DNA of 64,000 nucleotides from Mollicutes bacterium (GCA_003552925.1 PUOX01000057.1:34-64033), one strand, 5' to 3'; counted from the stretch's first letter, positions 1-64,000 are shown. The notes: generated by a model not told the origin, from the letters alone. Made by a program: numbers and translations.

Positions 1-219
1 GGTCTTTTTTTCTACGGAGTGGGGGTTTCGATGCAACCGATCAGCCTCCTTCATTTGAAGAAGGGCCTGATTGGACATTGGGGGCAATCGGGTGCGTTCG
101 CCTTTTATCATCCGGGCCATGATGTGTACATGAGCGGAACGGTCAATCAGTATGTCGGCCACAACAAAGCCGTTCGCGTCATTCTTCGTGCGCTCAAGGA
201 TATCAAAAAACAGCGTTAA
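1..219 (+). CDS. serine hydrolase / beta-lactamase-family protein, C-terminal fragment (5' end outside window)
   Basis: The frame is open from base 1. The ...GHWGQSGAFAFYHPG...TVNQ segment resembles the C-terminal part of class-C beta-lactamase/PBP-like hydrolases. A hairpin with T-run follows. Confidence 0.45.
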   Translation, partial: GLFFYGVGVSMQPISLLHLKKGLIGHWGQSGAFAFYHPGHDVYMSGTVNQYVGHNKAVRVILRALKDIKKQR

Positions 220-257
220 AGGTTCTATGTCTTATGGTATGAATTACTTGCGTTTGC

Positions 258-284
258 AAAACCGCCTTTTTGGGCGGTTTTTTC
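258..284 (+). terminator. rho-independent terminator
   Basis: AAAACCGCC-tttttg-GGCGGTTTT hairpin followed by a T-run. Confidence 0.7.
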
Positions 285-390
285 ATGGTTGGATATGGGT
301 GGATACACATTTTTTATGCTTTTCAACCTTTCGGTTGATGGTAAAACCGAAACCTTATTCTATAATGGCGTTTGAAAGGAGAGGATTAGT

Positions 391-1326
391 ATGAAAAAAG
401 TATTGTCCATACGAAACCTGCAAAAAAGCTACAAAGAGAAAAAAGCGGTCAAAGGCATCAGCTTTGACGTATTCGAGGAAGAGGTGCTATGTTTTCTAGG
501 CCCCAACGGCGCCGGGAAAACAACGACCATCAACATCCTCGCGGGCATCTTGAACGAGGACCACGGAGAAATCTCTTATCGAGGCGAGCCTTTTAAAAAC
601 GTCTTGCGCAAGTATAAGAGCGAACTGGGCATCGTCCCCCAGGACATGGCGATTTACGAAGAGATCAGCGCTTTGAACAACGTGAAATTCTTCGCTTCGT
701 TATACGGTTTGAAAGGTGAAGCGCTCGAAACCGCCGCATTGGATGCGCTAAAACGCGTCGGTCTCTATAACGTCAGGAAAGACAAGCCCAAAACATTTTC
801 AGGCGGCATGAAACGCCGTTTGAACATCGCTTGCGGCGTCGCGCACAAGCCTAGCCTCGTCATCTTCGACGAACCGACCGTAGGCATCGACCCACAATCG
901 CGCAACCACATTCTTTCCTACATCAAGAGTTTGAAAGAAGAAGGCGTAACCGTTGTCTACACTTCGCATTACATGGAAGAAGTCGAAGAGATTTCCACAC
1001 GCATCATCATTATCGACTACGGCGAAATCATCGCAATCGGAACGAAAGAGGAACTCAAAGAGACTTTGGGCGACACCGACCGCTACACCATCGACGTCGA
1101 CAACGGCCGTATCGACACGGAGAAGTTCTACGCCATCGACGGCATCAAAGATGTCGCGTACAAAGACGGCAAGCTGTCCATGGATGTCATCCGCGGGGTT
1201 GACAGCTTGGACAAAGTCGTCGCCGAACTCATCGACCAAGACATCAAGCTCAACAGCTTGAACAAAGAAAGCGATACGCTCGAGCGGGTCTTCTTGAACC
1301 TGACCGGCCATTCGCTTAGGGCGTGA
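391..1326 (+). CDS. ABC transporter ATP-binding protein (ABC-2 exporter type)
   Basis: Walker [10 protein letters not shown], signature FSGGMKRRL and Walker [17 protein letters not shown] upstream of the ATG. Confidence 0.9.
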
Positions 1327-1330
1327 AACC

Positions 1331-2065
1331 ATGCTCAGTATAATCAAACGCGATTTGATCAACGTTTGCCTAAACCCCGCACTCTTGCTTTACCAGACGC
1401 TCTTTCCCTTGCTCATGGTGTTGGTTTTGGGGCTTATGAACCGCAATCTCTACGACAGCGACCTGCTAAGCGTCCACGACTATTATGGCATCGGCATCAT
1501 CATCTACATGGCCGTCAACATCGCCATTATCGCCACGAACAGCTTCATGGAAGTGAGCATTAAAAACGCCAACCTCCGCATCGGTTATGCGCCGGTTGCT
1601 ACGTACAAGATTTATCTTTCGAAGATTCTCGCAACGTTTGTGTTTTGCATGCTCAGCCTCTTTGCACTGAGTGGAATCTTCCACCTGCTTTGGGGGGTTA
1701 ACTTCGGCGACTCCTTCCTCCTCTTCATGTTGCTGATTGCCTCCCTGGCACTGTTCTCATGTTCGCTGGGTGTCATGTTTTGCTGCCTGCTCAAAAGCGA
1801 AGAGACCGCCAACAAGATTCTCGGGCTTCTCATTTTGTTTTTGTCGCTCCTTGGCGGTGTGTTCTTCCATCCTCGCGCACTTGGCGACGGATTCGCACAG
1901 TTTAGTGCGCTATCCCCTGTGCGTTGGACCATGGAGGGTGCGCTCCGCTTGATCTATGACAGCGATGCGGCGTACATCGCTCCGGCCATTGCCATTTTGA
2001 GCGTTTTGACCTTGGCGGCCATTCTCGTTTGTCAAAAAACCTTCAAATTGGAGGACTATCTATGA
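1331..2065 (+). CDS. ABC-2 family transporter permease
   Basis: Multi-TM hydrophobic 244-aa protein immediately after the ATPase gene, with 4-nt spacing. Confidence 0.75.
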   Translation: MLSIIKRDLINVCLNPALLLYQTLFPLLMVLVLGLMNRNLYDSDLLSVHDYYGIGIIIYMAVNIAIIATNSFMEVSIKNANLRIGYAPVATYKIYLSKILATFVFCMLSLFALSGIFHLLWGVNFGDSFLLFMLLIASLALFSCSLGVMFCCLLKSEETANKILGLLILFLSLLGGVFFHPRALGDGFAQFSALSPVRWTMEGALRLIYDSDAAYIAPAIAILSVLTLAAILVCQKTFKLEDYL

Positions 2066-3018
2066 TTGCATTTTTCAAAGGATTCTTGGCCCGCATTGCG
2101 GCCAAGACGTATTATATCGGTTTTTCGATTTTCCTGACCGCCTTTTTCATCTTTTTGGCGATGCTGATCACCACAGGAGCGGAAGCTTCGATTCTTGTTG
2201 CGTATGTCGGAGAAGAAATGCCCGAAACCGAATCGGAGTTTGTCCGGTTTGAACACTTAAAAGAAGCGCCTTCCATGGCAGAAATGGTGCTTGGCGAATA
2301 CGACGTTTTGGTCGAAGACGGCGCGGAAAGGCGTATCGAGAGCTTGAAAAACGTCGAGTACGAGAGCATTGTCGCCGCTTTGCTGGCGGGAGAGAGTGTC
2401 GATGAGCATTTCGAGGATGATGGAAATCCCGCACCGCGCATCATCGGCTTCGCGCTTGTTGTGATTTTGTTGCAGTCGTTTTTCTACTTAGACTTGTTCA
2501 TCGAAGACAAGAAGAACGGCGCACTATCACGGATGCTTTCTTCGCCGAAGAGGTTAGGCGGGTACTTGAATGTCGTCTATCTATATGGAGCCGTCATCAT
2601 CTTCGTCGTTACGATGCTCGTCCTTGCCCTGCTACGCTTCGGCCTTGGCGAAACAATCGGCTTGAACTTCGGCTATTATGCGCTCTTGGTAGGGTTGTCT
2701 ACGTTGCTCGGTTCGGCGATGGCGTTTGCGATTACGGCGGTGATTGAAGTCCGTGACAACGCGGGAGGACTGTATGTCGTGTTGGTGCTTCTCACTTCCA
2801 TTTTATCGGGAAGCTTCGGGGCGTTGAACCTCGATGGAGGATTTGCAGAACGAGTGTCCCGCGCGATGCCGCAATATCACATCATCGAGTTGGCGCACGG
2901 CTTCGTCGACGGAAGTTTCTCCATCACGCATCTTCTTTATGTGATTGCTTTCATTGGCGCACTGCTGGCGCTGTCTTACACCGTCGTATCCCGCAAAGCG
3001 CGCACCGGAATGTATTGA
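2062..3018 (+). CDS. ABC-2 family transporter permease (second subunit, large extracytoplasmic loop)
   Basis: ATGA start/stop overlap with the previous gene and a GGAGG RBS. N-terminal TM, acidic loop, then a C-terminal bundle of five or more TM segments. Confidence 0.7.
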   Translation: MIAFFKGFLARIAAKTYYIGFSIFLTAFFIFLAMLITTGAEASILVAYVGEEMPETESEFVRFEHLKEAPSMAEMVLGEYDVLVEDGAERRIESLKNVEYESIVAALLAGESVDEHFEDDGNPAPRIIGFALVVILLQSFFYLDLFIEDKKNGALSRMLSSPKRLGGYLNVVYLYGAVIIFVVTMLVLALLRFGLGETIGLNFGYYALLVGLSTLLGSAMAFAITAVIEVRDNAGGLYVVLVLLTSILSGSFGALNLDGGFAERVSRAMPQYHIIELAHGFVDGSFSITHLLYVIAFIGALLALSYTVVSRKARTGMY

Positions 3019-3063
3019 GTTTTCTTTTCAAGCGCAGTACAATGGAAGCAAGGCGGTGAGATT

Positions 3064-5631
3064 ATGGTGGATCGAATCATTCGCACAAAATGCGTAACAC
3101 CTACGTTGAAAGAACCCCTACCTTCCCCTGAAAGACGCTTGAAAGAAGAAGAACTGTCCAAAAAAATGTTGCATGTCACAGGAGGTCCTGGTACCGGTAA
3201 AACCACACTAGCGGCCTCCTCTTTGCATGTTCAAAATAAGCGCGTCAAATGGTTGACGCTGGATGCTCACGACAACGCCTTGACCACTTTTTGGCATTAC
3301 ATGATGTACTTGTTCGAGGATGATTTGGACACGCATTCTTTGGAAGATTTGCGCAACGCCTTGAACACGGTCGCAACGTATGAAGACTTTCAAAAAATCG
3401 TGCCGGCCTTTATCAACCAACTGATGAATGTACCCTTGAGCTGGGTCGTCCTCGACGACTTTCACCATCTTAATGACAAGCGTCTGTTGGAAAGTTTTGA
3501 GACGTTTTTGCGCCATGCTCCCGCTACGCTGCATTTTGTAACCCTCTCAAGGGAGAAGTCGCCTCTTTCGCTTCACGATATGCTGATGAAGGGCGACGCG
3601 CTTGTTTTAGGAAAAAATCGCCTTTCTTTCGACGACCATGAGGCCCATCGCTTTTTGACGCACGTCCTTCAAAAGGACCCCGGGTTTAAAACCGCCAAAA
3701 GGTGGAACGCCTTATGCGAAGGCTGGCCCGGCGGTTTGCAGCTTTTGGCGCTCGGAGGCCGTCTTGAAAAAACAAACGTTTCGTTGAATCAAGAAACCAT
3801 CGATTATTTGCGCCGCGAGGTCTTTGACACCATGACCGAAGCTGAACAAGATTTGTTGGTTTCGGCGGCACCGCTCGATTATATCCAAAGTGAAATCGCC
3901 AATGTACTACTTGAAATCGACGAGGCGGAAACGCTCCTTGAGACCTTGGCAAAACGCTATATGTTCATTTCCACGGATGTGGCGACGGAAAAGGCTTATC
4001 GCGTACACTCGTTGTTTCGTTCGTATATGCGTACGCTATTCGAACAATTGCCAAGTGAACGTCAAAGTGTCTTAAGACGACGCATAGCGGAGTATTATCT
4101 GAAACGCGGCGAAACCAAGCGCGCCTTTGAACAACTCCTGATTCTTGAAGACTATAAGCGCGCGCTTTCCCTTCTACGAGAAGAAGAAAGCCTCTATGTT
4201 TATGAGATGCTGCAACAAGTGCCCGTCGAAGAAGTGTTGGAAGATATACCCATCGCTTTTGAACTCGCCTTTTACAGCATGCTCAACCATGACATTCAAA
4301 AAGCCGAGCGCATCATGAAAGTGCTTGAAAAACATAGCGATCCCGATGTGGTCGAACTTGCCGGATTGTTTAACGTCGTCAAAAGCCAGGAAAACCTTTC
4401 CCAACTAAGGGTTTACGAAAAAGACGGAAAAACCGCCCAACGTTTGATGGCGCTCGTTGAAAAGATGAATTTCAGCGACGTTGCGAAGATTGTTTTGCAA
4501 ATCAACACCGCGGTTCCGCTTTTTTACGCCGATAGGTTCTTGGACGCTATCGAACTTCTGGAACAATCAAAAACCTTGGCCGAAGCGAGAAACAACCCTC
4601 ACATGATCTATTTCACCAAACTGTTCGAAGCGCAGATTCACGAACACCTAGGGCATTTAAAGCTTTCCTCACAGCGATACACAGAGTTGCACGACCTTTT
4701 GGACAAGCATCCCTACCTTGCTCCGGCAAGGGCGAACCTCATGCTTGGCGAAGCGGGCGTGGATTTCAAGCGCTTGGATTTGAAAAGCGCGGAAGAACGT
4801 ATTGAAAAAGCGGCCGAACTTCGCCCGGACGAGCCTTTCGAGCTTTTTGACATGGCGCTATTGCTGCACCGGATGGAATTGAGCGCCTTGCGGGGGAACA
4901 CCGAGGACGCCCGCGCCCACCTTGACAACATTCTCAAAGCCGTCGCGCTTTCCGATTCTCCCTTTTTAGGCCAGAGCATGCGCTATATCCTTTTGTTGGA
5001 TTTCGACAAGGAGAAGCACATCGAAGACTTTTTGAACGTATACAAAACGCGGTGCGAACTCGGGATACAAAGAGTCGAAGACGACTTGGCGAATGTGGAA
5101 GTGCACATTGTTAAAGGCGAAAGCGAAAGGGTTGAAGAAACATTGAAAAAGACCCTTGAAACAATGCGACGTGAGAAAAAGCTATTGTATTTGACGGATG
5201 GGCTTTTGCTGAAAGCGGCCATTGCATCGCGAAAGAGCGATATGAAAACTTTCGACAATACGATGCTGGAGGCGCTTTATTACGCACATTCGCAGGACAT
5301 TCAAAAACCGTTTATTTTTCGGAAAGCAGACTTGCGCAAGCACCTTCCCGCCTTTGAAAGACGTAAGGGCGGTGCGCTTTCTCCAGAAGAAAAGCGTTTT
5401 GTGAAAAAGGTCTCCGATAAGATTGGGTTAACCTCCCACAATCTTTCTCCGAGGGAACTCGACGTGCTCAAAGTTCTTGCCACCGGCGCCAGCAACAAAG
5501 AAATCGCCGAGACGCTTCACGTATCGCTTGCAACGGTGAAAACCCATATCAACAACATCTACGCCAAACTTTCCGTACGCAACCGTGTGCAAGCCATAGA
5601 GAAAGCAAAAAACTCGTTTTTAACCGAATGA
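3064..5631 (+). CDS. MalT-like STAND NTPase / LuxR-family transcriptional regulator
   Basis: P-loop GGPGTGKTT near the N-terminus, a long helical (TPR-like) middle region, and a C-terminal LuxR HTH (LSPRELDVLKVLATGASNKEIAETLHVSLATVKTHINNIYAKL). Confidence 0.85.
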   Translation: MVDRIIRTKCVTPTLKEPLPSPERRLKEEELSKKMLHVTGGPGTGKTTLAASSLHVQNKRVKWLTLDAHDNALTTFWHYMMYLFEDDLDTHSLEDLRNALNTVATYEDFQKIVPAFINQLMNVPLSWVVLDDFHHLNDKRLLESFETFLRHAPATLHFVTLSREKSPLSLHDMLMKGDALVLGKNRLSFDDHEAHRFLTHVLQKDPGFKTAKRWNALCEGWPGGLQLLALGGRLEKTNVSLNQETIDYLRREVFDTMTEAEQDLLVSAAPLDYIQSEIANVLLEIDEAETLLETLAKRYMFISTDVATEKAYRVHSLFRSYMRTLFEQLPSERQSVLRRRIAEYYLKRGETKRAFEQLLILEDYKRALSLLREEESLYVYEMLQQVPVEEVLEDIPIAFELAFYSMLNHDIQKAERIMKVLEKHSDPDVVELAGLFNVVKSQENLSQLRVYEKDGKTAQRLMALVEKMNFSDVAKIVLQINTAVPLFYADRFLDAIELLEQSKTLAEARNNPHMIYFTKLFEAQIHEHLGHLKLSSQRYTELHDLLDKHPYLAPARANLMLGEAGVDFKRLDLKSAEERIEKAAELRPDEPFELFDMALLLHRMELSALRGNTEDARAHLDNILKAVALSDSPFLGQSMRYILLLDFDKEKHIEDFLNVYKTRCELGIQRVEDDLANVEVHIVKGESERVEETLKKTLETMRREKKLLYLTDGLLLKAAIASRKSDMKTFDNTMLEALYYAHSQDIQKPFIFRKADLRKHLPAFERRKGGALSPEEKRFVKKVSDKIGLTSHNLSPRELDVLKVLATGASNKEIAETLHVSLATVKTHINNIYAKLSVRNRVQAIEKAKNSFLTE

Positions 5632-5670
5632 AAAAGCTGTATGCGTGCATATGCTTGATATGACTCAAGC

Positions 5671-5712
5671 AAAAAGACCGCGTCTATGATAAGTGGACAC
5701 GGTCTTATTTTA
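5671..5712. terminator. bidirectional terminator between convergent genes
   Basis: AAGACCGcGTC...GACaCGGTCTT hairpin flanked by an A-run and a T-rich run. Confidence 0.6.
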
Positions 5713-5726
5713 TGCAGTGAGGATGT

Positions 5727-6581
5727 TTAGGATTGTTCATGATTAGGTAAAGGGTTTTTAAAAGCATGCGTTTTCAAAAGTTGATACAAAAGGACGGCGC
5801 CAATGGCCAAACATGCCGCGCCAAGGAGTTCTAGCGTCTCTTCCACCAAATAGTCCATGAAGTAATACCCTAAGTTTTTCCCTCGAGCTTCGATGGTTTC
5901 GTTCGCAATGCGCCATGTCTCGATGGTGTCGAAGCCCAATCGACCAATCAGGGCGTCTCCGAAACGCATGTACCAGTTGTTCAAGTGCCTTGTCGCCGAG
6001 AAAAAGGCGGCGACGCCATAAAATCCATACCCGGCAACCAAGAGGAGCAACGCCTTCTTGCAGCGGAAAAACAAAGGCAACAACCGCACAAAGCTTATAA
6101 CCATCAACGTTGCCATGATGGCATAAGTGGAGACTTCAACGGCGATCGCCGCGGGTGATTCTAGAGGATCGTTAAAATCAAGAACCAGGGCGAAAAACCT
6201 TCGCAGCCAATGCCTCGTGTTGAGCGTATCCTCAAGAAACAGTAAAAACGCCGCGATTGTCCAAAGGCGGAATGCACGAAAGAGATGGATTTCGCCGGAG
6301 GCTTTGAGCGATTTTGTGATGGTGAACAGCGTTGCGACAACGAAAAAGAGGTACAGCCATTGGACGTTTTCGGTAAAGCTTCCTTGTGTAGAGATGAAAT
6401 ACCAAAAAAGTGGCACTTCAAAACGCTTGATGTCGAACATGCCCTCAATGGATTTCATGATGGCCTGTGAGCCAAACAAGTTCAAAATGTCCACAGTCAG
6501 AATGATGGTGCCCGTCACAAGCAGATACACCAGCAACAACCGTACCATCCATGTGGTGGAGAAGAATTTTGTCATAAACAT
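5727..6581 (-). CDS. polytopic membrane protein, unknown function
   Basis: Long ORF with many hydrophobic segments. The start is uncertain: the ORF opens at 6656, and internal ATGs at 6608, 6581 and 6575 are candidates. Confidence 0.5.
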   Translation of the reverse strand: MFMTKFFSTTWMVRLLLVYLLVTGTIILTVDILNLFGSQAIMKSIEGMFDIKRFEVPLFWYFISTQGSFTENVQWLYLFFVVATLFTITKSLKASGEIHLFRAFRLWTIAAFLLFLEDTLNTRHWLRRFFALVLDFNDPLESPAAIAVEVSTYAIMATLMVISFVRLLPLFFRCKKALLLLVAGYGFYGVAAFFSATRHLNNWYMRFGDALIGRLGFDTIETWRIANETIEARGKNLGYYFMDYLVEETLELLGAACLAIGAVLLYQLLKTHAFKNPLPNHEQS

Positions 6582-6753
6582 CGTCCTATGGGTTAATCTG
6601 TTTTCCATTATACTAGAAAAAGCCCCTTTTCCGACAAGCTTCTTCAAATAAATCAAACTTTTTCTTTTGAATAGGACGAATTGTGTAGGGATTTAGAGAC
6701 GTGAGGGGTATAATATAATAAAGAAAAGCAATTTTAGAAGGGAGATTTTGATT

Positions 6754-7545
6754 GTGAATGTAAGTGGAAAAGTTGTCGTGGTTACAGGTGGTGGAAACGG
6801 CATCGGACGCGAGTTGGTTTTACAGTTGCTTCGCGAGGGCGCTTCGGTCGCGGCGGTTGATATCGACGAGAAAGGTCTTAAAGAAACTGAAAAACATTCA
6901 GGGGAATTCAGCGGGAACCTTTCGATCCATAAAGTGGATCTATCTGACCAAGAAGCCGTTCATGCGCTTTCAAACAAGGTGCAAGAGATTCATAAACATG
7001 TCGATGCCATCATCAACAACGCCGGCATCATCCAACCGTTCGTGCATGTGAACGATTTGGACTACGACCGCATCAATTTGGTGATGGATGTCAATTTCTA
7101 CGGCACGCTTTACATGGTCAAAGCGTTTTTGCCTTATTTGCTAAAGCGCCCAGAAGCGCACATTACCAACGTCTCTAGCATGGGGGCATACGTTCCTGTG
7201 CCGGGACAATCCATTTATGGAGCCTCGAAAGCAGCGGTCAAACTTATGACTGAAGGCCTCCACTCAGAACTGAAAAACACCAACGTCGGTGTGACCATCG
7301 TGTTTCCTGGCGCCGTAGGTACCGACATCATGAAGCATTCGGGCGCTGAGGGGTCACGCACGCCGAAAGAAGGCGAGAAAGAATACAAAGTGTTGTCGGC
7401 CGACAAAGCTGCGTCCCTGATATTAAAGGCAATGAGAAAGAAAAAATATCGTGCGACTGTCGGCGGAGACGCTAGATTTATGGACATCCTTTCACGCCTT
7501 AGTCCCAAAAGGGCCGCAAAAATTATTGCCAACAAACTCGGATAG
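6754..7545 (+). CDS. SDR-family oxidoreductase
   Basis: TGGGNGIGR Rossmann motif, NNAG, and a YGASK catalytic Y-x3-K. GTG at 6754 has better RBS spacing (AAGGGAG) than TTG at 6748. Confidence 0.85.
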   Translation: MNVSGKVVVVTGGGNGIGRELVLQLLREGASVAAVDIDEKGLKETEKHSGEFSGNLSIHKVDLSDQEAVHALSNKVQEIHKHVDAIINNAGIIQPFVHVNDLDYDRINLVMDVNFYGTLYMVKAFLPYLLKRPEAHITNVSSMGAYVPVPGQSIYGASKAAVKLMTEGLHSELKNTNVGVTIVFPGAVGTDIMKHSGAEGSRTPKEGEKEYKVLSADKAASLILKAMRKKKYRATVGGDARFMDILSRLSPKRAAKIIANKLG

Positions 7546-7571
7546 TTTTGTGTTTTCTTAATTGAAACTAC

Positions 7572-7615
7572 AAAAAATAGACACTGCGAATTATAAAGCG
7601 CCAGTGTCTATTTTG
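7572..7615. terminator. bidirectional terminator
   Basis: ATAGACACTG...CAGTGTCTAT 10-bp stem with an A-run on one side and a T-run on the other. Confidence 0.7.
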
Positions 7616-7662
7616 TAATGATTAGTATAGTGTGTTATGAAAGCTGTTGAGTTTTCAACATC

Positions 7663-7989
7663 TTATCCCCTTGGTTTGTAGGAGGGCGTTTTGATGTTCA
7701 AAAACGTTAAACGTTCGCTTTTGGCCGATACGGACATGCTAGTGTTTTTGGGGCAAGTGACTATTGAATATGGTTTCACGTCGTAAGAAGAGTCGCCGAT
7801 AGTGATTGATCCTTGGCCTTCAAGGACAAAGAATGTGACATCCACGGGGACTTGATGTGGAGGGATGGTTTGCCCTGCATGCAAGATAAGTTGCTTCATC
7901 AATGCATTTTCGTGATCAACGAGAACTCTAGAGTCGATGCCGCGGATGTTTTTTTCTACGGGGATTTCAAGCATATGTTTATAGACCAT
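7663..7989 (-). CDS. cupin domain protein
   Basis: About 108 aa with the pattern of a small single-domain cupin (...HAGQTIPPHQVPVDVTFFVLEGQG...). GGAGGTG RBS before the ATG at 7989. Confidence 0.7.
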   Translation of the reverse strand: MVYKHMLEIPVEKNIRGIDSRVLVDHENALMKQLILHAGQTIPPHQVPVDVTFFVLEGQGSITIGDSSYDVKPYSIVTCPKNTSMSVSAKSERLTFLNIKTPSYKPRG

Positions 7990-8156
7990 GATACACCTCC
8001 ATTTTCTCAATAGATAAGCGTTTTTATTGTATCGTACCGACTATATTATTGTACCAAACTTTGTTTTGTGTAAGAGAGTAAGACGCATTTATTGTTAATA
8101 GCACTAGTGGTTGCATATCTCCATTGTCATCGCTGAGTGTTGATGGAAATGCTTGA

Positions 8157-8777
8157 TTATGAGGATTGATAACGTATAGCGTCAACTGGACAAACACGGG
8201 AACAATTATGACAAACCAAGCACTCATCGATGTGAATGTGATGGGCGTGCTTCAGCTTTTCAATCGCTTCGGTAGGACACGCTTTTTTGCATAGTCCGCA
8301 ATTTGTGCAGGTTTCTTCATCGATAATCATGGCGCGCTTGGATTTTTTGGACAAAGCTTTTAGAAGAGTTCCGTAAGGACAAAGGTAACGGTGAAACAGC
8401 GATTCTTCAAAAAGCAGTGTGACGAGTGCGCCCAAAATCAGCAATCCCGGCAACACGGGTATTTGACGCCCGGTGACGATAACAAACAAGAAGGCGACAA
8501 CAAATACCCCTAAAAAGCTGTATCTAATGGAGTTGCGCTTTAAGAAATTCGGTGTTGAGAACCTAGGAATTCGGAAAGTCTTCCGAAGATATTCCACGGC
8601 TTTCATAATCGTGTTGATCGGGCATAACCAGCCACAGTAGAATCTGCTGAACAACAAGGCCGACAAAAGCGCTAACGCAAACACGCCTAACCACATTTGC
8701 ATCAGGTCAAGGGCAATTAAAGCTATGAACAAAGCCAAAAAAACAATTTGCACGAGTACTTGTATGATTTTATGCAT
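8157..8777 (-). CDS. membrane-bound 4Fe-4S binding protein (NapH/MauN/NosR-like)
   Basis: TM segments with CGWLCP and RYLCPYG motifs, plus C-terminal CTNCGLCKKACP and CLVCHNCSRVCP ferredoxin motifs. Confidence 0.8.
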   Translation of the reverse strand: MHKIIQVLVQIVFLALFIALIALDLMQMWLGVFALALLSALLFSRFYCGWLCPINTIMKAVEYLRKTFRIPRFSTPNFLKRNSIRYSFLGVFVVAFLFVIVTGRQIPVLPGLLILGALVTLLFEESLFHRYLCPYGTLLKALSKKSKRAMIIDEETCTNCGLCKKACPTEAIEKLKHAHHIHIDECLVCHNCSRVCPVDAIRYQSS

Positions 8778-8823
8778 AAGAAATCCCTCCTGATGACAGT
8801 ATAGTTGCTATTCTCTCATAAAT

Positions 8824-8841
8824 CCGTTACCATGGTAACGG
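8824..8841. promoter_or_regulatory. perfect 18-bp palindrome, candidate Crp/Fnr-family operator
   Basis: CCGTTACCATGGTAACGG (GTTAC-N4-GTAAC core) lies in the 77-bp divergent intergenic region between the 4Fe-4S gene and the Crp/Fnr gene. Confidence 0.45.
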
Positions 8842-8854
8842 AAGGAATGATTGT

Positions 8855-9532
8855 ATGATTCATGAAGATTGTCTTTCAATGCTCATTAGGCTTGAACCTT
8901 TTAAACGGCTTACGTCGGACGTGCTTAAAAAGATTTGCAAAGCCTCCGATTTGCGTCGTTATGATTCGCAGGAAGTTGTGTATTTCCCCGATACCGACTG
9001 TGAAACGTTGGACGTGATTGTTGATGGGGAAGTTGCCGTCAAACATGTGTCCAAGCACGGTCACGTGCTAATCATCGAAAGTTTCACGGCGCCTGCTTTG
9101 GTTGGTTTGAATTGCCTTTTCTCTGAGCAGTCAATGCGTACCATGCTGGTTCAAGCGCAATCATCGACGAAAATTCTTAAAGTATCGAAAAATACGTTGT
9201 TGGAATTGTTGAAAGAACATGAAGCATTCATGATTTCAACAATGCGAGAACTTTCCAAAAGAACACATATATTGGCCACAAAACTTTCGAAACTGACACT
9301 ACTAAGTTTGCGCGAACGCATCGTTTTGTATTTAAAAGAAGCTTCAAGCGCACAAGGTTCTTGGAACGTGGCCCTCTCTTCTAGCAAGGCTGAGCTTGCG
9401 GAAACACTTGGTACAAGACGTTCGTCTTTGAGCCGGGAGCTTATAAAAATGAGAGAAGAAGGCTTGTTGACGTTTGACCGCCACTCGATACAAATCAAAG
9501 ACTCCGCTCTTTTCGAAGAGATTGACGGATAA
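8855..9532 (+). CDS. Crp/Fnr-family transcriptional regulator
   Basis: N-terminal cNMP-binding-like beta-barrel and a C-terminal HTH (SKAELAETLGTRRSSLSRELIKMREEGLL). Confidence 0.8.
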   Translation: MIHEDCLSMLIRLEPFKRLTSDVLKKICKASDLRRYDSQEVVYFPDTDCETLDVIVDGEVAVKHVSKHGHVLIIESFTAPALVGLNCLFSEQSMRTMLVQAQSSTKILKVSKNTLLELLKEHEAFMISTMRELSKRTHILATKLSKLTLLSLRERIVLYLKEASSAQGSWNVALSSSKAELAETLGTRRSSLSRELIKMREEGLLTFDRHSIQIKDSALFEEIDG

Positions 9533-9632
9533 GCTTCTCGACTGTTCAGCGATTATCATAATAAAAGTCGTTTCAACCATATGGTATGAGGTCGAAACGA
9601 CTTTTTCGTCGTGGCGATAGTAGAGTAAGACG

Positions 9633-10139
9633 TTATTGCAACGCTGCAATAATCGCTTTTAAAAACGCCGGCAAATCGTTGGGAGTCCTTGAGGTGATGA
9701 GATTGTCGTCCACGACGACTTCTTGGTCCAAATAGGTGGCGCCTGCGTTTTCGATGTCTTTGCGTACGGTGGGGAAGCCGGTCATTTTGCGGTTGTGCAA
9801 GTCGGTGGCGGAAATCACGACCCATGGTGCGTGGCAAATGGCCGCAACGGGTTTTTTCAAGTCGTTCATGGCCTTGACGAAGTCAATCGTCGCTTGTGTG
9901 CGTCGCATGTTGTCGGGAGAGAAGCCGCCGGGAATGACAACGGCGTCGTACTCTTCGGCCTTGACTTCCGAAGACGCTCGGTCGCTTTTGGCGGCTACGC
10001 CGCTTTTGCTTTTGTAGATTGTGTCTTTATCCGAGCCGACCAAATCCACTTCAAACCCTTCTTCTAAAAGCCGATAGTAAGGATAGAACAACTCACGCTC
10101 ATCGTAGATGTTTTCGAGCAATACCGCGATTCTTTTCAT
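9633..10139 (-). CDS. DJ-1/PfpI family protein (type 1 glutamine amidotransferase-like)
   Basis: 168 aa containing DAVVIPGG and the AAICHAPW nucleophile-elbow Cys-His motif. AAGGAGG RBS. Confidence 0.85.
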   Translation of the reverse strand: MKRIAVLLENIYDERELFYPYYRLLEEGFEVDLVGSDKDTIYKSKSGVAAKSDRASSEVKAEEYDAVVIPGGFSPDNMRRTQATIDFVKAMNDLKKPVAAICHAPWVVISATDLHNRKMTGFPTVRKDIENAGATYLDQEVVVDDNLITSRTPNDLPAFLKAIIAALQ

Positions 10140-10355
10140 GGTTCAAATCCTCCTTATATAAAACGCTCTAATCTATGTTCATTATAAGTCTTCTGCCGTT
10201 CGTTGTAAAAACAAACGCAAAGATGTGAAAGATGGTTTAAAGTTCTTTACGGCAATCCGCGGTTGTGCATAGAAAGCGAGTTACGCTATAATGAAAGAGA
10301 ATACCCTTCGTGATTCATTTTAATGAAGGGAAAAGTATAATTTTGAGGTGTTTGC

Positions 10356-10919
10356 ATGGTTGAGAACTCACTAAGAATTCGCAAGGCTGTCGCGTCCGAT
10401 CGGGCGTTGATTGAAGAATTGTGGCGGAAAGTCATTGCAGACGCTTTTGAAGTTGAAGACTTGGGAGAAAACTTGACCCCGGACCGTGAACTGGCATTTA
10501 AGATGCGACAAGTTGACGAAATGTTTGCCCAAGGGACTTCGACGATGTTTCTGGCATTTGAAGGGGACAGTCTTGTAGGCACCATTGCCTACGGTGCCCC
10601 TCCGAACCAAGGCATTTTGAAACAGACCGGAGATGAGTTGGTCGATACGATTGAACTCGGTTCGCTCTACATCGATCCCGCGAAACAGAAAAAAGGATAC
10701 GGAAGGGCATTGTTGCTCTATGCTCTTGAAACTCTATTGGCGCAGGGCGTCCAAACCATATGCTTCGACTCCATTTATGAGGCGTCCAAATACATTTGGC
10801 GCCGAATGTTTGGAGAGCCCAAGTATCACAAAAAGGCTCCAGGGCACAATTTCTCTCATATGATATGGGTGGTGGATGTGAAAAAGTCCATTGAACGCTT
10901 AAAACGCTACAAGCGTTGA
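10356..10919 (+). CDS. GNAT family N-acetyltransferase
   Basis: Acetyl-CoA motif region LYIDPAKQKKGYGRALL. Confidence 0.75.
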   Translation: MVENSLRIRKAVASDRALIEELWRKVIADAFEVEDLGENLTPDRELAFKMRQVDEMFAQGTSTMFLAFEGDSLVGTIAYGAPPNQGILKQTGDELVDTIELGSLYIDPAKQKKGYGRALLLYALETLLAQGVQTICFDSIYEASKYIWRRMFGEPKYHKKAPGHNFSHMIWVVDVKKSIERLKRYKR

Positions 10920-10944
10920 CCGGTTGTGTCCGTTTAGCCATACA

Positions 10945-10966
10945 TGCGCCTATTGGCGCATTTTTT
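10945..10966 (+). terminator. rho-independent terminator
   Basis: TGCGCC-tatt-GGCGCA hairpin followed by TTTTTT. Confidence 0.6.
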
Positions 10967-10984
10967 AATGAATGTTTTAGGGTT

Positions 10985-11013
10985 TTGCACTCTTTCAAAG
11001 ATTGTTTTACAAT
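10985..11013 (+). promoter_or_regulatory. sigma-A-like promoter for the BCCT gene
   Basis: TTGCAC, 17-nt spacer, TACAAT, located 32 nt upstream of the ATG at 11045. Confidence 0.45.
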
Positions 11014-11044
11014 AAGGATTAACGAGACAGAAAGGGTGAGCACT

Positions 11045-12724
11045 ATGCAAAAAGACCAAGAAAACACCGAACGCCAAATCGCCATGGAAAAGAAACTTTA
11101 TAGCAGGAACTTCACAAAGTGGGGATTTGACTTGAATCCGTTTGTGTCGTTTACAACCGGTATTTTGGTGTTGGTTTTCATTGTATACGCGGTGGTCGCA
11201 AACGCCGGCTTATTCGGTCTTGCACCTGCCGATGAAACCTTGCAAAACATGAGACAGTGGGTTGTTTCGAACACGGATTGGGTGTTTGTTTTCGCGGTGA
11301 ATTTCTTCATCGCGCTGTCTGTGTTCTTAGCGTTTTCCAAACTCGGCCGCGTGCGACTGGGCGGCATGAAGGCGAAGCCGGAGTTCTCGAACTTCGCTTG
11401 GTATTCCATGCTGATCAGCGCCGGCATGGGCATCGGGCTTATGTTTTGGGCGGTCGGCGAACCGCTTACGCACGCTCAAGAAGGGACGCCTATTTTCGGG
11501 GGTGCGGATTCCTATGTTTCCGCGCTTGCGTCAACCTTTTTGCATTGGGGGTTTCACGCTTGGGCGATTTATGCCATCATGGCGCTTTCTTTAGCCCATT
11601 TCGCTTACAACAAGAAACTCCCGCTTTCTTTGCGGTCAATATTTTACCCGATATTCAAAGAACGGGTTTTCGGCAGGCTCGGAGACATCATAGATTTAGT
11701 GGCCGTGCTTGCGACGCTTTTCGGCCTTGCGACCTCGTTGGGGCTCGGCGTGCAGCAAATAAACAGCGGCCTTGGTCATTTGACCGGCATCACGGTATCG
11801 CCTCTTATGCAAGTTGTGCTGATCATCGTCATCACCGCCGTTGCGGCAATCTCCATCATATCGGGCATCGATAAAGGCGTCAAAAAGCTTTCGAAGACCA
11901 ATATGAAACTCGCGTTTGGGTTCATGCTGGCCATCTTGATTCTTGGCCCGACGCTTTTCATTTTCCGCCTTTTCGCCAGTTCGTTCGGCACATATTTGGC
12001 GGACTTGCCGGCGGCCTCTTTCTTCTTGTCGCTTGCCGAAGGCTCAGAGCGGGATTGGCAGGGCGCATGGACCATCTTCTATCTCGCCTGGTGGATTTCT
12101 TGGAGCCCGTTTGTGGGCATGTTCATCGCTAGGGTCTCCAAAGGTCGCACCATCCGGGAATTCATCATCGCTTCGCTTTTTATCCCTTCTTTGCTTTCGT
12201 TTCTCTGGCTGAGCGTTTTTGCGGGCACCGCGTTTCATATCGACGCCGGCAACGGGGGGCTTTATGCGTTGGTCGGTGACAACCTCCCCGGCGCGCTTTT
12301 CGAGCTTTTGAACATGCTTGACGTTGCCGTTTTGCAGTCGGTAGTGTCTTTGCTGTTGATTTTGCTGGCCACTGGCATCATCATCTTTTTCTTCATCACT
12401 TCAAGCGATTCGGGCTCGATTGTAATCAACGCCATCACTTCCGGAGGAAAAACTTCGACGAAGGCTCGACAACGTGTTTTTTGGGCCGCCATCGAAGGGG
12501 CCATCGCTTCGGTGTTGATTGTGATTGGCGGTCAGCGTGCGCTTGAGACTTTGCAGGATGCGGTCATCTTGACGGGCCTTCCGTTTGCGATTGTGCTTCT
12601 CGCGATGAGCTTCCTCTTGCTTAGAAGTCTTCAAAGAACGTACCGGCGCCAAAAAACGCTGAAGGAGAAACGCAAGTTCCAAAGCCTTTACGAAGCCGCG
12701 GATGTCACCCGTTGCCATGATTGA
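11045..12724 (+). CDS. BCCT family (betaine/carnitine/choline) transporter
   Basis: 12-TM architecture with the conserved W-rich BCCT segment (AWTIFYLAWWISWSPFVGMFIARVSKGRTIREF). The start is set at the ATG with an RBS, not at the upstream in-frame extension. Confidence 0.9.
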   Translation: MQKDQENTERQIAMEKKLYSRNFTKWGFDLNPFVSFTTGILVLVFIVYAVVANAGLFGLAPADETLQNMRQWVVSNTDWVFVFAVNFFIALSVFLAFSKLGRVRLGGMKAKPEFSNFAWYSMLISAGMGIGLMFWAVGEPLTHAQEGTPIFGGADSYVSALASTFLHWGFHAWAIYAIMALSLAHFAYNKKLPLSLRSIFYPIFKERVFGRLGDIIDLVAVLATLFGLATSLGLGVQQINSGLGHLTGITVSPLMQVVLIIVITAVAAISIISGIDKGVKKLSKTNMKLAFGFMLAILILGPTLFIFRLFASSFGTYLADLPAASFFLSLAEGSERDWQGAWTIFYLAWWISWSPFVGMFIARVSKGRTIREFIIASLFIPSLLSFLWLSVFAGTAFHIDAGNGGLYALVGDNLPGALFELLNMLDVAVLQSVVSLLLILLATGIIIFFFITSSDSGSIVINAITSGGKTSTKARQRVFWAAIEGAIASVLIVIGGQRALETLQDAVILTGLPFAIVLLAMSFLLLRSLQRTYRRQKTLKEKRKFQSLYEAADVTRCHD

Positions 12725-12741
12725 CAAATTGATATAATGAG

Positions 12742-12775
12742 GCGATTGCAGCTGGCAGCTTGCAATCGCTTTTTT
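12742..12775 (+). terminator. rho-independent terminator
   Basis: GCGATTGCAGCTG-g-CAGCTTGCAATCGC long hairpin followed by TTTTTT. Confidence 0.8.
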
Positions 12776-12874
12776 GTACAGTGTAATGACAATTGGTTAT
12801 CATGTGGTGTTCATGGTATTATGGTTACGATTACGGCGTAGGTTTTATGCGCCAAGCAGATAACGAGGTGTAGT

Positions 12875-13699
12875 ATGATTGAATACCGTGTCGATAAGAA
12901 TCCTCTATACAGCGAAACGATCAAAAAGATGTTGAGGGCCCACAATTTGAGCCATACCGGTCCGGTCGAGTTGGAAGAACGCCATTTCTACATAACGGAA
13001 AACAAGAAACTTTTGGGAGCTTTAAGTGTGCACTTCTTTTGGGATTGGGTGACGGTAGGGGATGTGTATTATGAAAGTTTACCGATGTTGAGGGCGTTGA
13101 TTCGTGCGGCTTGGGAACATTTCAAGCACAAAGCCGTGGGCATCAAATTTTTCACTCCGGTGGAATCTCGCTTTCAAGATTTTTTAGAATCCGGCTTTTC
13201 AGCGGTGGCCACGGTGCGCAACGTAGGGGGCTTCGATTACTACTTCGCCGATTTGAACGCCACAAGCGATGACGATGGAAGCATACAGGTTCAAAGCGTT
13301 TCCGATTTTCAACAAGAACAAGAATACCACACGCAGCTTAAGCAGCACACTCGTTCTTTCAACGAACACCACGGCATAAAGGGTATGACCGATTCGGTGC
13401 AAATCGTCGCAGTTGAAGGCGAAACGTTTGTCGGCGGTGTTCAATGCGATGTTTACACGAACACCATGTTTATTACACGTTTGGTGGTCGATCCGGCCTA
13501 CCGCAAGCGCGACATCGGGAAAACGTTAGTGGAATGGGCCGTTCGCGAAGCGCAAAAACGGAAAGTCGACGTGGTTGAACTTGGGACCACCGGTTTTCAA
13601 GGTCGAGAATTTTATGAAAAACAAGGCTTTCAAGTCGTCCACACGAGGAAGGACAACCCGAAAGGATACGATTGCCATACGATGCTGCGGCGTTTGTAA
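12875..13699 (+). CDS. GNAT family N-acetyltransferase (two-domain)
   Basis: C-terminal motif LVVDPAYRKRDIGKTLVEWAV...GFQ. The N-terminal half looks like a second, degenerate GNAT fold. Confidence 0.65.
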   Translation: MIEYRVDKNPLYSETIKKMLRAHNLSHTGPVELEERHFYITENKKLLGALSVHFFWDWVTVGDVYYESLPMLRALIRAAWEHFKHKAVGIKFFTPVESRFQDFLESGFSAVATVRNVGGFDYYFADLNATSDDDGSIQVQSVSDFQQEQEYHTQLKQHTRSFNEHHGIKGMTDSVQIVAVEGETFVGGVQCDVYTNTMFITRLVVDPAYRKRDIGKTLVEWAVREAQKRKVDVVELGTTGFQGREFYEKQGFQVVHTRKDNPKGYDCHTMLRRL

Positions 13700-13903
13700 G
13701 CACACTTTGAAACAAGAAATGAGTTGAAGCGCTTAAAGTGGACCTCTTAACATGGTTTGTATTGCAAAAACATCGGGGTTTACAAAGGCCGGCACATATG
13801 ATATGCTAAAAATTGAAATATTGTAACAAAAGCATCATCGGTTAAGGGAAATAGGGAGGGATGTATCATGTTGTTCGCATCCAGTTTCCACAAGACCAAA
13901 AAC

Positions 13904-13940
13904 AAAGAAGGCATGTTTCGGTGTGCTTTCTTTTTTTATT
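13904..13940 (+). terminator. terminator-like hairpin in the leader of the large lipoprotein gene (or distant terminator of the GNAT gene)
   Basis: AAAGAAGGCA...TGCTTTCTTT stem (one G:U pair) followed by a T-run, 70 nt upstream of the ATG at 14010. Confidence 0.45.
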
Positions 13941-14009
13941 GGATAGATTCCCGTGCGGAGCACGGGCAAACCTAAAACAGGGAGGGGAAGATGCGAAAGC
14001 ATCGCCTAT

Positions 14010-16802
14010 ATGTCCAAAACAAGGTATTTACTGTTTGCGGTAGCTTTTTTGTTTATGTTCACGCTAGCCGCGTGTGAGGTTGAAGAAGAACATCGTGAAG
14101 TGGAGTTCCGCAGTGACGACAATTACATCCAATGGAGCTATGCGGAAGAAGAGGATTGGATCGATTTGATTTCATTGCAAGAACTTGAAGGTCCTGCCGG
14201 TGAAGACGGCGAGGATGGCGTCGGCATTGAATCGCTCGACATCAACGAAGACGATGAACTCGTAGTCACTTACACCGACGATTCCGAAGAGACATTAGGC
14301 GTCATTGTTGGTGAAGACGGCGAGGACGGCATCGGCATCGACGAAGTCGACATCAACGAAGACGGCGAGTTGGAGATTGTCTTGACCGACGGCACCGAGG
14401 AGAATCTTGGCAATGTCGTTGGACAAGACGGTCGCGAAGTGGAATTGCAGACTAACGACGAATACATCCAATGGCGTTATGAAGGCGAAGAAGAATGGAA
14501 CAACTTGATTGCGCTTGAGGAACTTGAAGGTCCTGCCGGTGAAGACGGCATCGACGGTGTCGGCATTGAAGACATCGAAGTTGACGACGGAGAACTGATG
14601 ATTGAACTGACCGACGGTACCGAAATGAACCTTGGCGACATCACCGGTGACGATGCAGAGTTGGACGAAGTGCTCCGCAAAATCGACGAAGCGAGAGCGG
14701 ACTTGTTAGAAAACGCTGTCTATTCGACACCGCAAGTCCAAGTTCGTTTGGTAGATGGATCATATCAAGGCATCGGCAGTGCGGTTGTTTTTGAAGCGCA
14801 TGAAGAAGAAGACGCTTATTATGTACTCTCCAATGAGCACGTCGCCATGGATGAGGCTCTTTTCCACCGTCTGTATTTTCCTGAGCAAGATTTGACGTTT
14901 GAAACCACGTACGTTTCTTTGATTGGCATCGATCCCACTACCGATTTGGCGCTCTTTGCGGTTGAAACCGATGAAGAACTCCCAACAATTCCGCTTGGTG
15001 ATTACGACGACTTGCGCATTGGCCAATCGGTCTTTGCCATCGGCCATCCTGGCGGTTATCATAACACCATCACTAGCGGCGTCATCAGCATCATTGACCG
15101 TGTCGGCATCGCTGTGGGCGAGTTTGACGCACACGCCATCCAACACGATGCGGCTGTCAACCCGGGCAACAGTGGCGGCGCGTTGATCAACCAATCCGGA
15201 GAACTTGTCGGCGTGAACTTTGCCGGAACGACCTGGTTCGGAATCCCGACCGACGATGAAGGCAATGCGCTTCCACCGAAAGACGCTGATGATTGGCCGA
15301 ATCCGGCCGAAGGCATGCATTATGCCGTGCAAATTGATGAAGTGCACGATTTCATCGATGAGTATCTCACGTACGAACAAAGCACCTACACATTTGACCA
15401 TGAACTTGACGACGTAACCTTCTACGAAGGCATTGAACAAAGCGCGTCCATCGCATTGATGTATGACGAACTTGGTGGCTATGGCTATGAAAGCGTACGC
15501 GTCAATGTGGATGCCGATGAAGGCGTCAGCCTGTTGGCCGAAGACAGTGAAGGCGATGTGTACGATGTCGCCGAAGTGGGCCACTGGGGACCTGAAGACG
15601 GTTTCTTCCTCCGTGCCGCTTACATGGAAGCTACTGAGTTTGACGCCACATTTGAAGAATACGGCGAATACACCATCGAGATTGAACTAGAAGACTTGGA
15701 CAGTGAAGAAATCATTGCGGAAGAAACGATTGTCGTAGAAGTTTCTGAACTAGAAGACAACGTCATGAACATGACCTCTGAAACGTTCTATCCGACCATT
15801 CAAGAGGCTATCGATGCCGCAGAACCTTATGATGAGATTCTGGTGAGCGATCAAGAGGTTTATGAGGAAAACCTCGACATCGCTGTGGACGGCCTTGAAC
15901 TGATCGGTGATTTCGCCACATTGCAAGGCACGGTGGATGTGGACGCGGACGAGGTTCTAATTGCAGGCTTTGTCTTTATGGGAGAAGGTACTGGACGCGC
16001 GGTGAACCCGACAAGCGACTCTGAATCTTTGACCATTTATGGCAATGCGTTTGACAACTATACGACGGGAGTCTATGTGGATGCCCACAACGATATCGGC
16101 ATCTTTGAGAATTACTTTATGAACAATGAAGCGGCCATAGGTGGTTTGGAATCCGACGAAGCGTACATCGTGGACAATGAATTTGTCGGCAACGGCCATG
16201 CCATTGGCATCCATTCCAACGCCGAAGGTTCAGACTTATGGATTTTGGACAACTTTTTCGAGGATCATCCTGAAGGCCATGTGCTTTCTTGGATGGACGA
16301 TCCTGAAACATTGCCACCTGAATTCGTCATTGACGAAAATATGTTTGCCGAAGATGTAACCATCGACGATACGATTGATTATGCTGCTTGGGTCATTTAC
16401 GATGTTGACCTCATCGATTGGGGCTTGACGACCGAAGGCAAGCATTTTGGTGGAGCTAGCGATCCGTTTAGCTATTCTGCGGGCGTTGAACTGACCGGCA
16501 CTTTCCCCTACGAACCGGAGAATCAACACATTGAAGAAATGACGGTCACTTGGTACGATGAAGACGGCGAGTTGCTGATGACGGGCGAGCTGAATACGGA
16601 TATGGTAGAAACTTCCACCAACAACAGCATCTCCATGCCTTATGGCGGAACCGTGGATGATTATGAAGCGGACGGGTTCTGGGATGTTGTCTACGAAGAT
16701 GAAGCCTATAAAGATGCTTACCCGACAGAAGTCGTGTTCGATGTGACCTTTATGAACGGCGTGCAAGCGACTGCGGACAATGAACGACCAGCCGAAGATT
16801 GA
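14010..16802 (+). CDS. large acidic surface lipoprotein: collagen-like/acidic repeats, trypsin-like (S1/HtrA-type) protease, shared ~120-aa domain, right-handed beta-helix region
   Basis: Lipobox signal MSKTRYLLFAVAFLFMFTLAAC. Catalytic-triad contexts SNEHV, TDLALF and GNSGGALIN. NosD/pectate-lyase-like repeats (IYGNAF..., IFENYF..., IVDNEF..., ILDNFF...). The start is inferred from the signal peptide. Confidence 0.8.
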   Translation: MSKTRYLLFAVAFLFMFTLAACEVEEEHREVEFRSDDNYIQWSYAEEEDWIDLISLQELEGPAGEDGEDGVGIESLDINEDDELVVTYTDDSEETLGVIVGEDGEDGIGIDEVDINEDGELEIVLTDGTEENLGNVVGQDGREVELQTNDEYIQWRYEGEEEWNNLIALEELEGPAGEDGIDGVGIEDIEVDDGELMIELTDGTEMNLGDITGDDAELDEVLRKIDEARADLLENAVYSTPQVQVRLVDGSYQGIGSAVVFEAHEEEDAYYVLSNEHVAMDEALFHRLYFPEQDLTFETTYVSLIGIDPTTDLALFAVETDEELPTIPLGDYDDLRIGQSVFAIGHPGGYHNTITSGVISIIDRVGIAVGEFDAHAIQHDAAVNPGNSGGALINQSGELVGVNFAGTTWFGIPTDDEGNALPPKDADDWPNPAEGMHYAVQIDEVHDFIDEYLTYEQSTYTFDHELDDVTFYEGIEQSASIALMYDELGGYGYESVRVNVDADEGVSLLAEDSEGDVYDVAEVGHWGPEDGFFLRAAYMEATEFDATFEEYGEYTIEIELEDLDSEEIIAEETIVVEVSELEDNVMNMTSETFYPTIQEAIDAAEPYDEILVSDQEVYEENLDIAVDGLELIGDFATLQGTVDVDADEVLIAGFVFMGEGTGRAVNPTSDSESLTIYGNAFDNYTTGVYVDAHNDIGIFENYFMNNEAAIGGLESDEAYIVDNEFVGNGHAIGIHSNAEGSDLWILDNFFEDHPEGHVLSWMDDPETLPPEFVIDENMFAEDVTIDDTIDYAAWVIYDVDLIDWGLTTEGKHFGGASDPFSYSAGVELTGTFPYEPENQHIEEMTVTWYDEDGELLMTGELNTDMVETSTNNSISMPYGGTVDDYEADGFWDVVYEDEAYKDAYPTEVVFDVTFMNGVQATADNERPAED
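14094..14648 (+). repeat. tandem coding repeats (IQW-x-Y...W..LI.L.ELEGPAGEDG.DG.GI...D..DGEL...LTDGTE.NLG modules)
   Basis: Two copies of the EV(E/F)..D.YIQW.Y..EE.W..LI.L.ELEGPAGEDG unit and three copies of the GEDG.DG.GI......D.EL.....TD...E.LG unit are visible in the translation. Confidence 0.8.
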
Positions 16803-16851
16803 AAAACTCATTTGACTCATTGCATGGCTGGATAGACATTTTCTGAACATC

Positions 16852-16892
16852 AAAAAAAGGGCGATTCATTGATGATGAAACGCCCTTTTTTG
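16852..16892. terminator. bidirectional terminator between convergent genes
   Basis: AAAAAAAGGGCG...CGCCCTTTTTT hairpin. Confidence 0.75.
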
Positions 16893-16993
16893 TATGGATG
16901 CGGCTATAGTTTTGATGACATGAAAAACCACGAAACGTTGATTGAAAAGGCTGCGATATGTTTCAGGGTTCATCATAAAGAATTAAGTGATGC

Positions 16994-17791
16994 TTACTCG
17001 GTGTCGAACGCAACGACGATATCTTCGTCCAAGCATCTGAAGGTGAAGCTGTTCATGATGAAGAGGCGGACGGTTTCATCGTTGTGCTGTTCATAGCCGA
17101 TGCTGTAGTCTTGGCCGATGGTCATTTCTAAGTCTTCATGGTCGCGTGGAACTAAGAAAGCCCCTTTGACGACTCTCGAGCGGATAACTTCGCCGCCGAT
17201 GATGGCTTCCGCGCTGTGACGTACGAGTCCTCCTTCGAACTTTTGGTTCAGACGTTTCAAGATTTCATCGGAAACGACCAAATCGTAAGGCGGTTCGGCG
17301 TAGGCGTCTTTCAATTTGTATACGGCTTCTGAAAGCGCGCCGAGAATCTCGTTTGGGTTTTGGCTTAGTTTGAGGCGGTGGCCGGCAACGTCGTTCAAAC
17401 CTTTGATGTTTGCGTTTTTGTTGCCGTTGTAGAGCGTGTCCTCTTCATAGAGAGCAAGTTTTTCCGCAGCTTCTTCCAAGGCGTCGAGTTCCGCGTCTTT
17501 TTCGCCGCGCAAGATGTTGTCGAGTTCCCAGCGAGAAAGATCAAAAGTGATGCGTGTTTCGATCAACGGCTTCACATCGTAAAGCCCGGTGTTGACTTCG
17601 CCCTTTTTGCCTTCTTTGATGGAGGTCAGCCGTCCTTGGCCAACGCTGTTTTTCTCTAATCCGTGAGGACCGTCGACATGTAAGACGTGACGGGCGCTCA
17701 ATTGCGATTCGATGACTTCTTTGGCACGGTCGTTGATTTCTTCCCAGGCTTCGCCGGGAATGGGTGCCAGGTTTTGTTTTAACAAGTCCAT
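16994..17791 (-). CDS. family 1 encapsulin nanocompartment shell protein (linocin M18-like, HK97 fold)
   Basis: 265 aa starting MDLLKQNLAPIPGEAWEEINDRAKEV..., with the length and overall pattern typical of family-1 encapsulins. It is translationally coupled to the upstream EncFtn gene. Confidence 0.9.
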   Translation of the reverse strand: MDLLKQNLAPIPGEAWEEINDRAKEVIESQLSARHVLHVDGPHGLEKNSVGQGRLTSIKEGKKGEVNTGLYDVKPLIETRITFDLSRWELDNILRGEKDAELDALEEAAEKLALYEEDTLYNGNKNANIKGLNDVAGHRLKLSQNPNEILGALSEAVYKLKDAYAEPPYDLVVSDEILKRLNQKFEGGLVRHSAEAIIGGEVIRSRVVKGAFLVPRDHEDLEMTIGQDYSIGYEQHNDETVRLFIMNSFTFRCLDEDIVVAFDTE

Positions 17792-17801
17792 AAAACGCCT
17801 C

Positions 17802-18152
17802 CTAACGTTTGGGTTTTCCGATGTTCAGACTTTTGTTGCCTTCTTCGTCGGCTTCGCCTTCCTCGTCATGATGACCGATGGGGCCTTTTGTGAAGAGGTT
17901 TTCTCTTAACTCCGCGTCCAACTCGGGCAACTGACGGCGCAGCCATTCGATGCCCATGGCCGCATGTTCGAGTTCTTCGTCACGGTTGTGCTTTAAGATT
18001 TCGTACACTTCTTTGTCTTTTGTGGCGCTCATGCGTTGATTGTACCAATCCACGGCTTCAAATTCTTCCATGACGCTTTTGATCACACGAGTGATGTCAC
18101 GGGTTTTTTCATCAAGAAGTTCAATCGGTTCATGGTATTGATCGGTTGCCAT
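17802..18152 (-). CDS. encapsulated ferritin (EncFtn / ferritin-like cargo protein) with C-terminal targeting peptide
   Basis: EEFEAVDWYNQ and RDEELEHAAM (ExxH) di-iron motifs, an acidic linker, and the C-terminal tail SLNIGKPKR. GGAGGG RBS before the ATG at 18152. Confidence 0.85.
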   Translation of the reverse strand: MATDQYHEPIELLDEKTRDITRVIKSVMEEFEAVDWYNQRMSATKDKEVYEILKHNRDEELEHAAMGIEWLRRQLPELDAELRENLFTKGPIGHHDEEGEADEEGNKSLNIGKPKR

Positions 18153-18358
18153 AAAATCCCTCCAACTCATAATATGGTGATTTTGTTTGTCAACTTTTAT
18201 TGTAACATGGAAGCGGGGGGCTTCAAAGCATTATGATACGTCTTTATGGGGAAATTGTTTAAATCAGAGTGCCCTGAATGCATGATATGAAGAACGGTCG
18301 AACCCAAAAAACTAATGATTGACATCGAAAAAGGAATATGATAGGGTAAAACTGTAAA

Positions 18359-18379
18359 TGGTATTAAAGTGGTATTAAA
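18359..18379. promoter_or_regulatory. direct repeat TGGTATTAAA x2, candidate GntR/HutC-type operator
   Basis: TGGTATTAAAgTGGTATTAAA lies about 30 nt upstream of the GntR start codon. Confidence 0.3.
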
Positions 18380-18407
18380 CATTTGACACAAAATGAGGCA
18401 TGACGAT

Positions 18408-19130
18408 ATGACGACGATTGACAAATCCAGCCGTCTCCCGCTTTATTATCAGTTGGTAGAAATACTGATCAAAGAAATCCAGGAAGGCACATATCTAGAA
18501 AACGAGAAGATTCCATCAGAACGCGCACTGTGCGACATGTATGGCGTGAGCCGCGTAACGGTTCGTCATGCGGTGGAAGAACTCGTCGACATGGGCCTTT
18601 TGGAAAAACGTCACGGAGACGGGACGTATGTTTCATCGAAGATGAATCAGGATTTGCAGTCGTTTTACAGTTTTACTGAAGAGATGAAAAAAATCGGACG
18701 CACGCCTTGGTCGAAAGTGTTGGGGTTTGAATACATCAAAGCCGATGAGAAGATTGCCCGAAAACTCGGATGCGACTTGCATGACCCCGTCATCCAAATC
18801 ATCCGATTGCGCATGGCCGATGACACACCAATGCTGTATGAAAGGACGTATCTACCGAGAAATAGGTTTTCGGCGCTATCCAAACAAGACATTGAAGAAA
18901 ACCCCATGTACGATGTCTTCCGCAACAAGTTCGACGTGACGTTTTCCAAAGCGGAAGAGGTTTTGAAACCGGTGACCACTCGGGACTATGAAGCAGAATT
19001 GCTCGAGATTAATCAGGCGGTTCCGAGTATGATGATTGAAAGAACGACGTTTGAAGGCGACACCATCATTGAGTACACCATCAGCATCGCTCGCGGCGAT
19101 CAGTTCAACTATCGTGTCATCTTGGAATAA
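18408..19130 (+). CDS. GntR-family (HutC/UTRA subfamily) transcriptional regulator
   Basis: N-terminal wHTH (LPSERALCDMYGVSRVTVRHAVEELV) and a C-terminal UTRA-like effector domain. Confidence 0.85.
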   Translation: MTTIDKSSRLPLYYQLVEILIKEIQEGTYLENEKIPSERALCDMYGVSRVTVRHAVEELVDMGLLEKRHGDGTYVSSKMNQDLQSFYSFTEEMKKIGRTPWSKVLGFEYIKADEKIARKLGCDLHDPVIQIIRLRMADDTPMLYERTYLPRNRFSALSKQDIEENPMYDVFRNKFDVTFSKAEEVLKPVTTRDYEAELLEINQAVPSMMIERTTFEGDTIIEYTISIARGDQFNYRVILE

Positions 19131-19158
19131 CCAACGCCCACATGTTTTTTTGGAAAAA

Positions 19159-19180
19159 TTGGTTATAATGTCATTACCAA
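19159..19180. promoter_or_regulatory. imperfect inverted repeat overlapping a TATAAT box, candidate GntR operator/promoter of the sugar operon
   Basis: TTGGTTATaatgtcATTACCAA (7 of 8 arm positions pair) contains TATAAT and lies 36 nt upstream of the agaS-like start. Confidence 0.35.
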
Positions 19181-19215
19181 ATACACATTCAAACCAAACA
19201 GAGAGGGGATGAAAC

Positions 19216-20358
19216 ATGGTATCCTACGACGAACATACCACGTATCGTGAAATCCAACAGCAACCCAAACTTTGGCGCGAAACTTACGAGATACTGGTTC
19301 GAAACAAAGACGCAATCGATGCGTTTTTCGAAAAAACATTGAAAGAAAACACGCTTCGTGTAATTTTATCGGGCGCAGGCAGCTCGGCATACATCGGTGA
19401 ATCGGTCGCCCCCTACATCAACAGCGCCACGAATTTTGACGTCGAAGCGATTGCGACGACGGATATCGTGGCCGCGCCCGAAGCGTATTTGCGCAAAGAA
19501 AGACCGACATTGTTGGTCTCTTATGCCCGTTCGGGCAACAGTCCCGAAAGCGAAGGGACGTTTGAACTTGTCAATGAGATTGTTGACGATGCATACCATA
19601 TCGTATTGACTTGCAACCGCGAGGGGCGCCTTGCCAAAAAAGGCGAAGAGAACCCCAACGCTTTGGTGCTTTATATGCCGGAAGATTCCAACGACAAAGG
19701 GTTGGCGATGACCGGAAGCTTTTCCACCATGGTGCTCGCTTCGCTTTTGTTGTTTGATTTGGATGCTTTGAACAAGCAACGGGAGAATGTCGGCCGCATT
19801 GCCGAATATGGCGAAGAGCTGATGGTTTCTGAAACGCTCGAACAAGTGGCGGAAATGGATTTTCAAAAAGCCGTCTATCTTGGGTCCTCGCATTTCAAGG
19901 GATTGGCGAAAGAGGCCGAACTCAAAATGTTGGAACTTACTGCGGGACGGATAGCGACCCGTTCGGACACTCCGCTCGGTTTCCGGCACGGGCCGAAATC
20001 GTTCATCGACGACAACACTGCGGTGGTGTTGTTCCTCTCGGGCAATGCCTACACCCGCAATTACGAAAAGGATTTGCTTGCAGAACTTGAACAAGACGGG
20101 ATGACGACGGATGTTGTAATCGGTCGTGAAACCAATCGAAAAAGCGTGGCCGCCGATGAGTTTGTAGGGTTGGACGGAAATGCCGAAAACATACCGGACG
20201 CTTTCATGATGCTTCCGTATTTAATGGCAGCACAAAGGCTTGCTTTCCTTAAATCGTACAAACAAGGCATCGACCCGGACAACCCCAGTCCGGACGGCGT
20301 AATCAACCGCGTAGTAAAAGGTGTTACGCTATACCCTTACACGAAAGAAGGTTCCTAA
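19216..20358 (+). CDS. agaS: AgaS-type SIS-domain sugar isomerase/deaminase (galactosamine-6-P / tagatose-6-P ketose-aldose isomerase family)
   Basis: Two SIS domains; LSGAGSSAYIGE and SRSGNSPES motifs typical of AgaS/GlmS-like isomerases. Confidence 0.8.
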   Translation: MVSYDEHTTYREIQQQPKLWRETYEILVRNKDAIDAFFEKTLKENTLRVILSGAGSSAYIGESVAPYINSATNFDVEAIATTDIVAAPEAYLRKERPTLLVSYARSGNSPESEGTFELVNEIVDDAYHIVLTCNREGRLAKKGEENPNALVLYMPEDSNDKGLAMTGSFSTMVLASLLLFDLDALNKQRENVGRIAEYGEELMVSETLEQVAEMDFQKAVYLGSSHFKGLAKEAELKMLELTAGRIATRSDTPLGFRHGPKSFIDDNTAVVLFLSGNAYTRNYEKDLLAELEQDGMTTDVVIGRETNRKSVAADEFVGLDGNAENIPDAFMMLPYLMAAQRLAFLKSYKQGIDPDNPSPDGVINRVVKGVTLYPYTKEGS

Positions 20359-20359
20359 C

Positions 20360-20809
20360 ATGACGACAATCGTCGATAAGCACATGATCCGCACCCATCT
20401 GCAACCGAAAGATTGGAAAGAAGCCGCCAAACTTTCCGGGGAACTTTTACTGGAAAACGACTACATTGAAAAACAATACATTGACAAAATGATTGAAACG
20501 GTTGAAGAATATGGGATGTACATTTTGGTGGCCCCCGGCGTAGCGTTTTTCCATGCCCGACCCGAACATGGTGCGAAGAAGACGGGATTGAGTCTTGTCA
20601 CCTCAAAAGAGGGTGTTGAGTTCGGCGTTGAGGACAAAGACCCCGTGAAGCTCATGTTCGCGATGTCGGCTACGGACAAGAATTCGCATCTGGAGTTGCT
20701 CTCGGGCTTGAGCAAAGTCCTTCAAGACGCAAAAACCATCGACAAGCTCGCGCAAGCAACGACCTCTGAAACGGTCGTTGAAATCCTCAAATCCAAAGGT
20801 CAGGAGTGA
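20360..20809 (+). CDS. PTS EIIA component (EIIA-2 fold, ascorbate/mannitol/fructose type)
   Basis: About 150 aa with the active-site His context GVAFFHAR. Its start abuts the stop of the previous gene. Confidence 0.8.
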   Translation: MTTIVDKHMIRTHLQPKDWKEAAKLSGELLLENDYIEKQYIDKMIETVEEYGMYILVAPGVAFFHARPEHGAKKTGLSLVTSKEGVEFGVEDKDPVKLMFAMSATDKNSHLELLSGLSKVLQDAKTIDKLAQATTSETVVEILKSKGQE

Positions 20810-20813
20810 GAAC

Positions 20814-21548
20814 GTGCTGTACAAAAAGTACATGGGAAAAGTGAAAGAGATTTTTGAAGACGTGGAAAAGACTCAAGCGAAGAATATTGAAAAAGCCGCC
20901 GAAATTGTTGCGGAATCGATTCAAAACGATGGTGTGCTGCACGTATTTGGCTGCGGGCACTCGCAAATGTACGCCATGGAAGTGTTCTACCGCGCCGGAG
21001 GGTTGGTGCCGGTGAACGCGATCCTGACACCGGCGATGTCGCTTGCGCCCAAAGCGCCACTTAGCACACACGGAGAACGCCAAGAAGGCATGGCGAAAGC
21101 CATATTGGACAATGAGACCGTGCAAGAACAAGACGTGATGCTCGTCGCGTCGACTTCCGCACGAAACCCAGCTCCGATTGAAATGGCGATGGAGGCGAAG
21201 AAAAGAGGCATGAAAGTCATCACACTTCTGTCGGAGGATTTTGCCCGCTCCGTTGAGAGCCGTCATCCTTCTGGAAAGAAGACCTACGATTTTGCCGATG
21301 TCGTGTTGGACAACCGCGGCGTATCCGGCGATGCCGTGATGGAAATCGAAGAACTCAAAACAAAATTCGGCCCTACTTCCTCCATCATTGGATTCACCAT
21401 TATCCAATCCGTTGTAGTAGAAACCATCGATCGGCTGGCGAAAGCCGGGTATGAACCACCGATTTGGGTCAGCTCGAATCTTGACGAAGGCGACGACATC
21501 AACAAAAAACACATACAAAAATATCGCAAGCGCATCAGTTGTCTTTAA
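20814..21548 (+). CDS. SIS domain-containing protein (UPF0309-like sugar-phosphate isomerase/binding)
   Basis: GVLHVFGCGHSQMYAMEV... matches the pattern of single-SIS UPF0309 proteins. GTG start with an AGGAG RBS at 7-nt spacing. Confidence 0.7.
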   Translation: MLYKKYMGKVKEIFEDVEKTQAKNIEKAAEIVAESIQNDGVLHVFGCGHSQMYAMEVFYRAGGLVPVNAILTPAMSLAPKAPLSTHGERQEGMAKAILDNETVQEQDVMLVASTSARNPAPIEMAMEAKKRGMKVITLLSEDFARSVESRHPSGKKTYDFADVVLDNRGVSGDAVMEIEELKTKFGPTSSIIGFTIIQSVVVETIDRLAKAGYEPPIWVSSNLDEGDDINKKHIQKYRKRISCL

Positions 21549-21583
21549 GAGGACTACATGTCGTGAAGAAAGGGGGAACGTGA

Positions 21584-21862
21584 ATGAAAATTGTCGCAGT
21601 GTGCGGTCTTGGCATGGGATCGAGCATGATGCTCAAAATGTCGATTGAAGACGCCTTGGACGAGGCGAACATCAAAGCGGACCTTGAAAGCACCGATCTC
21701 GGTTCGGCTAAGAGCATGAACGCCGACATTTATGTACTGTCGGCCGACCTTTCGAAAAATACGGAGGATTTTAGTGGTCAAGTCATTGTTATCAACAACC
21801 TCTCCGATTCGGAAGAAGTCAAAGAAAAGTTGCTCAAGGCACTAGAAGAGATGGAATCATAG
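21584..21862 (+). CDS. PTS EIIB component (SgaB/UlaB-type)
   Basis: MKIVAVCGLGMGSS phospho-cysteine motif; 92 aa. Confidence 0.8.
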   Translation: MKIVAVCGLGMGSSMMLKMSIEDALDEANIKADLESTDLGSAKSMNADIYVLSADLSKNTEDFSGQVIVINNLSDSEEVKEKLLKALEEMES

Positions 21863-21893
21863 AAACAAAAAATAAATAGGAGGCGTTTCACGT

Positions 21894-23273
21894 ATGTATG
21901 ATTTTCTAGTTGAATTTTTCACCACGCCCGCGATTCTTTTAGGTGTGGTCGCGCTTGTCGGACTCATCATTCAACGCAAAACGGCGGACAAGATTGTCTC
22001 CGGTACGTTCAAGACCGTGCTTGGCTTCTTGATTCTCTCCGCCGGTGTCGACCTCATCGTGCAAAATCTTGAGCCCTTTGCAGAAATCTTCTTAGAAGGC
22101 TTTGGCATCGAGGGTGTTGTTCCCTTTGACGAAGCCGTTGTCGGTGCACTTTCCGACAGCATCGCGCAAATTGCCCGCACGACCGCGCTCATCCTTGGTT
22201 TCGGTTTCTTGGTGAATGTCTTAATCGCGCGCATTACGCCGTTTAAGTACATCTTCCTCACCGGTCACATGATGTGGATTCTTGCGGGTGGTCTTTCATG
22301 GGCATTTTATGACCTTGGCGTCAGCGAAACCAACACTGTAATCTTTGGTTCGTTGCTTCAAGGTGCGATTTTGACGCTCTTGCCGGCGATGGCTCAACCG
22401 TTCATGCGCAAGATTACCGGCGAAGACAAAATCGCTTACGGTCACTTGACCACCATTGGCGTCGTAGCCGCGGCGTACGTTGGTAAGGTCTTTGGCAACC
22501 CTGAACAAGACAGCGAAGAAGTCAATGTACCCGAAAAACTCAGCTTCTTGAAAGACACCGCCATTTCCGTATCGATTGTTATGGTCTTGGTATATTTGAT
22601 CACCGTTATCGCCGCCGGTCCGGATTTTGTTGCGGATTTCGCAGGCGAAACGAACTTCCTACTCTTTGCGATTCTTAGAGGTCTTGGTTTCGCAGCCGGT
22701 GTACTCGTCTTGCTCTATGGTGTTCGCATGTTCCTTGGCGAAATCATTCCGGCTTTCCGCGGCATCGCGCACAAAATCGTTCCTGGTGCCCGTCCGGCGC
22801 TTGACGTACCGGTACTCTTCAATTATGCGCCCAAGGCTCTTATGATCGGTTTCATCTTCGCGTTCTTCGGAACCCTTGTGGGTCTGGCAATTTCAATCCC
22901 AATCGGCACTGTCATTCCCGTACCTTCCATTATCGGCGCATTCTTCACCGGCGGCGCCGCAGGAATCTTCGGAAACGCAGTTGGCGGACGCCGAGGCGCT
23001 GCAGTTGCAGGTTTTGTCTACGGCATTTTGCTGGCCGTCCCCGTTGCGCTCTTCTATCCGCTCTATGAACTGGTTGATTACGGCGTTGAAGGACTCGCTT
23101 ATCTCGTCACCGATGGCATTGCCGCACTCTCCTTGATTAGACTCTTCTACGCCATCCGCGTGCCGCTTCTTGGCCTCCTTCTCTTCATCGCTGGTATTAT
23201 CGCGCTTAGTATCCGCTTCCGCGGAGCGAAAAAAGGCGACTTGCTTAAAGAAGCGAAACAACAAGAAGAATAA
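21894..23273 (+). CDS. PTS EIIC permease, ascorbate (UlaA/SgaT) family
   Basis: 459-aa polytopic protein whose N-terminus ...TPAILLGVVALVGLIIQRK is typical of SgaT/UlaA. Confidence 0.85.
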   Translation: MYDFLVEFFTTPAILLGVVALVGLIIQRKTADKIVSGTFKTVLGFLILSAGVDLIVQNLEPFAEIFLEGFGIEGVVPFDEAVVGALSDSIAQIARTTALILGFGFLVNVLIARITPFKYIFLTGHMMWILAGGLSWAFYDLGVSETNTVIFGSLLQGAILTLLPAMAQPFMRKITGEDKIAYGHLTTIGVVAAAYVGKVFGNPEQDSEEVNVPEKLSFLKDTAISVSIVMVLVYLITVIAAGPDFVADFAGETNFLLFAILRGLGFAAGVLVLLYGVRMFLGEIIPAFRGIAHKIVPGARPALDVPVLFNYAPKALMIGFIFAFFGTLVGLAISIPIGTVIPVPSIIGAFFTGGAAGIFGNAVGGRRGAAVAGFVYGILLAVPVALFYPLYELVDYGVEGLAYLVTDGIAALSLIRLFYAIRVPLLGLLLFIAGIIALSIRFRGAKKGDLLKEAKQQEE

Positions 23274-23284
23274 CCCGCCTGTTT

Positions 23285-23316
23285 GTAGCCCGCCAGCAAG
23301 GCGGGCTACTTTTTTT
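23285..23316 (+). terminator. rho-independent terminator inside the sugar cluster
   Basis: GTAGCCCGCC-agcaa-GGCGGGCTAC hairpin followed by TTTTTTT. Confidence 0.8.
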
Positions 23317-23341
23317 GGACTATGACTTAAGGAGTGAAAAC

Positions 23342-24196
23342 ATGCTGAAAACGACAAAGGAACTGTTGAGCGAAGCGCAAAACAAGGGATATGCCGTTCC
23401 GCAGTTTAACGTATACAATCTTGAAACCCTTCGTAGCGTGGTTGAAGCCGCAGAAGAAATGAACAGTCCAGTCATTCTCGCGGTGACACCTGGTACGAGG
23501 CGCTTTTCAGGAGATGCGTACATGCACGCCCTTGCGCATACCGCCGCAAAAGTGTCGTCTGTGCCCATTGCCTACCATCTCGACCATCATACCTCCATAG
23601 TAGATGTGGTGCCATCTTTAAAGCTCGGTGCGAAATCCATCATGATCGACGCTTCGATGGAAACGTTTGAAAACAATGTACGTATTGTCAAAGAAGCGGT
23701 GGAAACCGCGCATGGCTATGGGGCTTCCGTGGAAGGCGAACTCGGGAAGTTGATTGGCACTGAAGAGGACATCACAGTAGAAGAAGGCGAAGACGCCTTG
23801 ACTGACCCTGAAATGGCGAAAGAATTTGTCGAACGAACGGGAGTGGATACGTTGGCGGTTGCGATCGGCACGGCACACGGCCTTTACAAAAGCAAACCGA
23901 ACCTGGATTTTGACCGGCTGAAAAAGATTCGTGAAGCGGTCGATGTTCCGCTCGTGCTGCATGGAGCTTCCGGTGTTTCCGAAGAAGATGTGCGCAAGTG
24001 TATAGCGTACGGCGTTTCGAAAGTGAACATCGCCACTGAGCTAAAAATTCCCTTTGCCGAGGCTTTGAGAGATTATTTCAAAGCGCATCCGAACGAACAA
24101 GATCCGCGGAAATACTTCACGCCCGCAAAAGAAGCATTGAAAGAAGTCGTTTTGCAAAAAATTCGTATGTGCAAAAGCGAGGGGAAAGCCCTATGA
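23342..24196 (+). CDS. class II tagatose-/fructose-1,6-bisphosphate aldolase (KbaY/GatY family)
   Basis: YAVPQFN near the N-terminus, HLDHH zinc-ligand motif, GTAHG. AGGAG RBS. Confidence 0.85.
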   Translation: MLKTTKELLSEAQNKGYAVPQFNVYNLETLRSVVEAAEEMNSPVILAVTPGTRRFSGDAYMHALAHTAAKVSSVPIAYHLDHHTSIVDVVPSLKLGAKSIMIDASMETFENNVRIVKEAVETAHGYGASVEGELGKLIGTEEDITVEEGEDALTDPEMAKEFVERTGVDTLAVAIGTAHGLYKSKPNLDFDRLKKIREAVDVPLVLHGASGVSEEDVRKCIAYGVSKVNIATELKIPFAEALRDYFKAHPNEQDPRKYFTPAKEALKEVVLQKIRMCKSEGKAL

Positions 24197-25119
24197 TTAT
24201 CACAGTTACCCCGAACCCTGCGCTTGATCGGATGTATTTTGTGGATGCGTTCGATTTTAAACAGGGCCATCGCGTTGACAACTTCAACGTGACCGCCGGC
24301 GGAAAGGGACTCAACGTCACGAAAGTCCTTGACGTACTTTCGTGCGATGTACTTGCGACAGGTTTTCTTGGAGGCATGGAGGGGAAGGCCATAAAAAGCA
24401 AGCTTTCTTCGACCAACGCTGAACTGGCGTTCGTTGACATTGAGCAGCCTAGTAGGACAACCATCAGCATTGCCGATCAAAACGGAAAAACGTTGGAACT
24501 GGTTGAAAATGGTCCGACGATCCATAAGCATGAACAAGCGCTTTTTGAACAAGGGTTTTTAGACAACCTAGCGAAAGGGGAAGTCGCCGTCTTTTCCGGA
24601 AGTTTGGCGCGCGGATTGCCTGAAGGCTTTTATCGCAAACATGTCGATATGGCAAAGCGGGCCGGTCTTTTCACCATTGTAGACGCTAGCGGCGAGACGC
24701 TGCGCGAGAGCTTGAAAGCCGGGCCCGATTTAATCAAGCCCAACCTTGAAGAACTCGAATCCTTGTTGGGGAAACGGCTGGATTCGACTCGGGCTATTGT
24801 CGACGCCTCACGCGAACTCATGGCCATGGGGGCCGGGAGTGTCGCGGTGTCTTTAGGCGCTTCCGGCATGGTGTATGTCGATGGCGAGGCGGCTTACCGT
24901 GTTGAGGTCCCCGCCGTTGATGTTGTCAGTCCCGTCGGTTCCGGCGACAGTGTAGTGGCCGGGTTTGCGTATACGCGCATACATCAGAGGTTGACGGAAG
25001 AGACTTTGGCTTTCGCCAACGCTTGCGGCGTCTCGAACGCCATGAATAACGAGATAGGTTCAATCAAGCTTGAGGACGTATTTGAACTCCAATCCCGCAT
25101 CAAGGTTACGAAGCTGTAA
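24193..25119 (+). CDS. PfkB-family hexose-phosphate kinase (tagatose-6-phosphate kinase / 1-phosphofructokinase type)
   Basis: MIITVTPNPALD...AGGKGLNV N-terminus and GSGDS near the C-terminus. ATGA overlap with the aldolase gene. Confidence 0.85.
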   Translation: MIITVTPNPALDRMYFVDAFDFKQGHRVDNFNVTAGGKGLNVTKVLDVLSCDVLATGFLGGMEGKAIKSKLSSTNAELAFVDIEQPSRTTISIADQNGKTLELVENGPTIHKHEQALFEQGFLDNLAKGEVAVFSGSLARGLPEGFYRKHVDMAKRAGLFTIVDASGETLRESLKAGPDLIKPNLEELESLLGKRLDSTRAIVDASRELMAMGAGSVAVSLGASGMVYVDGEAAYRVEVPAVDVVSPVGSGDSVVAGFAYTRIHQRLTEETLAFANACGVSNAMNNEIGSIKLEDVFELQSRIKVTKL

Positions 25120-25183
25120 GCGAACCCTTTTTCAAATGGGGTTTTGTAGGGTATAATGTAGGTAGAATAAGAGGTGGTTGAAC

Positions 25184-26320
25184 ATGCTTTTGACAAACTT
25201 GAAAGCGGTGCTTCCCGATAGTATCATGGAAAACGCCGCCATAGAAATTGAAAACGGAAAAATCGTGGGCGTCCGGCCTTGGAACGGTGAAGAAGGTGCG
25301 GATTTAAACGGTGCGTATGTGCTTCCGGGATTCATCGACACGCACATTCATGGCACTGACGACGACGACGCCATGGACCAAGACCCGGCGGCGCTGGAGA
25401 GAATCTCAAAAAACGTTTTGCAAGAAGGCACCACCGCTTTTTTGGCCACGACCATGACCATGGCTCAAGAAGACATTGAAAAAGCCCTTCGCGCCATCTC
25501 TTCCGCAAAATCTCCGGGCGCTAGACGCTTAGGCGTTCATTTAGAAGGCCCCTTCATCAGCGAAACTTTCAAAGGCGCGCAAAACGCCAAATTCATCGTC
25601 AAAGGTTCGCCGGAACTATTTGAAGCTTTCAACGAAGCCGCCAACGGCGAGATTCGTCTTGTATCTTTGGCCCCCGAAGAACAAGACTCTGCGTTTCTCG
25701 ATTATTTGGTGGAAAAGGGCATTGTCGTTTCCATGGGGCATTCGGACGCCACCGCCGACGATGTTCGTAAAGCCATCGATCACGGCGTAAAACGGGTCAC
25801 GCACTGTTACAACGGCATGTCAAAACTTCACCATCGCGATTTGGGGCTCACCGGCATGGCACTTTACCGCGACGACATCATGGCCGAAATCATCGCCGAC
25901 AAGATTCATACATCCCAAGAAGCGTTGGATTTTTTCGCCAAAAACAAGCCCGTTGACCAAATCACCTTGGTTACGGATTCCATTCGTGCGAAGAATTTGC
26001 CCGATGGCGAATACAACCTTGGCGGACAAGAAATCTTTGTCAAAAATGGGGTTTCCAAGTTAAAGTCCGGCTCCATTGCCGGCAGCACCCTTCGGTTGAA
26101 CGATGGCTTCAAAAACATGCTGGAATCGACACGGTTAGGCATCGTCGAACTGGCTAGGGCAGCGAGTACGAACCCTGCAAGAACTTTGGGCATAGACGAT
26201 GCGTTTGGAACCATCGAAGCGGGCAAAACCGCCGACCTCACCATCTTGGATGAAGATTTGAACGTTCTCAAGACGATGGTTGAAGGCGAGTTCCGCTATG
26301 AAAGCGAACAGCGTCCTTGA
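25184..26320 (+). CDS. nagA: N-acetylhexosamine-6-phosphate deacetylase (NagA/AgaA family)
   Basis: PGFIDTHIHG metal motif, HLEGPF and GHSDA motifs of the NagA amidohydrolases. Confidence 0.85.
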   Translation: MLLTNLKAVLPDSIMENAAIEIENGKIVGVRPWNGEEGADLNGAYVLPGFIDTHIHGTDDDDAMDQDPAALERISKNVLQEGTTAFLATTMTMAQEDIEKALRAISSAKSPGARRLGVHLEGPFISETFKGAQNAKFIVKGSPELFEAFNEAANGEIRLVSLAPEEQDSAFLDYLVEKGIVVSMGHSDATADDVRKAIDHGVKRVTHCYNGMSKLHHRDLGLTGMALYRDDIMAEIIADKIHTSQEALDFFAKNKPVDQITLVTDSIRAKNLPDGEYNLGGQEIFVKNGVSKLKSGSIAGSTLRLNDGFKNMLESTRLGIVELARAASTNPARTLGIDDAFGTIEAGKTADLTILDEDLNVLKTMVEGEFRYESEQRP

Positions 26321-26348
26321 AACCGTTGAAAATCATCATCAACCAATT

Positions 26349-26378
26349 GCCCCATTGTTCATGACCATGGGGCTTTTT
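26349..26378 (+). terminator. rho-independent terminator
   Basis: GCCCCAT...ATGGGGC hairpin followed by TTTTT. Confidence 0.75.
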
Positions 26379-26478
26379 GTTTCTTTATTATTAAGGAGCC
26401 TAAGGAATCCTCAATTAAAATCAAAAATTTCCAATAATTAAACGATGTGCATTGTTTTCAATAATAGGGGGTCATAAG

Positions 26479-26946
26479 ATGAAAGCTTTACGAAAAAACG
26501 GCAACAAACTCCTTTTTGCCTTTGGTTTTGCGGCGGCGTTGATGTTGCTCATGCCGGTATTGGCCTTTGACGAATTGGAGTTCGCCGGATATGAAATACT
26601 TATAGGAAAAGAGCTTGTCGACGTCGACCCTTTCGGGCTCGGCAGCGTCGCGAGTGCAGAACTGCCGTTTTCTTTTGACGCTTTGCTGGCGTTTGGTCTG
26701 CCTCTAGCCGGTGGATTGTTGGCTCTGTTGTCCAAACGCCTTTTGATGCTTTCGGCGGTGTTTTTCATCATCGGGATGGTTCTTTTGTACCGTTTGCCGG
26801 ATACCACACAAGTGGTCTACACCATCGCCGGCAACGAGTACACCACCGACATAGACTGGGAGATGAACGTCGGGTTGCTGGCGGCGTTGGCGTTAAACGG
26901 TTTGGCGTTGCTCACGAATTTGGCGCTCTTGGTGTTTAATAAGTAA
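26479..26946 (+). CDS. membrane protein, unknown function
   Basis: Signal/TM N-terminus and several hydrophobic segments. AGGGGG RBS before the ATG at 26479. Confidence 0.5.
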   Translation: MKALRKNGNKLLFAFGFAAALMLLMPVLAFDELEFAGYEILIGKELVDVDPFGLGSVASAELPFSFDALLAFGLPLAGGLLALLSKRLLMLSAVFFIIGMVLLYRLPDTTQVVYTIAGNEYTTDIDWEMNVGLLAALALNGLALLTNLALLVFNK

Positions 26947-26982
26947 CCAACAATACGACAATCTTCATGAAGGAGGAAAAGC

Positions 26983-27222
26983 ATGAACATTATTCTTTGG
27001 ATTATCTTTGGCGGTCTTGTCGGCTGGGTGGCGAGCATTCTTATGAAAACAAGACGCCGCGGCTTGGTGCGCAACATCGTCATCGGTTTGATTGGCGCAC
27101 TTCTTGGCGGTTTCATAGGGGCGTTTTTTGGCATCGGTTCTGTGGAAACTTTCACTTGGGAAGGCTTCTTCACCGCGCTTGGCGGTGCAATCTTGCTCAT
27201 TTGGCTGTTGAAGAGACTTTAG
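26983..27222 (+). CDS. GlsB/YeaQ/YmgE family (transglycosylase-associated) stress membrane protein
   Basis: 79 aa; WIIFGGLVGWVASILM...GLIGALLGGFIG pattern. Confidence 0.75.
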   Translation: MNIILWIIFGGLVGWVASILMKTRRRGLVRNIVIGLIGALLGGFIGAFFGIGSVETFTWEGFFTALGGAILLIWLLKRL

Positions 27223-27250
27223 TTGGTCCCTAGCGAAACCTCAATAATCA

Positions 27251-27291
27251 AAAAAAGCTCTTTCTTTATTCTTGTTGAGAAAGAGTTTTTT
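27251..27291 (+). terminator. rho-independent terminator
   Basis: AGCTCTTTC...GAAAGAGTTTTTT hairpin with T-run. Confidence 0.7.
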
Positions 27292-27408
27292 ATGCAAAAA
27301 TCGTTGTAAAGGGTTGTTTATTTCGGACTGTGGAAACGATAAGGCGCTTAACTTTTCCTTAACGTTCATTGTTGTATAATGGACATACATTCGTTTGGAG
27401 TGGTGTGT

Positions 27409-28074
27409 GTGAAATTGTTGATTGTCGAAGACGAGGACTCTCTTCGAAAAGCGCTTGTCAAAGGGTTTGAGAAGTCCGGCTATGCGGTGGATGAGGCTAA
27501 AGACGGTGACGAAGCTGTCGATTGTTTTTTCAGCGCGCATTATGATGTGGTTGTGCTCGATTTGAATCTTCCGGGAAAAGATGGAATCGACGTGTTGCGA
27601 GAAATACGCCAAGAGGACGAGTTCATCAATGTCTTGATTCTTTCGGCTCGCAGCGAAGTAGAAGACAAGATTGTAGGGCTGGATTCCGGCGCAAACGATT
27701 ATCTTGCGAAGCCCTTTAGTTTCAAGGAACTGCATGCAAGGGTCCGTGCACTTGCCAGACGAGACTACTCCGACAAAGGAAGCGTCATCGAAAGCGGCCC
27801 TGTCGTTTTGGACATGTCTCTGAAACGGGTGCTTTACGAAAACCAAACCGTGCCGTTGACGAAAAAAGAATACGGCATTTTGGAATACCTGATGGTCAAC
27901 CGTGGAAAAATCGTACGCGGCGAAGATTTGATCGAACATGTTTGGGACAGCGATGCCGACGCTTTTTCCAATGCTTTCAAAGTGCATTTGACGTCTTTGA
28001 GAAAGAAGCTTCCGAAGGGTTTTATCCGGACGGTGAGAGGTGAGGGATATTATGTGGAAAAACGTGACGCTTAA
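27409..28074 (+). CDS. OmpR-family response regulator
   Basis: Receiver domain (LLIVEDED, VVLDLNLPGKDG) and winged-helix output (RTVRGEGY). GTG start after a GGAG RBS. Confidence 0.85.
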   Translation: MKLLIVEDEDSLRKALVKGFEKSGYAVDEAKDGDEAVDCFFSAHYDVVVLDLNLPGKDGIDVLREIRQEDEFINVLILSARSEVEDKIVGLDSGANDYLAKPFSFKELHARVRALARRDYSDKGSVIESGPVVLDMSLKRVLYENQTVPLTKKEYGILEYLMVNRGKIVRGEDLIEHVWDSDADAFSNAFKVHLTSLRKKLPKGFIRTVRGEGYYVEKRDA

Positions 28075-29131
28075 AAACAAAGTCGCTCTGCTAAACGGGG
28101 TTTCGTTCGTCGTTTTGAGCGTAATGTTGGCCGCTTTACTTATTGTTCGTGCAGAAAGGCTGTTCTCTTATGAACGGTTTGAAGATGCGACGGATTTTGA
28201 AGCGACAACTGCGCAAACCGAAAATATTCGCATCTTTTTCGCCGAAGCGTCGACGGCCTATGTCGTTCAAAGCGCAATTATTGTGGTGTTTTTCGTCGTC
28301 GCAGGCGCTTGTGCCTTATGGTTTTTGAGTCGAAAAATGGTGTTGGCGGTGAGCGAGTTCGCCGCCAGCGTCGAACATATCGATGCGGACAATTTGCCGA
28401 AAGAACTGCGTGTTCCGTACAATCACCCCGAAATCGACCGCTTGGAGAACGCCTTCAACAAAATGCTTTCCCAAATCGACATTACCATGGAAAGCCAAAA
28501 GCGCTTTGTGGAAAACGCCGCGCATGAGCTTAAGACGCCCATCGCTTCAATCATGACGAATCTTGAAGTGTTGGAGATGGAAGAATCCCCGGACCATGAA
28601 GATTATGAAGAAGTGTTCAATATGGTCAAAGAAAGCGCGGAGAGAATGAACGCACTCGTCAAGGATCTTTTGACCATGACGCAACTCGCCCAAAAGCAGG
28701 ATGAAGCGTTTCATTTCTCGGAGATGACGTTGATTCCACATGAGCTTCAAGCTTTGATTGATGAGAAGAACATCGATGTTGATATTCGGGGAGATGCCAG
28801 CATAAAAGGCAGCAAGCCCCTCATGGAGCGTGCGTTTCAAAACCTTATCCACAATGCGGTGCGCTACAACAAGCATGACGGCGCAGTTCGAATCTATGCC
28901 AACAGTGAAAGCGTCACCATCTCCGATACGGGCCCCGGCATTCCCAAACAGAAACTCGGCAAAATCTTTGAGCCGTTTTATTGCGCGGACCCCTCGCGCT
29001 CTCGAGAACTCGGCGGAAGCGGCTTGGGCCTTTCCATCGTGAAGCAGATTCTCCATCTTCACGACATGGAGGTTTTGGTCGATAGCGAAGAAGGAAAAGG
29101 CACGACATTCACGGTTCATTTGAAATCTTAA
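28052..29131 (+). CDS. sensor histidine kinase
   Basis: Two TM segments, H-box AAHELKTPIASI, N-box HNAVRYN, G-boxes DTGPGI and GGSGLGLSIV. It overlaps the end of the RR gene. Confidence 0.85.
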   Translation: MWKNVTLKNKVALLNGVSFVVLSVMLAALLIVRAERLFSYERFEDATDFEATTAQTENIRIFFAEASTAYVVQSAIIVVFFVVAGACALWFLSRKMVLAVSEFAASVEHIDADNLPKELRVPYNHPEIDRLENAFNKMLSQIDITMESQKRFVENAAHELKTPIASIMTNLEVLEMEESPDHEDYEEVFNMVKESAERMNALVKDLLTMTQLAQKQDEAFHFSEMTLIPHELQALIDEKNIDVDIRGDASIKGSKPLMERAFQNLIHNAVRYNKHDGAVRIYANSESVTISDTGPGIPKQKLGKIFEPFYCADPSRSRELGGSGLGLSIVKQILHLHDMEVLVDSEEGKGTTFTVHLKS

Positions 29132-29220
29132 CCGATTCTTAACCTCCTTTTTGTTACCATCAAAGGTGCAAACGGGAGGTTTTTCTTTTGCACAAATCTA
29201 TCAAAGAGGAGAGAACAAGT

Positions 29221-29721
29221 ATGAAAAAATTGTTTGCGTTTATTCTAACCGGTTTGTTTGCCCTGACGCTTACTGCGTGCGGGGCACCAGAAAACAGGGT
29301 GTTGGAAGAGGATCTTGAAACCATTTTGGAAGACATTTACGCGTACGACGGCTTAAGCGAGGATGCGGAGTCTTTCGTATCCGGTCTTACGGTTGAAGAA
29401 GTCAGCGCCGATGACGCCGATTTTCATCTCGGCAAGGACGGATTGGCTTTCGACCGTGCCATCGCTTCCGTTCCTTCTTTAGGCACCGCGCCTTTTGAGT
29501 TGACGCTTGTCCGCACAGAAAGAGGACAGGATGTTGAAGGGCTCAAGGACGATATTCGCGACAACATCGACCCTTGGAAATGGGTCAGTTTCGGAGTGGA
29601 AGATGAAAACGTCGTAGTGGACAACATCGGCGATGTGGTGGTCATTATCATGAGCGATGATTATGCTCATGAACTGCACGATGCGTTTCTCAATCTTGAA
29701 CCTGAAGAATCCCAAGACTAA
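29221..29721 (+). CDS. DUF4358-like lipoprotein
   Basis: Lipobox MKKLFAFILTGLFALTLTAC. An acidic ~145-aa mature domain of the kind usually found next to MBOAT/DHHW genes. Confidence 0.55.
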   Translation: MKKLFAFILTGLFALTLTACGAPENRVLEEDLETILEDIYAYDGLSEDAESFVSGLTVEEVSADDADFHLGKDGLAFDRAIASVPSLGTAPFELTLVRTERGQDVEGLKDDIRDNIDPWKWVSFGVEDENVVVDNIGDVVVIIMSDDYAHELHDAFLNLEPEESQD

Positions 29722-29740
29722 AACAAAGTAGGCGAGCAAC

Positions 29741-31144
29741 ATGGTGTTTTCCAGTGTGAATTTTCTGTACTACTTTTTGCCGATATTGCTGCTCGTGTAT
29801 TTCAGCGTTCCCAGCAAAGGGAAGAACCTGGTGTTGTTTCTTTTCAGCCTAGGGTTTTATTACTACGGCGAACCGGTGTATACGCTATTGCTTCTATTTT
29901 CCTCCGTTTCCGGCTATGTGCACGGATTGTTGATCGAACGCTCGCGGAACACTCGGTTCGCCAAGGTTCCCTTGGTATCCTCGATTGTGTTTGGCTTAGG
30001 GGCGCTCGGGTTTTTTAAATATTCCGATTTCTTTTTGGAAAATGTCAATCGGTTGTTTGGTGCCGATTACGGACTCATTGGCGTGGTTCTTCCCATTGGC
30101 ATCAGTTTTTACACGTTTCAAGTGCTTTCTTACACCATCGATGTGTATCGAGGGAAGGTCGGCGTGCAACGGAACCTTTTGGATTTCATGACCTACGTCG
30201 CTTTGTTTCCGCAGTTGGTTGCCGGGCCCATTGTCCGATATGAGACCATCGAAAACCAGTTGAAAGCCCGCAAACATTCGGTTGAAGATGTTTATGTCGG
30301 CGTCAAACGGTTCATGGTCGGTTTGGCGAAAAAAGTGTTGATCGCGGATACCTTGGCGGAAGTCGTGGCGCATTTTGACTCCGCTCATGAACTGTCCGTC
30401 TTGTTTTACTGGCTTATGGCCATCGCTTTCACTTTGCAGATCTATTACGATTTTTCAGGATACAGCGATATGGCGATTGGACTGGGAAGAATATTGGGCT
30501 TTCGCTTTTTGGAGAACTTCAACTATCCCTACATCGCCAAAAGCGTTACCGAGTTTTGGCGGCGCTGGCACATTTCACTAGGAGAATGGTTCCGACGCTA
30601 TGTGTACATCCCTATGGGTGGAAACCGCGTGAACATCCTTCGTTTCATTAGAAATCTCTTGGTTGTGTGGTTTTTGACAGGCTTCTGGCACGGCCCCGCC
30701 TGGAACTTTGTGGTCTGGGGCTTGATGTATGGTGTGCTTCTGATCGTAGAAAAACTGTTCATCAAAGATAGGATGGAATCCGTCCCGGCCGTTTTGCGCC
30801 ATGCATATGTGATGTTCGTGGTGGTCATCGGTTTCGTGCTTTTTAACGCCGACAGTTTGCAAGAAGGCGTAGGCAACATTATGGGGTTGTTCGCCTTGCG
30901 CGACGTTCCGCTTTCGAACGTTGAATCGCTTTACTTTTTAAGAAGTTATGCGGTTGTGATTGTTCTGGCCATCTTCGGTTCAACACCGTTGCTTCGAAAT
31001 GCTTTGACGTTGTTCCAAACAAAACCGTTTTTGCGCAAGAGCATTTGGGCGCTTGAGCCGGCCATGGTTTTAGTGTTGCTTGTCATGGTCACAGGCAATT
31101 TGGTGGATGGAACGTTCAATCCGTTTATTTACTTCCGGTTTTGA
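29741..31144 (+). CDS. MBOAT family O-acyltransferase (AlgI/DltB-like)
   Basis: Polytopic protein; conserved FWRRWHISLGEWFRRYVYIPMGGNR segment including the catalytic His. Confidence 0.9.
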   Translation: MVFSSVNFLYYFLPILLLVYFSVPSKGKNLVLFLFSLGFYYYGEPVYTLLLLFSSVSGYVHGLLIERSRNTRFAKVPLVSSIVFGLGALGFFKYSDFFLENVNRLFGADYGLIGVVLPIGISFYTFQVLSYTIDVYRGKVGVQRNLLDFMTYVALFPQLVAGPIVRYETIENQLKARKHSVEDVYVGVKRFMVGLAKKVLIADTLAEVVAHFDSAHELSVLFYWLMAIAFTLQIYYDFSGYSDMAIGLGRILGFRFLENFNYPYIAKSVTEFWRRWHISLGEWFRRYVYIPMGGNRVNILRFIRNLLVVWFLTGFWHGPAWNFVVWGLMYGVLLIVEKLFIKDRMESVPAVLRHAYVMFVVVIGFVLFNADSLQEGVGNIMGLFALRDVPLSNVESLYFLRSYAVVIVLAIFGSTPLLRNALTLFQTKPFLRKSIWALEPAMVLVLLVMVTGNLVDGTFNPFIYFRF

Positions 31145-31159
31145 TGAAAGGAGTTCATT

Positions 31160-32257
31160 ATGCGTAAACAATTGCATCAAATCACCGTTGTTTTGGTCTT
31201 CGTTGTCGCGTTGTTTTCGGGAATGCTTATGAATGTCGTTTCTTCGGATGTCGAGTATTCCGAAGAAGAAAGGCGAAGATTGAAGCGTTTCCCCGCTCCA
31301 TCGGTTGAAGATTTGCTTGACGGTGGATATTTTGAGTCCTTGGAGATGTATTCGCTGGATCAGTTTCCGTTCCGTGAGACGTTTAGGACGATAAACGCCA
31401 TGACAAGGTTGAATCTCTTTCGTCAGGCCGATGTGAACGGGTTGTACATAGTCGACGACGGAGTGTATCGCCTGCGGTATCCTTTGGACGAGAGTTCCGT
31501 CCATCACGCCGGCGAACTGTTCCATACCATCTATGAAGAGCATTTCGCCGGCCATGATGTTTTCTTTAGCGTTGTGCCGGACAAGAACTACTTTGTCGCT
31601 CCGCAAAACAATTATCCGCATATGGATTACGCTTCGCTTGTCGGAATTTTGCGGGAATCGCTCGGTGCGTTTGAATACGTAGACATTTTTGAAAAGTTGG
31701 AGATTGGCGATTACTACCGGACCGATCACCATTGGCGACAAGAGCGAGTTGTGGGCGTGGCGGATTTTATGTTGGAATCCATGCGAGGCAGCGCCCCTAA
31801 CCGTGATGCCTACGAAATGCATACGCACGCGCCGTTTAGAGGCTCGTATTATGGCCACGCCTCGATGCCGTTGAGGCCGGACACTTTGACCTATTTGACC
31901 AACGACACGATCGAACGTTCCTATGCATTCGACCCTGTGAACGAAGAGGCGCGGGATATTTATCACAAAGACGCCTTGGAAGGCGTCGATCCCTACAATG
32001 TCTTTCTGGGAGGCGCCCAACCGTTTTTAGAACTTGTCGATCCCGAGGCTTCAAACGACGAAGAGTTGATAGTGTTCGGCGATTCTTATGCGAACAGCCT
32101 CGTTCCGCTTTTGCTTGAAGGGTACTCGCGGGTGACCCTTGTGGATCTTCGACACGTTTCTCCCGATTTATTGGACCAATACATCGATATTTCAACGCAA
32201 GATGTCTTGTTTATGTATTCAACAAGCATATTGAACGACAGCCGGGTGTTGGATTGA
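31160..32257 (+). CDS. DHHW family protein (AlgX/AlgJ-like SGNH partner of MBOAT)
   Basis: N-terminal TM anchor and a literal YYRTDHHW motif. Confidence 0.8.
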   Translation: MRKQLHQITVVLVFVVALFSGMLMNVVSSDVEYSEEERRRLKRFPAPSVEDLLDGGYFESLEMYSLDQFPFRETFRTINAMTRLNLFRQADVNGLYIVDDGVYRLRYPLDESSVHHAGELFHTIYEEHFAGHDVFFSVVPDKNYFVAPQNNYPHMDYASLVGILRESLGAFEYVDIFEKLEIGDYYRTDHHWRQERVVGVADFMLESMRGSAPNRDAYEMHTHAPFRGSYYGHASMPLRPDTLTYLTNDTIERSYAFDPVNEEARDIYHKDALEGVDPYNVFLGGAQPFLELVDPEASNDEELIVFGDSYANSLVPLLLEGYSRVTLVDLRHVSPDLLDQYIDISTQDVLFMYSTSILNDSRVLD

Positions 32258-32262
32258 CAATG

Positions 32263-32290
32263 AAAAGGCCGCTATTTATGCGGCCTTTTT
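32263..32290. terminator. bidirectional terminator between convergent operons
   Basis: AAAAGGCCGC-tatttat-GCGGCCTTTTT; overlaps the stop of the minus-strand gene. Confidence 0.8.
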
Positions 32291-33122
32291 AATGTGCGAT
32301 GGGTTTTTTCGGGGGCTGCTCCGGATGCAAGGTGGGAGAGTAAAGCGGATTGTCGAAAGCGATTTTGCTGAAACAAGCGAACAGTTTGTCTTTTAGCGTG
32401 TTTAGTTTCCTTCGCTCCGAATCGCCAGGCTGTAAAGACGGAGGCTTTTTTTGGTTCTCGTAAAGGTTTCGGTTGATTTCTAGTTGAAACCATGGAAGGT
32501 TGTTGACTTTGGCCATGGTTTGGATGATTTGTCCGCCTTGAAAGGGTGTGTTGAGTTGCACGCTGCCCTTGCCGAACGTTTCTTCTAGCAGCGTTTTCAC
32601 ATCCGTCAAAAGTTTGGCAGGACAGGTTAAGGCTTCACCTGCAAATTCGCCTGCGTCGTTGCCGCGGTTGGAAAGGCAAAATAAGGGCCGCTCGACGGCG
32701 TTTTTGTCGAAGGGGTCTTTCGGCAACATGCTGTGGCAGTCGATGCCGATTTTGACGGAAGGATCATGTGCGGCTTTATGAAGCTTCTTGTAGTATGGGT
32801 CGTAGTAGGTTCTCAGGATATCGGCCAAGGTTTTCCCTTGGGGAAACGATTTCCAAACCGGGTTTTGAAAGAGGGTAATTTGTTTGATGACTCCGTCGGG
32901 GCGAAAGTCTGTCTTGCTTCTGTTGAGGTCGACGATCAACCTGGGGATGTCGGTTGTGATGGTCCGGGCGACTTTGTGGCCGAAATCGTAGATGTAACGT
33001 GTCCATAAGTCTCCGTCCAAAAGCGTCTCTTGCGGGGAAGGCAGGAAAGATTCGATTAGAGCTTTCGGCACATGCATGCCGCCGTGTGGAACGGAAAGAA
33101 GAAGCGGAAGTGGTTTTTGCAC
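32289..33122 (-). CDS. N-formylglutamate amidohydrolase (FGase) family protein
   Basis: SVPHGGMHVP, IVDLNRSK and IGIDCHSM motifs in the order expected for PF05013-type amidohydrolases. GTG start after a GAGGTG RBS, 4 nt past the GGT stop. Confidence 0.7.
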   Translation of the reverse strand: MQKPLPLLLSVPHGGMHVPKALIESFLPSPQETLLDGDLWTRYIYDFGHKVARTITTDIPRLIVDLNRSKTDFRPDGVIKQITLFQNPVWKSFPQGKTLADILRTYYDPYYKKLHKAAHDPSVKIGIDCHSMLPKDPFDKNAVERPLFCLSNRGNDAGEFAGEALTCPAKLLTDVKTLLEETFGKGSVQLNTPFQGGQIIQTMAKVNNLPWFQLEINRNLYENQKKPPSLQPGDSERRKLNTLKDKLFACFSKIAFDNPLYSPTLHPEQPPKKPIAH

Positions 33123-33126
33123 GCAA

Positions 33127-34728
33127 TCACCTCGGACCGGATGCCGATCCGTCTCTGCGCGGATCGGCGACGCCAATATGTTTTTTGAAATTCGACATCC
33201 TGGGAAGCTCGATTGCTTGCACGCAGCCTAAGTAGAAGCTGTATGCGCCGCGTTTTTTTAGAGAAAATCCCGTTTCTTTGAAGAGGGTGATGGTTTCGGG
33301 GTGGAAGCGTGAGAGTTCCAGTTGGAGCTGTTTTTTCTCGGTGGTATGGAACCTGGGGGCGGTGATGGCTTCATCGAGAGGTTCATTCATATCGAGGTAT
33401 CTGACCAACACTTGCGCCAAGGCGGTGGCGATGCGGTCGCTGCCCGGGCTTCCCAGCACCAAAAGCGGACGTTTTCGGTAGGTGACGATTGTCGGGGCGA
33501 CGCTGCTCCAAGGGCGGTTGCGGGGGAGCAGATAATAGGGATGTGTCTTGTCGTTGTATTCGTAGGCGCTCATGTAGTTGTTGTAGAAAAAGCCCAATCC
33601 TTTGGCGGTACGCTTCGCGCCAAAAACCCTCTCAATCGATTGGGTGACGGCGACGATGTTACCGTGGGAGTCCGTGACGGAGAAGTGGGTGGTTTCACCG
33701 GATGGGGTGGTTTGGAGGTGTGTTTGCGGGACGTGCCGATAAAGGATTTTGTCGATGGTTTTTTTGATGGTTTCTGCGTGGCTTTTGTCGGTCATTTTGC
33801 GTACGCTTTTTTGGAAGTAGATGTCGGGGTTTTGCGGCATTCTTTTGCGGTCGCGGAGGGTGAGCTGAAACGAAAGCGCGAGAATCAGGTTGCCTAGTGG
33901 CGTGTTTGGATCGATCTCGTCGGTGTCGAAGAGTTCGAGTATGTTTAACAGCTGCACCAAAACGCGTCCGGCGCCCGGAGGCGGGAACGTGACGATGCGG
34001 TAGTTGCGGTAGCTGCCTTCTAAAGTTTCGCGTTCGATGGGCGTTGGTATTTGGGCGAAATCTTCGCTGCGGAGCCATCCGTTGCGAATTTTCATGTCTT
34101 CGACGATTGTCTCGGCGAGGGTTCCCCGATAAAAATCTTTCCATCCGTTTTTCACAATCAGGCGCATACAATGCGCGAGTTCTTTTTGGCGGAAGACCTT
34201 TCCGACTTGCAAGGGAAGGTCGTTTTTGAAAAAAATGTTTCGAATTTGATCGTCCTTGATAAGTTGGCTTTTGTTCTTTTCAAGGGCGTTATGGATAAGG
34301 GGGGTGATTTTGACCCCGTTTTCGGCCAACTCAATCGCCGGTTGCAAAAGAGCTTCGATGGGCATGCTTCCGTAGACATCGTGTAGGTAGCCGTAAAAGG
34401 CCACGGTCGATGGAAGAGTGGATGCGCTGAGTCCGACTAGTTTCGGACTTTTGGGCGCTTTTGAGGGTTGATAGTGGTAAGGGGCGAACGAAGAACCGTC
34501 CAAGGCGAAATACCGTTTTCTTTCGGCGTGGTAAATAAGCGCCATTGATTGACCGCCGATGCCCGATGCTTGCGGTTCGCTGACGCCAAGCGCATAAGAA
34601 ACGGCAACGGCCACATCAAAAGCGTTTCCGCCGGCTGAAAGGATTTGCGCACCGATTTCGGATGCGTAAGAAGAAGCGCTCGACACCATGCCGTTTTTGC
34701 TTGAATGCATCGGCGATTTTCGTTCCAT
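33127..34728 (-). CDS. ggt: gamma-glutamyltransferase family protein (no signal peptide)
   Basis: N-terminus ...SSYASEIGAQILSAGGNAFDVAVA, autoprocessing/nucleophile site GETTHFSV, GSPGS motif. The start is set at the ATG with an AAGGAG RBS just after the upstream stop. Confidence 0.9.
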   Translation of the reverse strand: MERKSPMHSSKNGMVSSASSYASEIGAQILSAGGNAFDVAVAVSYALGVSEPQASGIGGQSMALIYHAERKRYFALDGSSFAPYHYQPSKAPKSPKLVGLSASTLPSTVAFYGYLHDVYGSMPIEALLQPAIELAENGVKITPLIHNALEKNKSQLIKDDQIRNIFFKNDLPLQVGKVFRQKELAHCMRLIVKNGWKDFYRGTLAETIVEDMKIRNGWLRSEDFAQIPTPIERETLEGSYRNYRIVTFPPPGAGRVLVQLLNILELFDTDEIDPNTPLGNLILALSFQLTLRDRKRMPQNPDIYFQKSVRKMTDKSHAETIKKTIDKILYRHVPQTHLQTTPSGETTHFSVTDSHGNIVAVTQSIERVFGAKRTAKGLGFFYNNYMSAYEYNDKTHPYYLLPRNRPWSSVAPTIVTYRKRPLLVLGSPGSDRIATALAQVLVRYLDMNEPLDEAITAPRFHTTEKKQLQLELSRFHPETITLFKETGFSLKKRGAYSFYLGCVQAIELPRMSNFKKHIGVADPRRDGSASGPR

Positions 34729-34738
34729 GGACATCTCC

Positions 34739-36889
34739 TTAGTCTTCATTGATTGCGAGCAAATATTGTGTGAGCAACATCGTTTTTTGGACAAGTTCGG
34801 TGCGATTGATGGATTCTGTTGGGGTGTAGAGATTCTTTGTGCTTGGCGCCATGCCGCAAATGACCGGTGTCTTATCATCGACCATGCCGGCCGCTGAAGG
34901 AAGCAGGGTGGATTCGCTTGTGAAAGGAAGTTTCCATTCTTCGGCGATGGCTTCAAATTTTTTCAGAAGTTCCTTCGTGCCTTCCTTTTTCAACATCGGC
35001 GGTCGTTCTTCAAGTTTTTCAAAGTACGTTTTAATGCCTCTTTGTCGCGATTGGAAAAGCTTGTGGATGCTTTTTTCCGCGTCTTTCGCTTTTTGGGGGT
35101 CCGTATAGGTGACGATAACGGTGGCGCTGACGCGGTGGGGCACTAACAGGGCATACCTGGAAGTCTCGATGTTTTGCACCGACACGGAAAGGAGAGGCGA
35201 TTTTTGATCCAACACTTTGAGTTCTTGGGTTTTGGAAAGCAAGTAGTCCAAGGCGTTTACGGTGTAGTTTTTGGCGCCGATACGTTTGGGCGTCCCTTCG
35301 ACGACCACCTTGATTTTGCTTGCGCCTCTTCGTTGGTAGATGACGCTGTTGGGGTTGTATCCTGGGGCCATCACGACGACTTCTTTCGCTTGCTTGCTCG
35401 CTTCTTTGAGCGCAGGACCGCTGTAGCGCATGCCGTGGCCTTCATCGCCGTAGACGAACACGCCGATTTTTTTGTTTGCGAGTTTGCCAAGGAGCCGCAA
35501 AGCGTCCAACGTTTTCAGTGCAACCATAAGACCGCCACGACTAGAGGCGATGCCTTCGCCGAATATGCTTTCCGGTTCTTTGCGGAAGGGAATCGGATAA
35601 GCGCCACGATGGCCGGGTATGTCGATAGGGACTACAAGCAACACACCGTCTTTCAAGCCATCATTTGTGGTAAACAGCCAATGGGACGTATCGTCGCTGC
35701 GCGAGCGTTCTTTGAGAATCTCCATCTTTTTCAGACGGTATTCAAGTTTCCGGATGAACGTTTGTTTGGCGACCAAATCGTTCGTTGCGGTGTAGAGGTT
35801 GGTGAGGCTGCGAAGTTCGCCTTCCATGCGGTCGCGGTTTTGGGTGATGAACGAAAAGGCCTGCGAGGCTTCGCCGGAACCGTTTTTACCTGTGTCGATC
35901 ACGGGGCCGAAATACCTTTGCGAGGCAACATCGATGATCCGTTGAATCAAACGTTCATAGGAAAGCCCTATCGCACTGGCCGCTTTGACGAAAGAAGAAT
36001 TAAGGCCCAAAGAGGCCATCGAATTCACTTCAAGCACGTAAGGATTGCCGGAGTCGTCTACTCTGAAATCCACTCTGGCGCTGTCGTAGCACCCCAAAGC
36101 TTTGAACGTGCGAATCGCCAAATCTTGGAGTTTTTTGGCGAGGGGTTCGTCGATGTCCGCGGGGCAGATGGATTGGATGCGCTTGAGGACTTTTCCGGTT
36201 TTGTCTTCGTAAGTGTAAATTTTTTCACCGGAATCGAAAAGCATTTCCAAAGGAGGCAGGGCTTCGACGGGATTGTTGCCCAAAAGGGCTACGTTGAACT
36301 CGCGTCCGTCCACATACTCTTCGACGAGCGTGGGCGATTTGAACTCGTTAAAAATGTTTTCGACGCCGGCTTTGAGTTCCTCTTGCGTCCTTACGATGCG
36401 CAAGCCGAACGACACGGCTTCATTTTTCGGCTTCACAATGAGAGGAAACTGCAAGGCTTCGTCCAGCCGACTCTCAGGGGTCTCAAGCACGGCAAACTTC
36501 GGCGTAGGAATCCCCCGTTGCATAAGAATCATCTTGGTGATGACCTTGTCGAGCGCAATGGCGTGGGTTTCGGGTCCGGAGCCCACATACGGAATGCCGA
36601 GCATTTCAAGTATCGCGGGAATGTGCATGTAACGCCCTTTTCCCTGGATGCCGTAGCTCAAGTTGAAAACGAGTCCGGGCCGTTCACCGGATAGCACGCG
36701 GGGCATGAACTTTTCCAAGTTCGCCACAATATTTTTGTCGCCTTCAAAAAGCCTGACCTGATGGCCGTGCTCCACGAGGGCGTCTTTGACTTTTCGGATG
36801 GTGCTCATGCCGTACTTTTCTTTGTTGGGGATGCCGAAGAGGTTGATGACCGCTTGCGACTCCCGGTTGTAGACGATGGCTATTTTCAT
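34739..36889 (-). CDS. fusion protein: D-Ala-D-Ala-ligase-like ATP-grasp ligase (aa 1-330) + M20 (carboxypeptidase G2-like) peptidase-homology domain with substituted metal ligands
   Basis: ATP-grasp features: LIVKPKNEAVSFG, EEYVDGREFNV, ARVDFRVDDSGNPYVLEVNS. The C-terminal half is colinear with the M20 motif order (GEGIASSRGG, GDEGHG, ...). Confidence 0.8.
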   Translation of the reverse strand: MKIAIVYNRESQAVINLFGIPNKEKYGMSTIRKVKDALVEHGHQVRLFEGDKNIVANLEKFMPRVLSGERPGLVFNLSYGIQGKGRYMHIPAILEMLGIPYVGSGPETHAIALDKVITKMILMQRGIPTPKFAVLETPESRLDEALQFPLIVKPKNEAVSFGLRIVRTQEELKAGVENIFNEFKSPTLVEEYVDGREFNVALLGNNPVEALPPLEMLFDSGEKIYTYEDKTGKVLKRIQSICPADIDEPLAKKLQDLAIRTFKALGCYDSARVDFRVDDSGNPYVLEVNSMASLGLNSSFVKAASAIGLSYERLIQRIIDVASQRYFGPVIDTGKNGSGEASQAFSFITQNRDRMEGELRSLTNLYTATNDLVAKQTFIRKLEYRLKKMEILKERSRSDDTSHWLFTTNDGLKDGVLLVVPIDIPGHRGAYPIPFRKEPESIFGEGIASSRGGLMVALKTLDALRLLGKLANKKIGVFVYGDEGHGMRYSGPALKEASKQAKEVVVMAPGYNPNSVIYQRRGASKIKVVVEGTPKRIGAKNYTVNALDYLLSKTQELKVLDQKSPLLSVSVQNIETSRYALLVPHRVSATVIVTYTDPQKAKDAEKSIHKLFQSRQRGIKTYFEKLEERPPMLKKEGTKELLKKFEAIAEEWKLPFTSESTLLPSAAGMVDDKTPVICGMAPSTKNLYTPTESINRTELVQKTMLLTQYLLAINED

Positions 36890-37046
36890 ACAATCTCCTA
36901 TTTCTATACAGCCCTTGATTAAGGCGTGAATTGGCAGTTTTGCAAGCTTTTTTGAAGTTAATTCATTTTACTACAATCTACAAAAAATAGATACTTCTTT
37001 TTCTTGTTTTTTCGTATTTTTGGAAATTGTGTATAAAAAGGCAGAT

Positions 37047-37073
37047 AAAAAGCCCCGGAAGAACCGGGGCTTT
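37047..37073 (-). terminator. rho-independent terminator of the SDR gene
   Basis: Minus strand reads AAAGCCCCGG-ttctt-CCGGGGCTTTTT. Confidence 0.8.
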
Positions 37074-37088
37074 GAAGCGTGTTTTGAA

Positions 37089-37856
37089 TTAGGTAGCGCC
37101 CATTCCGCCATCAATGCGGTATTGTGCGCCAGTGATGTAGCTTGCTTGGTCACTGGCCAAGAACAGAATCAAATCGGCCATTTCCTCGTTTTTACCGTAG
37201 CGCCCTAAGGGGATGGTGCTCTCGAAAGCTTTTTTGACCCCTTCGGCATCGTCGGGGTTGCTTTGCTGCTCGATGGAGCGCATCATGCGGTTGTCGACAG
37301 GTGAAGGATGAATGGAGTTGATGCGGATGCCGTCTTGTGCATACTCGGCCGCCGCGGTTTTGGTCAGTCCGTTGACGGCGTGTTTGGAGGCCACGTAGGG
37401 GCCAAGACCGGGGAATCCTTGCAAGCCGGCGACGGATGAGGTGTTGATGATGGAGCCTTTCTTTTGTTTGGCCATGATGGGAACGACGTGTTTCATGCCG
37501 AGCCAAACGCCTTTCACGTTGATGTCGAGGACTTTGGCGAAGTCTTTTTCTTCCGCATCGATCAGCATGGCTCGTTTGCCTTCAATGCCGGCGTTGTTGA
37601 CGAAGATGTCGATGGTGCCGAAAGTGTCTGTGGTTTTTTGCACGTAGTGTTTAACGTCTGATTCTTTGGAAACGTCCGCTTGGACCGCTATGATTTCGCC
37701 CAAGGCTTTCAGTTCTTCGACGGCGCTATTCAAACCGTCTTGGTCGATGTCGACGATGACGACTTTCGCGCCCTCTTCTAAAAACTGTTTGGCGGTTTGC
37801 TTGCCAATGCCACCGCTCCCGCCGGTCACAATCACAACTTTGCCTTTGAATCTCAT
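37089..37856 (-). CDS. SDR-family oxidoreductase (3-oxoacyl-ACP reductase / glucose dehydrogenase-like)
   Basis: [13 protein letters not shown], and YVASKHAV catalytic motif. Confidence 0.9.
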
Positions 37857-38037
37857 GAATTATCCCTCCTTTAATCGTTTCTATCTTTATTGTATCAAGC
37901 AAAGCCAACCGATGCATGAAATACGCAAATCTTTCAACGTGTTTCGAATGTGCGAAAGAGCGCTTCGCATGTATTTGGATTGCCATTGTCCTTTTTGGGT
38001 GCTACAATCAAACTATAAGAAACCAGGAGGGGTCAAA

Positions 38038-38790
38038 GTGGAAGCGAAAATGGTGCATTGGCAACGATTTCATTACGACGAACACGGGTTTGAACTTCTT
38101 GAAGTGTTTGAAGACGGGAAGATTATGGTGAGGCGTTTTCAAAAACGCGATGACGATACCCGTTTTTACAAAGAAACAAAACGTGAAGACTTTACGGCTC
38201 ACGGAAAGATTGTGGTCGAAAAGGCGGACTTCGGCCGTGAGGGAAAGATTCAAGACAAGGAACTCTCCCAAAAGGTGGAAACGGTGAAGGAATATCCGTT
38301 AGAGGAATGGCAAGAGGCTAGGAAGCACGTGCAGAAGCTTCAGGATGATTCGGCCGATTCGGTCACGCACGATTATCATTCTTTGCTTCTAGTTGAAGGG
38401 GAGAATCTTAGCACCGAACTAAAGGACATGCTTGTCGGACGCGTTTTCCCCATCATGAAGTTTCGTTTTGAAAACCGTGGCGGTACGCTTTATAAAGAGA
38501 CGTATCCGGAACGGCTTGAAATACGGTTCTTGCCTGAATTGAACGAACGGTTGTATTTCTATTTGCACGCCAAGCAGCAACACCTGACCACAACGGGGGA
38601 CAATCTTTTTGCCTTGCACACCAAGCATTGCGACGCCGATTTTTGCGAGACCGACTTTAAAGACTACATCGAGTCCATGCTTGAAGAAATACGGAACCAG
38701 CCGGTCCGCTATCACGATTTAATCACGAAACAGCGAGACCGCCGGGCGATGATTGAAACCGACGACATCGGCGATTTGTATCCACGATGA
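38038..38790 (+). CDS. hypothetical cytoplasmic protein (no recognisable family)
   Basis: AGGAGGGG RBS then GTG at 38038. The upstream part of the 37666 ORF is antisense to the SDR gene and was discarded. Confidence 0.5.
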   Translation: MEAKMVHWQRFHYDEHGFELLEVFEDGKIMVRRFQKRDDDTRFYKETKREDFTAHGKIVVEKADFGREGKIQDKELSQKVETVKEYPLEEWQEARKHVQKLQDDSADSVTHDYHSLLLVEGENLSTELKDMLVGRVFPIMKFRFENRGGTLYKETYPERLEIRFLPELNERLYFYLHAKQQHLTTTGDNLFALHTKHCDADFCETDFKDYIESMLEEIRNQPVRYHDLITKQRDRRAMIETDDIGDLYPR

Positions 38791-38951
38791 TATGTAAACT
38801 GAAGCACCGGCGAGGCCGGTGCTTTTTTTTGCATTATGGGTGAAAGAAGATGCAAGAGATAGGGGGATGCTTTTTTGAAAGGATGGATTAAGCGGTTTTC
38901 ATGGTATAATTTGACTTGTAAAACCATAAGGTGAACGTATGGAGGAATGCA

Positions 38952-39698
38952 ATGCGTTTTTTTCGTGCTGTAAAGGTTTTGTTTAAACACTACGGACTTA
39001 TCTTTCCCGTGTACGCGTTTGCGTCGCTTTCTATGATTTTAGTGACGAACGTCGCCCCGCTAGTGGGCACGCTTTTGGTTTTGCCGGTGGGATTGGGCGT
39101 TGCTTATACGATGTATTCGGTCATCGAAACTAGGAAAAAACCCAGAAAAAGAGCTTTCACATTAGGGTTTGAGAAACACTATGTCTTAAACATCGGCTAT
39201 CTAGCCATACGTCAGGTGGCCTATCTCGCCCCATTGTTGCTCGGGGTGTTTCTTTCCGGTCTCCTTTCGGGTTATGTGATAGAGATTCAAGCGGCGAACA
39301 CGTTTGTGGCTTTGAACTTTTTGTTGTTCGCGTTGCCGTCGGCAGTGGTTTCGCTAATGCTTGCTATGGTTCCCTTTTTATTGGCCGACCCTAAGTTCGA
39401 CCAAAGCAAGCACAATCCTCTGAAAGTCAGCGCTTCTATCATGAAAGGCAATTATCTGCGTTTGCTGTTCACACGGCTCTTTTTCATACCTTGGCTGCTT
39501 TGGACGGGGTCCGGGTTGGCTTTGGTGTTTGTGTCGTATTTCTCCAGCTTGTTCGGCGGCGGCGCGGTTTTGCCGAATCTTACATTGATTTGGCTGTTGT
39601 CGACACCGGTGCTTTTTCTGGTCATTACGCCATGGTATCAGATGGTGCATGCCGACCTTTACGTTTCGTTGCGGCATAAAGTCAAAGGATACCAATAG
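38952..39698 (+). CDS. polytopic membrane protein (DUF975-like topology)
   Basis: GGAGG RBS. Hydrophobic segments interrupted by a basic loop (ETRKKPRKRAF), similar in layout to the DUF975 gene at 45965. Confidence 0.5.
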   Translation: MRFFRAVKVLFKHYGLIFPVYAFASLSMILVTNVAPLVGTLLVLPVGLGVAYTMYSVIETRKKPRKRAFTLGFEKHYVLNIGYLAIRQVAYLAPLLLGVFLSGLLSGYVIEIQAANTFVALNFLLFALPSAVVSLMLAMVPFLLADPKFDQSKHNPLKVSASIMKGNYLRLLFTRLFFIPWLLWTGSGLALVFVSYFSSLFGGGAVLPNLTLIWLLSTPVLFLVITPWYQMVHADLYVSLRHKVKGYQ

Positions 39699-39761
39699 TA
39701 TAATACATTGTTTGTATTGAGCGAAACTATGTGAGTTTCGGCTTGAAAGGAAGGGATGCGC

Positions 39762-40679
39762 ATGAAAAAGATGGTTGTCTTTGTGGCTTTGGTGCTTGCT
39801 TTTGTGATTGGAAGCGCCCAAAGTGTTTCCGCCGATGCCGCTCCGCGGCCAACGGCGGATTTGAGCATTGTCGGGGTGGAGCAAGAGTATTCGATTGATT
39901 TTCTGATTCCTGTGACAAGAAGCATTGAAGGGGAAGACGAAGAGTGGATTGAGGATCGTATTCGTTTTGATTATTACAAGGATGATTATCCGGAGCGTTT
40001 GATTGGGTATCAAGACGATGACGGGTTTGCTTCGTGCACATTATATTCTAACGCTCCATGCATTCTATCAGAAGAAGGAGACGATGCTTTTCGCTTAGGC
40101 TATTTTCGCGCGCCTCGCGTATTCAAAATCGCCATTGTGACCGAAGACGATGTCTTAATTGTATCTGAAGAGATTAAGCGTGTGCTGTTCAACGCCGAGT
40201 TCACTTACGACTTAAGCGGTGTGGATCTTTCCGAAGACGCTTTTGGCGTGGGAGAGGTGAGTGAAGAGCTTCCGTTCATTGGCGGTCTAATCCTTGAGTT
40301 TTTGGCGCGGATACTTTTTACGATTGCGGTGGAGTTGATCGTCTTGGCGCTGTTTTTCTATCGCAAAGCTTCCAGTTTCAAATTGGTGGGGATTGTCAAC
40401 TTGATTTCGCAAAGCTTGTTGACTTTGGCTGTGATGTACGGCTATTATAGATTCTCGCTTTTTGGCGCTTTGGGCATTTTGCTTGTCGGGGAGATTTTTG
40501 TCTATTCCTTTGAAATCATCGTGTACGCGAAAAAATTGAAGGAAAAAAGTGTTTGGCGTGCAATTGTCTATGGGCTCACGGCCAATACCGCAAGTTTTTT
40601 GCTTTATTTTGTTTTACTCATAGGTGCTCATTATGTGACCCTTCTCTTTCAGCAACTATACCTAGTGTTCGCTCCGTGA
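39762..40679 (+). CDS. membrane protein with cleavable signal peptide, acidic ectodomain and C-terminal 4-TM bundle
   Basis: MKKMVVFVALVLAFVIGSAQSVSA signal, a ~170-aa D/E-rich domain, then hydrophobic helices. Confidence 0.55.
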   Translation: MKKMVVFVALVLAFVIGSAQSVSADAAPRPTADLSIVGVEQEYSIDFLIPVTRSIEGEDEEWIEDRIRFDYYKDDYPERLIGYQDDDGFASCTLYSNAPCILSEEGDDAFRLGYFRAPRVFKIAIVTEDDVLIVSEEIKRVLFNAEFTYDLSGVDLSEDAFGVGEVSEELPFIGGLILEFLARILFTIAVELIVLALFFYRKASSFKLVGIVNLISQSLLTLAVMYGYYRFSLFGALGILLVGEIFVYSFEIIVYAKKLKEKSVWRAIVYGLTANTASFLLYFVLLIGAHYVTLLFQQLYLVFAP

Positions 40680-40756
40680 ATGAGTCCGGTTTTGTGAAAA
40701 GGTTTGTCGCGTAGGCAAGACAAAAAACGTTTCTTTACAAACCTTTAGAAAATTTA

Positions 40757-40785
40757 TTGCTATTCTTTGTAAAATAGAGTAATAT
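40757..40785 (+). promoter_or_regulatory. sigma-A-like promoter of the giant surface-protein gene
   Basis: TTGCTA, 17-nt spacer, TAATAT. This leaves a leader of about 160 nt before the ATG at 40950. Confidence 0.4.
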
Positions 40786-40949
40786 TTTGGTATCAAAGCA
40801 TGTTCTTTACATACGCATAGAAGGTTTCATCAATGGGTACTGACCCATGGTGCGCCGTTGTCTGGCTTGTATTTTTTAGCGTCTTCACGCTTAATCTTAT
40901 GAGTGTCAGGGAACGGTTTTTTTCTCAAAAAAATAATGGGGGAGTGTTT

Positions 40950-43900
40950 ATGAAGAAGATTTTTATCGTAGCATTGATGTTGTTGACATCTTTGTCGATA
41001 GCGGCATGTGCTCGAAGAGCCGACCAAGTGACGGTCACACTGACTAGTGAACTTGAGGAAGCGACACTAACCGTTTCGCCTTCGGCCACGGTTGATGTGG
41101 ATACCCAAGTGACAGTAGAGGCCTCCGAAGTGGCGGGATACACCTTTGCACATTGGAAAAATGTGGAAACCGGCATCGAAGTGTCCACAAACCGGGTGTA
41201 TACATTCCCGGCGGTGGCCAGTTTGACCCTTGAGGCGGTATACACAGAAGATGTCGCGATTGCGGATGTTGACACAACCTTAACAAGCGCTTTGGCCTCC
41301 GCGGTGTTGACGAAAACGCCGACCGGCCCTGTGGCTCCCGGCACCGAAGTGACCATCGAAGCTTCGAGCGTTTCCGGGTATGAGTTTGTGCATTGGTGGG
41401 ATGAGGACGCAAACGCTGTGTTTGCCGAAACCGCCGTGTATACGTTTGTGTTGAGCGAGGACAAGAATCTTGTGGCGGTGTACGTTGAAGAAGGCGTTGA
41501 AGTCGTTGACATTACGTTTGAAAGCGACACTACTGAAGCCGTGATGACAATGACGCCCATCGGACCTGTCGCAAAAGGCACCGAAGTAACCATTGAAGCG
41601 TCGAGTGTCACGGGATACTTGTTTCTGCACTGGCTGGATGTAGGTGCCGACGCTGTTTTGGCGGAAACCAAGTCGCATACTTTTACACTGAACACCAACA
41701 TGACGCTCAAGGCTGTATATGAAGAAGAACCAACCGATCCGGATACTGTAAACGCGACTCTTACCAGCAACATCGTTGATTCCGTCATGACCATGACACC
41801 CACCGGTCCGGTCGCGCCGGGTACGGAAGTGACCATCGAAACCAGCGAAATGGAAGGGCATGTGTTCCTGCATTGGTGGGATGTATACGCGGATGCCCTA
41901 TTTGCCGAAACGTTGACACACACTTTCACACTCAACGAAGATATGAACCTCAAAGCCGTCTACATCACCGAAGCGGCGCATCAAGCCGCATTGGTGCTCG
42001 CGGACTTTGACGGCGGGTTGGGCCATCTTGAAACTTTGATGGCAAACTTCATGACCACTGACGCTTTTGCTTTAGAATTCGTGATGGTCATGGAAGTTGA
42101 TGACAGTGGAATGATACTCAGCAATGGCGGTGAAGACCATGAAATGCGTTTGACCTATCGCAACGTCAAAGACGGCGACGTAACGATGCACGAGTTGAAA
42201 GTGTACGCGAAGCTGCCCGATTTTGACGGTCCGGGTGACGCCTTGGACCTACACTTCATCGTTATCGAACATCCGGGGCATGTCGAAATGTATGTCGATG
42301 TCGGCATCTTGTTGGATCAGCTCACCATGGAAACCGGATTGAACCTGAGAGTGCTTTTGGGGTTCCAAAACGATTACGTGTATGTGAATTTGCCGCATGA
42401 ACTCGCGGGCGAATTCTTCGAGGAAATTTTGGCCATGTTTGAAGAAGAAATGGACGAAATCGGTTTCGACCCCGACCTCTTTGATGACGTATTGGCCGAG
42501 CTTCATCGTTTCGAGAAATACTTCACACTTGATTATTTTGAAGACCTTGAAGACCTTGATGTGGACATGGAACAAGACGACACCCACATCCATACCATTA
42601 TGATTATGAATTCCGCATTGGTCAAGACGATTTTTGAAGACATGTTTGAAGATGTTTACGCCATCGCCTATCTCATCGCTGAAGAAGGCGAACTTCCACC
42701 GTATGAGGATTTCATCGCTTCGTCCGATTACGCCGAATTGATGCTTATGCTCGGCATGATGGAACCCTTCCCGATGCGGATGATTTACGAGCCGTACAGC
42801 GAAGACTGGATGCGCATGCATCTTGACCTCCGTGAAATTTTGGAACCTTACGGCGACGGCATGGACTTCATCGAGGCATTCTACATCTCCGTGGACGCTT
42901 ATACGTACGCTGAAATTACGTTGCCCGATGACGCCAAAGACATCACCGATTTGGCAAAGGAAATGTTGCAATTCGCGTTCATGATGGAGATTGTGCAGTT
43001 TTCCTACAGTGTGTTTAATCAGCCCGACGTGCCTGAAGACACACACACCCTTGCCGATTTGGACGATATGGGATACTCTTTCGGAATGCCGTTCATTGAC
43101 CGCGAGTTGAGCACCGTCACCGCGATGGACGACAAAACAGATTTCGAACTGGATTTCTATTTGTCCAGCAACGGAGAGCCGCTTTTCCATACGCCGATTT
43201 CGCTGGCGATGCTGGAAGACGTCTTCGACTTTGGCGACCCTAGCGAATTGGACCGCGAAGCGTTCTTGGCCATCATCGATTTGATCGATGAAGACAACAT
43301 TTCTTTGTACTTGATTGCGAAAGAGTTGCTGGTGTTCTTAGAAGAAATGTTGCAGGACCCGGAAGTGCCGGATTTTGACCTTTACGACGAATTGATCCAC
43401 GATATTCCGCGTTACCCGGAGGCGGTGATTGTCAGAACCTATGACGAGGGCGACTATGGCAGTTACGAAGTTCATTATGTCGTGGAAAGCTCAGTAAGCA
43501 GCGCGTACGACCATTTCATGAATTTCTTTGACGGAAGCCCGGGCTGGGACGTCATGGTGGTGCAAAACGACCCCGACCGCTTTGCGATGCAAGCGTGGCA
43601 TGATGACGAAGAAAGCACGATATTCTTTGTCGAAGTCCGCGATCGTTCCGGCTATCAAAACGCGATACTGATTCAAGTGACCAAGACCTTTGATCCGGTC
43701 TCCAGAATCCCTGACGACGATTATGACGGACTTGAGGATATTGCAGGGTTTCCGCGTTACCCGGGAAGCGTCATTACTTTCGGATGGGAAAGCAGTGAAA
43801 ACGTGTACATAGAATATGTCGCGCCCGACACAGAACCTTTTGACGTTTGGGATTATTTTGACAGACTTTCTTTAGAGCCTGGATGGAATTTTGAGGACAG

Positions 43901-44432
43901 CGAATATGAAGACGGTTACGGCATGGTGTTTTTCACCAGCGACACACACGAGCTTTGGATTCATGCATACCATAGTGATGAGTTTCCAGGCGCTACGACG
44001 TATCATCTGAACTTAAATGAAATTGTTGCACCGGATTTTCCCGACGAGGATCTAATCGATCTTGACGATATTGACGGTGTGCCCCGTTATACCGGAAGTT
44101 TCTTGGTGGATGGATACGGTTCGGAGGATGATGGGGAGCTCGATTGGCATCGCCTCTATCTTGTGGAGAACATTGCAACTTTGAATGTGTATTTGTTCTA
44201 TTTTGAAGGCTTAAACGCAGATGAATATTGGTTTAACATCCGTTGTGGTTTTTCTATCGCAGACGATTGGGGCTGGCTCTATTATTACTCTCATACTCAT
44301 AGTTTGTATATTAGATTCAACTACGATGATACATTTGCCAATGCCGTTCGGATTCACATTGATTACGATGAGCGTCACCTTCCTGAAGACATTAGTGTTG
44401 CATCTCCTTATCTTGACAGTTTGCTTGCCTGA
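40950..44432 (+). CDS. giant acidic surface lipoprotein (4 InlB-B/Listeria-Bacteroides-type repeats, helical acidic region, PRYP modules); ends at an in-frame TGA
   Basis: Lipobox MKKIFIVALMLLTSLSIAAC after a GGGGGAG RBS. The reading frame continues past the TGA at 44430-44432 into ORF 44475..45026. Confidence 0.8.
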   Translation: MKKIFIVALMLLTSLSIAACARRADQVTVTLTSELEEATLTVSPSATVDVDTQVTVEASEVAGYTFAHWKNVETGIEVSTNRVYTFPAVASLTLEAVYTEDVAIADVDTTLTSALASAVLTKTPTGPVAPGTEVTIEASSVSGYEFVHWWDEDANAVFAETAVYTFVLSEDKNLVAVYVEEGVEVVDITFESDTTEAVMTMTPIGPVAKGTEVTIEASSVTGYLFLHWLDVGADAVLAETKSHTFTLNTNMTLKAVYEEEPTDPDTVNATLTSNIVDSVMTMTPTGPVAPGTEVTIETSEMEGHVFLHWWDVYADALFAETLTHTFTLNEDMNLKAVYITEAAHQAALVLADFDGGLGHLETLMANFMTTDAFALEFVMVMEVDDSGMILSNGGEDHEMRLTYRNVKDGDVTMHELKVYAKLPDFDGPGDALDLHFIVIEHPGHVEMYVDVGILLDQLTMETGLNLRVLLGFQNDYVYVNLPHELAGEFFEEILAMFEEEMDEIGFDPDLFDDVLAELHRFEKYFTLDYFEDLEDLDVDMEQDDTHIHTIMIMNSALVKTIFEDMFEDVYAIAYLIAEEGELPPYEDFIASSDYAELMLMLGMMEPFPMRMIYEPYSEDWMRMHLDLREILEPYGDGMDFIEAFYISVDAYTYAEITLPDDAKDITDLAKEMLQFAFMMEIVQFSYSVFNQPDVPEDTHTLADLDDMGYSFGMPFIDRELSTVTAMDDKTDFELDFYLSSNGEPLFHTPISLAMLEDVFDFGDPSELDREAFLAIIDLIDEDNISLYLIAKELLVFLEEMLQDPEVPDFDLYDELIHDIPRYPEAVIVRTYDEGDYGSYEVHYVVESSVSSAYDHFMNFFDGSPGWDVMVVQNDPDRFAMQAWHDDEESTIFFVEVRDRSGYQNAILIQVTKTFDPVSRIPDDDYDGLEDIAGFPRYPGSVITFGWESSENVYIEYVAPDTEPFDVWDYFDRLSLEPGWNFEDSEYEDGYGMVFFTSDTHELWIHAYHSDEFPGATTYHLNLNEIVAPDFPDEDLIDLDDIDGVPRYTGSFLVDGYGSEDDGELDWHRLYLVENIATLNVYLFYFEGLNADEYWFNIRCGFSIADDWGWLYYYSHTHSLYIRFNYDDTFANAVRIHIDYDERHLPEDISVASPYLDSLLA
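41028..41966 (+). repeat. four tandem ~78-aa coding repeats (TLTS....LT.TPTGPVAPGTEVTIEAS.V.GY.F.HW.D....A.FAET..YTF.L....L.AVY)
   Basis: Seen directly in the translation. The GY.F.HW core resembles Listeria-Bacteroides / InlB B-repeat domains. Confidence 0.8.
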
Positions 44433-45026
44433 TTTCATGATGATGAGAATGGGCGTCGGCAAGAACGTGTTTACTTGATTAACGAGACGGACCCTAAAGT
44501 AGTTCATGATTACTATGTTGCTCTCTTCGAAGATGATTTCGATTGGACCATTACTAACGAGGAATATGATTCAGATAGATTATCCTGGAATTTACGTCTC
44601 AATTCGGATACACATGTATTGAACATTCATACAAGAAAGCACAGCCTTGTGGAAGACTTGGTAGAGTACAGAATTGTGTTAGAAGATACCCGCTTCCCTG
44701 AAGAAGACTTGGTGGATTTGCCCGACATCGACGTCGTTCTCCGTTATCCTGAGAGTATTTTGTTTGAAGGGCATGATGGCGATGAGAACGCACTCCAATA
44801 CCGAAGGTACTATGTAGAGGAGAAAGTTGTTGAAGACGTGTACAGCCACTATCTTACATATTTTGACGACAACCCTGACTGGACTCTTGAGCATTCTAAT
44901 TTTGATTCGGCATATGCCGAACTGTGGTATGTTTCGGACACTCAATACATATCTATTTCGATTGATAGCGGAACCATGTACGACGATGCAATACGTTATC
45001 ATATCGAAGTTGGAGAACAAAACTGA
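43377..45026 (+). repeat. five tandem ~110-130-aa modules each opening with (D/E)-rich linker + (I/F/V)PRYP(E/G)(A/S) and ending ...Y.I.(V/L/I)
   Basis: Modules start near IPRYPEAVIV, FPRYPGSVIT, VPRYTGSFLV, (S)PYLDSLLA*F and VLRYPESILF. The fourth module contains the in-frame TGA. Confidence 0.7.
44475..45026 (+). CDS. C-terminal continuation of the giant surface protein (same frame, downstream of in-frame TGA); standalone only if TTG-initiated
   Basis: Same reading frame as 40950..44432 and no ATG near its 5' end. It contains one and a half further PRYP modules. The terminator comes only after 45026. Confidence 0.5.
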   Translation: MINETDPKVVHDYYVALFEDDFDWTITNEEYDSDRLSWNLRLNSDTHVLNIHTRKHSLVEDLVEYRIVLEDTRFPEEDLVDLPDIDVVLRYPESILFEGHDGDENALQYRRYYVEEKVVEDVYSHYLTYFDDNPDWTLEHSNFDSAYAELWYVSDTQYISISIDSGTMYDDAIRYHIEVGEQN

Positions 45027-45051
45027 CAAGACAAAACAGTGAACATGCAGG

Positions 45052-45085
45052 AAGGCTCGGAGATTCATGCCGGGCCTTTTTGTTT
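45052..45085 (+). terminator. rho-independent terminator
   Basis: AAGGCTCGG...CCGGGCCTT 9-bp stem followed by a T-run. Confidence 0.65.
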
Positions 45086-45128
45086 TCTCAGGGGTGTTGT
45101 ACAATGGCACTACAAAGGGAGTGGTCGT

Positions 45129-45722
45129 ATGGACAAAGAAACATTCTATAAAAACCTTCGCGCTTGCCAAGAGTGTGCTTCGCTTTTTGACCATGTGCCT
45201 CGCCCCGTCTTTTTGGGGTTCTTGGACGCGCCCATCATGCAGATTTCACAGGCCCCCTCGAAAACCGTGCATGAGACGGGCTATCCTTTTAACGACGCAT
45301 CGGGGCGAAAGTTGCGTCATGAATGGTATGAAATATCCGATGAAACCTTTTACAACCCGGAAAACTTCTACATCACTTCCGTCGGGAAGTGCTTTCCCGG
45401 GAAGGACGCCCGCGGTGGCGACAATAAGCCGCCCAAAATTTGCGCGAAGCTTTGGCTTGAAGGCGAGTTGCGTTATGTCAAAAACGTCCTGTATCTGATT
45501 GTCGGCAAAGCGGCGGCCGAGTATTTCTTTCCCAAACGTTCGTTTTACGAATTAGTGATGGAAGATCAGACCATCCGAGGGAAGACCGCTTTTGTGTTGC
45601 CGCATCCTTCGCCGCTTAACGTCAAGTGGTTCAAAGACCATCCGAAATTTTTCACCGAACGTTTGCCGAAGATCCGTCAACAGCTTCATGCTGTCTTAGT
45701 GGATGAAGAAACTTCACGGTGA
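45129..45722 (+). CDS. uracil-DNA glycosylase superfamily protein
   Basis: GKCFPG... and the VLPHPSPLN motif characteristic of UDG-superfamily proteins. AAGGGAG RBS. Confidence 0.7.
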   Translation: MDKETFYKNLRACQECASLFDHVPRPVFLGFLDAPIMQISQAPSKTVHETGYPFNDASGRKLRHEWYEISDETFYNPENFYITSVGKCFPGKDARGGDNKPPKICAKLWLEGELRYVKNVLYLIVGKAAAEYFFPKRSFYELVMEDQTIRGKTAFVLPHPSPLNVKWFKDHPKFFTERLPKIRQQLHAVLVDEETSR

Positions 45723-45882
45723 TTCATGATGTATGTTTGTGCATCCTTTTTGAAAACCAATGAAAACATGATAATTTTGAGCGATGTCTTTACAAAATCA
45801 CTCCCTTATTTATAATGAAAATAGGGGGGAATTATATGTACCTTTGCGGGTTGTTGGGCATTGGTAGTGAATTGGAACGATA

Positions 45883-45909
45883 AAGCCATTTTTTCGAATG
45901 GCTTTTTTT
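45883..45909 (+). terminator. rho-independent terminator of a tiny transcription unit
   Basis: AAGCCATT-ttttcg-AATGGCTT hairpin followed by TTTTT. Confidence 0.7.
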
Positions 45910-45964
45910 GTCCTTCCTGAAACTGAGATTGGAACCATAAACAAAACTACGAGGAGGATTTTGA

Positions 45965-46750
45965 ATGAGTATTCAAGAGTTGAAAAAAAACGCGAAACAA
46001 GAAGTGTCGCAAAACAGAGGCAGTGCCGTCTTGGCAATTTTGTTGCCCATGTTGGTCTATTTTGTGCTGTATGGAGTTGTCTTCGGGCTGGCGTTTGCCG
46101 GTATATTCATGGAACAATTGTTGCTTTCGTTCATCGGGTTTGCCGGAGTGTTTGCCATCGTGCTAGCCTATATTCCTTTGCCGGTTGGTTATGCGCACTT
46201 TTTCCGTCCGTTTGTTGCTGGTGAAAGGCCACCGGCGGGCATTGTCAAAAAAGCCTGGACCGGCGGCAACTTTGGGCGAAACCTTGGCCGGACTTTGCAA
46301 GCGGTCTTGTACTTTTACCTTTGGTATATCTTGATCGCCCTTTTGGCGTTTGCGATTATGGCTATTTTGGCTTTTGTCTTTATGACCACGGGAATTGTTG
46401 ATGGGGATAACTTCTTTGAGGCGATGATATCTTTGTTGGCCATCAACATTGTCATTGGCGCAGTTGCGCTTATCATGGTGATTTTCAAAGCGCTATCTTA
46501 TGCAATGGTTCCGTTTGTGTTGGCCGATGGAGAGTTTGAACAACATCCTCTCCCACCGGTTGCGCTGAGTCGTACGATGATGAAAGGAAAGAAACGAAAG
46601 CTGTTGCTTACGCTGTTGTCCTTCATCGGATGGTTTATTTTAGGCGCGCTCACACTGCATATCTTGACCATTTTGCATGTGGCTCCATATCTTTGGACTA
46701 CTTTAGCAGGATTCTACAAAGATGCGAAAAAAGATATGCCAAAGACGTAA
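45965..46750 (+). CDS. DUF975 family membrane protein
   Basis: N-terminus MSIQELKKNAKQ...NRG.A and the polytopic layout typical of DUF975. GAGGAGG RBS. Confidence 0.7.
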   Translation: MSIQELKKNAKQEVSQNRGSAVLAILLPMLVYFVLYGVVFGLAFAGIFMEQLLLSFIGFAGVFAIVLAYIPLPVGYAHFFRPFVAGERPPAGIVKKAWTGGNFGRNLGRTLQAVLYFYLWYILIALLAFAIMAILAFVFMTTGIVDGDNFFEAMISLLAINIVIGAVALIMVIFKALSYAMVPFVLADGEFEQHPLPPVALSRTMMKGKKRKLLLTLLSFIGWFILGALTLHILTILHVAPYLWTTLAGFYKDAKKDMPKT

Positions 46751-46901
46751 ACGATAGCTTCGAGTATAGGATGCAACGCAAAGGCGCCGAAACTTCCGGC
46801 GCCTTTTTGCGGTTCATGATGCGAACCTAAATGTTTGCCTCAACAAAGGGCATGTGTTACACTGAAATGGAGCGTAAAACGATGGAAACTGGGTGAAAAC
46901 C

Positions 46902-47228
46902 ATGAAGAAATCATTGAAAGAACGCTTTGAGACACACTCGTTTTTCTTCTTGCTTGTGATGATTTTTGGTATCAACATGTTTGTGTTCTTGTTTGTTGCG
47001 GTTGCGGAAGCGTTGCTGACGGGATATACCCTTGCGGGCCTTGCCTTGCTCGGAGCGACTCTTTTGGGGTTTTTTATTCCGTTGATATACCTTAAACGAT
47101 TGCATCCTAAAAAGCGTTTGAAAGAAATCATGAAAGGCGACGACTTTTTGATGGTGTTCTCACTGATTTTCATAGGCATAGGGTCTATTGTCGCGGCGGG
47201 CGCCATTTGGTACTTTTTCTATTCATAA
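46902..47228 (+). CDS. small membrane protein
   Basis: Three hydrophobic helices. The start is ambiguous (GTG 46893 or ATG 46902). Confidence 0.45.
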   Translation: MKKSLKERFETHSFFFLLVMIFGINMFVFLFVAVAEALLTGYTLAGLALLGATLLGFFIPLIYLKRLHPKKRLKEIMKGDDFLMVFSLIFIGIGSIVAAGAIWYFFYS

Positions 47229-47239
47229 ACATGGCCTTA

Positions 47240-47285
47240 AAAAACCTATGTCCGACAAAGCTAGTCGGACATAGGTTTTTCTTTT
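47240..47285. terminator. bidirectional terminator
   Basis: AAAAACCTATGTCCGAC...GTCGGACATAGGTTTTT 17-bp stem. Confidence 0.85.
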
Positions 47286-47288
47286 GGA

Positions 47289-47903
47289 TTAAGATTCCGG
47301 TTTTTTAGGAAGCAGCAACACGCCTCGAATGATTAAGTATAAAGCGACAATCAATGTTCCGGCCTGATCGATGTAGTAACTGGCTTGCGTCGTTTCAAAA
47401 AGCATTACCGAAACTAACGCAACCACAACGTTCAAATCAACGATGGTTTTGGCTTGGTAAAGCTTACCTTGCGAGTCCATGACTGAATGAGGGGAGGCTT
47501 TTTGAAAGAGCGAATAGCGAATGAAAAAGTAACCGTTGAAAAACACGCCGAGCCCGGCCACGGCAAGCCCCAAACGGACATCGCCCGATGGAAGAGAAGG
47601 GTTCAACAAGCCTCTTGTGAACAGAAGAAGAAGGAAAACGCCGCTGAACATCAGAACAGTGCCCGAAGCAACGTATAGTCGTTTCCCAAGTCGATTTTTC
47701 ATCGCATCGTCGCTGTTTTGTTTGAGTACTTGATAGATCCAAAACGCCAACACCAGCACGCCGAGTTCCACGGTTCGTCGTAAAAAATCCGCAAATTGCG
47801 TCGCCGCGGTGTTCATAAACAAGGCATAGCCGGTCACAAACGGACCGAACGCGCTGAAGGTTATGGACAGAACCAGTGTGCGTGCGCGTTTGTCTTTTGT
47901 CAT
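47289..47903 (-). CDS. cation-diffusion-facilitator-like membrane protein (metal-site residues not evident)
   Basis: About 200 aa with 5-6 TM segments and weak resemblance to the CDF transmembrane domain. No C-terminal cytoplasmic domain. Confidence 0.35.
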   Translation of the reverse strand: MTKDKRARTLVLSITFSAFGPFVTGYALFMNTAATQFADFLRRTVELGVLVLAFWIYQVLKQNSDDAMKNRLGKRLYVASGTVLMFSGVFLLLLFTRGLLNPSLPSGDVRLGLAVAGLGVFFNGYFFIRYSLFQKASPHSVMDSQGKLYQAKTIVDLNVVVALVSVMLFETTQASYYIDQAGTLIVALYLIIRGVLLLPKKPES

Positions 47904-47904
47904 C

Positions 47905-48636
47905 TTACATCACCCCTAACGCGTGAAAAAGCCAGGTCATCAAGTAAAGCGTCGTTGCGGCGGAAAGAGGAAGGATGAGGGTGTCCCAACCGTTTTTTGC
48001 GTACGCTTCGGCAAACGTGGCGACGGCAGAAACCACCGCAGCCATCAAGAGTGCGATCCACCACGGGTGGCCATTGTAAAACAGCAACATAATCAACGCG
48101 ACGATGAACACGCCGATGTTCATTGAAACGCTTCCGGTCCACGTTTTCTTTTTGTCGGTTCCCGGCCAGGAGAGGTTGCGGTTTCCAAAACGCTTGCCGA
48201 TGACGGCCGCTATGGCGTCTCCAACGCCCCAGCACATTACCGATGTCGCCACGATGACGTTCGAGCCATGGGGCAGCACATTGCCGAACACGGCAATCAG
48301 AATCACAAAACTGCTGAGGGCGAGTACGGCGGAAACCTTTATTTCTCCGCCTTTTTTCTTTCGGTCCACAAGCAAACGCTTGTAAAAGGGAGTACGCTCA
48401 AATCCCCAAACCGACAAGAATATCACGGCCATGAAGCCTAACAAAACAAGGACTGAGACCCACCAAGGCTCAAAAAGGTACATGAACAAAAAGATGGAAA
48501 ACGCATACCCTAAGTGTTGTGTTTTCCGAACGATTTCTTTGGGGGCGCGCACGACCAATTTCAAAAAGGCGGACAGTCCGAGTAGAACAACCGCAAAATA
48601 GAGCACTGTCCATAGAACTCCAAAAAGTATGTCCAT
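47905..48636 (-). CDS. CTP-dependent polyprenol/diacylglycerol kinase or cytidylyltransferase family (CdsA/dolichol-kinase-like) membrane protein
   Basis: WGVGDAIAAVIGKRFG motif. Polytopic, and forms an operon with the downstream gene (1-nt gap). Confidence 0.6.
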   Translation of the reverse strand: MDILFGVLWTVLYFAVVLLGLSAFLKLVVRAPKEIVRKTQHLGYAFSIFLFMYLFEPWWVSVLVLLGFMAVIFLSVWGFERTPFYKRLLVDRKKKGGEIKVSAVLALSSFVILIAVFGNVLPHGSNVIVATSVMCWGVGDAIAAVIGKRFGNRNLSWPGTDKKKTWTGSVSMNIGVFIVALIMLLFYNGHPWWIALLMAAVVSAVATFAEAYAKNGWDTLILPLSAATTLYLMTWLFHALGVM

Positions 48637-48721
48637 ACAACCCCGCCTCTCTTGCTTGCTTGTATTATACCAAAGTTTTGCACAAAGCGTACCTTTTCAC
48701 TAACAATATCGTACAGACAAC

Positions 48722-48758
48722 AAAACATCTTACCGTTGGCGAACGGTAAGATGTTTTG
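48722..48758. terminator. terminator downstream of the RDD gene
   Basis: AAAACATCTTACCGTT-ggcg-AACGGTAAGATGTTTT perfect 16-bp stem. Confidence 0.8.
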
Positions 48759-48768
48759 TGGTCAGGGC

Positions 48769-49338
48769 TTATTGTTTTTTCTCTTCTTCCAAGGGAATGA
48801 CTTCGGGAACGACATACGTCCTTGCCAAAACGTCATGTAAGCCTTGGGCGTTTCTTTGACCGAGAACCATGATCAACGATACGAGAAGAACGAGCGAAAA
48901 GATGGTATCGATTGACCTGCTCAAAGTTCCGAAGGCGTCCGTAGCGATGAGCACCGGTATCAACAAGAACGTTATGTACCATCTATAAACGATGATAGCC
49001 CTCAAGAAGTGAATGTGTAGTGGCGGGTTTTCGTTTTTCTCATCGATGACTCGGATACGAAGCAATTTTTTGGCGGGAGTTTGGCCGTTTGCCATTGCCG
49101 GCAGCTGACCGTAATACAAAATACCGACAACGAGGTTCAGGACAATCAAATACGCGCCTATAAAAGCGCTCTCTGGTTCTAATGCAAACAAAAAGTCCAG
49201 ATTACCGCTCAAATCCGCGAAGGCAAACGCCGACAAGACAACTAGAACTGCGACGATCACCGAGTAGAGTATCGCGTCAATCAAAGCAGCGATGACTCGT
49301 TGGACTTTGACGGTTCCTTCATAGGTTTCTCCATACAT
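48769..49338 (-). CDS. RDD family membrane protein
   Basis: RVIAALIDAILYS... N-terminal motif and the C-terminal GLHDVLARTYVV typical of RDD domains. Confidence 0.7.
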   Translation of the reverse strand: MYGETYEGTVKVQRVIAALIDAILYSVIVAVLVVLSAFAFADLSGNLDFLFALEPESAFIGAYLIVLNLVVGILYYGQLPAMANGQTPAKKLLRIRVIDEKNENPPLHIHFLRAIIVYRWYITFLLIPVLIATDAFGTLSRSIDTIFSLVLLVSLIMVLGQRNAQGLHDVLARTYVVPEVIPLEEEKKQ

Positions 49339-49571
49339 AGTATATACCCTCCTTTTTCATAATATGATAAACAGGTTCACTCAATAATCAATACACTTTT
49401 TTGACAAGATTTGTTTACATTCTGTGAATGCAAAACTTAACATACCCCCAGAATCACACTATGTATTGCAAAACACCCAAACGGCAGTTAGCGTCTTTCT
49501 ATTTCCAAGCAAATATAGTATTTTAACATTGAAGACATCATAAGAAAATATATGTTTGAAGGGGTGTTAAC

Positions 49572-49985
49572 ATGAATGTCCGTGAAATTCTTTGGAGAAA
49601 CGGTAGAATTATAAAAAACGCAATTGTGTATATTACGGACCATCCCAAAACCATTGTGCCTTTTGTCGTCAATTTTTTGTTGGAAGTGGGAGGTCTCGTC
49701 GCTCTCATATTGTATGCGAACAGCATCATGCCCATCACAAATCTGGAATTTTTGCTATTTGCTTATGTGGGCTTGGTATGGGTTTCCCTTACGTCCGCTT
49801 TGGCTTCGCTAGTTCTGCTTCGTTTGATGGAACAAGCCGAAAACGATGAACCCATGCGTTTGATGCGGGCTTTTTGGTTGGCGCTTAAGAGCGACTTTCT
49901 TAAGTCGTTCCCTGTCGTTTTGGTTTGGTATGCCTTGCAATTAGTAATCTACGTCATGGTCTTTCTCATCAATCGGAACCGCTGA
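49572..49985 (+). CDS. small membrane protein, unknown function
   Basis: GAAGGGG RBS and three or four hydrophobic helices. Confidence 0.4.
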   Translation: MNVREILWRNGRIIKNAIVYITDHPKTIVPFVVNFLLEVGGLVALILYANSIMPITNLEFLLFAYVGLVWVSLTSALASLVLLRLMEQAENDEPMRLMRAFWLALKSDFLKSFPVVLVWYALQLVIYVMVFLINRNR

Positions 49986-50060
49986 AACCGAAGCAGAAGC
50001 CCCTCCTCTCATCACGGCATGCCTTATAGGTGAAGAAGAGGAGCGTTTTGAGGAAAGTTC

Positions 50061-50483
50061 TTGCTGCAAACACTTAGATTGACGTTTATGTCGGTAATGG
50101 TGGCCATTTCTCGAGATCGAACAGGTCCCATCGCATCGACCCGTACCGGCATCGCCTTCTTTTTTGATCATTTGGGCAAGTTCATGACCGGAGTGTTCGT
50201 TCTCTTTGTGTCTTCTTTCATTATGCTGCTGCCCGCGATATTCATTCTTTACATTGGCGAACAACTTGGTATTATGTTGTTTGCAGTAATCTTCGTTGCG
50301 GTTTTGTTTGCCATGACATGGGTATTTTCGGCTTTGGTGGAAAACATGTATGTAGCGCAAATATACATTTGGGCGTATCAATGGAATGTAAAAAGAGAAG
50401 AAGCCCTTGAAAACGATAAAAACCCGACGAAGCTAGAAGACGAAGAGTTCTCTTTCATGCTTGAGGATGTGTTTGAGACATAG
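50061..50483 (+). CDS. small membrane protein with acidic tail, unknown function
   Basis: Hydrophobic core and an acidic C-terminus. The start is uncertain (TTG 50061 or ATG 50088). Confidence 0.35.
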   Translation: MLQTLRLTFMSVMVAISRDRTGPIASTRTGIAFFFDHLGKFMTGVFVLFVSSFIMLLPAIFILYIGEQLGIMLFAVIFVAVLFAMTWVFSALVENMYVAQIYIWAYQWNVKREEALENDKNPTKLEDEEFSFMLEDVFET

Positions 50484-50514
50484 GAACCATTTCTTGAACA
50501 ATTCCGTTATTCGT

Positions 50515-50563
50515 AGAAAACCCCCAAAGCAACCGTTATGGGTTGTCTTTTGGGGGGTTTTTA
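50515..50563. terminator. bidirectional terminator
   Basis: AAAACCCCCAAAgCAACC...GGTTGtcTTTTGGGGGGTTTTT hairpin. Confidence 0.75.
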
Positions 50564-50580
50564 GTGATAAGGTTCATCCG

Positions 50581-50979
50581 TTATTCGATTGTAAATGGCA
50601 GTGTTTCTTCTAATTCGTTGTTGATGTAGAGTCGGACCTCGTAACTTCCTTCAGGCCAACCGTCGTCCGGTTGAGAAAGCGAGAAATAGAAATCGGTGGA
50701 TCCGGTTTCCATCATCGCACCGTCGATGTAAGTTTCTTCATCTTCCATGTAGTACCATTCGGCACTGATTTCCGTTCCCGAGGGAGCGTTGCGGAGTTCT
50801 CCCGCGACAAACACTGTCTCTTGGTCGGTATCGAAAGCTTCGACCTCATCAATAGGCTGATAGTCGTCGATACCGGTCGTCAACTGCACATCACCAAAGT
50901 TTGCGGTGGAGCATTGCACAGAAGCCATGATAACACCGCCTAGCATCATCACTAGACTGACAATTCGTCCAATAAGCAT
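50581..50979 (-). CDS. small secreted/lipid-anchored acidic protein
   Basis: Hydrophobic signal ending ...IMASVQC and a ~105-aa beta-rich acidic domain. GGAGGAGGAG RBS. Confidence 0.55.
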   Translation of the reverse strand: MLIGRIVSLVMMLGGVIMASVQCSTANFGDVQLTTGIDDYQPIDEVEAFDTDQETVFVAGELRNAPSGTEISAEWYYMEDEETYIDGAMMETGSTDFYFSLSQPDDGWPEGSYEVRLYINNELEETLPFTIE

Positions 50980-51003
50980 ACTCCTCCTCCTTCATCCATT
51001 AAA

Positions 51004-51027
51004 TTAAAAAAAGACGTTTCCAACGTC
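51004..51027 (-). terminator. hairpin + U-run at the 5' end of the 50979 transcript (terminator-like)
   Basis: Minus strand reads GACGTT-gga-AACGTC then TTTTTTT, only ~8 nt downstream of a TTGACT-17-TATATA promoter (51042..51070). Confidence 0.4.
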
Positions 51028-51278
51028 CGTCTTCATTCATATATATACCATATTTTAGGAAAAAAGTCAATTTCCGGCTTGCCTGCGGTGTTTTTAGTGG
51101 TGATATTACATAGGCTTCACGAAGCTGTGCTGAGTCCAGTTATGACAATAAACATGTGAAAAAATGCAGATACATGCAAATCAACCCCGGGTTGAAACGG
51201 TTCAAGAAACCCTATCTTGTCAATTCAAACGAAATCAAGTATACTTTGAACGACGCTTAATAGAGAGGAATGAAGTAT

Positions 51279-52358
51279 ATGAACACAGAGCGCGTAGGAA
51301 TTTTTTTACAGCAACTCAGAAAAGAGAAGAAATTGATGCAAAAAGATGTCGCGAAACTATGCAACGTTTCGGTGCAAGCGGTCTCGAAATGGGAAAGAGG
51401 CGGCAACATGCCGGACATTGAAACGTTGGAGAGGTTGTCGATCCTTTACGATGTCAGCATCAACGAATTGATCAACGGTGAACGGGAAGAAGTGTATCTC
51501 GATGTCGAGAAACGCAAAAACATCATCGGCATCATGCTTTCGGCTTTGCTATTCTTGGTGTATTTGTTTCCCTATATAAGAAGCCATATGGAAATCGATG
51601 CAGGACCGGGCAACGTGTTGTACGAAGTGACCGCAAATGGATACGAATTGATTTTCAACGCCACCGCTTTTTTCATGGTGCCCGTCTGGATGGTTTTTGC
51701 CGGATTGATCGCGCACTTGATTGTAAGAGTGTTTACATTGACCAAGGTTGTGAATTATACCAAGGGCTTAAAAGCCTTCATGCTCGCAACTTCGGCCTTG
51801 ATTCTTATTATCAGTGTCGCTTTGTTGGTGCATGATGCCTTTTTCGCATTCCCGCAGATTCTTTTTGCCGGCGCGATGCTCATCAACATGCATTTGCACT
51901 ATGAAAAGGGAGATATTCAAAAGCTTCGTGAACGCATGAAAAAGCGTGAAATCGAACCTTTGAGCCAAGAAGAAGACCGCCGCACCAGCGGATTGAAGGC
52001 TTTGACCGCCTTCGCGCTTCTTATCGGCACAGTGCACGTAGTTTTGTTTTTCTTGCCCATTATCGCTCTTGTGATGGGTGAAAATGTCAGTGCATCCGAT
52101 TTGATGATTGGCTTCTTTGCCGGTCTACTTCCCGGTGTCTTCATTTTGATGTTAGTTCGACACTTGCGGGGAGAAAAGGCCAAGGCATTCCTTTTGGCGA
52201 TTGCCGTGGCGACGATCGTTTTTCCGCTTGTCATGACGCTTGAATGGGTCCCCGAATCCACCGGTGAACAAATGGTTTTCCTAACGGTTTATATGGTGCC
52301 CGCAGTCTTTTTCCTAAGCGGTTACCTGATGTACAAACGCATGGAGCCTTCTGCGTAG
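51279..52358 (+). CDS. XRE-family HTH protein with C-terminal multi-TM domain
   Basis: HTH (LRKEKKLMQKDVAKLCNVSVQAVSKWERG) followed by about 8 hydrophobic helices. A TTGTCA-17-TATACT promoter lies upstream. Confidence 0.75.
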   Translation: MNTERVGIFLQQLRKEKKLMQKDVAKLCNVSVQAVSKWERGGNMPDIETLERLSILYDVSINELINGEREEVYLDVEKRKNIIGIMLSALLFLVYLFPYIRSHMEIDAGPGNVLYEVTANGYELIFNATAFFMVPVWMVFAGLIAHLIVRVFTLTKVVNYTKGLKAFMLATSALILIISVALLVHDAFFAFPQILFAGAMLINMHLHYEKGDIQKLRERMKKREIEPLSQEEDRRTSGLKALTAFALLIGTVHVVLFFLPIIALVMGENVSASDLMIGFFAGLLPGVFILMLVRHLRGEKAKAFLLAIAVATIVFPLVMTLEWVPESTGEQMVFLTVYMVPAVFFLSGYLMYKRMEPSA

Positions 52359-52409
52359 CGAGATTCAAACACCTTTGAAAACGCCTTGTCTTTCCATTCA
52401 CAATAGTTT

Positions 52410-52448
52410 CCGCGCCCTTATGGAGTTTGTCCGCAAGGGTGCGGTTTT
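52410..52448 (+). terminator. rho-independent terminator
   Basis: CCGCgCCCTT...AAGGGtGCGG hairpin followed by TTTT. Confidence 0.55.
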
Positions 52449-52565
52449 GTTTAGTGAGAGTGTTTCAAAGAGCGCGGGCAAATTGAACCGATAGGTGTCC
52501 GGCAATAAGCATGTTTCCATGTCCGAAGAGATGCGATACAATGGTCGTATAAGGAGGAGATTCTT

Positions 52566-53072
52566 ATGGACGAAAAGGGGGATGACTCCTGTACAATCCG
52601 CAATGGCACCGCCTCGGAAATGCGCTCCCTTTGGCGTAAGAAGCACACAACCGAGTTTTTTGCCAATCAGCTGGAAAAAGGCAACGCCGTCTTTTGGACG
52701 TTGGATTGTGGCGGGCAGTTGATGGGCGAACTCTATGCATTCCAAGAACTCTCCGACAAGGATTTCGCGGACGGGAAGACAACTGCTTATTTATGCGCTT
52801 TTCGCATCCATGCTTCTTTGCGTGGGGAAGGCTATGGGACGAAACTGCTCAATTATGCTCTTCAGGCCTTCTCCGAAGCTGGGTTCGCTTTTGCGACCAT
52901 CGGAGTCGAGCCGTCAGAAGAGGCGAATATGCGCCTTTATCGACGCAACGGTTTTGCGGAAGTGCGAAAAAGCGCAACTACCGACCCGTGCGATTTTGAT
53001 GCTTACGGCAAGCCTCTCGCCACATCTCCATTTTTGCTGTTGCGGCGTTCATTGTCGATTGGCACAGGATAA
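52566..53072 (+). CDS. GNAT family N-acetyltransferase
   Basis: FRIHASLRGEGYGTKLLNYAL acetyl-CoA motif. GGAGGAG RBS. Confidence 0.75.
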   Translation: MDEKGDDSCTIRNGTASEMRSLWRKKHTTEFFANQLEKGNAVFWTLDCGGQLMGELYAFQELSDKDFADGKTTAYLCAFRIHASLRGEGYGTKLLNYALQAFSEAGFAFATIGVEPSEEANMRLYRRNGFAEVRKSATTDPCDFDAYGKPLATSPFLLLRRSLSIGTG

Positions 53073-53173
53073 GTCGTTTTTTATAATGTTCTTTTATGTT
53101 TTTTCAAAGCATTCGTTTGAAAAATTTGTTACAATGTTTTTAGTGACTAACAAAACCAAAAAAGGGGTATTGG

Positions 53174-55153
53174 ATGGAAAAAATCGGACTGAAGAAATTT
53201 CTGGACTATCGATTTGTCGGCAGCTTGCAGGCGTCTCCCGAAGAAAGCAAGTATGCGTTTTTAGTTTCCAAGGCGGTGTATGACAAAAACGAATACCATC
53301 ATGCGCTTTACACCGGAAACCGCGAACGCGTTTCCAAAGAGCTCAACTTGAAAAAGAATCAAGATTACATTTTTTTAAGCGAAGACCGCTTGTTGCTTAA
53401 TTACCAACGCACAAAACGTGAAGAAAAAGAGGTCAAGGAAGCTTTCAAACAAAGCTTCTACACCTACGACTTGCAACAAGGCGAACTGAAGAAAGCGTTC
53501 ACGCTTCCTTTTGCGGGCAAGTTAGAAGAGCGCTTGAGTGAACACAAAATCCTAGTCTCTGCGTTCATGCAAGAAGACGACCACGTTCTCTACGAAGGCG
53601 GCGAGAAAAAGCGCAAAACCCATTTGAAACGCAAAAAAGAAGCGGCCGCTTACGAAGAAATCGAGGAACTTCCCTACTACTTCAACGGCGTGGATTTCAT
53701 CGCCAACAAGCATCGCCAACTGTTCATATACGACATTGAAAACGACGAAATCAAGCGCCTTTTGCCCAAAAATTTCACTCTTGGCGGGTACGCGCTTTCT
53801 GAAGATAAGAATACGTTGTATTATACCGGGTCAAAATGGCAAAAAGTGGCGACGACCACGTCCAAAATCTTCGCTTGCGATTTGGAAAGCGGCGAACATC
53901 GTACGCTTTACGACAAACTGGATTACAACATCGCCCATCTTTTCGAACTAAAAGGCAAGCTGTTTGCCATTGCCAAAGACATGGAAGCCTACGGTCTCAA
54001 CCAAAACCCGGACTTTTTCCTAGTGGAAAACGGCGAAATGAAGCTTCATGCCGAATTCGGCCAATCGGTCGGTAACACCGTTGGCACGGATTGCCGTCTT
54101 TCGGGGTCGAAGAGTTCTTTTGTGAAAGACGATGCTTTCTACTTCACCACCACCGCCGACGATCACGTCGAAGTGCATAAAATGACCTTTGAGGGCACCA
54201 TCGATAAAGTCTTTGCGATGCCGGGTTCTGTCGACGGACTCGTAAAATTGAAAGAAGAAGCGGTTATGGTCGGCATGAAAGAACAGCGCCTGCAAGAGAT
54301 TTATCGTTTGAACCTAAAAAAGCAAACCTTGCGGATGTTGAGTCGCATCAACGCCCGTGTTTTATCGGGGCATTACGTCGCCAAACCGCAGACCATCGTC
54401 GTGCGAAAAGATAATCACGAAATCAAAGGTTTTGTGCTCTTGCCCAAACACTACAACCCTGCGAAAAAGTATCCGGCCATCTTGAACATTCACGGCGGGC
54501 CGAAAACCGTCTACGGGCAAATCTTTTTCCACGAGATGCAATATTGGGCGAATCAAGGGTATCTGGTGTTGTTCGCCAATCCCCGCGGGTCGGATGGGAA
54601 AGGCAACGCCTTTGCGGACATCCGCGGCAAGTACGGCACCATCGATTACGACGACTTGATGGATTTCACCGATGAAGTCTTAGCGAAGTATCCGGCCATC
54701 GACCAAGACAGACTCTTTGTGACGGGCGGATCGTATGGCGGGTTCATGACGAATTGGATGGTGACGCAGACCGACCGCTTCAAGGCCGCCGCCACGCAAC
54801 GTTCCATCTCCAATTGGCTTTCCTTCTACGGAACATCCGACATCGGCAACCATTTCGCCACCGACCAGACCGGAGGCCATCCGATCACCGACATGGACAA
54901 GCTCTACAACCAATCGCCCATCAAATACGCGTTGGATGTGAAGACGCCGCTTTTGCTCATCCATTCCGACAAGGACCATCGCTGTCCGATGGAACAGGCC
55001 CAGCAGTTCTATGCCGTCTTGAAGACGAACGGTGTGGATTGCCGCCTAGTTTGGTTCAAGGGCGAAAACCATGAACTTTCAAGAGCCGGGAAACCGCAAG
55101 CGCGTGTCAAACGCCTGCAAGAAATCACCGGCTGGTTCGATAAATACCGTTAA
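53174..55153 (+). CDS. S9 family serine peptidase (prolyl oligopeptidase / acylaminoacyl-peptidase type)
   Basis: N-terminal beta-propeller-like half. Catalytic triad contexts GGSYGGFM, HSDKDHRCP and GENHEL. Confidence 0.9.
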   Translation: MEKIGLKKFLDYRFVGSLQASPEESKYAFLVSKAVYDKNEYHHALYTGNRERVSKELNLKKNQDYIFLSEDRLLLNYQRTKREEKEVKEAFKQSFYTYDLQQGELKKAFTLPFAGKLEERLSEHKILVSAFMQEDDHVLYEGGEKKRKTHLKRKKEAAAYEEIEELPYYFNGVDFIANKHRQLFIYDIENDEIKRLLPKNFTLGGYALSEDKNTLYYTGSKWQKVATTTSKIFACDLESGEHRTLYDKLDYNIAHLFELKGKLFAIAKDMEAYGLNQNPDFFLVENGEMKLHAEFGQSVGNTVGTDCRLSGSKSSFVKDDAFYFTTTADDHVEVHKMTFEGTIDKVFAMPGSVDGLVKLKEEAVMVGMKEQRLQEIYRLNLKKQTLRMLSRINARVLSGHYVAKPQTIVVRKDNHEIKGFVLLPKHYNPAKKYPAILNIHGGPKTVYGQIFFHEMQYWANQGYLVLFANPRGSDGKGNAFADIRGKYGTIDYDDLMDFTDEVLAKYPAIDQDRLFVTGGSYGGFMTNWMVTQTDRFKAAATQRSISNWLSFYGTSDIGNHFATDQTGGHPITDMDKLYNQSPIKYALDVKTPLLLIHSDKDHRCPMEQAQQFYAVLKTNGVDCRLVWFKGENHELSRAGKPQARVKRLQEITGWFDKYR

Positions 55154-55164
55154 ATCTTATGTTT

Positions 55165-55190
55165 AAACCCCGCCAGTAGCGCGGGGTTTT
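55165..55190 (+). terminator. rho-independent terminator
   Basis: AAACCCCGC...GCGGGGTTTT hairpin. Confidence 0.75.
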
Positions 55191-55255
55191 GCGTTTTGCC
55201 CGGTTGAACGAAAGATGGGAATTTGATAATATGGGAGAGTTAAAGGAGTGATACG

Positions 55256-57100
55256 ATGAAGCGTATATCAACAACTTTCTTGCTTGGACTGATTTTGACG
55301 CTGATTGTCGCTTGCGGCGGCGTGGACGATGAGACGAGAATCGAAGACGCGTTAAGCGAATTGGACTATCTCGAAGAAGACCATGAAGAAGCGCCTGATT
55401 TTCCTGATGGAATCGGCGGCGTGGACATTGAATGGCGCTTTTTCGACAAGCATATCTTGCACCCCGAAGGCTTTTTGAACCGTCCTGTCGCTAGCGGCGG
55501 CGAAGAAGAAGTTACGGTAGAAGCCACGCTAACCTACAACGACACCACACGCGAAGAGTCCTTTTCGCTTTCCATCCTGCCGCGTGCGCCTTTGAATGTC
55601 GAGGGCATGGAAAGCGTTCCACTTGAGGATTTGGCGAATGAATACACCGTGAAAGGCGATGCGATGGACATCTACACGATGGAAGACCTTGCAACGCCTT
55701 ATGTCGACGTTTTGGATTTTTTAAAGACGCTAGACGGCGCCATCCGTTACGAAGAACTTGAATTTGAGGAAAACGAGGATACGTTGACAATCTATTACGA
55801 AGAAACTTTTGAAGAAGACGAGGAATTTGACGACGAGCTTTACGAAATGACGCTCGATTTTGAGGAAAACACGTTGCGCGTCAATCGCTACGGTTTCTTC
55901 GCTTCGCTTTCGGAGGAGACCGAAACCGATTTTGGCGAAGGCTTGGAGGTTGTCGATTATGAAGTGGAACTGCAAGACGACGTGGTCATCGATTTGAGCG
56001 ACTACCGCTTTGAACTTCATGATGATGACGCTTACCTCATGCCCTTTCATTTGGCGAACCTGCTCTTCTCGGGCAATATGTTCGATGCGTATTATAACGG
56101 TGAAAAGGTCTTCGGCGTAGACACCTATCAAATCATGGACAACATCGGATTGCATGTTTTGAACGATTCGTACTGGAACGACGAGACGATGCACAAAGAC
56201 ATGCGCTACGACACATTCAACCATCTCGCGCTTTCCTTTGACCATTTTTACGGTTTGAAAGAAGACTATGAAGTGGAAAGCTATTATGAAGAATTTCTTC
56301 CTTACTTCGAGGACATCATGAGCGAAGACGCCACAACACATTACGATGCGCTCTTTGATTTGGCGCTCGATGCCGACGATCCGCATACGTCTTACGTGCG
56401 AAGCGGACCTTTCGATCCGCACCATTCGCCCACCGTCGACCAATTAGAACAACTTGGCGAACGCACCCGCGCTTTCAACGAGTTCATGATTTCCCATATG
56501 GAACACTGTGGAATGATGCCGGAAAAAGACACCCACAACAATCTCGGCGTCATTCGTCTCGACGGCTTTGACGAAGATACTCCGGGTCTCGTCGAAGAGT
56601 ATCTGGATGCGTTTGAAGACGATGCGGAGATCGATTCGGTTGTGTTTGACTTCACCTGCAACACGGGCGGCGTGCTTGGCGCGGTCTATCAAATCGTCGG
56701 CTTCATGACCGATGAAAACATCGAGCATTATAGCCGCAACGCCGGAGACGGCTCACAGTCCGTCCTCACCTACACTTCAGAAAACGAAGCCTACGACTTC
56801 GAGTTTTACATCAAAACCTCTCCCGCCACCTATAGCGCGGCCAATTTTATGGTTTCCATCGCCAAGGACATGGACATTGCGACCATCGTCGGCACGTCTT
56901 CGCAAGGCGGAGCGGCTTCGGTCACCACCAACATCACCCCCGCTGGGTCCATCTTTGTGATGAGCAGCGACAACATTCTCACTAACATGGACCACGAAAG
57001 CATCGAACTGGGCCTCTCGCCGCACATTGAGTTGAGCGAAAACGACTTAGACAGCAACCTTGCCCTTTATGAAGCTATCCGAGATTATGAGAACGATTGA
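55256..57100 (+). CDS. acidic lipoprotein with C-terminal S41 (tail-specific protease)-like domain
   Basis: Lipobox LILTLIVACGG. VVFDFTCNTGGVLGAV resembles the S41 D.R.N.GG motif, and SPATYSAAN matches the nucleophile context. Confidence 0.55.
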   Translation: MKRISTTFLLGLILTLIVACGGVDDETRIEDALSELDYLEEDHEEAPDFPDGIGGVDIEWRFFDKHILHPEGFLNRPVASGGEEEVTVEATLTYNDTTREESFSLSILPRAPLNVEGMESVPLEDLANEYTVKGDAMDIYTMEDLATPYVDVLDFLKTLDGAIRYEELEFEENEDTLTIYYEETFEEDEEFDDELYEMTLDFEENTLRVNRYGFFASLSEETETDFGEGLEVVDYEVELQDDVVIDLSDYRFELHDDDAYLMPFHLANLLFSGNMFDAYYNGEKVFGVDTYQIMDNIGLHVLNDSYWNDETMHKDMRYDTFNHLALSFDHFYGLKEDYEVESYYEEFLPYFEDIMSEDATTHYDALFDLALDADDPHTSYVRSGPFDPHHSPTVDQLEQLGERTRAFNEFMISHMEHCGMMPEKDTHNNLGVIRLDGFDEDTPGLVEEYLDAFEDDAEIDSVVFDFTCNTGGVLGAVYQIVGFMTDENIEHYSRNAGDGSQSVLTYTSENEAYDFEFYIKTSPATYSAANFMVSIAKDMDIATIVGTSSQGGAASVTTNITPAGSIFVMSSDNILTNMDHESIELGLSPHIELSENDLDSNLALYEAIRDYEND

Positions 57101-57125
57101 CAAGAAATACTTGGGACATTGAATG

Positions 57126-57158
57126 AAAAAGGCAACACGGATTTCCGTGTTGCCTTTT
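57126..57158. terminator. bidirectional terminator between convergent genes
   Basis: AAAAAGGCAACACGG-attt-CCGTGTTGCCTTTT hairpin. Confidence 0.85.
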
Positions 57159-57174
57159 GCGTATCGAGAACAGC

Positions 57175-59937
57175 TTAATCGTTGCCCAGCAGGTAAATGG
57201 CGTAAATTTTCAATGCATGGCTTAGGTTGGTTATGGTAATGGTATATTCCCCTTCGATGCCCAAATCCCTAAAGCTTTCACTCGCCATGGTGGTGCCGAG
57301 GTCGCTTACGGTCAAGGTTACTTCGTCCGCTTCGCCTTCGTTGATGATAATGTCGAACGAACGCCCGCCGCCAAAGGCCATGGCGTCGATGTCGATGCGG
57401 TCGAGACCGCCTTCAAGCGTGGCGGTGATGGACGACATAGGTGCGGTTGGGCGTATTTGCACAAAGTCTCCCGAACCGTCGGATCCTTTACTCATGTCCA
57501 CATAGGTCCATTCGATGCCGCTGTCGCCCTCAATGGTTCCTGAATCATCGTAAGAGAAGTTTTCGATGCCTGCGAACGTTTCTTCATAAGCCCATACGAG
57601 GGGTTCGGCCAAAACGGTGACGTAGAAATCGTAGGTGAAGTTGATGCCGCCGTTTGTGACGGTTGCGGTCAGCATGACGGTTTCATCGTCTTCACCGGCG
57701 GCAGGTTGATGAACCGTACCGTCGTTTTCGATGACGTCGGTGTTGTCAGAAGCCCAAGCAACATCCAAAGCCCAATCAAAGATGTTGTATTCTGTTGGCA
57801 GGATTAAATCGACAGCGGTTTCCATAGGAGGCATTAACGCCCATGCCAAGTATTTTTCCAAACTGTTTTCGTTGGCCAAAGAATAGATGACGATGTCGTC
57901 AAGGATCAAATCGGCGCGACCGCTTGGGTTGTCGCCCGGAATCGCGATGCCGAAGCGGATGTAGGCGGCGTCTGCCAAATCCGCTTCAAAGCGGAACGAT
58001 TGCGCAGAGGTGGTCAGTTCGTAGATGGTCTCATGCCATGTGTCTCCATCCATAGAGTAAGCGACCGACAAGGCGATACCTTCGGCTCCGGCACGTTTCG
58101 CGTTAAACGTAATCATGCGCAAATCGTCGACCGTGAATTCGCTGGTGATTGTCCCTAAATTTTCGGGTGCGCTTGTGTACCAACGCATTTGTGCGGATTG
58201 GTTGCCGGAGATGGTGTTGTTGGTCGAAGGGGTTCCGTAGTAGAACGTCCAAGTGTAAGGCGCCATGCCTTCTTCTTCGATGGTGGACATATAGTTTGTC
58301 CGTGCGGTGAAGCCTTCGTGACTTTCAAATCCGGTGTGGTAAGTGGAGAGGAGTTGTTCGTAAACGTCGATCGTGATTTCTTCAGTGAGAATGGCTTCGT
58401 CTTCTATCAGGTCGTAAAGCTCGAAGGTGATGGTGTACTGGCCTTTTTCGGAGAAGGTAGTCTCAAATAACGTAACTTCATCATAATCAGCGGGCAGCTC
58501 GAAACCGCCGGGAGGTCCCCAGTATCCGATTGAAGCGACGTCGTGCCAATTTTGTTTGCTGTCCTCGGCCATCAAAGTAAGTGTACCGGGTCCGCTGTAG
58601 GAAACGTTAAAACGCACACTGTCGTACCCTAAATGGTAAACGGTTTCGCTCCACAAACGTACAGAGAATTCTTCCATGTTGTCTTCCATAAACATGATGT
58701 CGTCAATGTCGTAATCAAAAGCGTACACGCTATGGGCCTCACGAACTTCAACGACAATCTCTTCAACCAGTATGGCTTCCTCGGCGTTTAAGTCGTAAAG
58801 TTCAAAGGTGATGGTGTATTCGCCTTCTTCGTCAAAAGTGGCTTCAAACGTGGTTGTGGCGCTATAGTCTTTAGGCAGCTCAAACCCGCCGGATGGTCCC
58901 CAGTGGCCGATTTCAGCGACGTCGTACCAGTTTTGTTCACTGTCTTCAGCCATCAAAGTCAGCGTGCCGGGTCCGGTGTAGGCAACGTTGAAACGAACGC
59001 TGTCATAGCCGAAGGTACGCTCAACAAGTGGTTGCAGCGTTATATCAACTTCTTCGGCAATGTTCACGAAAAAGTCCGTCTCGTCCACATCATGCACAAA
59101 CTCGTACTCGCTGGCAATGGCCTCAACCTCTATGGTGATGGTTTCTTCGAGGATTGTTATGTCGGTGGTCAGTTGCACCAAGGCGATTTCGATGGTGTGT
59201 TCGCCCGGTTTTTCGAAAATGAGTTCAAAGTCAGTGGTGGCTTCGTAATCTCTTGCCATATAGAAGCCATCTTCAGGTCCCCAGTAGCCAATTGAAGCGA
59301 CGTCATGCATTTTTCCTTCGCTGTCTTCGGCATACATCTCAACGTCACCGGGGCCGGTGATGTCGATGTTGAAGCGGACGTTGTCGTAGCCTAGATGATG
59401 GATTTCAACCGGCTTGAGTGTGATGGTGGCTACTTGTCCGACTTTGTCTTCGAACGTCAAATCGTCGGCGTTGTGCTCAAACTCGTAAATGGAGTGTTCC
59501 AGCGCTTCCGCCAATTTTCCCGATACTAAATCGATGGTCCATTGTTCTTCATCGTAAGGATACTCCGGGAAGTATTTCAAGTAAATCTCATAGGCGGACA
59601 AGCCGTCGATTCCGTCAACGCCGTCTTGTCCGTCAGTACCGTCTTGTCCGTCGACACCATCTTTTCCATCGGCGCCGTCGATACCGTCTACTCCGTCGGT
59701 GCCATCCGTGCCATCGGTGCCGTCTTGTCCGTCAGCACCCGCCGGGCCTTTCAAGTCGTCGAGCTCCATGAGGTCGATCCATTCGTCGTCACCAACCAAA
59801 CGCCATTGTAAATGCGTATCGGTCGTGCGAAATTCGGGCTCTGCCCCTTCTACGCCATTGTCGCCGTTACAAGCGATGAGTGAAAAAGACAGAAGACCAA
59901 GCAGTAAGGTGAATACAATCATTCTAAATGTTCTCAT
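57175..59937 (-). CDS. collagen-like surface lipoprotein with three tandem ~127-aa domains, jelly-roll-like and Ig-like C-terminal regions
   Basis: Lipobox LLSFSLIAC and a 16-triplet G-X-Y run. The domains are paralogous to one in the 14010..16802 protein. ATG at 59937 follows a GGGAGGA RBS. Confidence 0.8.
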   Translation of the reverse strand: MRTFRMIVFTLLLGLLSFSLIACNGDNGVEGAEPEFRTTDTHLQWRLVGDDEWIDLMELDDLKGPAGADGQDGTDGTDGTDGVDGIDGADGKDGVDGQDGTDGQDGVDGIDGLSAYEIYLKYFPEYPYDEEQWTIDLVSGKLAEALEHSIYEFEHNADDLTFEDKVGQVATITLKPVEIHHLGYDNVRFNIDITGPGDVEMYAEDSEGKMHDVASIGYWGPEDGFYMARDYEATTDFELIFEKPGEHTIEIALVQLTTDITILEETITIEVEAIASEYEFVHDVDETDFFVNIAEEVDITLQPLVERTFGYDSVRFNVAYTGPGTLTLMAEDSEQNWYDVAEIGHWGPSGGFELPKDYSATTTFEATFDEEGEYTITFELYDLNAEEAILVEEIVVEVREAHSVYAFDYDIDDIMFMEDNMEEFSVRLWSETVYHLGYDSVRFNVSYSGPGTLTLMAEDSKQNWHDVASIGYWGPPGGFELPADYDEVTLFETTFSEKGQYTITFELYDLIEDEAILTEEITIDVYEQLLSTYHTGFESHEGFTARTNYMSTIEEEGMAPYTWTFYYGTPSTNNTISGNQSAQMRWYTSAPENLGTITSEFTVDDLRMITFNAKRAGAEGIALSVAYSMDGDTWHETIYELTTSAQSFRFEADLADAAYIRFGIAIPGDNPSGRADLILDDIVIYSLANENSLEKYLAWALMPPMETAVDLILPTEYNIFDWALDVAWASDNTDVIENDGTVHQPAAGEDDETVMLTATVTNGGINFTYDFYVTVLAEPLVWAYEETFAGIENFSYDDSGTIEGDSGIEWTYVDMSKGSDGSGDFVQIRPTAPMSSITATLEGGLDRIDIDAMAFGGGRSFDIIINEGEADEVTLTVSDLGTTMASESFRDLGIEGEYTITITNLSHALKIYAIYLLGND
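58354..59493 (-). repeat. three tandem ~127-aa coding repeats (..GYD.VRFN(I/V)..(T/S)GPG.......AEDS......DVA.IG(Y/H)WGP..GF.......AT..FE..F...GE(H/Y)TI..EL..L)
   Basis: Seen directly in the translation. A fourth, single copy occurs in the plus-strand protein at 15384..15746. Confidence 0.85.
59605..59748 (-). repeat. collagen-like G-X-Y triplet run (16 triplets, mostly G-x-D)
   Basis: GPAGADGQDGTDGTDGTDGVDGIDGADGKDGVDGQDGTDGQDGVDGID. Confidence 0.9.
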
Positions 59938-59985
59938 ACGCAAATCCTCCCTATATATTTGTGCACAGTATCTGTGCGAAGCGCC

Positions 59986-60016
59986 GAAAAGAAAAACGCA
60001 CTAAAAGAAGTGCGTC
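59986..60016 (-). terminator. terminator-like hairpin in the 5' leader of the collagen-like gene
   Basis: Minus strand reads ACGCACT-tctttt-AGTGCGT then TTTTTCTTTT, about 50 nt upstream of the start codon. Confidence 0.5.
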
Positions 60017-60127
60017 TAAATCATGCAACTTTGTGATGTGTTTGTCTTGTTCACGCTAAAAAAAACATCGGCAGCTCTATCCCCTTGCATAACACGCCTC
60101 CACGTCTTGCTTTTGCCCTACAGTTTA

Positions 60128-60155
60128 ATTTTACTCCAAACCCGGTGAAAGTCAA
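60128..60155 (-). promoter_or_regulatory. sigma-A-like promoter for the collagen-like gene
   Basis: Minus strand TTGACT, 16-nt spacer, TAAAAT. This implies a leader of about 180 nt. Confidence 0.4.
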
Positions 60156-60352
60156 GGAGATTTTTAACCGCAAAAATAGCCCTGCTGAGGGGTGGAGGCT
60201 TTTTGTCAAATGTTCAAACAGACCGTTATCAGCGGAAACCCATGGCCAATACTGTTGTCAATAGAGGTTTGGTTCTGTATAATAAACGCGGACAAATGCG
60301 ACGATTTAATCGTTTTTATGATTAATAGCGTATGGTTGGAGGATGGCATTTC

Positions 60353-60628
60353 ATGGAGTATGGGCCCTTTTTGCTGTTTCTTGGAATATTTTCACTACTT
60401 GCGTATGGCATGTATAAGTATTTGCCTCAGAAGCTATATGGAGTCATGTTTCTTTTGATGGGGCTTTACTTTATGTTGTCGATAGGCGTTTTTTTTGTGT
60501 TGCTAATCGCGCAGGGGGCTGTTCCGCACGGCATCTTGTGGCTGAATGCTTCCATGGGGCTGTTTTATGGCGCTGTGGTAACGTTTGTGATGGCCATCAA
60601 GAAACTAAAAAAGCGTAATCGTCGTTGA
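60353..60628 (+). CDS. small three-TM membrane protein
   Basis: GGAGG RBS 9 nt before the ATG at 60353. Hydrophobic helices and a basic C-terminal tail KKLKKRNRR. Confidence 0.5.
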   Translation: MEYGPFLLFLGIFSLLAYGMYKYLPQKLYGVMFLLMGLYFMLSIGVFFVLLIAQGAVPHGILWLNASMGLFYGAVVTFVMAIKKLKKRNRR

Positions 60629-60644
60629 AATCGGTCTTCCGGTT

Positions 60645-61085
60645 TTAAGCGGGACGTTTAAAGATGAGTTCGTCGTCGGCGTATTCGCCGGTGCTTTCAA
60701 AGCCGAACTGGTTGTAAAAACCGATGGCGTAATGGTTGTCGTCGTCTGTGGATAGATAGATGGGTTGATGGGGAAACTCTTTTTCCATCAGCTTGAGCAA
60801 TTGACTCATAGCTTCCTTGGCGTACCCTTTTTTCTGGTGTTTTTCGCCAATCATGAAGCGCATCAGGTAAGGCGAACCGGGATAATCGTCTCCGTGGCAA
60901 TACATTATAAAGCCCACCATGTCTTCATCGGCGTAGATGGCTTTGATGACGCATTCTGGGCGGAAACGACTTTCGGCCAGAGAATAGACGTTCGGCGCGA
61001 CGAAGCGCTGTTGGTCTTTACGGACTTCTAAGTCGATACAGTCGTCGAAGTTGTCGGCGGTGAGGTCCCGCAATGTGATGGTCAT
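60645..61085 (-). CDS. GNAT family N-acetyltransferase (SpeG/diamine acetyltransferase-like)
   Basis: MTITLRDLTADNFDDCIDLEV...RFMIGEKHQKKGYAKEAM. The long upstream in-frame extension to 61523 has no coding character. Confidence 0.8.
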   Translation of the reverse strand: MTITLRDLTADNFDDCIDLEVRKDQQRFVAPNVYSLAESRFRPECVIKAIYADEDMVGFIMYCHGDDYPGSPYLMRFMIGEKHQKKGYAKEAMSQLLKLMEKEFPHQPIYLSTDDDNHYAIGFYNQFGFESTGEYADDELIFKRPA

Positions 61086-61241
61086 GGCATTTTCCTTTCG
61101 TTTGACGTTTCTTTCATTGTACAACAATGTCTTGAAAACCGCACGTTGTTTTAATCTATGAAAACGTATTTGATTGGTGCTTGTCTCTTGTATAAGGGAG
61201 CGCAAATCGCTATAATGGTTTCGGGTTAAGGAGGTACATCC

Positions 61242-62495
61242 ATGAAAGACACAGTGAAAAAAGTTCCGACATTGCCGACGCTTTTGATTATGTCGACGGC
61301 TTATATCGCCGTTTTCAGTAGCGTGCAAGGGTTTAAGGCGATGCTTCCTTTGATTCGCGACGACTTCAACATCACCGGCGCGCAGGCAGGTTTGTATTCG
61401 ACGTTCTTTTATGCAAGCGGTGTGGCGCTGGCAATCTTCAGCGGCCGCATCGTGGACCGCATCGGTCCGCGGAAAGGTTTGATTGGTGGTGTGCTCGCGA
61501 TTGCGGTGTTGATGCTTTTGCATACGCTTTCGCCGTATTTTTTCGTGTTGTTGCTTTTGGCGCTTGTGACCGGCATCGGCTTCAGCATTGTCACGCCCGC
61601 CATCAACAAGGGCATCATCGAGTTGGTCGACCCTGCAAAACGGGCCGTTTCAAACGGCATTGTGCATGCCGGAGGCGGATTGGGCGGTATCCTCGGTTCG
61701 TTGTTGCTGCCGTTGATTGGCGAACACTATAGCTGGAGGGTTTCGCTGTTGGCTTCGGCGAGCATCGCCTTTGTCATGGCGGTGGTGTTGACAAAACTAT
61801 TCCATCCTCGCAACAATAACGGCGAGCAAAATGAAGTTGAAGCGGAAGAAGATCGATCCTTTAAAGCCGACATCAAAGCTGTATTGAGCAACCGTCTGGT
61901 GTTGCTGGTATGCGTGATGGGGCTTGTGCTTGGTCTATCGCTAGGCAATATGACGATTCATTTTACGCTTTTTTTGACCGGTGATTTGGGGTTTAGCCCT
62001 TCCGTTGCAGGAGTAGCGCTCAGCTTGTTCATGTTCGGCGGCATCCTTGGGAATCCGACGATTGGGTTTTTAAACGATAAATTCTTCAACAGCAATCGCC
62101 GCTATGGGCTTACGCTCATCGGTTTGATGATTGCCGTCATGTTTTTCCTCATGGCGTTTGTGGTGTTTCCCCTTCAACCGCCAATTGGCGTGGTCATGGG
62201 GTTCGCTTTTGTGTTTGGCGTTTTCGCCATTGCCGTTTTGGGTATGGTGTTCACAACACTTGGCGATGTGGTTGGCGCAAAATTCATCGGCACGGGCACC
62301 GGGTTATTGCTTGTGTTCATGCGAAGCAGCATGGTGTTCGGCCCGCCCATACTCGGGCATTTCGCCGATGTGACCGGAAATTATCAGCTGAGCTGGGCGA
62401 TTGTTTCAGTCACGGTTTTCCTCTTTTCCCTGTTTTTCTTTGTCAAAACGCACAAGTACCGGCACATGCTTCGCCGGGGAGGGTTCAACGGATAA
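61242..62495 (+). CDS. MFS transporter
   Basis: 12 predicted TM segments and a GRIVDRIGPRK loop 2-3 motif. Confidence 0.85.
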   Translation: MKDTVKKVPTLPTLLIMSTAYIAVFSSVQGFKAMLPLIRDDFNITGAQAGLYSTFFYASGVALAIFSGRIVDRIGPRKGLIGGVLAIAVLMLLHTLSPYFFVLLLLALVTGIGFSIVTPAINKGIIELVDPAKRAVSNGIVHAGGGLGGILGSLLLPLIGEHYSWRVSLLASASIAFVMAVVLTKLFHPRNNNGEQNEVEAEEDRSFKADIKAVLSNRLVLLVCVMGLVLGLSLGNMTIHFTLFLTGDLGFSPSVAGVALSLFMFGGILGNPTIGFLNDKFFNSNRRYGLTLIGLMIAVMFFLMAFVVFPLQPPIGVVMGFAFVFGVFAIAVLGMVFTTLGDVVGAKFIGTGTGLLLVFMRSSMVFGPPILGHFADVTGNYQLSWAIVSVTVFLFSLFFFVKTHKYRHMLRRGGFNG

Positions 62496-62530
62496 AAAGA
62501 ACGCCGATTCGCGGAGAATCGGCGTTTTTC
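62494..62530. terminator. bidirectional terminator
   Basis: AAAAAGAACGCCGATTC-gcgga-GAATCGGCGTTTTT hairpin. Confidence 0.85.
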
Positions 62531-63349
62531 TTACGTTTTGAACATTTGGTCTCGATCGACTTTTCCTTCTAAAATCTTATCGTAGATGGTTTTCAATTTT
62601 TCTTCGTCCAACGAAGCCTTGAATCCTTTGACGCCGAAGAATTGCCTGACATATTCGGTTTTCGGGGCGAACACAAGTTCCTCGGGGGTTCCGATTTGTT
62701 CGATTTTTCCTTTGTTGAAAAGGAGGATGCGGTCGCCGAGCTTCAACGCTTCGTCGATGTCGTGCGTGACGAAGAGAATGGTTTTCTTCAATTTTTTATG
62801 CAAGGATTTCAGTTCGTCTTGAAGTTTTTTGCGGGTGATTTCGTCGACGGCGCCGAAGGGTTCGTCCATCAAGATGATGTCCGGGTCCGCCGCCAAGGCT
62901 CTTGCTACGCCAACGCGCTGGGCTTCGCCGCCGCTCAATTCGCGGGGGTAGCGTTTCAAGTACGATTCGTCCAACCCGACAAGGCGGATGAGCTCTCGCG
63001 CCTTTTCTTTCCAAACGCTTTTCTTGATGCCTTTGACAAAAGGGACGAAGCCGATGTTTCGATCGATTTTCATATGCGGGTATAGCCCGGTTTGCTGGAT
63101 AACGTAGCCGATGGAGCGGCGCAGCTCGATGGTGTTCCAGTCGCTCAGTTTCTTTCCGTGCACCCTAATGACGCCGTCGGAGACGGGAATGAGTTTGTTG
63201 ATCATTTTCAGAAGCGTGGTTTTTCCGCAACCCGAAGCGCCGACCAGCACGACCAGTTCGCCTTCTTCAAGGGAAAAAGAGACGTCCTGCAGCACATCGG
63301 TGCCTTCGGTGTAATGCTTGTAAAGGTTGTTCGCTTCGATGATGGGCAT
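62531..63349 (-). CDS. osmoprotectant (glycine betaine/choline) ABC transporter ATP-binding protein, OpuCA/OpuBA-like
   Basis: GASGCGKTT, LSGGEAQRVGVARAL, ILMDEPFGAVD. The start lies 1 nt after the upstream stop. Confidence 0.9.
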   Translation of the reverse strand: MPIIEANNLYKHYTEGTDVLQDVSFSLEEGELVVLVGASGCGKTTLLKMINKLIPVSDGVIRVHGKKLSDWNTIELRRSIGYVIQQTGLYPHMKIDRNIGFVPFVKGIKKSVWKEKARELIRLVGLDESYLKRYPRELSGGEAQRVGVARALAADPDIILMDEPFGAVDEITRKKLQDELKSLHKKLKKTILFVTHDIDEALKLGDRILLFNKGKIEQIGTPEELVFAPKTEYVRQFFGVKGFKASLDEEKLKTIYDKILEGKVDRDQMFKT

Positions 63350-63350
63350 G

Positions 63351-64000
63351 TTAATCAATCCAGCCTTGTTCACGCATGAAATCCCTTGCGACATCGCCAG
63401 GGTCTTCTTGGCCGATTTCCACGCGGTAGTTCATCTCAATCATCGCCGCATCGTCGATGGCATCAACCAGTTTTGCCAAGGCCGGTTCGATTTCGGGGAA
63501 TTCGTCCAGGATTTCTTGACGAATCAATGTGGCGGCATGATAGGTGATGAAGAACTGCAAGTCGTCTTCTAAGATTTTCAGGTCGTAATGCTGGAGCTGT
63601 CCGTCGGTTGTCCATGATATGATGACGTCGGCTTCTTGGTTGGCGAGGGCGGTGTAGGCGAGGCCGATGTTCATCTCCACAACGTCGTCAAAGGGGTCGG
63701 CGTCGTAACGCTCAAGCAATCCGTCGTAGCCGTCGGAGCGCTCGAAGAAATCGGGATTGGCCGCAAACGTCAATCCTGCTTGCTGTTCAAACAGGTCGCT
63801 GTAGGTTTCGATGCCCATCGCTTCCGCGTCGTCGCGACGCATGGCGATGCCAAAGCCGTTGTTGAATCCGTAACGGTCCATCCAATGGATGTTGAATTCA
63901 TCGGCGTAGGCGGCTTTCACTGCGGCAAAGAGCTCATCAGGATCTTCAATGGGCTCTTCGTCCAGCACGGTGAGCCAGGCGGTCCCGGTGTATTCCGCGT
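63351..64000 (-). CDS. glycine betaine/choline ABC transporter substrate-binding domain protein (5' part outside window)
   Basis: The frame is open to the window edge (...AEYTGTAWLTVLDEE...). The OpuBC/OpuCC-type pattern includes EYTGTAW and DDLQFFITYHAA. Confidence 0.8.
   Translation of the reverse strand, partial: AEYTGTAWLTVLDEEPIEDPDELFAAVKAAYADEFNIHWMDRYGFNNGFGIAMRRDDAEAMGIETYSDLFEQQAGLTFAANPDFFERSDGYDGLLERYDADPFDDVVEMNIGLAYTALANQEADVIISWTTDGQLQHYDLKILEDDLQFFITYHAATLIRQEILDEFPEIEPALAKLVDAIDDAAMIEMNYRVEIGQEDPGDVARDFMREQGWID

Follow-up and report, generated by a model that had tools for sequence, protein, structure and literature searches.

A three-gene operon of a Mollicutes bacterium and its possible role in the cytoplasmic synthesis and turnover of a glutamate-based amide

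The concept of an ATP-dependent amide ligase that is coupled to a hydrolase of the same bond class is represented by the glutathionylspermidine/trypanothione synthetase-amidases, and in GshF a D-alanine ligase (Ddl)-like ATP-grasp module is fused to another domain. In poly-gamma-glutamate metabolism, with PgsBCA for synthesis and gamma-glutamyltransferase (GGT), CapD and PghP/PghL for degradation, GGT-family and carboxypeptidase-like hydrolases act on gamma-glutamyl amides. Leaderless cytoplasmic proteins of the GGT family without a known role have been described as well, i.e., YwrD of B. subtilis and the GGTs of Geobacillus, Thermus and Deinococcus (PMC8062742). Using the window, i.e., the whole stretch of 64,000 nucleotides from a Mollicutes bacterium (GCA_003552925.1 PUOX01000057.1:34-64033), we analyzed an operon that encodes a Ddl-type ATP-grasp ligase fused to a pseudo-M20 domain, a leaderless GGT-family Ntn hydrolase and an FGase-family amidohydrolase.

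This operon differs from each of the described systems. Compared to the synthetase-amidases, the folds of the hydrolases are different (CHAP there, as opposed to pseudo-M20, GGT and FGase here), and the fused hydrolase-like domain is dead. Unlike GshF/GshAB, the ligase has no gamma-glutamylcysteine ligase (GCL) domain, and GshAB (3ln6) matches it weakly and in the ATP-grasp part only (E 7.6e-5). Unlike PgsBCA/CapBCA, the proteins of the trio are all soluble and cytoplasmic, and the ligase is of the ATP-grasp and not of the Rossmann type; PgsB (Mur-ligase type), PgsC and PgsA were found neither in the operon nor among the conserved neighbours. An earlier note on this DNA knew of no characterised pathway with this exact trio, and our literature searches likewise found no such pathway or counterpart.

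Layout, conservation and habitat of the operon

The three genes are located on the minus strand (34739-36889, 33127-34728 and 32289-33122), with intergenic gaps of 10 nt and 4 nt. Gene 1 (34739..36889, 716 aa) starts with the ATG at 36889, preceded by the ribosome-binding site AGGAG that was read in the sequence at 36899-36895, and ends with the TAA at 34741-34739. The ATG of gene 2 (33127..34728, 533 aa) at 34728 is found 10 nt past the stop of gene 1, with an AAGGAG overlapping that stop codon, and its own stop is the TGA at 33129-33127. Gene 3 (32289..33122, 277 aa) starts with the GTG at 33122, 4 nt beyond the stop of gene 2, and ends with the TAA at 32291-32289. Longer mechanical open reading frames starting from TTG 34956 and TTG 33176 were rejected, as the N-termini of homologues do not support them. 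Fold energy and reading of the sequence place an intrinsic terminator 3' of gene 3 (about 32259..32290, minus strand), with a hairpin of -17.2 kcal/mol (z = -5.98; 0 of 200 shuffles fold equally well). The same terminator also faces a convergent DHHW gene. The AT-rich intergenic region upstream of gene 1 (36890..37088, minus strand; 200 nt) includes a presumed promoter or 5' UTR, the ribosome-binding site and the terminator of the preceding SDR gene (~37046-37070), the last of which suggests that the trio is a separate transcription unit. This region shares sequence blocks with a 77% relative (L004); neither an Rfam family nor a strict sigma-70 consensus was found in it. Thus, the open reading frames, both gaps, the terminator and a separate upstream region all bear out the compact three-gene operon that had been proposed. 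None of the three proteins has a signal peptide or a transmembrane segment.

Co-conservation of the trio was estimated from 51 related loci in which each flank extends over at least 2.7 kb. The complete trio is present in 26 of these loci, the ligase and the GGT-like gene in 8, the ligase and the FGase-like gene in 1, and the ligase alone in 16. The trio is found in two gene orders (LIG-GGT-FGA and GGT-LIG-FGA) and its adjacency extends across Bacilli, Clostridia, Izemoplasma-like, Myxococcota and Desulfobacterota-type MAGs; its conservation beyond this genome is therefore established. The identity of the GGT-like proteins tracks that of the ligases (76 versus 77%, 62-66 versus 62-65% and 50-53 versus 52-56%), and no other gene family is conserved around the ligase loci. 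In about a third of the loci the ligase stands alone, suggesting that it can do without the hydrolases as partners; the latter may be encoded elsewhere in those genomes.

A scan with one genome per species retained 80 loci out of 85 relatives. Cultured alkaliphiles and MAGs from soda lakes or serpentinite sites account for at least 51 of the 80 loci, a raw count that is uncorrected for phylogeny and sampling. No neutrophile is found among the named cultured carriers in these loci, and a few carriers are from non-alkaline sites (Black Sea, Guaymas, Soudan mine). Orthologues of the GGT-like protein and of the ligase show the same alkaline-habitat picture, and the closest carriers are labelled as Mollicutes or Izemoplasmatales MAGs.

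The earlier note had also contrasted a K/R-rich trio with D/E-rich neighbours and took this as a hint of horizontal acquisition. The proteins are indeed basic in the window (pI 9.1, 9.5 and 9.1 for genes 1, 2 and 3), but so are other cytoplasmic proteins of the window; those neighbours that are very acidic (pI about 4.05) are for the most part large, carry protease, repeat or collagen-like domains and are probably secreted or located at the surface. The hint of horizontal acquisition is not borne out: GC, GC3 and codon usage do not set the trio apart within the window, a basic pI is not a trait of the families (median pI 7.2, 8.5 and 6.0 for the ligase, the GGT-like and the FGase-like proteins, respectively), and the 77%-identical relative has the same flanking genes.

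Active-site residues of the three proteins

The ATP-grasp half of gene 1 (aa 1-330; 35900..36889, minus strand) was aligned to E. coli DdlB, and over 100 full-length orthologues of gene 1 have lengths of 711-733 aa. The half matches Dala_Dala_lig_C (PF07478, E 3.6e-41), and its best PDB and Foldseek matches are Ddl structures, with an identity of ~25-28% to the solved ones and TM 0.7-0.84 for the AF2 model of the N-terminal half. The AF2 model of gene 1 is of modest confidence (pLDDT 69.5, pTM 0.47), and its domain packing was therefore left out of account. The fold and the ATP, Mg and acyl-phosphate residues are shared with Ddl/VanA: the equivalents of DdlB K97, K144, E180, E187, K215, R255, D257, E270 and N272 are conserved in 74 of 74 orthologues, and this half is predicted to be catalytically active. 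However, the D-Ala1 pocket is replaced (E15 to R/K, E68 to K/R, S150 to V in 71 of 74, and a variable K/T/I/V in place of Y216), although the alignment is less certain over the first 30 residues. Also unlike Ddl, gene 1 carries a 10-residue N-terminal insertion, YNRESQAVINLFG, and a fused pseudo-M20 domain of 385 aa. The best NCBIfam model, NF002378, yields 185.9 bits, short of its cut-off of 243, and gene 1 scores under the cut-off of every Ddl and Van model, the Van/Ddl equivalogs being far under theirs. Judging from the sequence, this half does not belong to the housekeeping Ddl enzymes, in agreement with the initial proposal. Its orthologues are named "D-alanine--D-alanine ligase" in the source database.

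The C-terminal half of gene 1 (aa 331-716; 34742..35899, minus strand) was aligned to carboxypeptidase G2 (CPG2, 1cg2), with which it shares the layout of a catalytic and a dimerisation domain that is typical of dimeric M20 metallopeptidases. M20_dimer matches gene 1 above its cut-off (E 1.2e-5; 25.7 bits, cut-off 21), Peptidase_M20 stays below its own (22.1 bits, cut-off 24.6), and the family profile of gene 1 matches CPG2 at E 1.3e-12. The dimerisation domain is kept and the metal site is lost: the zinc ligands H112, D141, E176 and E200 correspond to P421, S449, G484 and A508, and the respective columns of the family contain P (61/74), S (65/74), G (72/74) and Q/H/A. The region of the fifth ligand, H385, is unalignable, with Y/T at the candidate positions. 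The general-base glutamate is retained (CPG2 E175, here E483). The loss of four of the five zinc ligands makes the domain a pseudo-peptidase, so that the description of the fused domain as M20-like holds for its CPG2-like homology and is too mild otherwise: unlike CPG2 and its relatives, the domain lacks these ligands in nearly all members, is joined to a ligase and is not a metallopeptidase. This half is basic (family median pI 9.16, versus 5.39 for the N-terminal half) and arginine-rich, with many arginines invariant across the family.

Gene 2 shows full-length homology to G_glu_transpept (PF01019, E 4.9e-114) and barely passes the TIGR00066 equivalog cut-off (358.6 versus 357.85). It matches E. 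coli GGT (E 6e-71) better than B. halodurans 2nlz (7e-45) or Thermoplasma 2i3o (2e-33). The nucleophile Thr346 (codon at 33691-33693) is invariant in 56 of 56 orthologues, and its GETTHFSV context is intact and conserved, as had been noticed. The binding pocket is a different matter. The gamma-glutamyl-binding set includes R114, N411, Q430 and D433 in E. coli GGT and R113, E423, E442 and D445 in the B. subtilis enzyme, and only the equivalent of E423 (E366) is kept. B. subtilis E442 (E. coli Q430) is replaced by Y385 in 56 of 56 orthologues, D445 (D433) by A388 in 53 of 56, and the arginine (R114/R113) by S79, with an arginine two positions later in 43 of 56 orthologues and a phenylalanine in the window. 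Two of the three B. subtilis GGT residues for the free alpha-amino group and the arginine that binds the alpha-carboxylate are thus lost, suggesting that the substrate may not be an ordinary gamma-glutamyl compound. The absence of a signal peptide was confirmed: the conserved core begins after only 6-19 hydrophilic residues in 52 of 52 orthologues, with no hydrophobic stretch that could serve in export. This feature is less unusual than had been assumed, since intracellular GGTs of extremophiles and B. subtilis YwrD are already known (PMC8062742). Gene 2 resembles these proteins, including the Geobacillus, Thermus and Deinococcus GGTs, in its cytoplasmic location and missing signal peptide, and differs from them in an invariant pocket signature of its own (Y385, A388 and S430) and in its tight genetic linkage to the fused ligase. 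Like the Bacillus GGTs that break down poly-gamma-glutamate, gene 2 has no lid loop. Its orthologues bear the source database name "gamma-glutamyltransferase".

Gene 3 and 19 of 19 orthologues match FGase (PF05013; E 4.7e-34 for gene 3). The PHGG, DLNR and DCHSM motifs that had been pointed out are present and conserved, and H13, D36, D38, R61, D65, N67, R68, D128, C129, H130 and E215 are invariant in the 19 orthologues. The only PDB relative is the FGase 2q7s (E 2e-12), and in fold, PghP alone is closer than FGase to the poly-gamma-glutamate hydrolase PghL. An assignment as HutG N-formylglutamate amidohydrolase was rejected: gene 3 has 62.2 bits with TIGR02017 (hutG), far under the cut-off of 278.75, and no hut genes are found among the conserved neighbours of the ligase loci.

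Possible functions

We tentatively favour a cytoplasmic module that builds and dismantles a small glutamate-based, amide-linked compound. The make-and-break cycle of a small gamma-glutamyl or D-amino-acid-containing peptide, as envisaged before, is plausible, with the evidence favouring glutamate chemistry over D-alanine or a thiol; no precursor-peptide gene was found that would back a peptide tag. Given the intact catalytic residues, the Ddl-type half is expected to phosphorylate a carboxylate with ATP and to couple it with an amine. Where Ddl binds the free ammonium of D-Ala1, Lys/Arg are found instead, suggesting that the activated acid is probably N-blocked and/or has an extra carboxylate; candidates would be an N-acyl-glutamate or, in a gamma-glutamyl chain, its C-terminal residue. 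CPG2 cleaves the C-terminal glutamate off N-acyl-glutamate, and the pseudo-M20 domain, predicted to be unable to bind zinc, most likely serves as a scaffold for dimerisation and for binding of an anionic ligand (C-terminal glutamate). From the chemistry of their families, the leaderless GGT-like Ntn hydrolase would cleave a gamma-glutamyl-type amide and the FGase-like enzyme an N-acyl-glutamate-type amide. These specificities would converge on gamma-glutamyl-glutamate or a short oligo-gamma-glutamate peptide, and we infer that the module most likely serves to make and turn over, in the cytoplasm, an amide that contains glutamate, possibly oligo-gamma-glutamate. Neighbours of the ligase in loci without the GGT-like gene agree with the glutamate theme: class-I glutamine amidotransferases, which cleave gamma-glutamyl amides, in L056, L070 and L067, and a gene for a PGA_cap protein that adjoins the ligase in L046 only and is a further link to poly-gamma-glutamate. 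It should be noted that the substrate assignments all rest on the chemistry of distant relatives, and that Ddl-type enzymes usually yield dipeptides and not chains. The near confinement of the module to alkaline habitats suggests that its role probably has to do with a high-pH lifestyle; speculatively, the compound could be a solute that is anionic or acts as a buffer, or a store of glutamate.

Several other explanations were weighed against this reading. GGTs and class-I glutamine amidotransferases (GATases) alike are known to form a gamma-glutamyl-enzyme and to release an amine or ammonia, and the combination of ATP-grasp and GATase is the established arrangement of carbamoyl-phosphate synthetase, which together with MurT-GatD is a precedent for a glutamine-dependent amidoligase. 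The GGT-like protein or, in other genomes, a class-I GATase could then be a glutaminase subunit that passes ammonia to the ligase for the amidation of an activated carboxylate, with the FGase-like enzyme reversing or trimming the product. Consistent with this, in three loci without the GGT-like gene, stand-alone class-I GATases, none of which reaches an NCBIfam equivalog cut-off, take its place, adjoining the ligase in two (L056, L070) and lying ~0.7 kb upstream in the third (L067). However, these are only 3 of the 16 ligase-only loci, we know of no GGT-family protein that is an amidotransferase subunit, and the role of the FGase-like enzyme is left unexplained, which makes the explanation rather doubtful. 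The same GATases have weak matches to Peptidase_C26 (gamma-glutamyl hydrolase family), in line with a glutamylation cycle in which a pterin, folate or deazaflavin-type cofactor receives its glutamate from the ligase, in the manner of the ATP-grasp enzymes MptN and CofF, and the hydrolases trim or recycle the tail or p-aminobenzoyl-glutamate-like fragments. The fact that the fused domain is most similar to CPG2, a folate-glutamate hydrolase, fits this view, as do a Pterin_4a dehydratase gene directly downstream of the ligase (L022, L080) and an upstream CofH/MqnC-type radical-SAM gene (L050). Such neighbours are confined to two loci and one locus, respectively, the conserved core has no folate or F420 biosynthesis genes, and the restriction to alkaline habitats would stay unexplained; a cofactor role is thus unlikely.

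A link to the cell wall, with the ligase as a variant D-Ala-D-X or stem-peptide ligase and the hydrolases recycling gamma-D-Glu-containing muropeptides, would agree with Ddl being the closest family, with the established ability of GGTs to cleave gamma-D-glutamyl bonds and with an Amidase_2 gene 3' of the ligase in one locus (L059). Yet the D-Ala1 site is replaced, with basic residues for E15 and E68 and V for S150, the Ddl and Van models stay under their cut-offs, no mur or van genes are conserved nearby, the closest carriers bear Mollicutes or Izemoplasmatales labels, and all proteins are cytoplasmic in a module without a transporter. Taken together, these points make a wall function very unlikely. 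The database names of the ligase and GGT orthologues would fit three unrelated housekeeping enzymes (a Ddl paralogue, glutathione or GGT salvage, and HutG) that are adjacent by chance. This is highly improbable: it is contradicted by 26 complete trios among 51 loci, in diverse taxa and two gene orders, as well as by the unmet hutG and Ddl cut-offs and the lack of hut genes nearby.

A bolder version of the glutamate-amide reading is that the fused ligase is a PgsBCA-independent ATP-grasp oligo- or poly-gamma-glutamate synthetase, which we consider rather unlikely in this full form. The arginine-rich pseudo-M20 domain would grip the acidic chain as it grows, the GGT-like and FGase-like enzymes would trim it N-terminally and C-terminally, respectively, and the cytoplasmic polyanion, or the ATP-driven make-and-break cycle itself, would serve pH or ion homeostasis of alkaliphiles. 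An "unidentified ATP-grasp L-PGA synthetase" has been postulated for alkaliphilic bacilli (PMC3815933). Halalkalibacterium halodurans is absent from the 80 loci kept in the one-genome-per-species scan of 85 relatives, suggesting that the module is probably not the L-PGA synthetase of that organism. If the synthetase version is true, the fused ligase would be a concrete candidate for the postulated ATP-grasp L-PGA synthetase of alkaliphilic bacilli.

A conserved operon and its occurrence in alkaline habitats

Three genes on the minus strand of the window form a compact unit, and their open reading frames were found where the earlier note had placed them, with the gaps it had described: 10 nt between the stop of gene 1 and the start of gene 2, and 4 nt between the stop of gene 2 and the start of gene 3. 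Gene 1, the fused ligase (ATG at 36889 to TAA at 34739, read on the reverse strand; 716 aa), is preceded by AGGAG; gene 2, which encodes a gamma-glutamyltransferase (GGT)-like protein (ATG at 34728 to TGA at 33127; 533 aa), has an AAGGAG that overlaps the gene 1 stop; gene 3, which encodes a protein of the N-formylglutamate amidohydrolase (FGase) family, runs from GTG at 33122 to TAA at 32289 (277 aa). Longer mechanically called starts were rejected because the N-termini of homologues do not back them. A hairpin followed by a T-run (~32259-32290, minus strand; folding energy -17.2 kcal/mol, z = -6) serves as the terminator. Within the 200-nt spacer 5' of the trio lies the terminator of the short-chain dehydrogenase (SDR) gene before it; thus, the trio is a separate transcription unit. 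In this spacer, an Rfam scan for riboswitches or leaders gave no match near threshold, and a strict sigma-70 consensus scan found no promoter. Comparison of two sequences, window 36890-37000 (minus strand) and positions 7890-8000 of the corresponding locus in a 77%-identical relative (L004), revealed the conserved blocks GATTGTAGTAnAATnAATTAAC and AAACTGnCAATTC, and a small palindrome, CCTTAnTnAAGG, immediately before the ribosome-binding site; the blocks may serve as promoter, operator or 5'-UTR element. A 506-aa frame is open antisense to gene 1 (35174-36694, plus strand), and long frames are likewise open antisense to genes 2 and 3; these are most likely non-coding shadows, because they are located inside well-supported genes.

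Full-length orthologues of the fused ligase number well over 100, and a scan with one genome per species yielded 80 loci. Gene content was counted, using tblastn and ORF clustering, wherever a locus had 2.7 kb or more of sequence on each side (51 loci): the full trio is present in 26, ligase plus GGT in 8, ligase plus FGase in one, and ligase alone in 16. The trio is therefore co-conserved in other genomes, as had been proposed, and it occurs in two gene orders, namely, ligase-GGT-FGase in the Izemoplasma-like clade and one deltaproteobacterial MAG, and GGT-ligase-FGase in Bacillaceae, Clostridia and a Sandaracinaceae MAG. Clustering of neighbouring ORFs found no further gene family conserved around the trio; a peptide-tag or RiPP reading was rejected, since neither a small ORF nor an additional gene is conserved alongside the three. 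Some genomes carry two paralogous fused ligases (L052 and L077 in MAG SKOR01; L061 and L067 in MAG JAEIOD01). In SKOR01, one copy is accompanied only by a GGT-like gene and the other only by an FGase-like gene, a hint that each hydrolase is able to work with a ligase copy of its own.

Cultured carriers among the 80 loci include Alkaliphilus, Evansella, Alkalihalobacterium, Salipaludibacillus, Alkalicoccus, Anaerobacillus, Desulfitispora alkaliphila, Anaerotalea alkaliphila, Heliorestis and Serpentinicella. MAGs from Kulunda or Cock Soda Lake contribute another 24 loci, and the CROMO serpentinite site contributes two. Together, cultured alkaliphiles, soda lakes and serpentinite account for at least 51 of the 80 loci, as a raw count that ignores kinship; the listing of GGT orthologues has the same habitat pattern, and a small number of carriers originate elsewhere (Black Sea, Guaymas, Soudan mine). 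This near-restriction to alkaline habitats is the most notable addition to the original finding.

Active sites and family assignment of the three proteins

The ligase half of gene 1 matches Dala_Dala_lig_C of Pfam (E 3.6e-41), and its top PDB and Foldseek matches are D-Ala-D-Ala ligases with 25-28% identity. We aligned 74 orthologues with E. coli DdlB (from NC_000913.3). The residues that handle ATP, Mg and the acyl-phosphate (K97, K144, E180, E187, K215, R255, D257, E270 and N272, DdlB numbering) are invariant. The residues that hold D-Ala1 are replaced: E15 by R/K, E68 by K/R, S150 by V (71/74) and Y216 by K/T/I/V, the alignment being less secure over the first 30 residues. With the best Ddl model, this half reaches 185.9 bits, the cut-off being 243. 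The suggestion that this half is not a housekeeping Ddl is thus upheld, and by its residues it is an active-looking ATP-grasp amide ligase. Basic residues in place of acidic ones where Ddl binds a free ammonium suggest that the acid substrate is N-blocked or carries an extra carboxylate.

The C-terminal 385 residues of gene 1 match carboxypeptidase G2 (CPG2; 1e-5 with the single sequence, 1.3e-12 with the family profile), and the M20 dimerisation domain is above its Pfam cut-off. The M20 homology proposed earlier is therefore correct, with the correction that the domain is catalytically dead, four zinc ligands being replaced. CPG2 H112 corresponds to P421 in the window protein (P in 61/74 of the family), D141 to S449 (S in 65/74), E176 to G484 (G in 72/74) and E200 to A508 (Q, H or A among the 74). 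The general base E175 is kept in the family (E483 here), and the H385 region of CPG2 does not align with this half. The half is strongly conserved, with invariant arginines R451, R488, R520, R521, R586 and R696, and the median family pI is 9.16, versus 5.39 for the ligase half. We read it as a pseudo-peptidase, retained for dimerisation and for binding of an anionic ligand. A full-length AF2 model was set aside as too uncertain for domain packing (pLDDT 69.5). The fused family has few members: among 1.84 billion representatives, just 30 clusters were found at E < 1e-30. Three more divergent fusions (P0181, P0207 and P0259; 22-24% identity in the M20 half) have metal sites that are degraded only in part: H-x-D is still present, and in one of them the bridging Asp motif survives as well. 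Loss of the peptidase site seems to have proceeded step by step across the wider superfamily of fusions.

Gene 2 encodes a full-length GGT match (E 4.9e-114) that barely passes the TIGR00066 cut-off (358.6 versus 357.85). The Thr nucleophile is invariant in the family (56/56); comparison with E. coli and Bacillus GGT structures shows that the lid loop is missing, as it is from Bacillus GGTs, and the Glu equivalent to B. subtilis E423 is retained. In contrast, the position of E. coli Q430 (B. subtilis E442) is Tyr in 56/56, that of E. coli D433 (B. subtilis D445) is Ala in 53/56, and in the gene 2 product Ser replaces both Arg113/114 and the second oxyanion Gly. Glu at the E. coli N411 position was rejected as a departure, Bacillus GGTs having Glu there too. 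Only 6-19 hydrophilic residues precede the conserved core in all 52 full-length orthologues, so none has a signal peptide, which bears out the cytoplasmic prediction. Leaderless GGTs are documented in extremophiles, and the intracellular B. subtilis YwrD has no known role (PMC8062742); the location by itself is thus not novel, and the earlier view of it as unusual does not stand. What is new is that the pocket is altered in a conserved manner and that the gene is linked to a fused ligase.

The gene 3 product belongs to the FGase family (E 4.7e-34); the HutG model gives 62 bits against a cut-off of 279, and no hut genes were found nearby. Its sole solved relative is the FGase 2q7s (profile E 2e-12). 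For the gamma-PGA hydrolase PghL, the closest structural neighbours after its homologue PghP are reported to be the FGase-family structures 2odf and 2q7s (PMC6506827). Assignment of gene 3 to PghP-type PGA hydrolases by sequence was rejected, as Pfam gives FGase only, even at E up to 5; the tie to PGA hydrolases remains one of published structural kinship.

Composition and genomic surroundings

We found no evidence for recent acquisition of the trio. GC (0.51) and GC3 (0.60-0.63) are within the window spread, and codon-usage distances rank 13, 17 and 34 of 42 window genes. The closest relative, the soda-lake 'Mollicutes' MAG of L004, has the same flanks, with the SDR upstream and DHHW and MBOAT genes downstream. 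The hint of horizontal transfer in the earlier note is thus not sustained. That note had contrasted K/R-rich trio proteins with D/E-rich neighbours. The trio is indeed basic here (pI 9.1-9.5); as a family trait, this was rejected from the family pI comparison, except for the pseudo-M20 half. The acidic neighbours are probably explained by very acidic large proteins (pI ~4.05, D+E 20-25%) at 13953-16802, 40833-44432, 55256-57100 (plus strand) and 57175-59943 (minus strand). The domains among them (trypsin-like, NosD, InlB B-repeat, S41 peptidase, collagen-repeat) are mostly of protease, repeat or collagen-like types, so these proteins are probably surface or secreted; such acidity would fit surface proteins of an alkaliphile.

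Adjoining the trio, a block at 28040-32257 (plus strand) encodes a histidine kinase, a small acidic protein, an MBOAT O-acyltransferase and a DHHW protein, and looks like a surface-polymer O-acylation unit. It is syntenic in the 77% relative and has no linkage to the trio in other lineages; at another fused-ligase locus (L001, 12642-16809), the gene calls place a response regulator next to the histidine kinase as well. Elsewhere in the window, at 16994-18170 (minus strand), a cargo gene for an encapsulated ferritin (EncFtn-like, E 8.9e-37) is followed directly by an encapsulin shell gene (Linocin_M18, E 1.2e-70), by homology an iron-storage nanocompartment pair; a BCCT betaine/choline-type transporter is encoded at 10916-12724 (plus strand, E 1.7e-162); and an ORF run at 18393-26320 (plus strand), with SIS-domain and amidohydrolase-family proteins, possibly makes up a cluster for the use of sugars or amino sugars.

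Predicted product and alternatives

The earlier note's core idea, an intracellular module that makes and breaks a small peptide, survives its own refutation tests, and the product is predicted from sequence. For all four domains, the nearest characterised relatives act on glutamate amides, namely, N-acyl-glutamate (CPG2, FGase) or gamma-glutamyl-X (GGT, and the amidotransferases that replace it), from which we infer a glutamate-based amide as the simplest product that would unite them; gamma-Glu-Glu or a short oligo-gamma-glutamate would be one compound on which all specificities converge. In a few ligase-only loci, other genes accompany the ligase. One is a class-I glutamine amidotransferase gene, next to the ligase in L056 and L070 and ~0.7 kb upstream of it in L067; amidotransferases of this class and GGT have a chemistry in common, attack on a gamma-glutamyl amide. 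A glutamine-dependent amidoligase, instead of a make-and-break module, is nonetheless unlikely. Glutamylation of a cofactor is somewhat less probable still (a Pterin_4a dehydratase gene follows the ligase in L022 and L080), and a cell-wall role, for an enzyme with the D-Ala1 residues replaced, appears quite improbable. Mere chance adjacency of the three genes is effectively excluded, given their co-conservation.

According to a review, L-PGA is produced in B. halodurans although pgs and cap genes are lacking, and an ATP-grasp synthetase is postulated there (PMC3815933). The make-and-break module is a candidate of this kind, and a PGA_cap protein adjoins the ligase at one ligase-only locus (L046). 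Since H. halodurans is not among the 80 loci of the one-genome-per-species scan, a specific link to that L-PGA is weak. As the earlier note had stated, no characterised pathway with this trio came to light: a literature search on the trio, on ATP-grasp/M20 fusions and on GGT/FGase links in alkaliphiles found no description.

For the fused family, entry names such as 'M20/M25/M40 family metallo-hydrolase', 'D-alanine--D-alanine ligase' and 'gamma-glutamyltransferase/glutathione hydrolase', carried by thousands of entries, are misleading. Current explanations of alkaline adaptation centre on antiporters, ATP synthase adaptations and acidic cell walls. If the proposed function holds, the pseudo-M20 half would cleanly illustrate how a ligase can recruit a peptidase domain as a non-catalytic module, gene 2 would offer an enzyme of the GGT family whose pocket is remodelled in a conserved way, and a cytoplasmic, metabolite-level component would be added to alkaline adaptation. 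That component would be a compact three-gene pathway for a glutamate-based metabolite, and the pathway would come close to marking life at high pH in several bacterial phyla.
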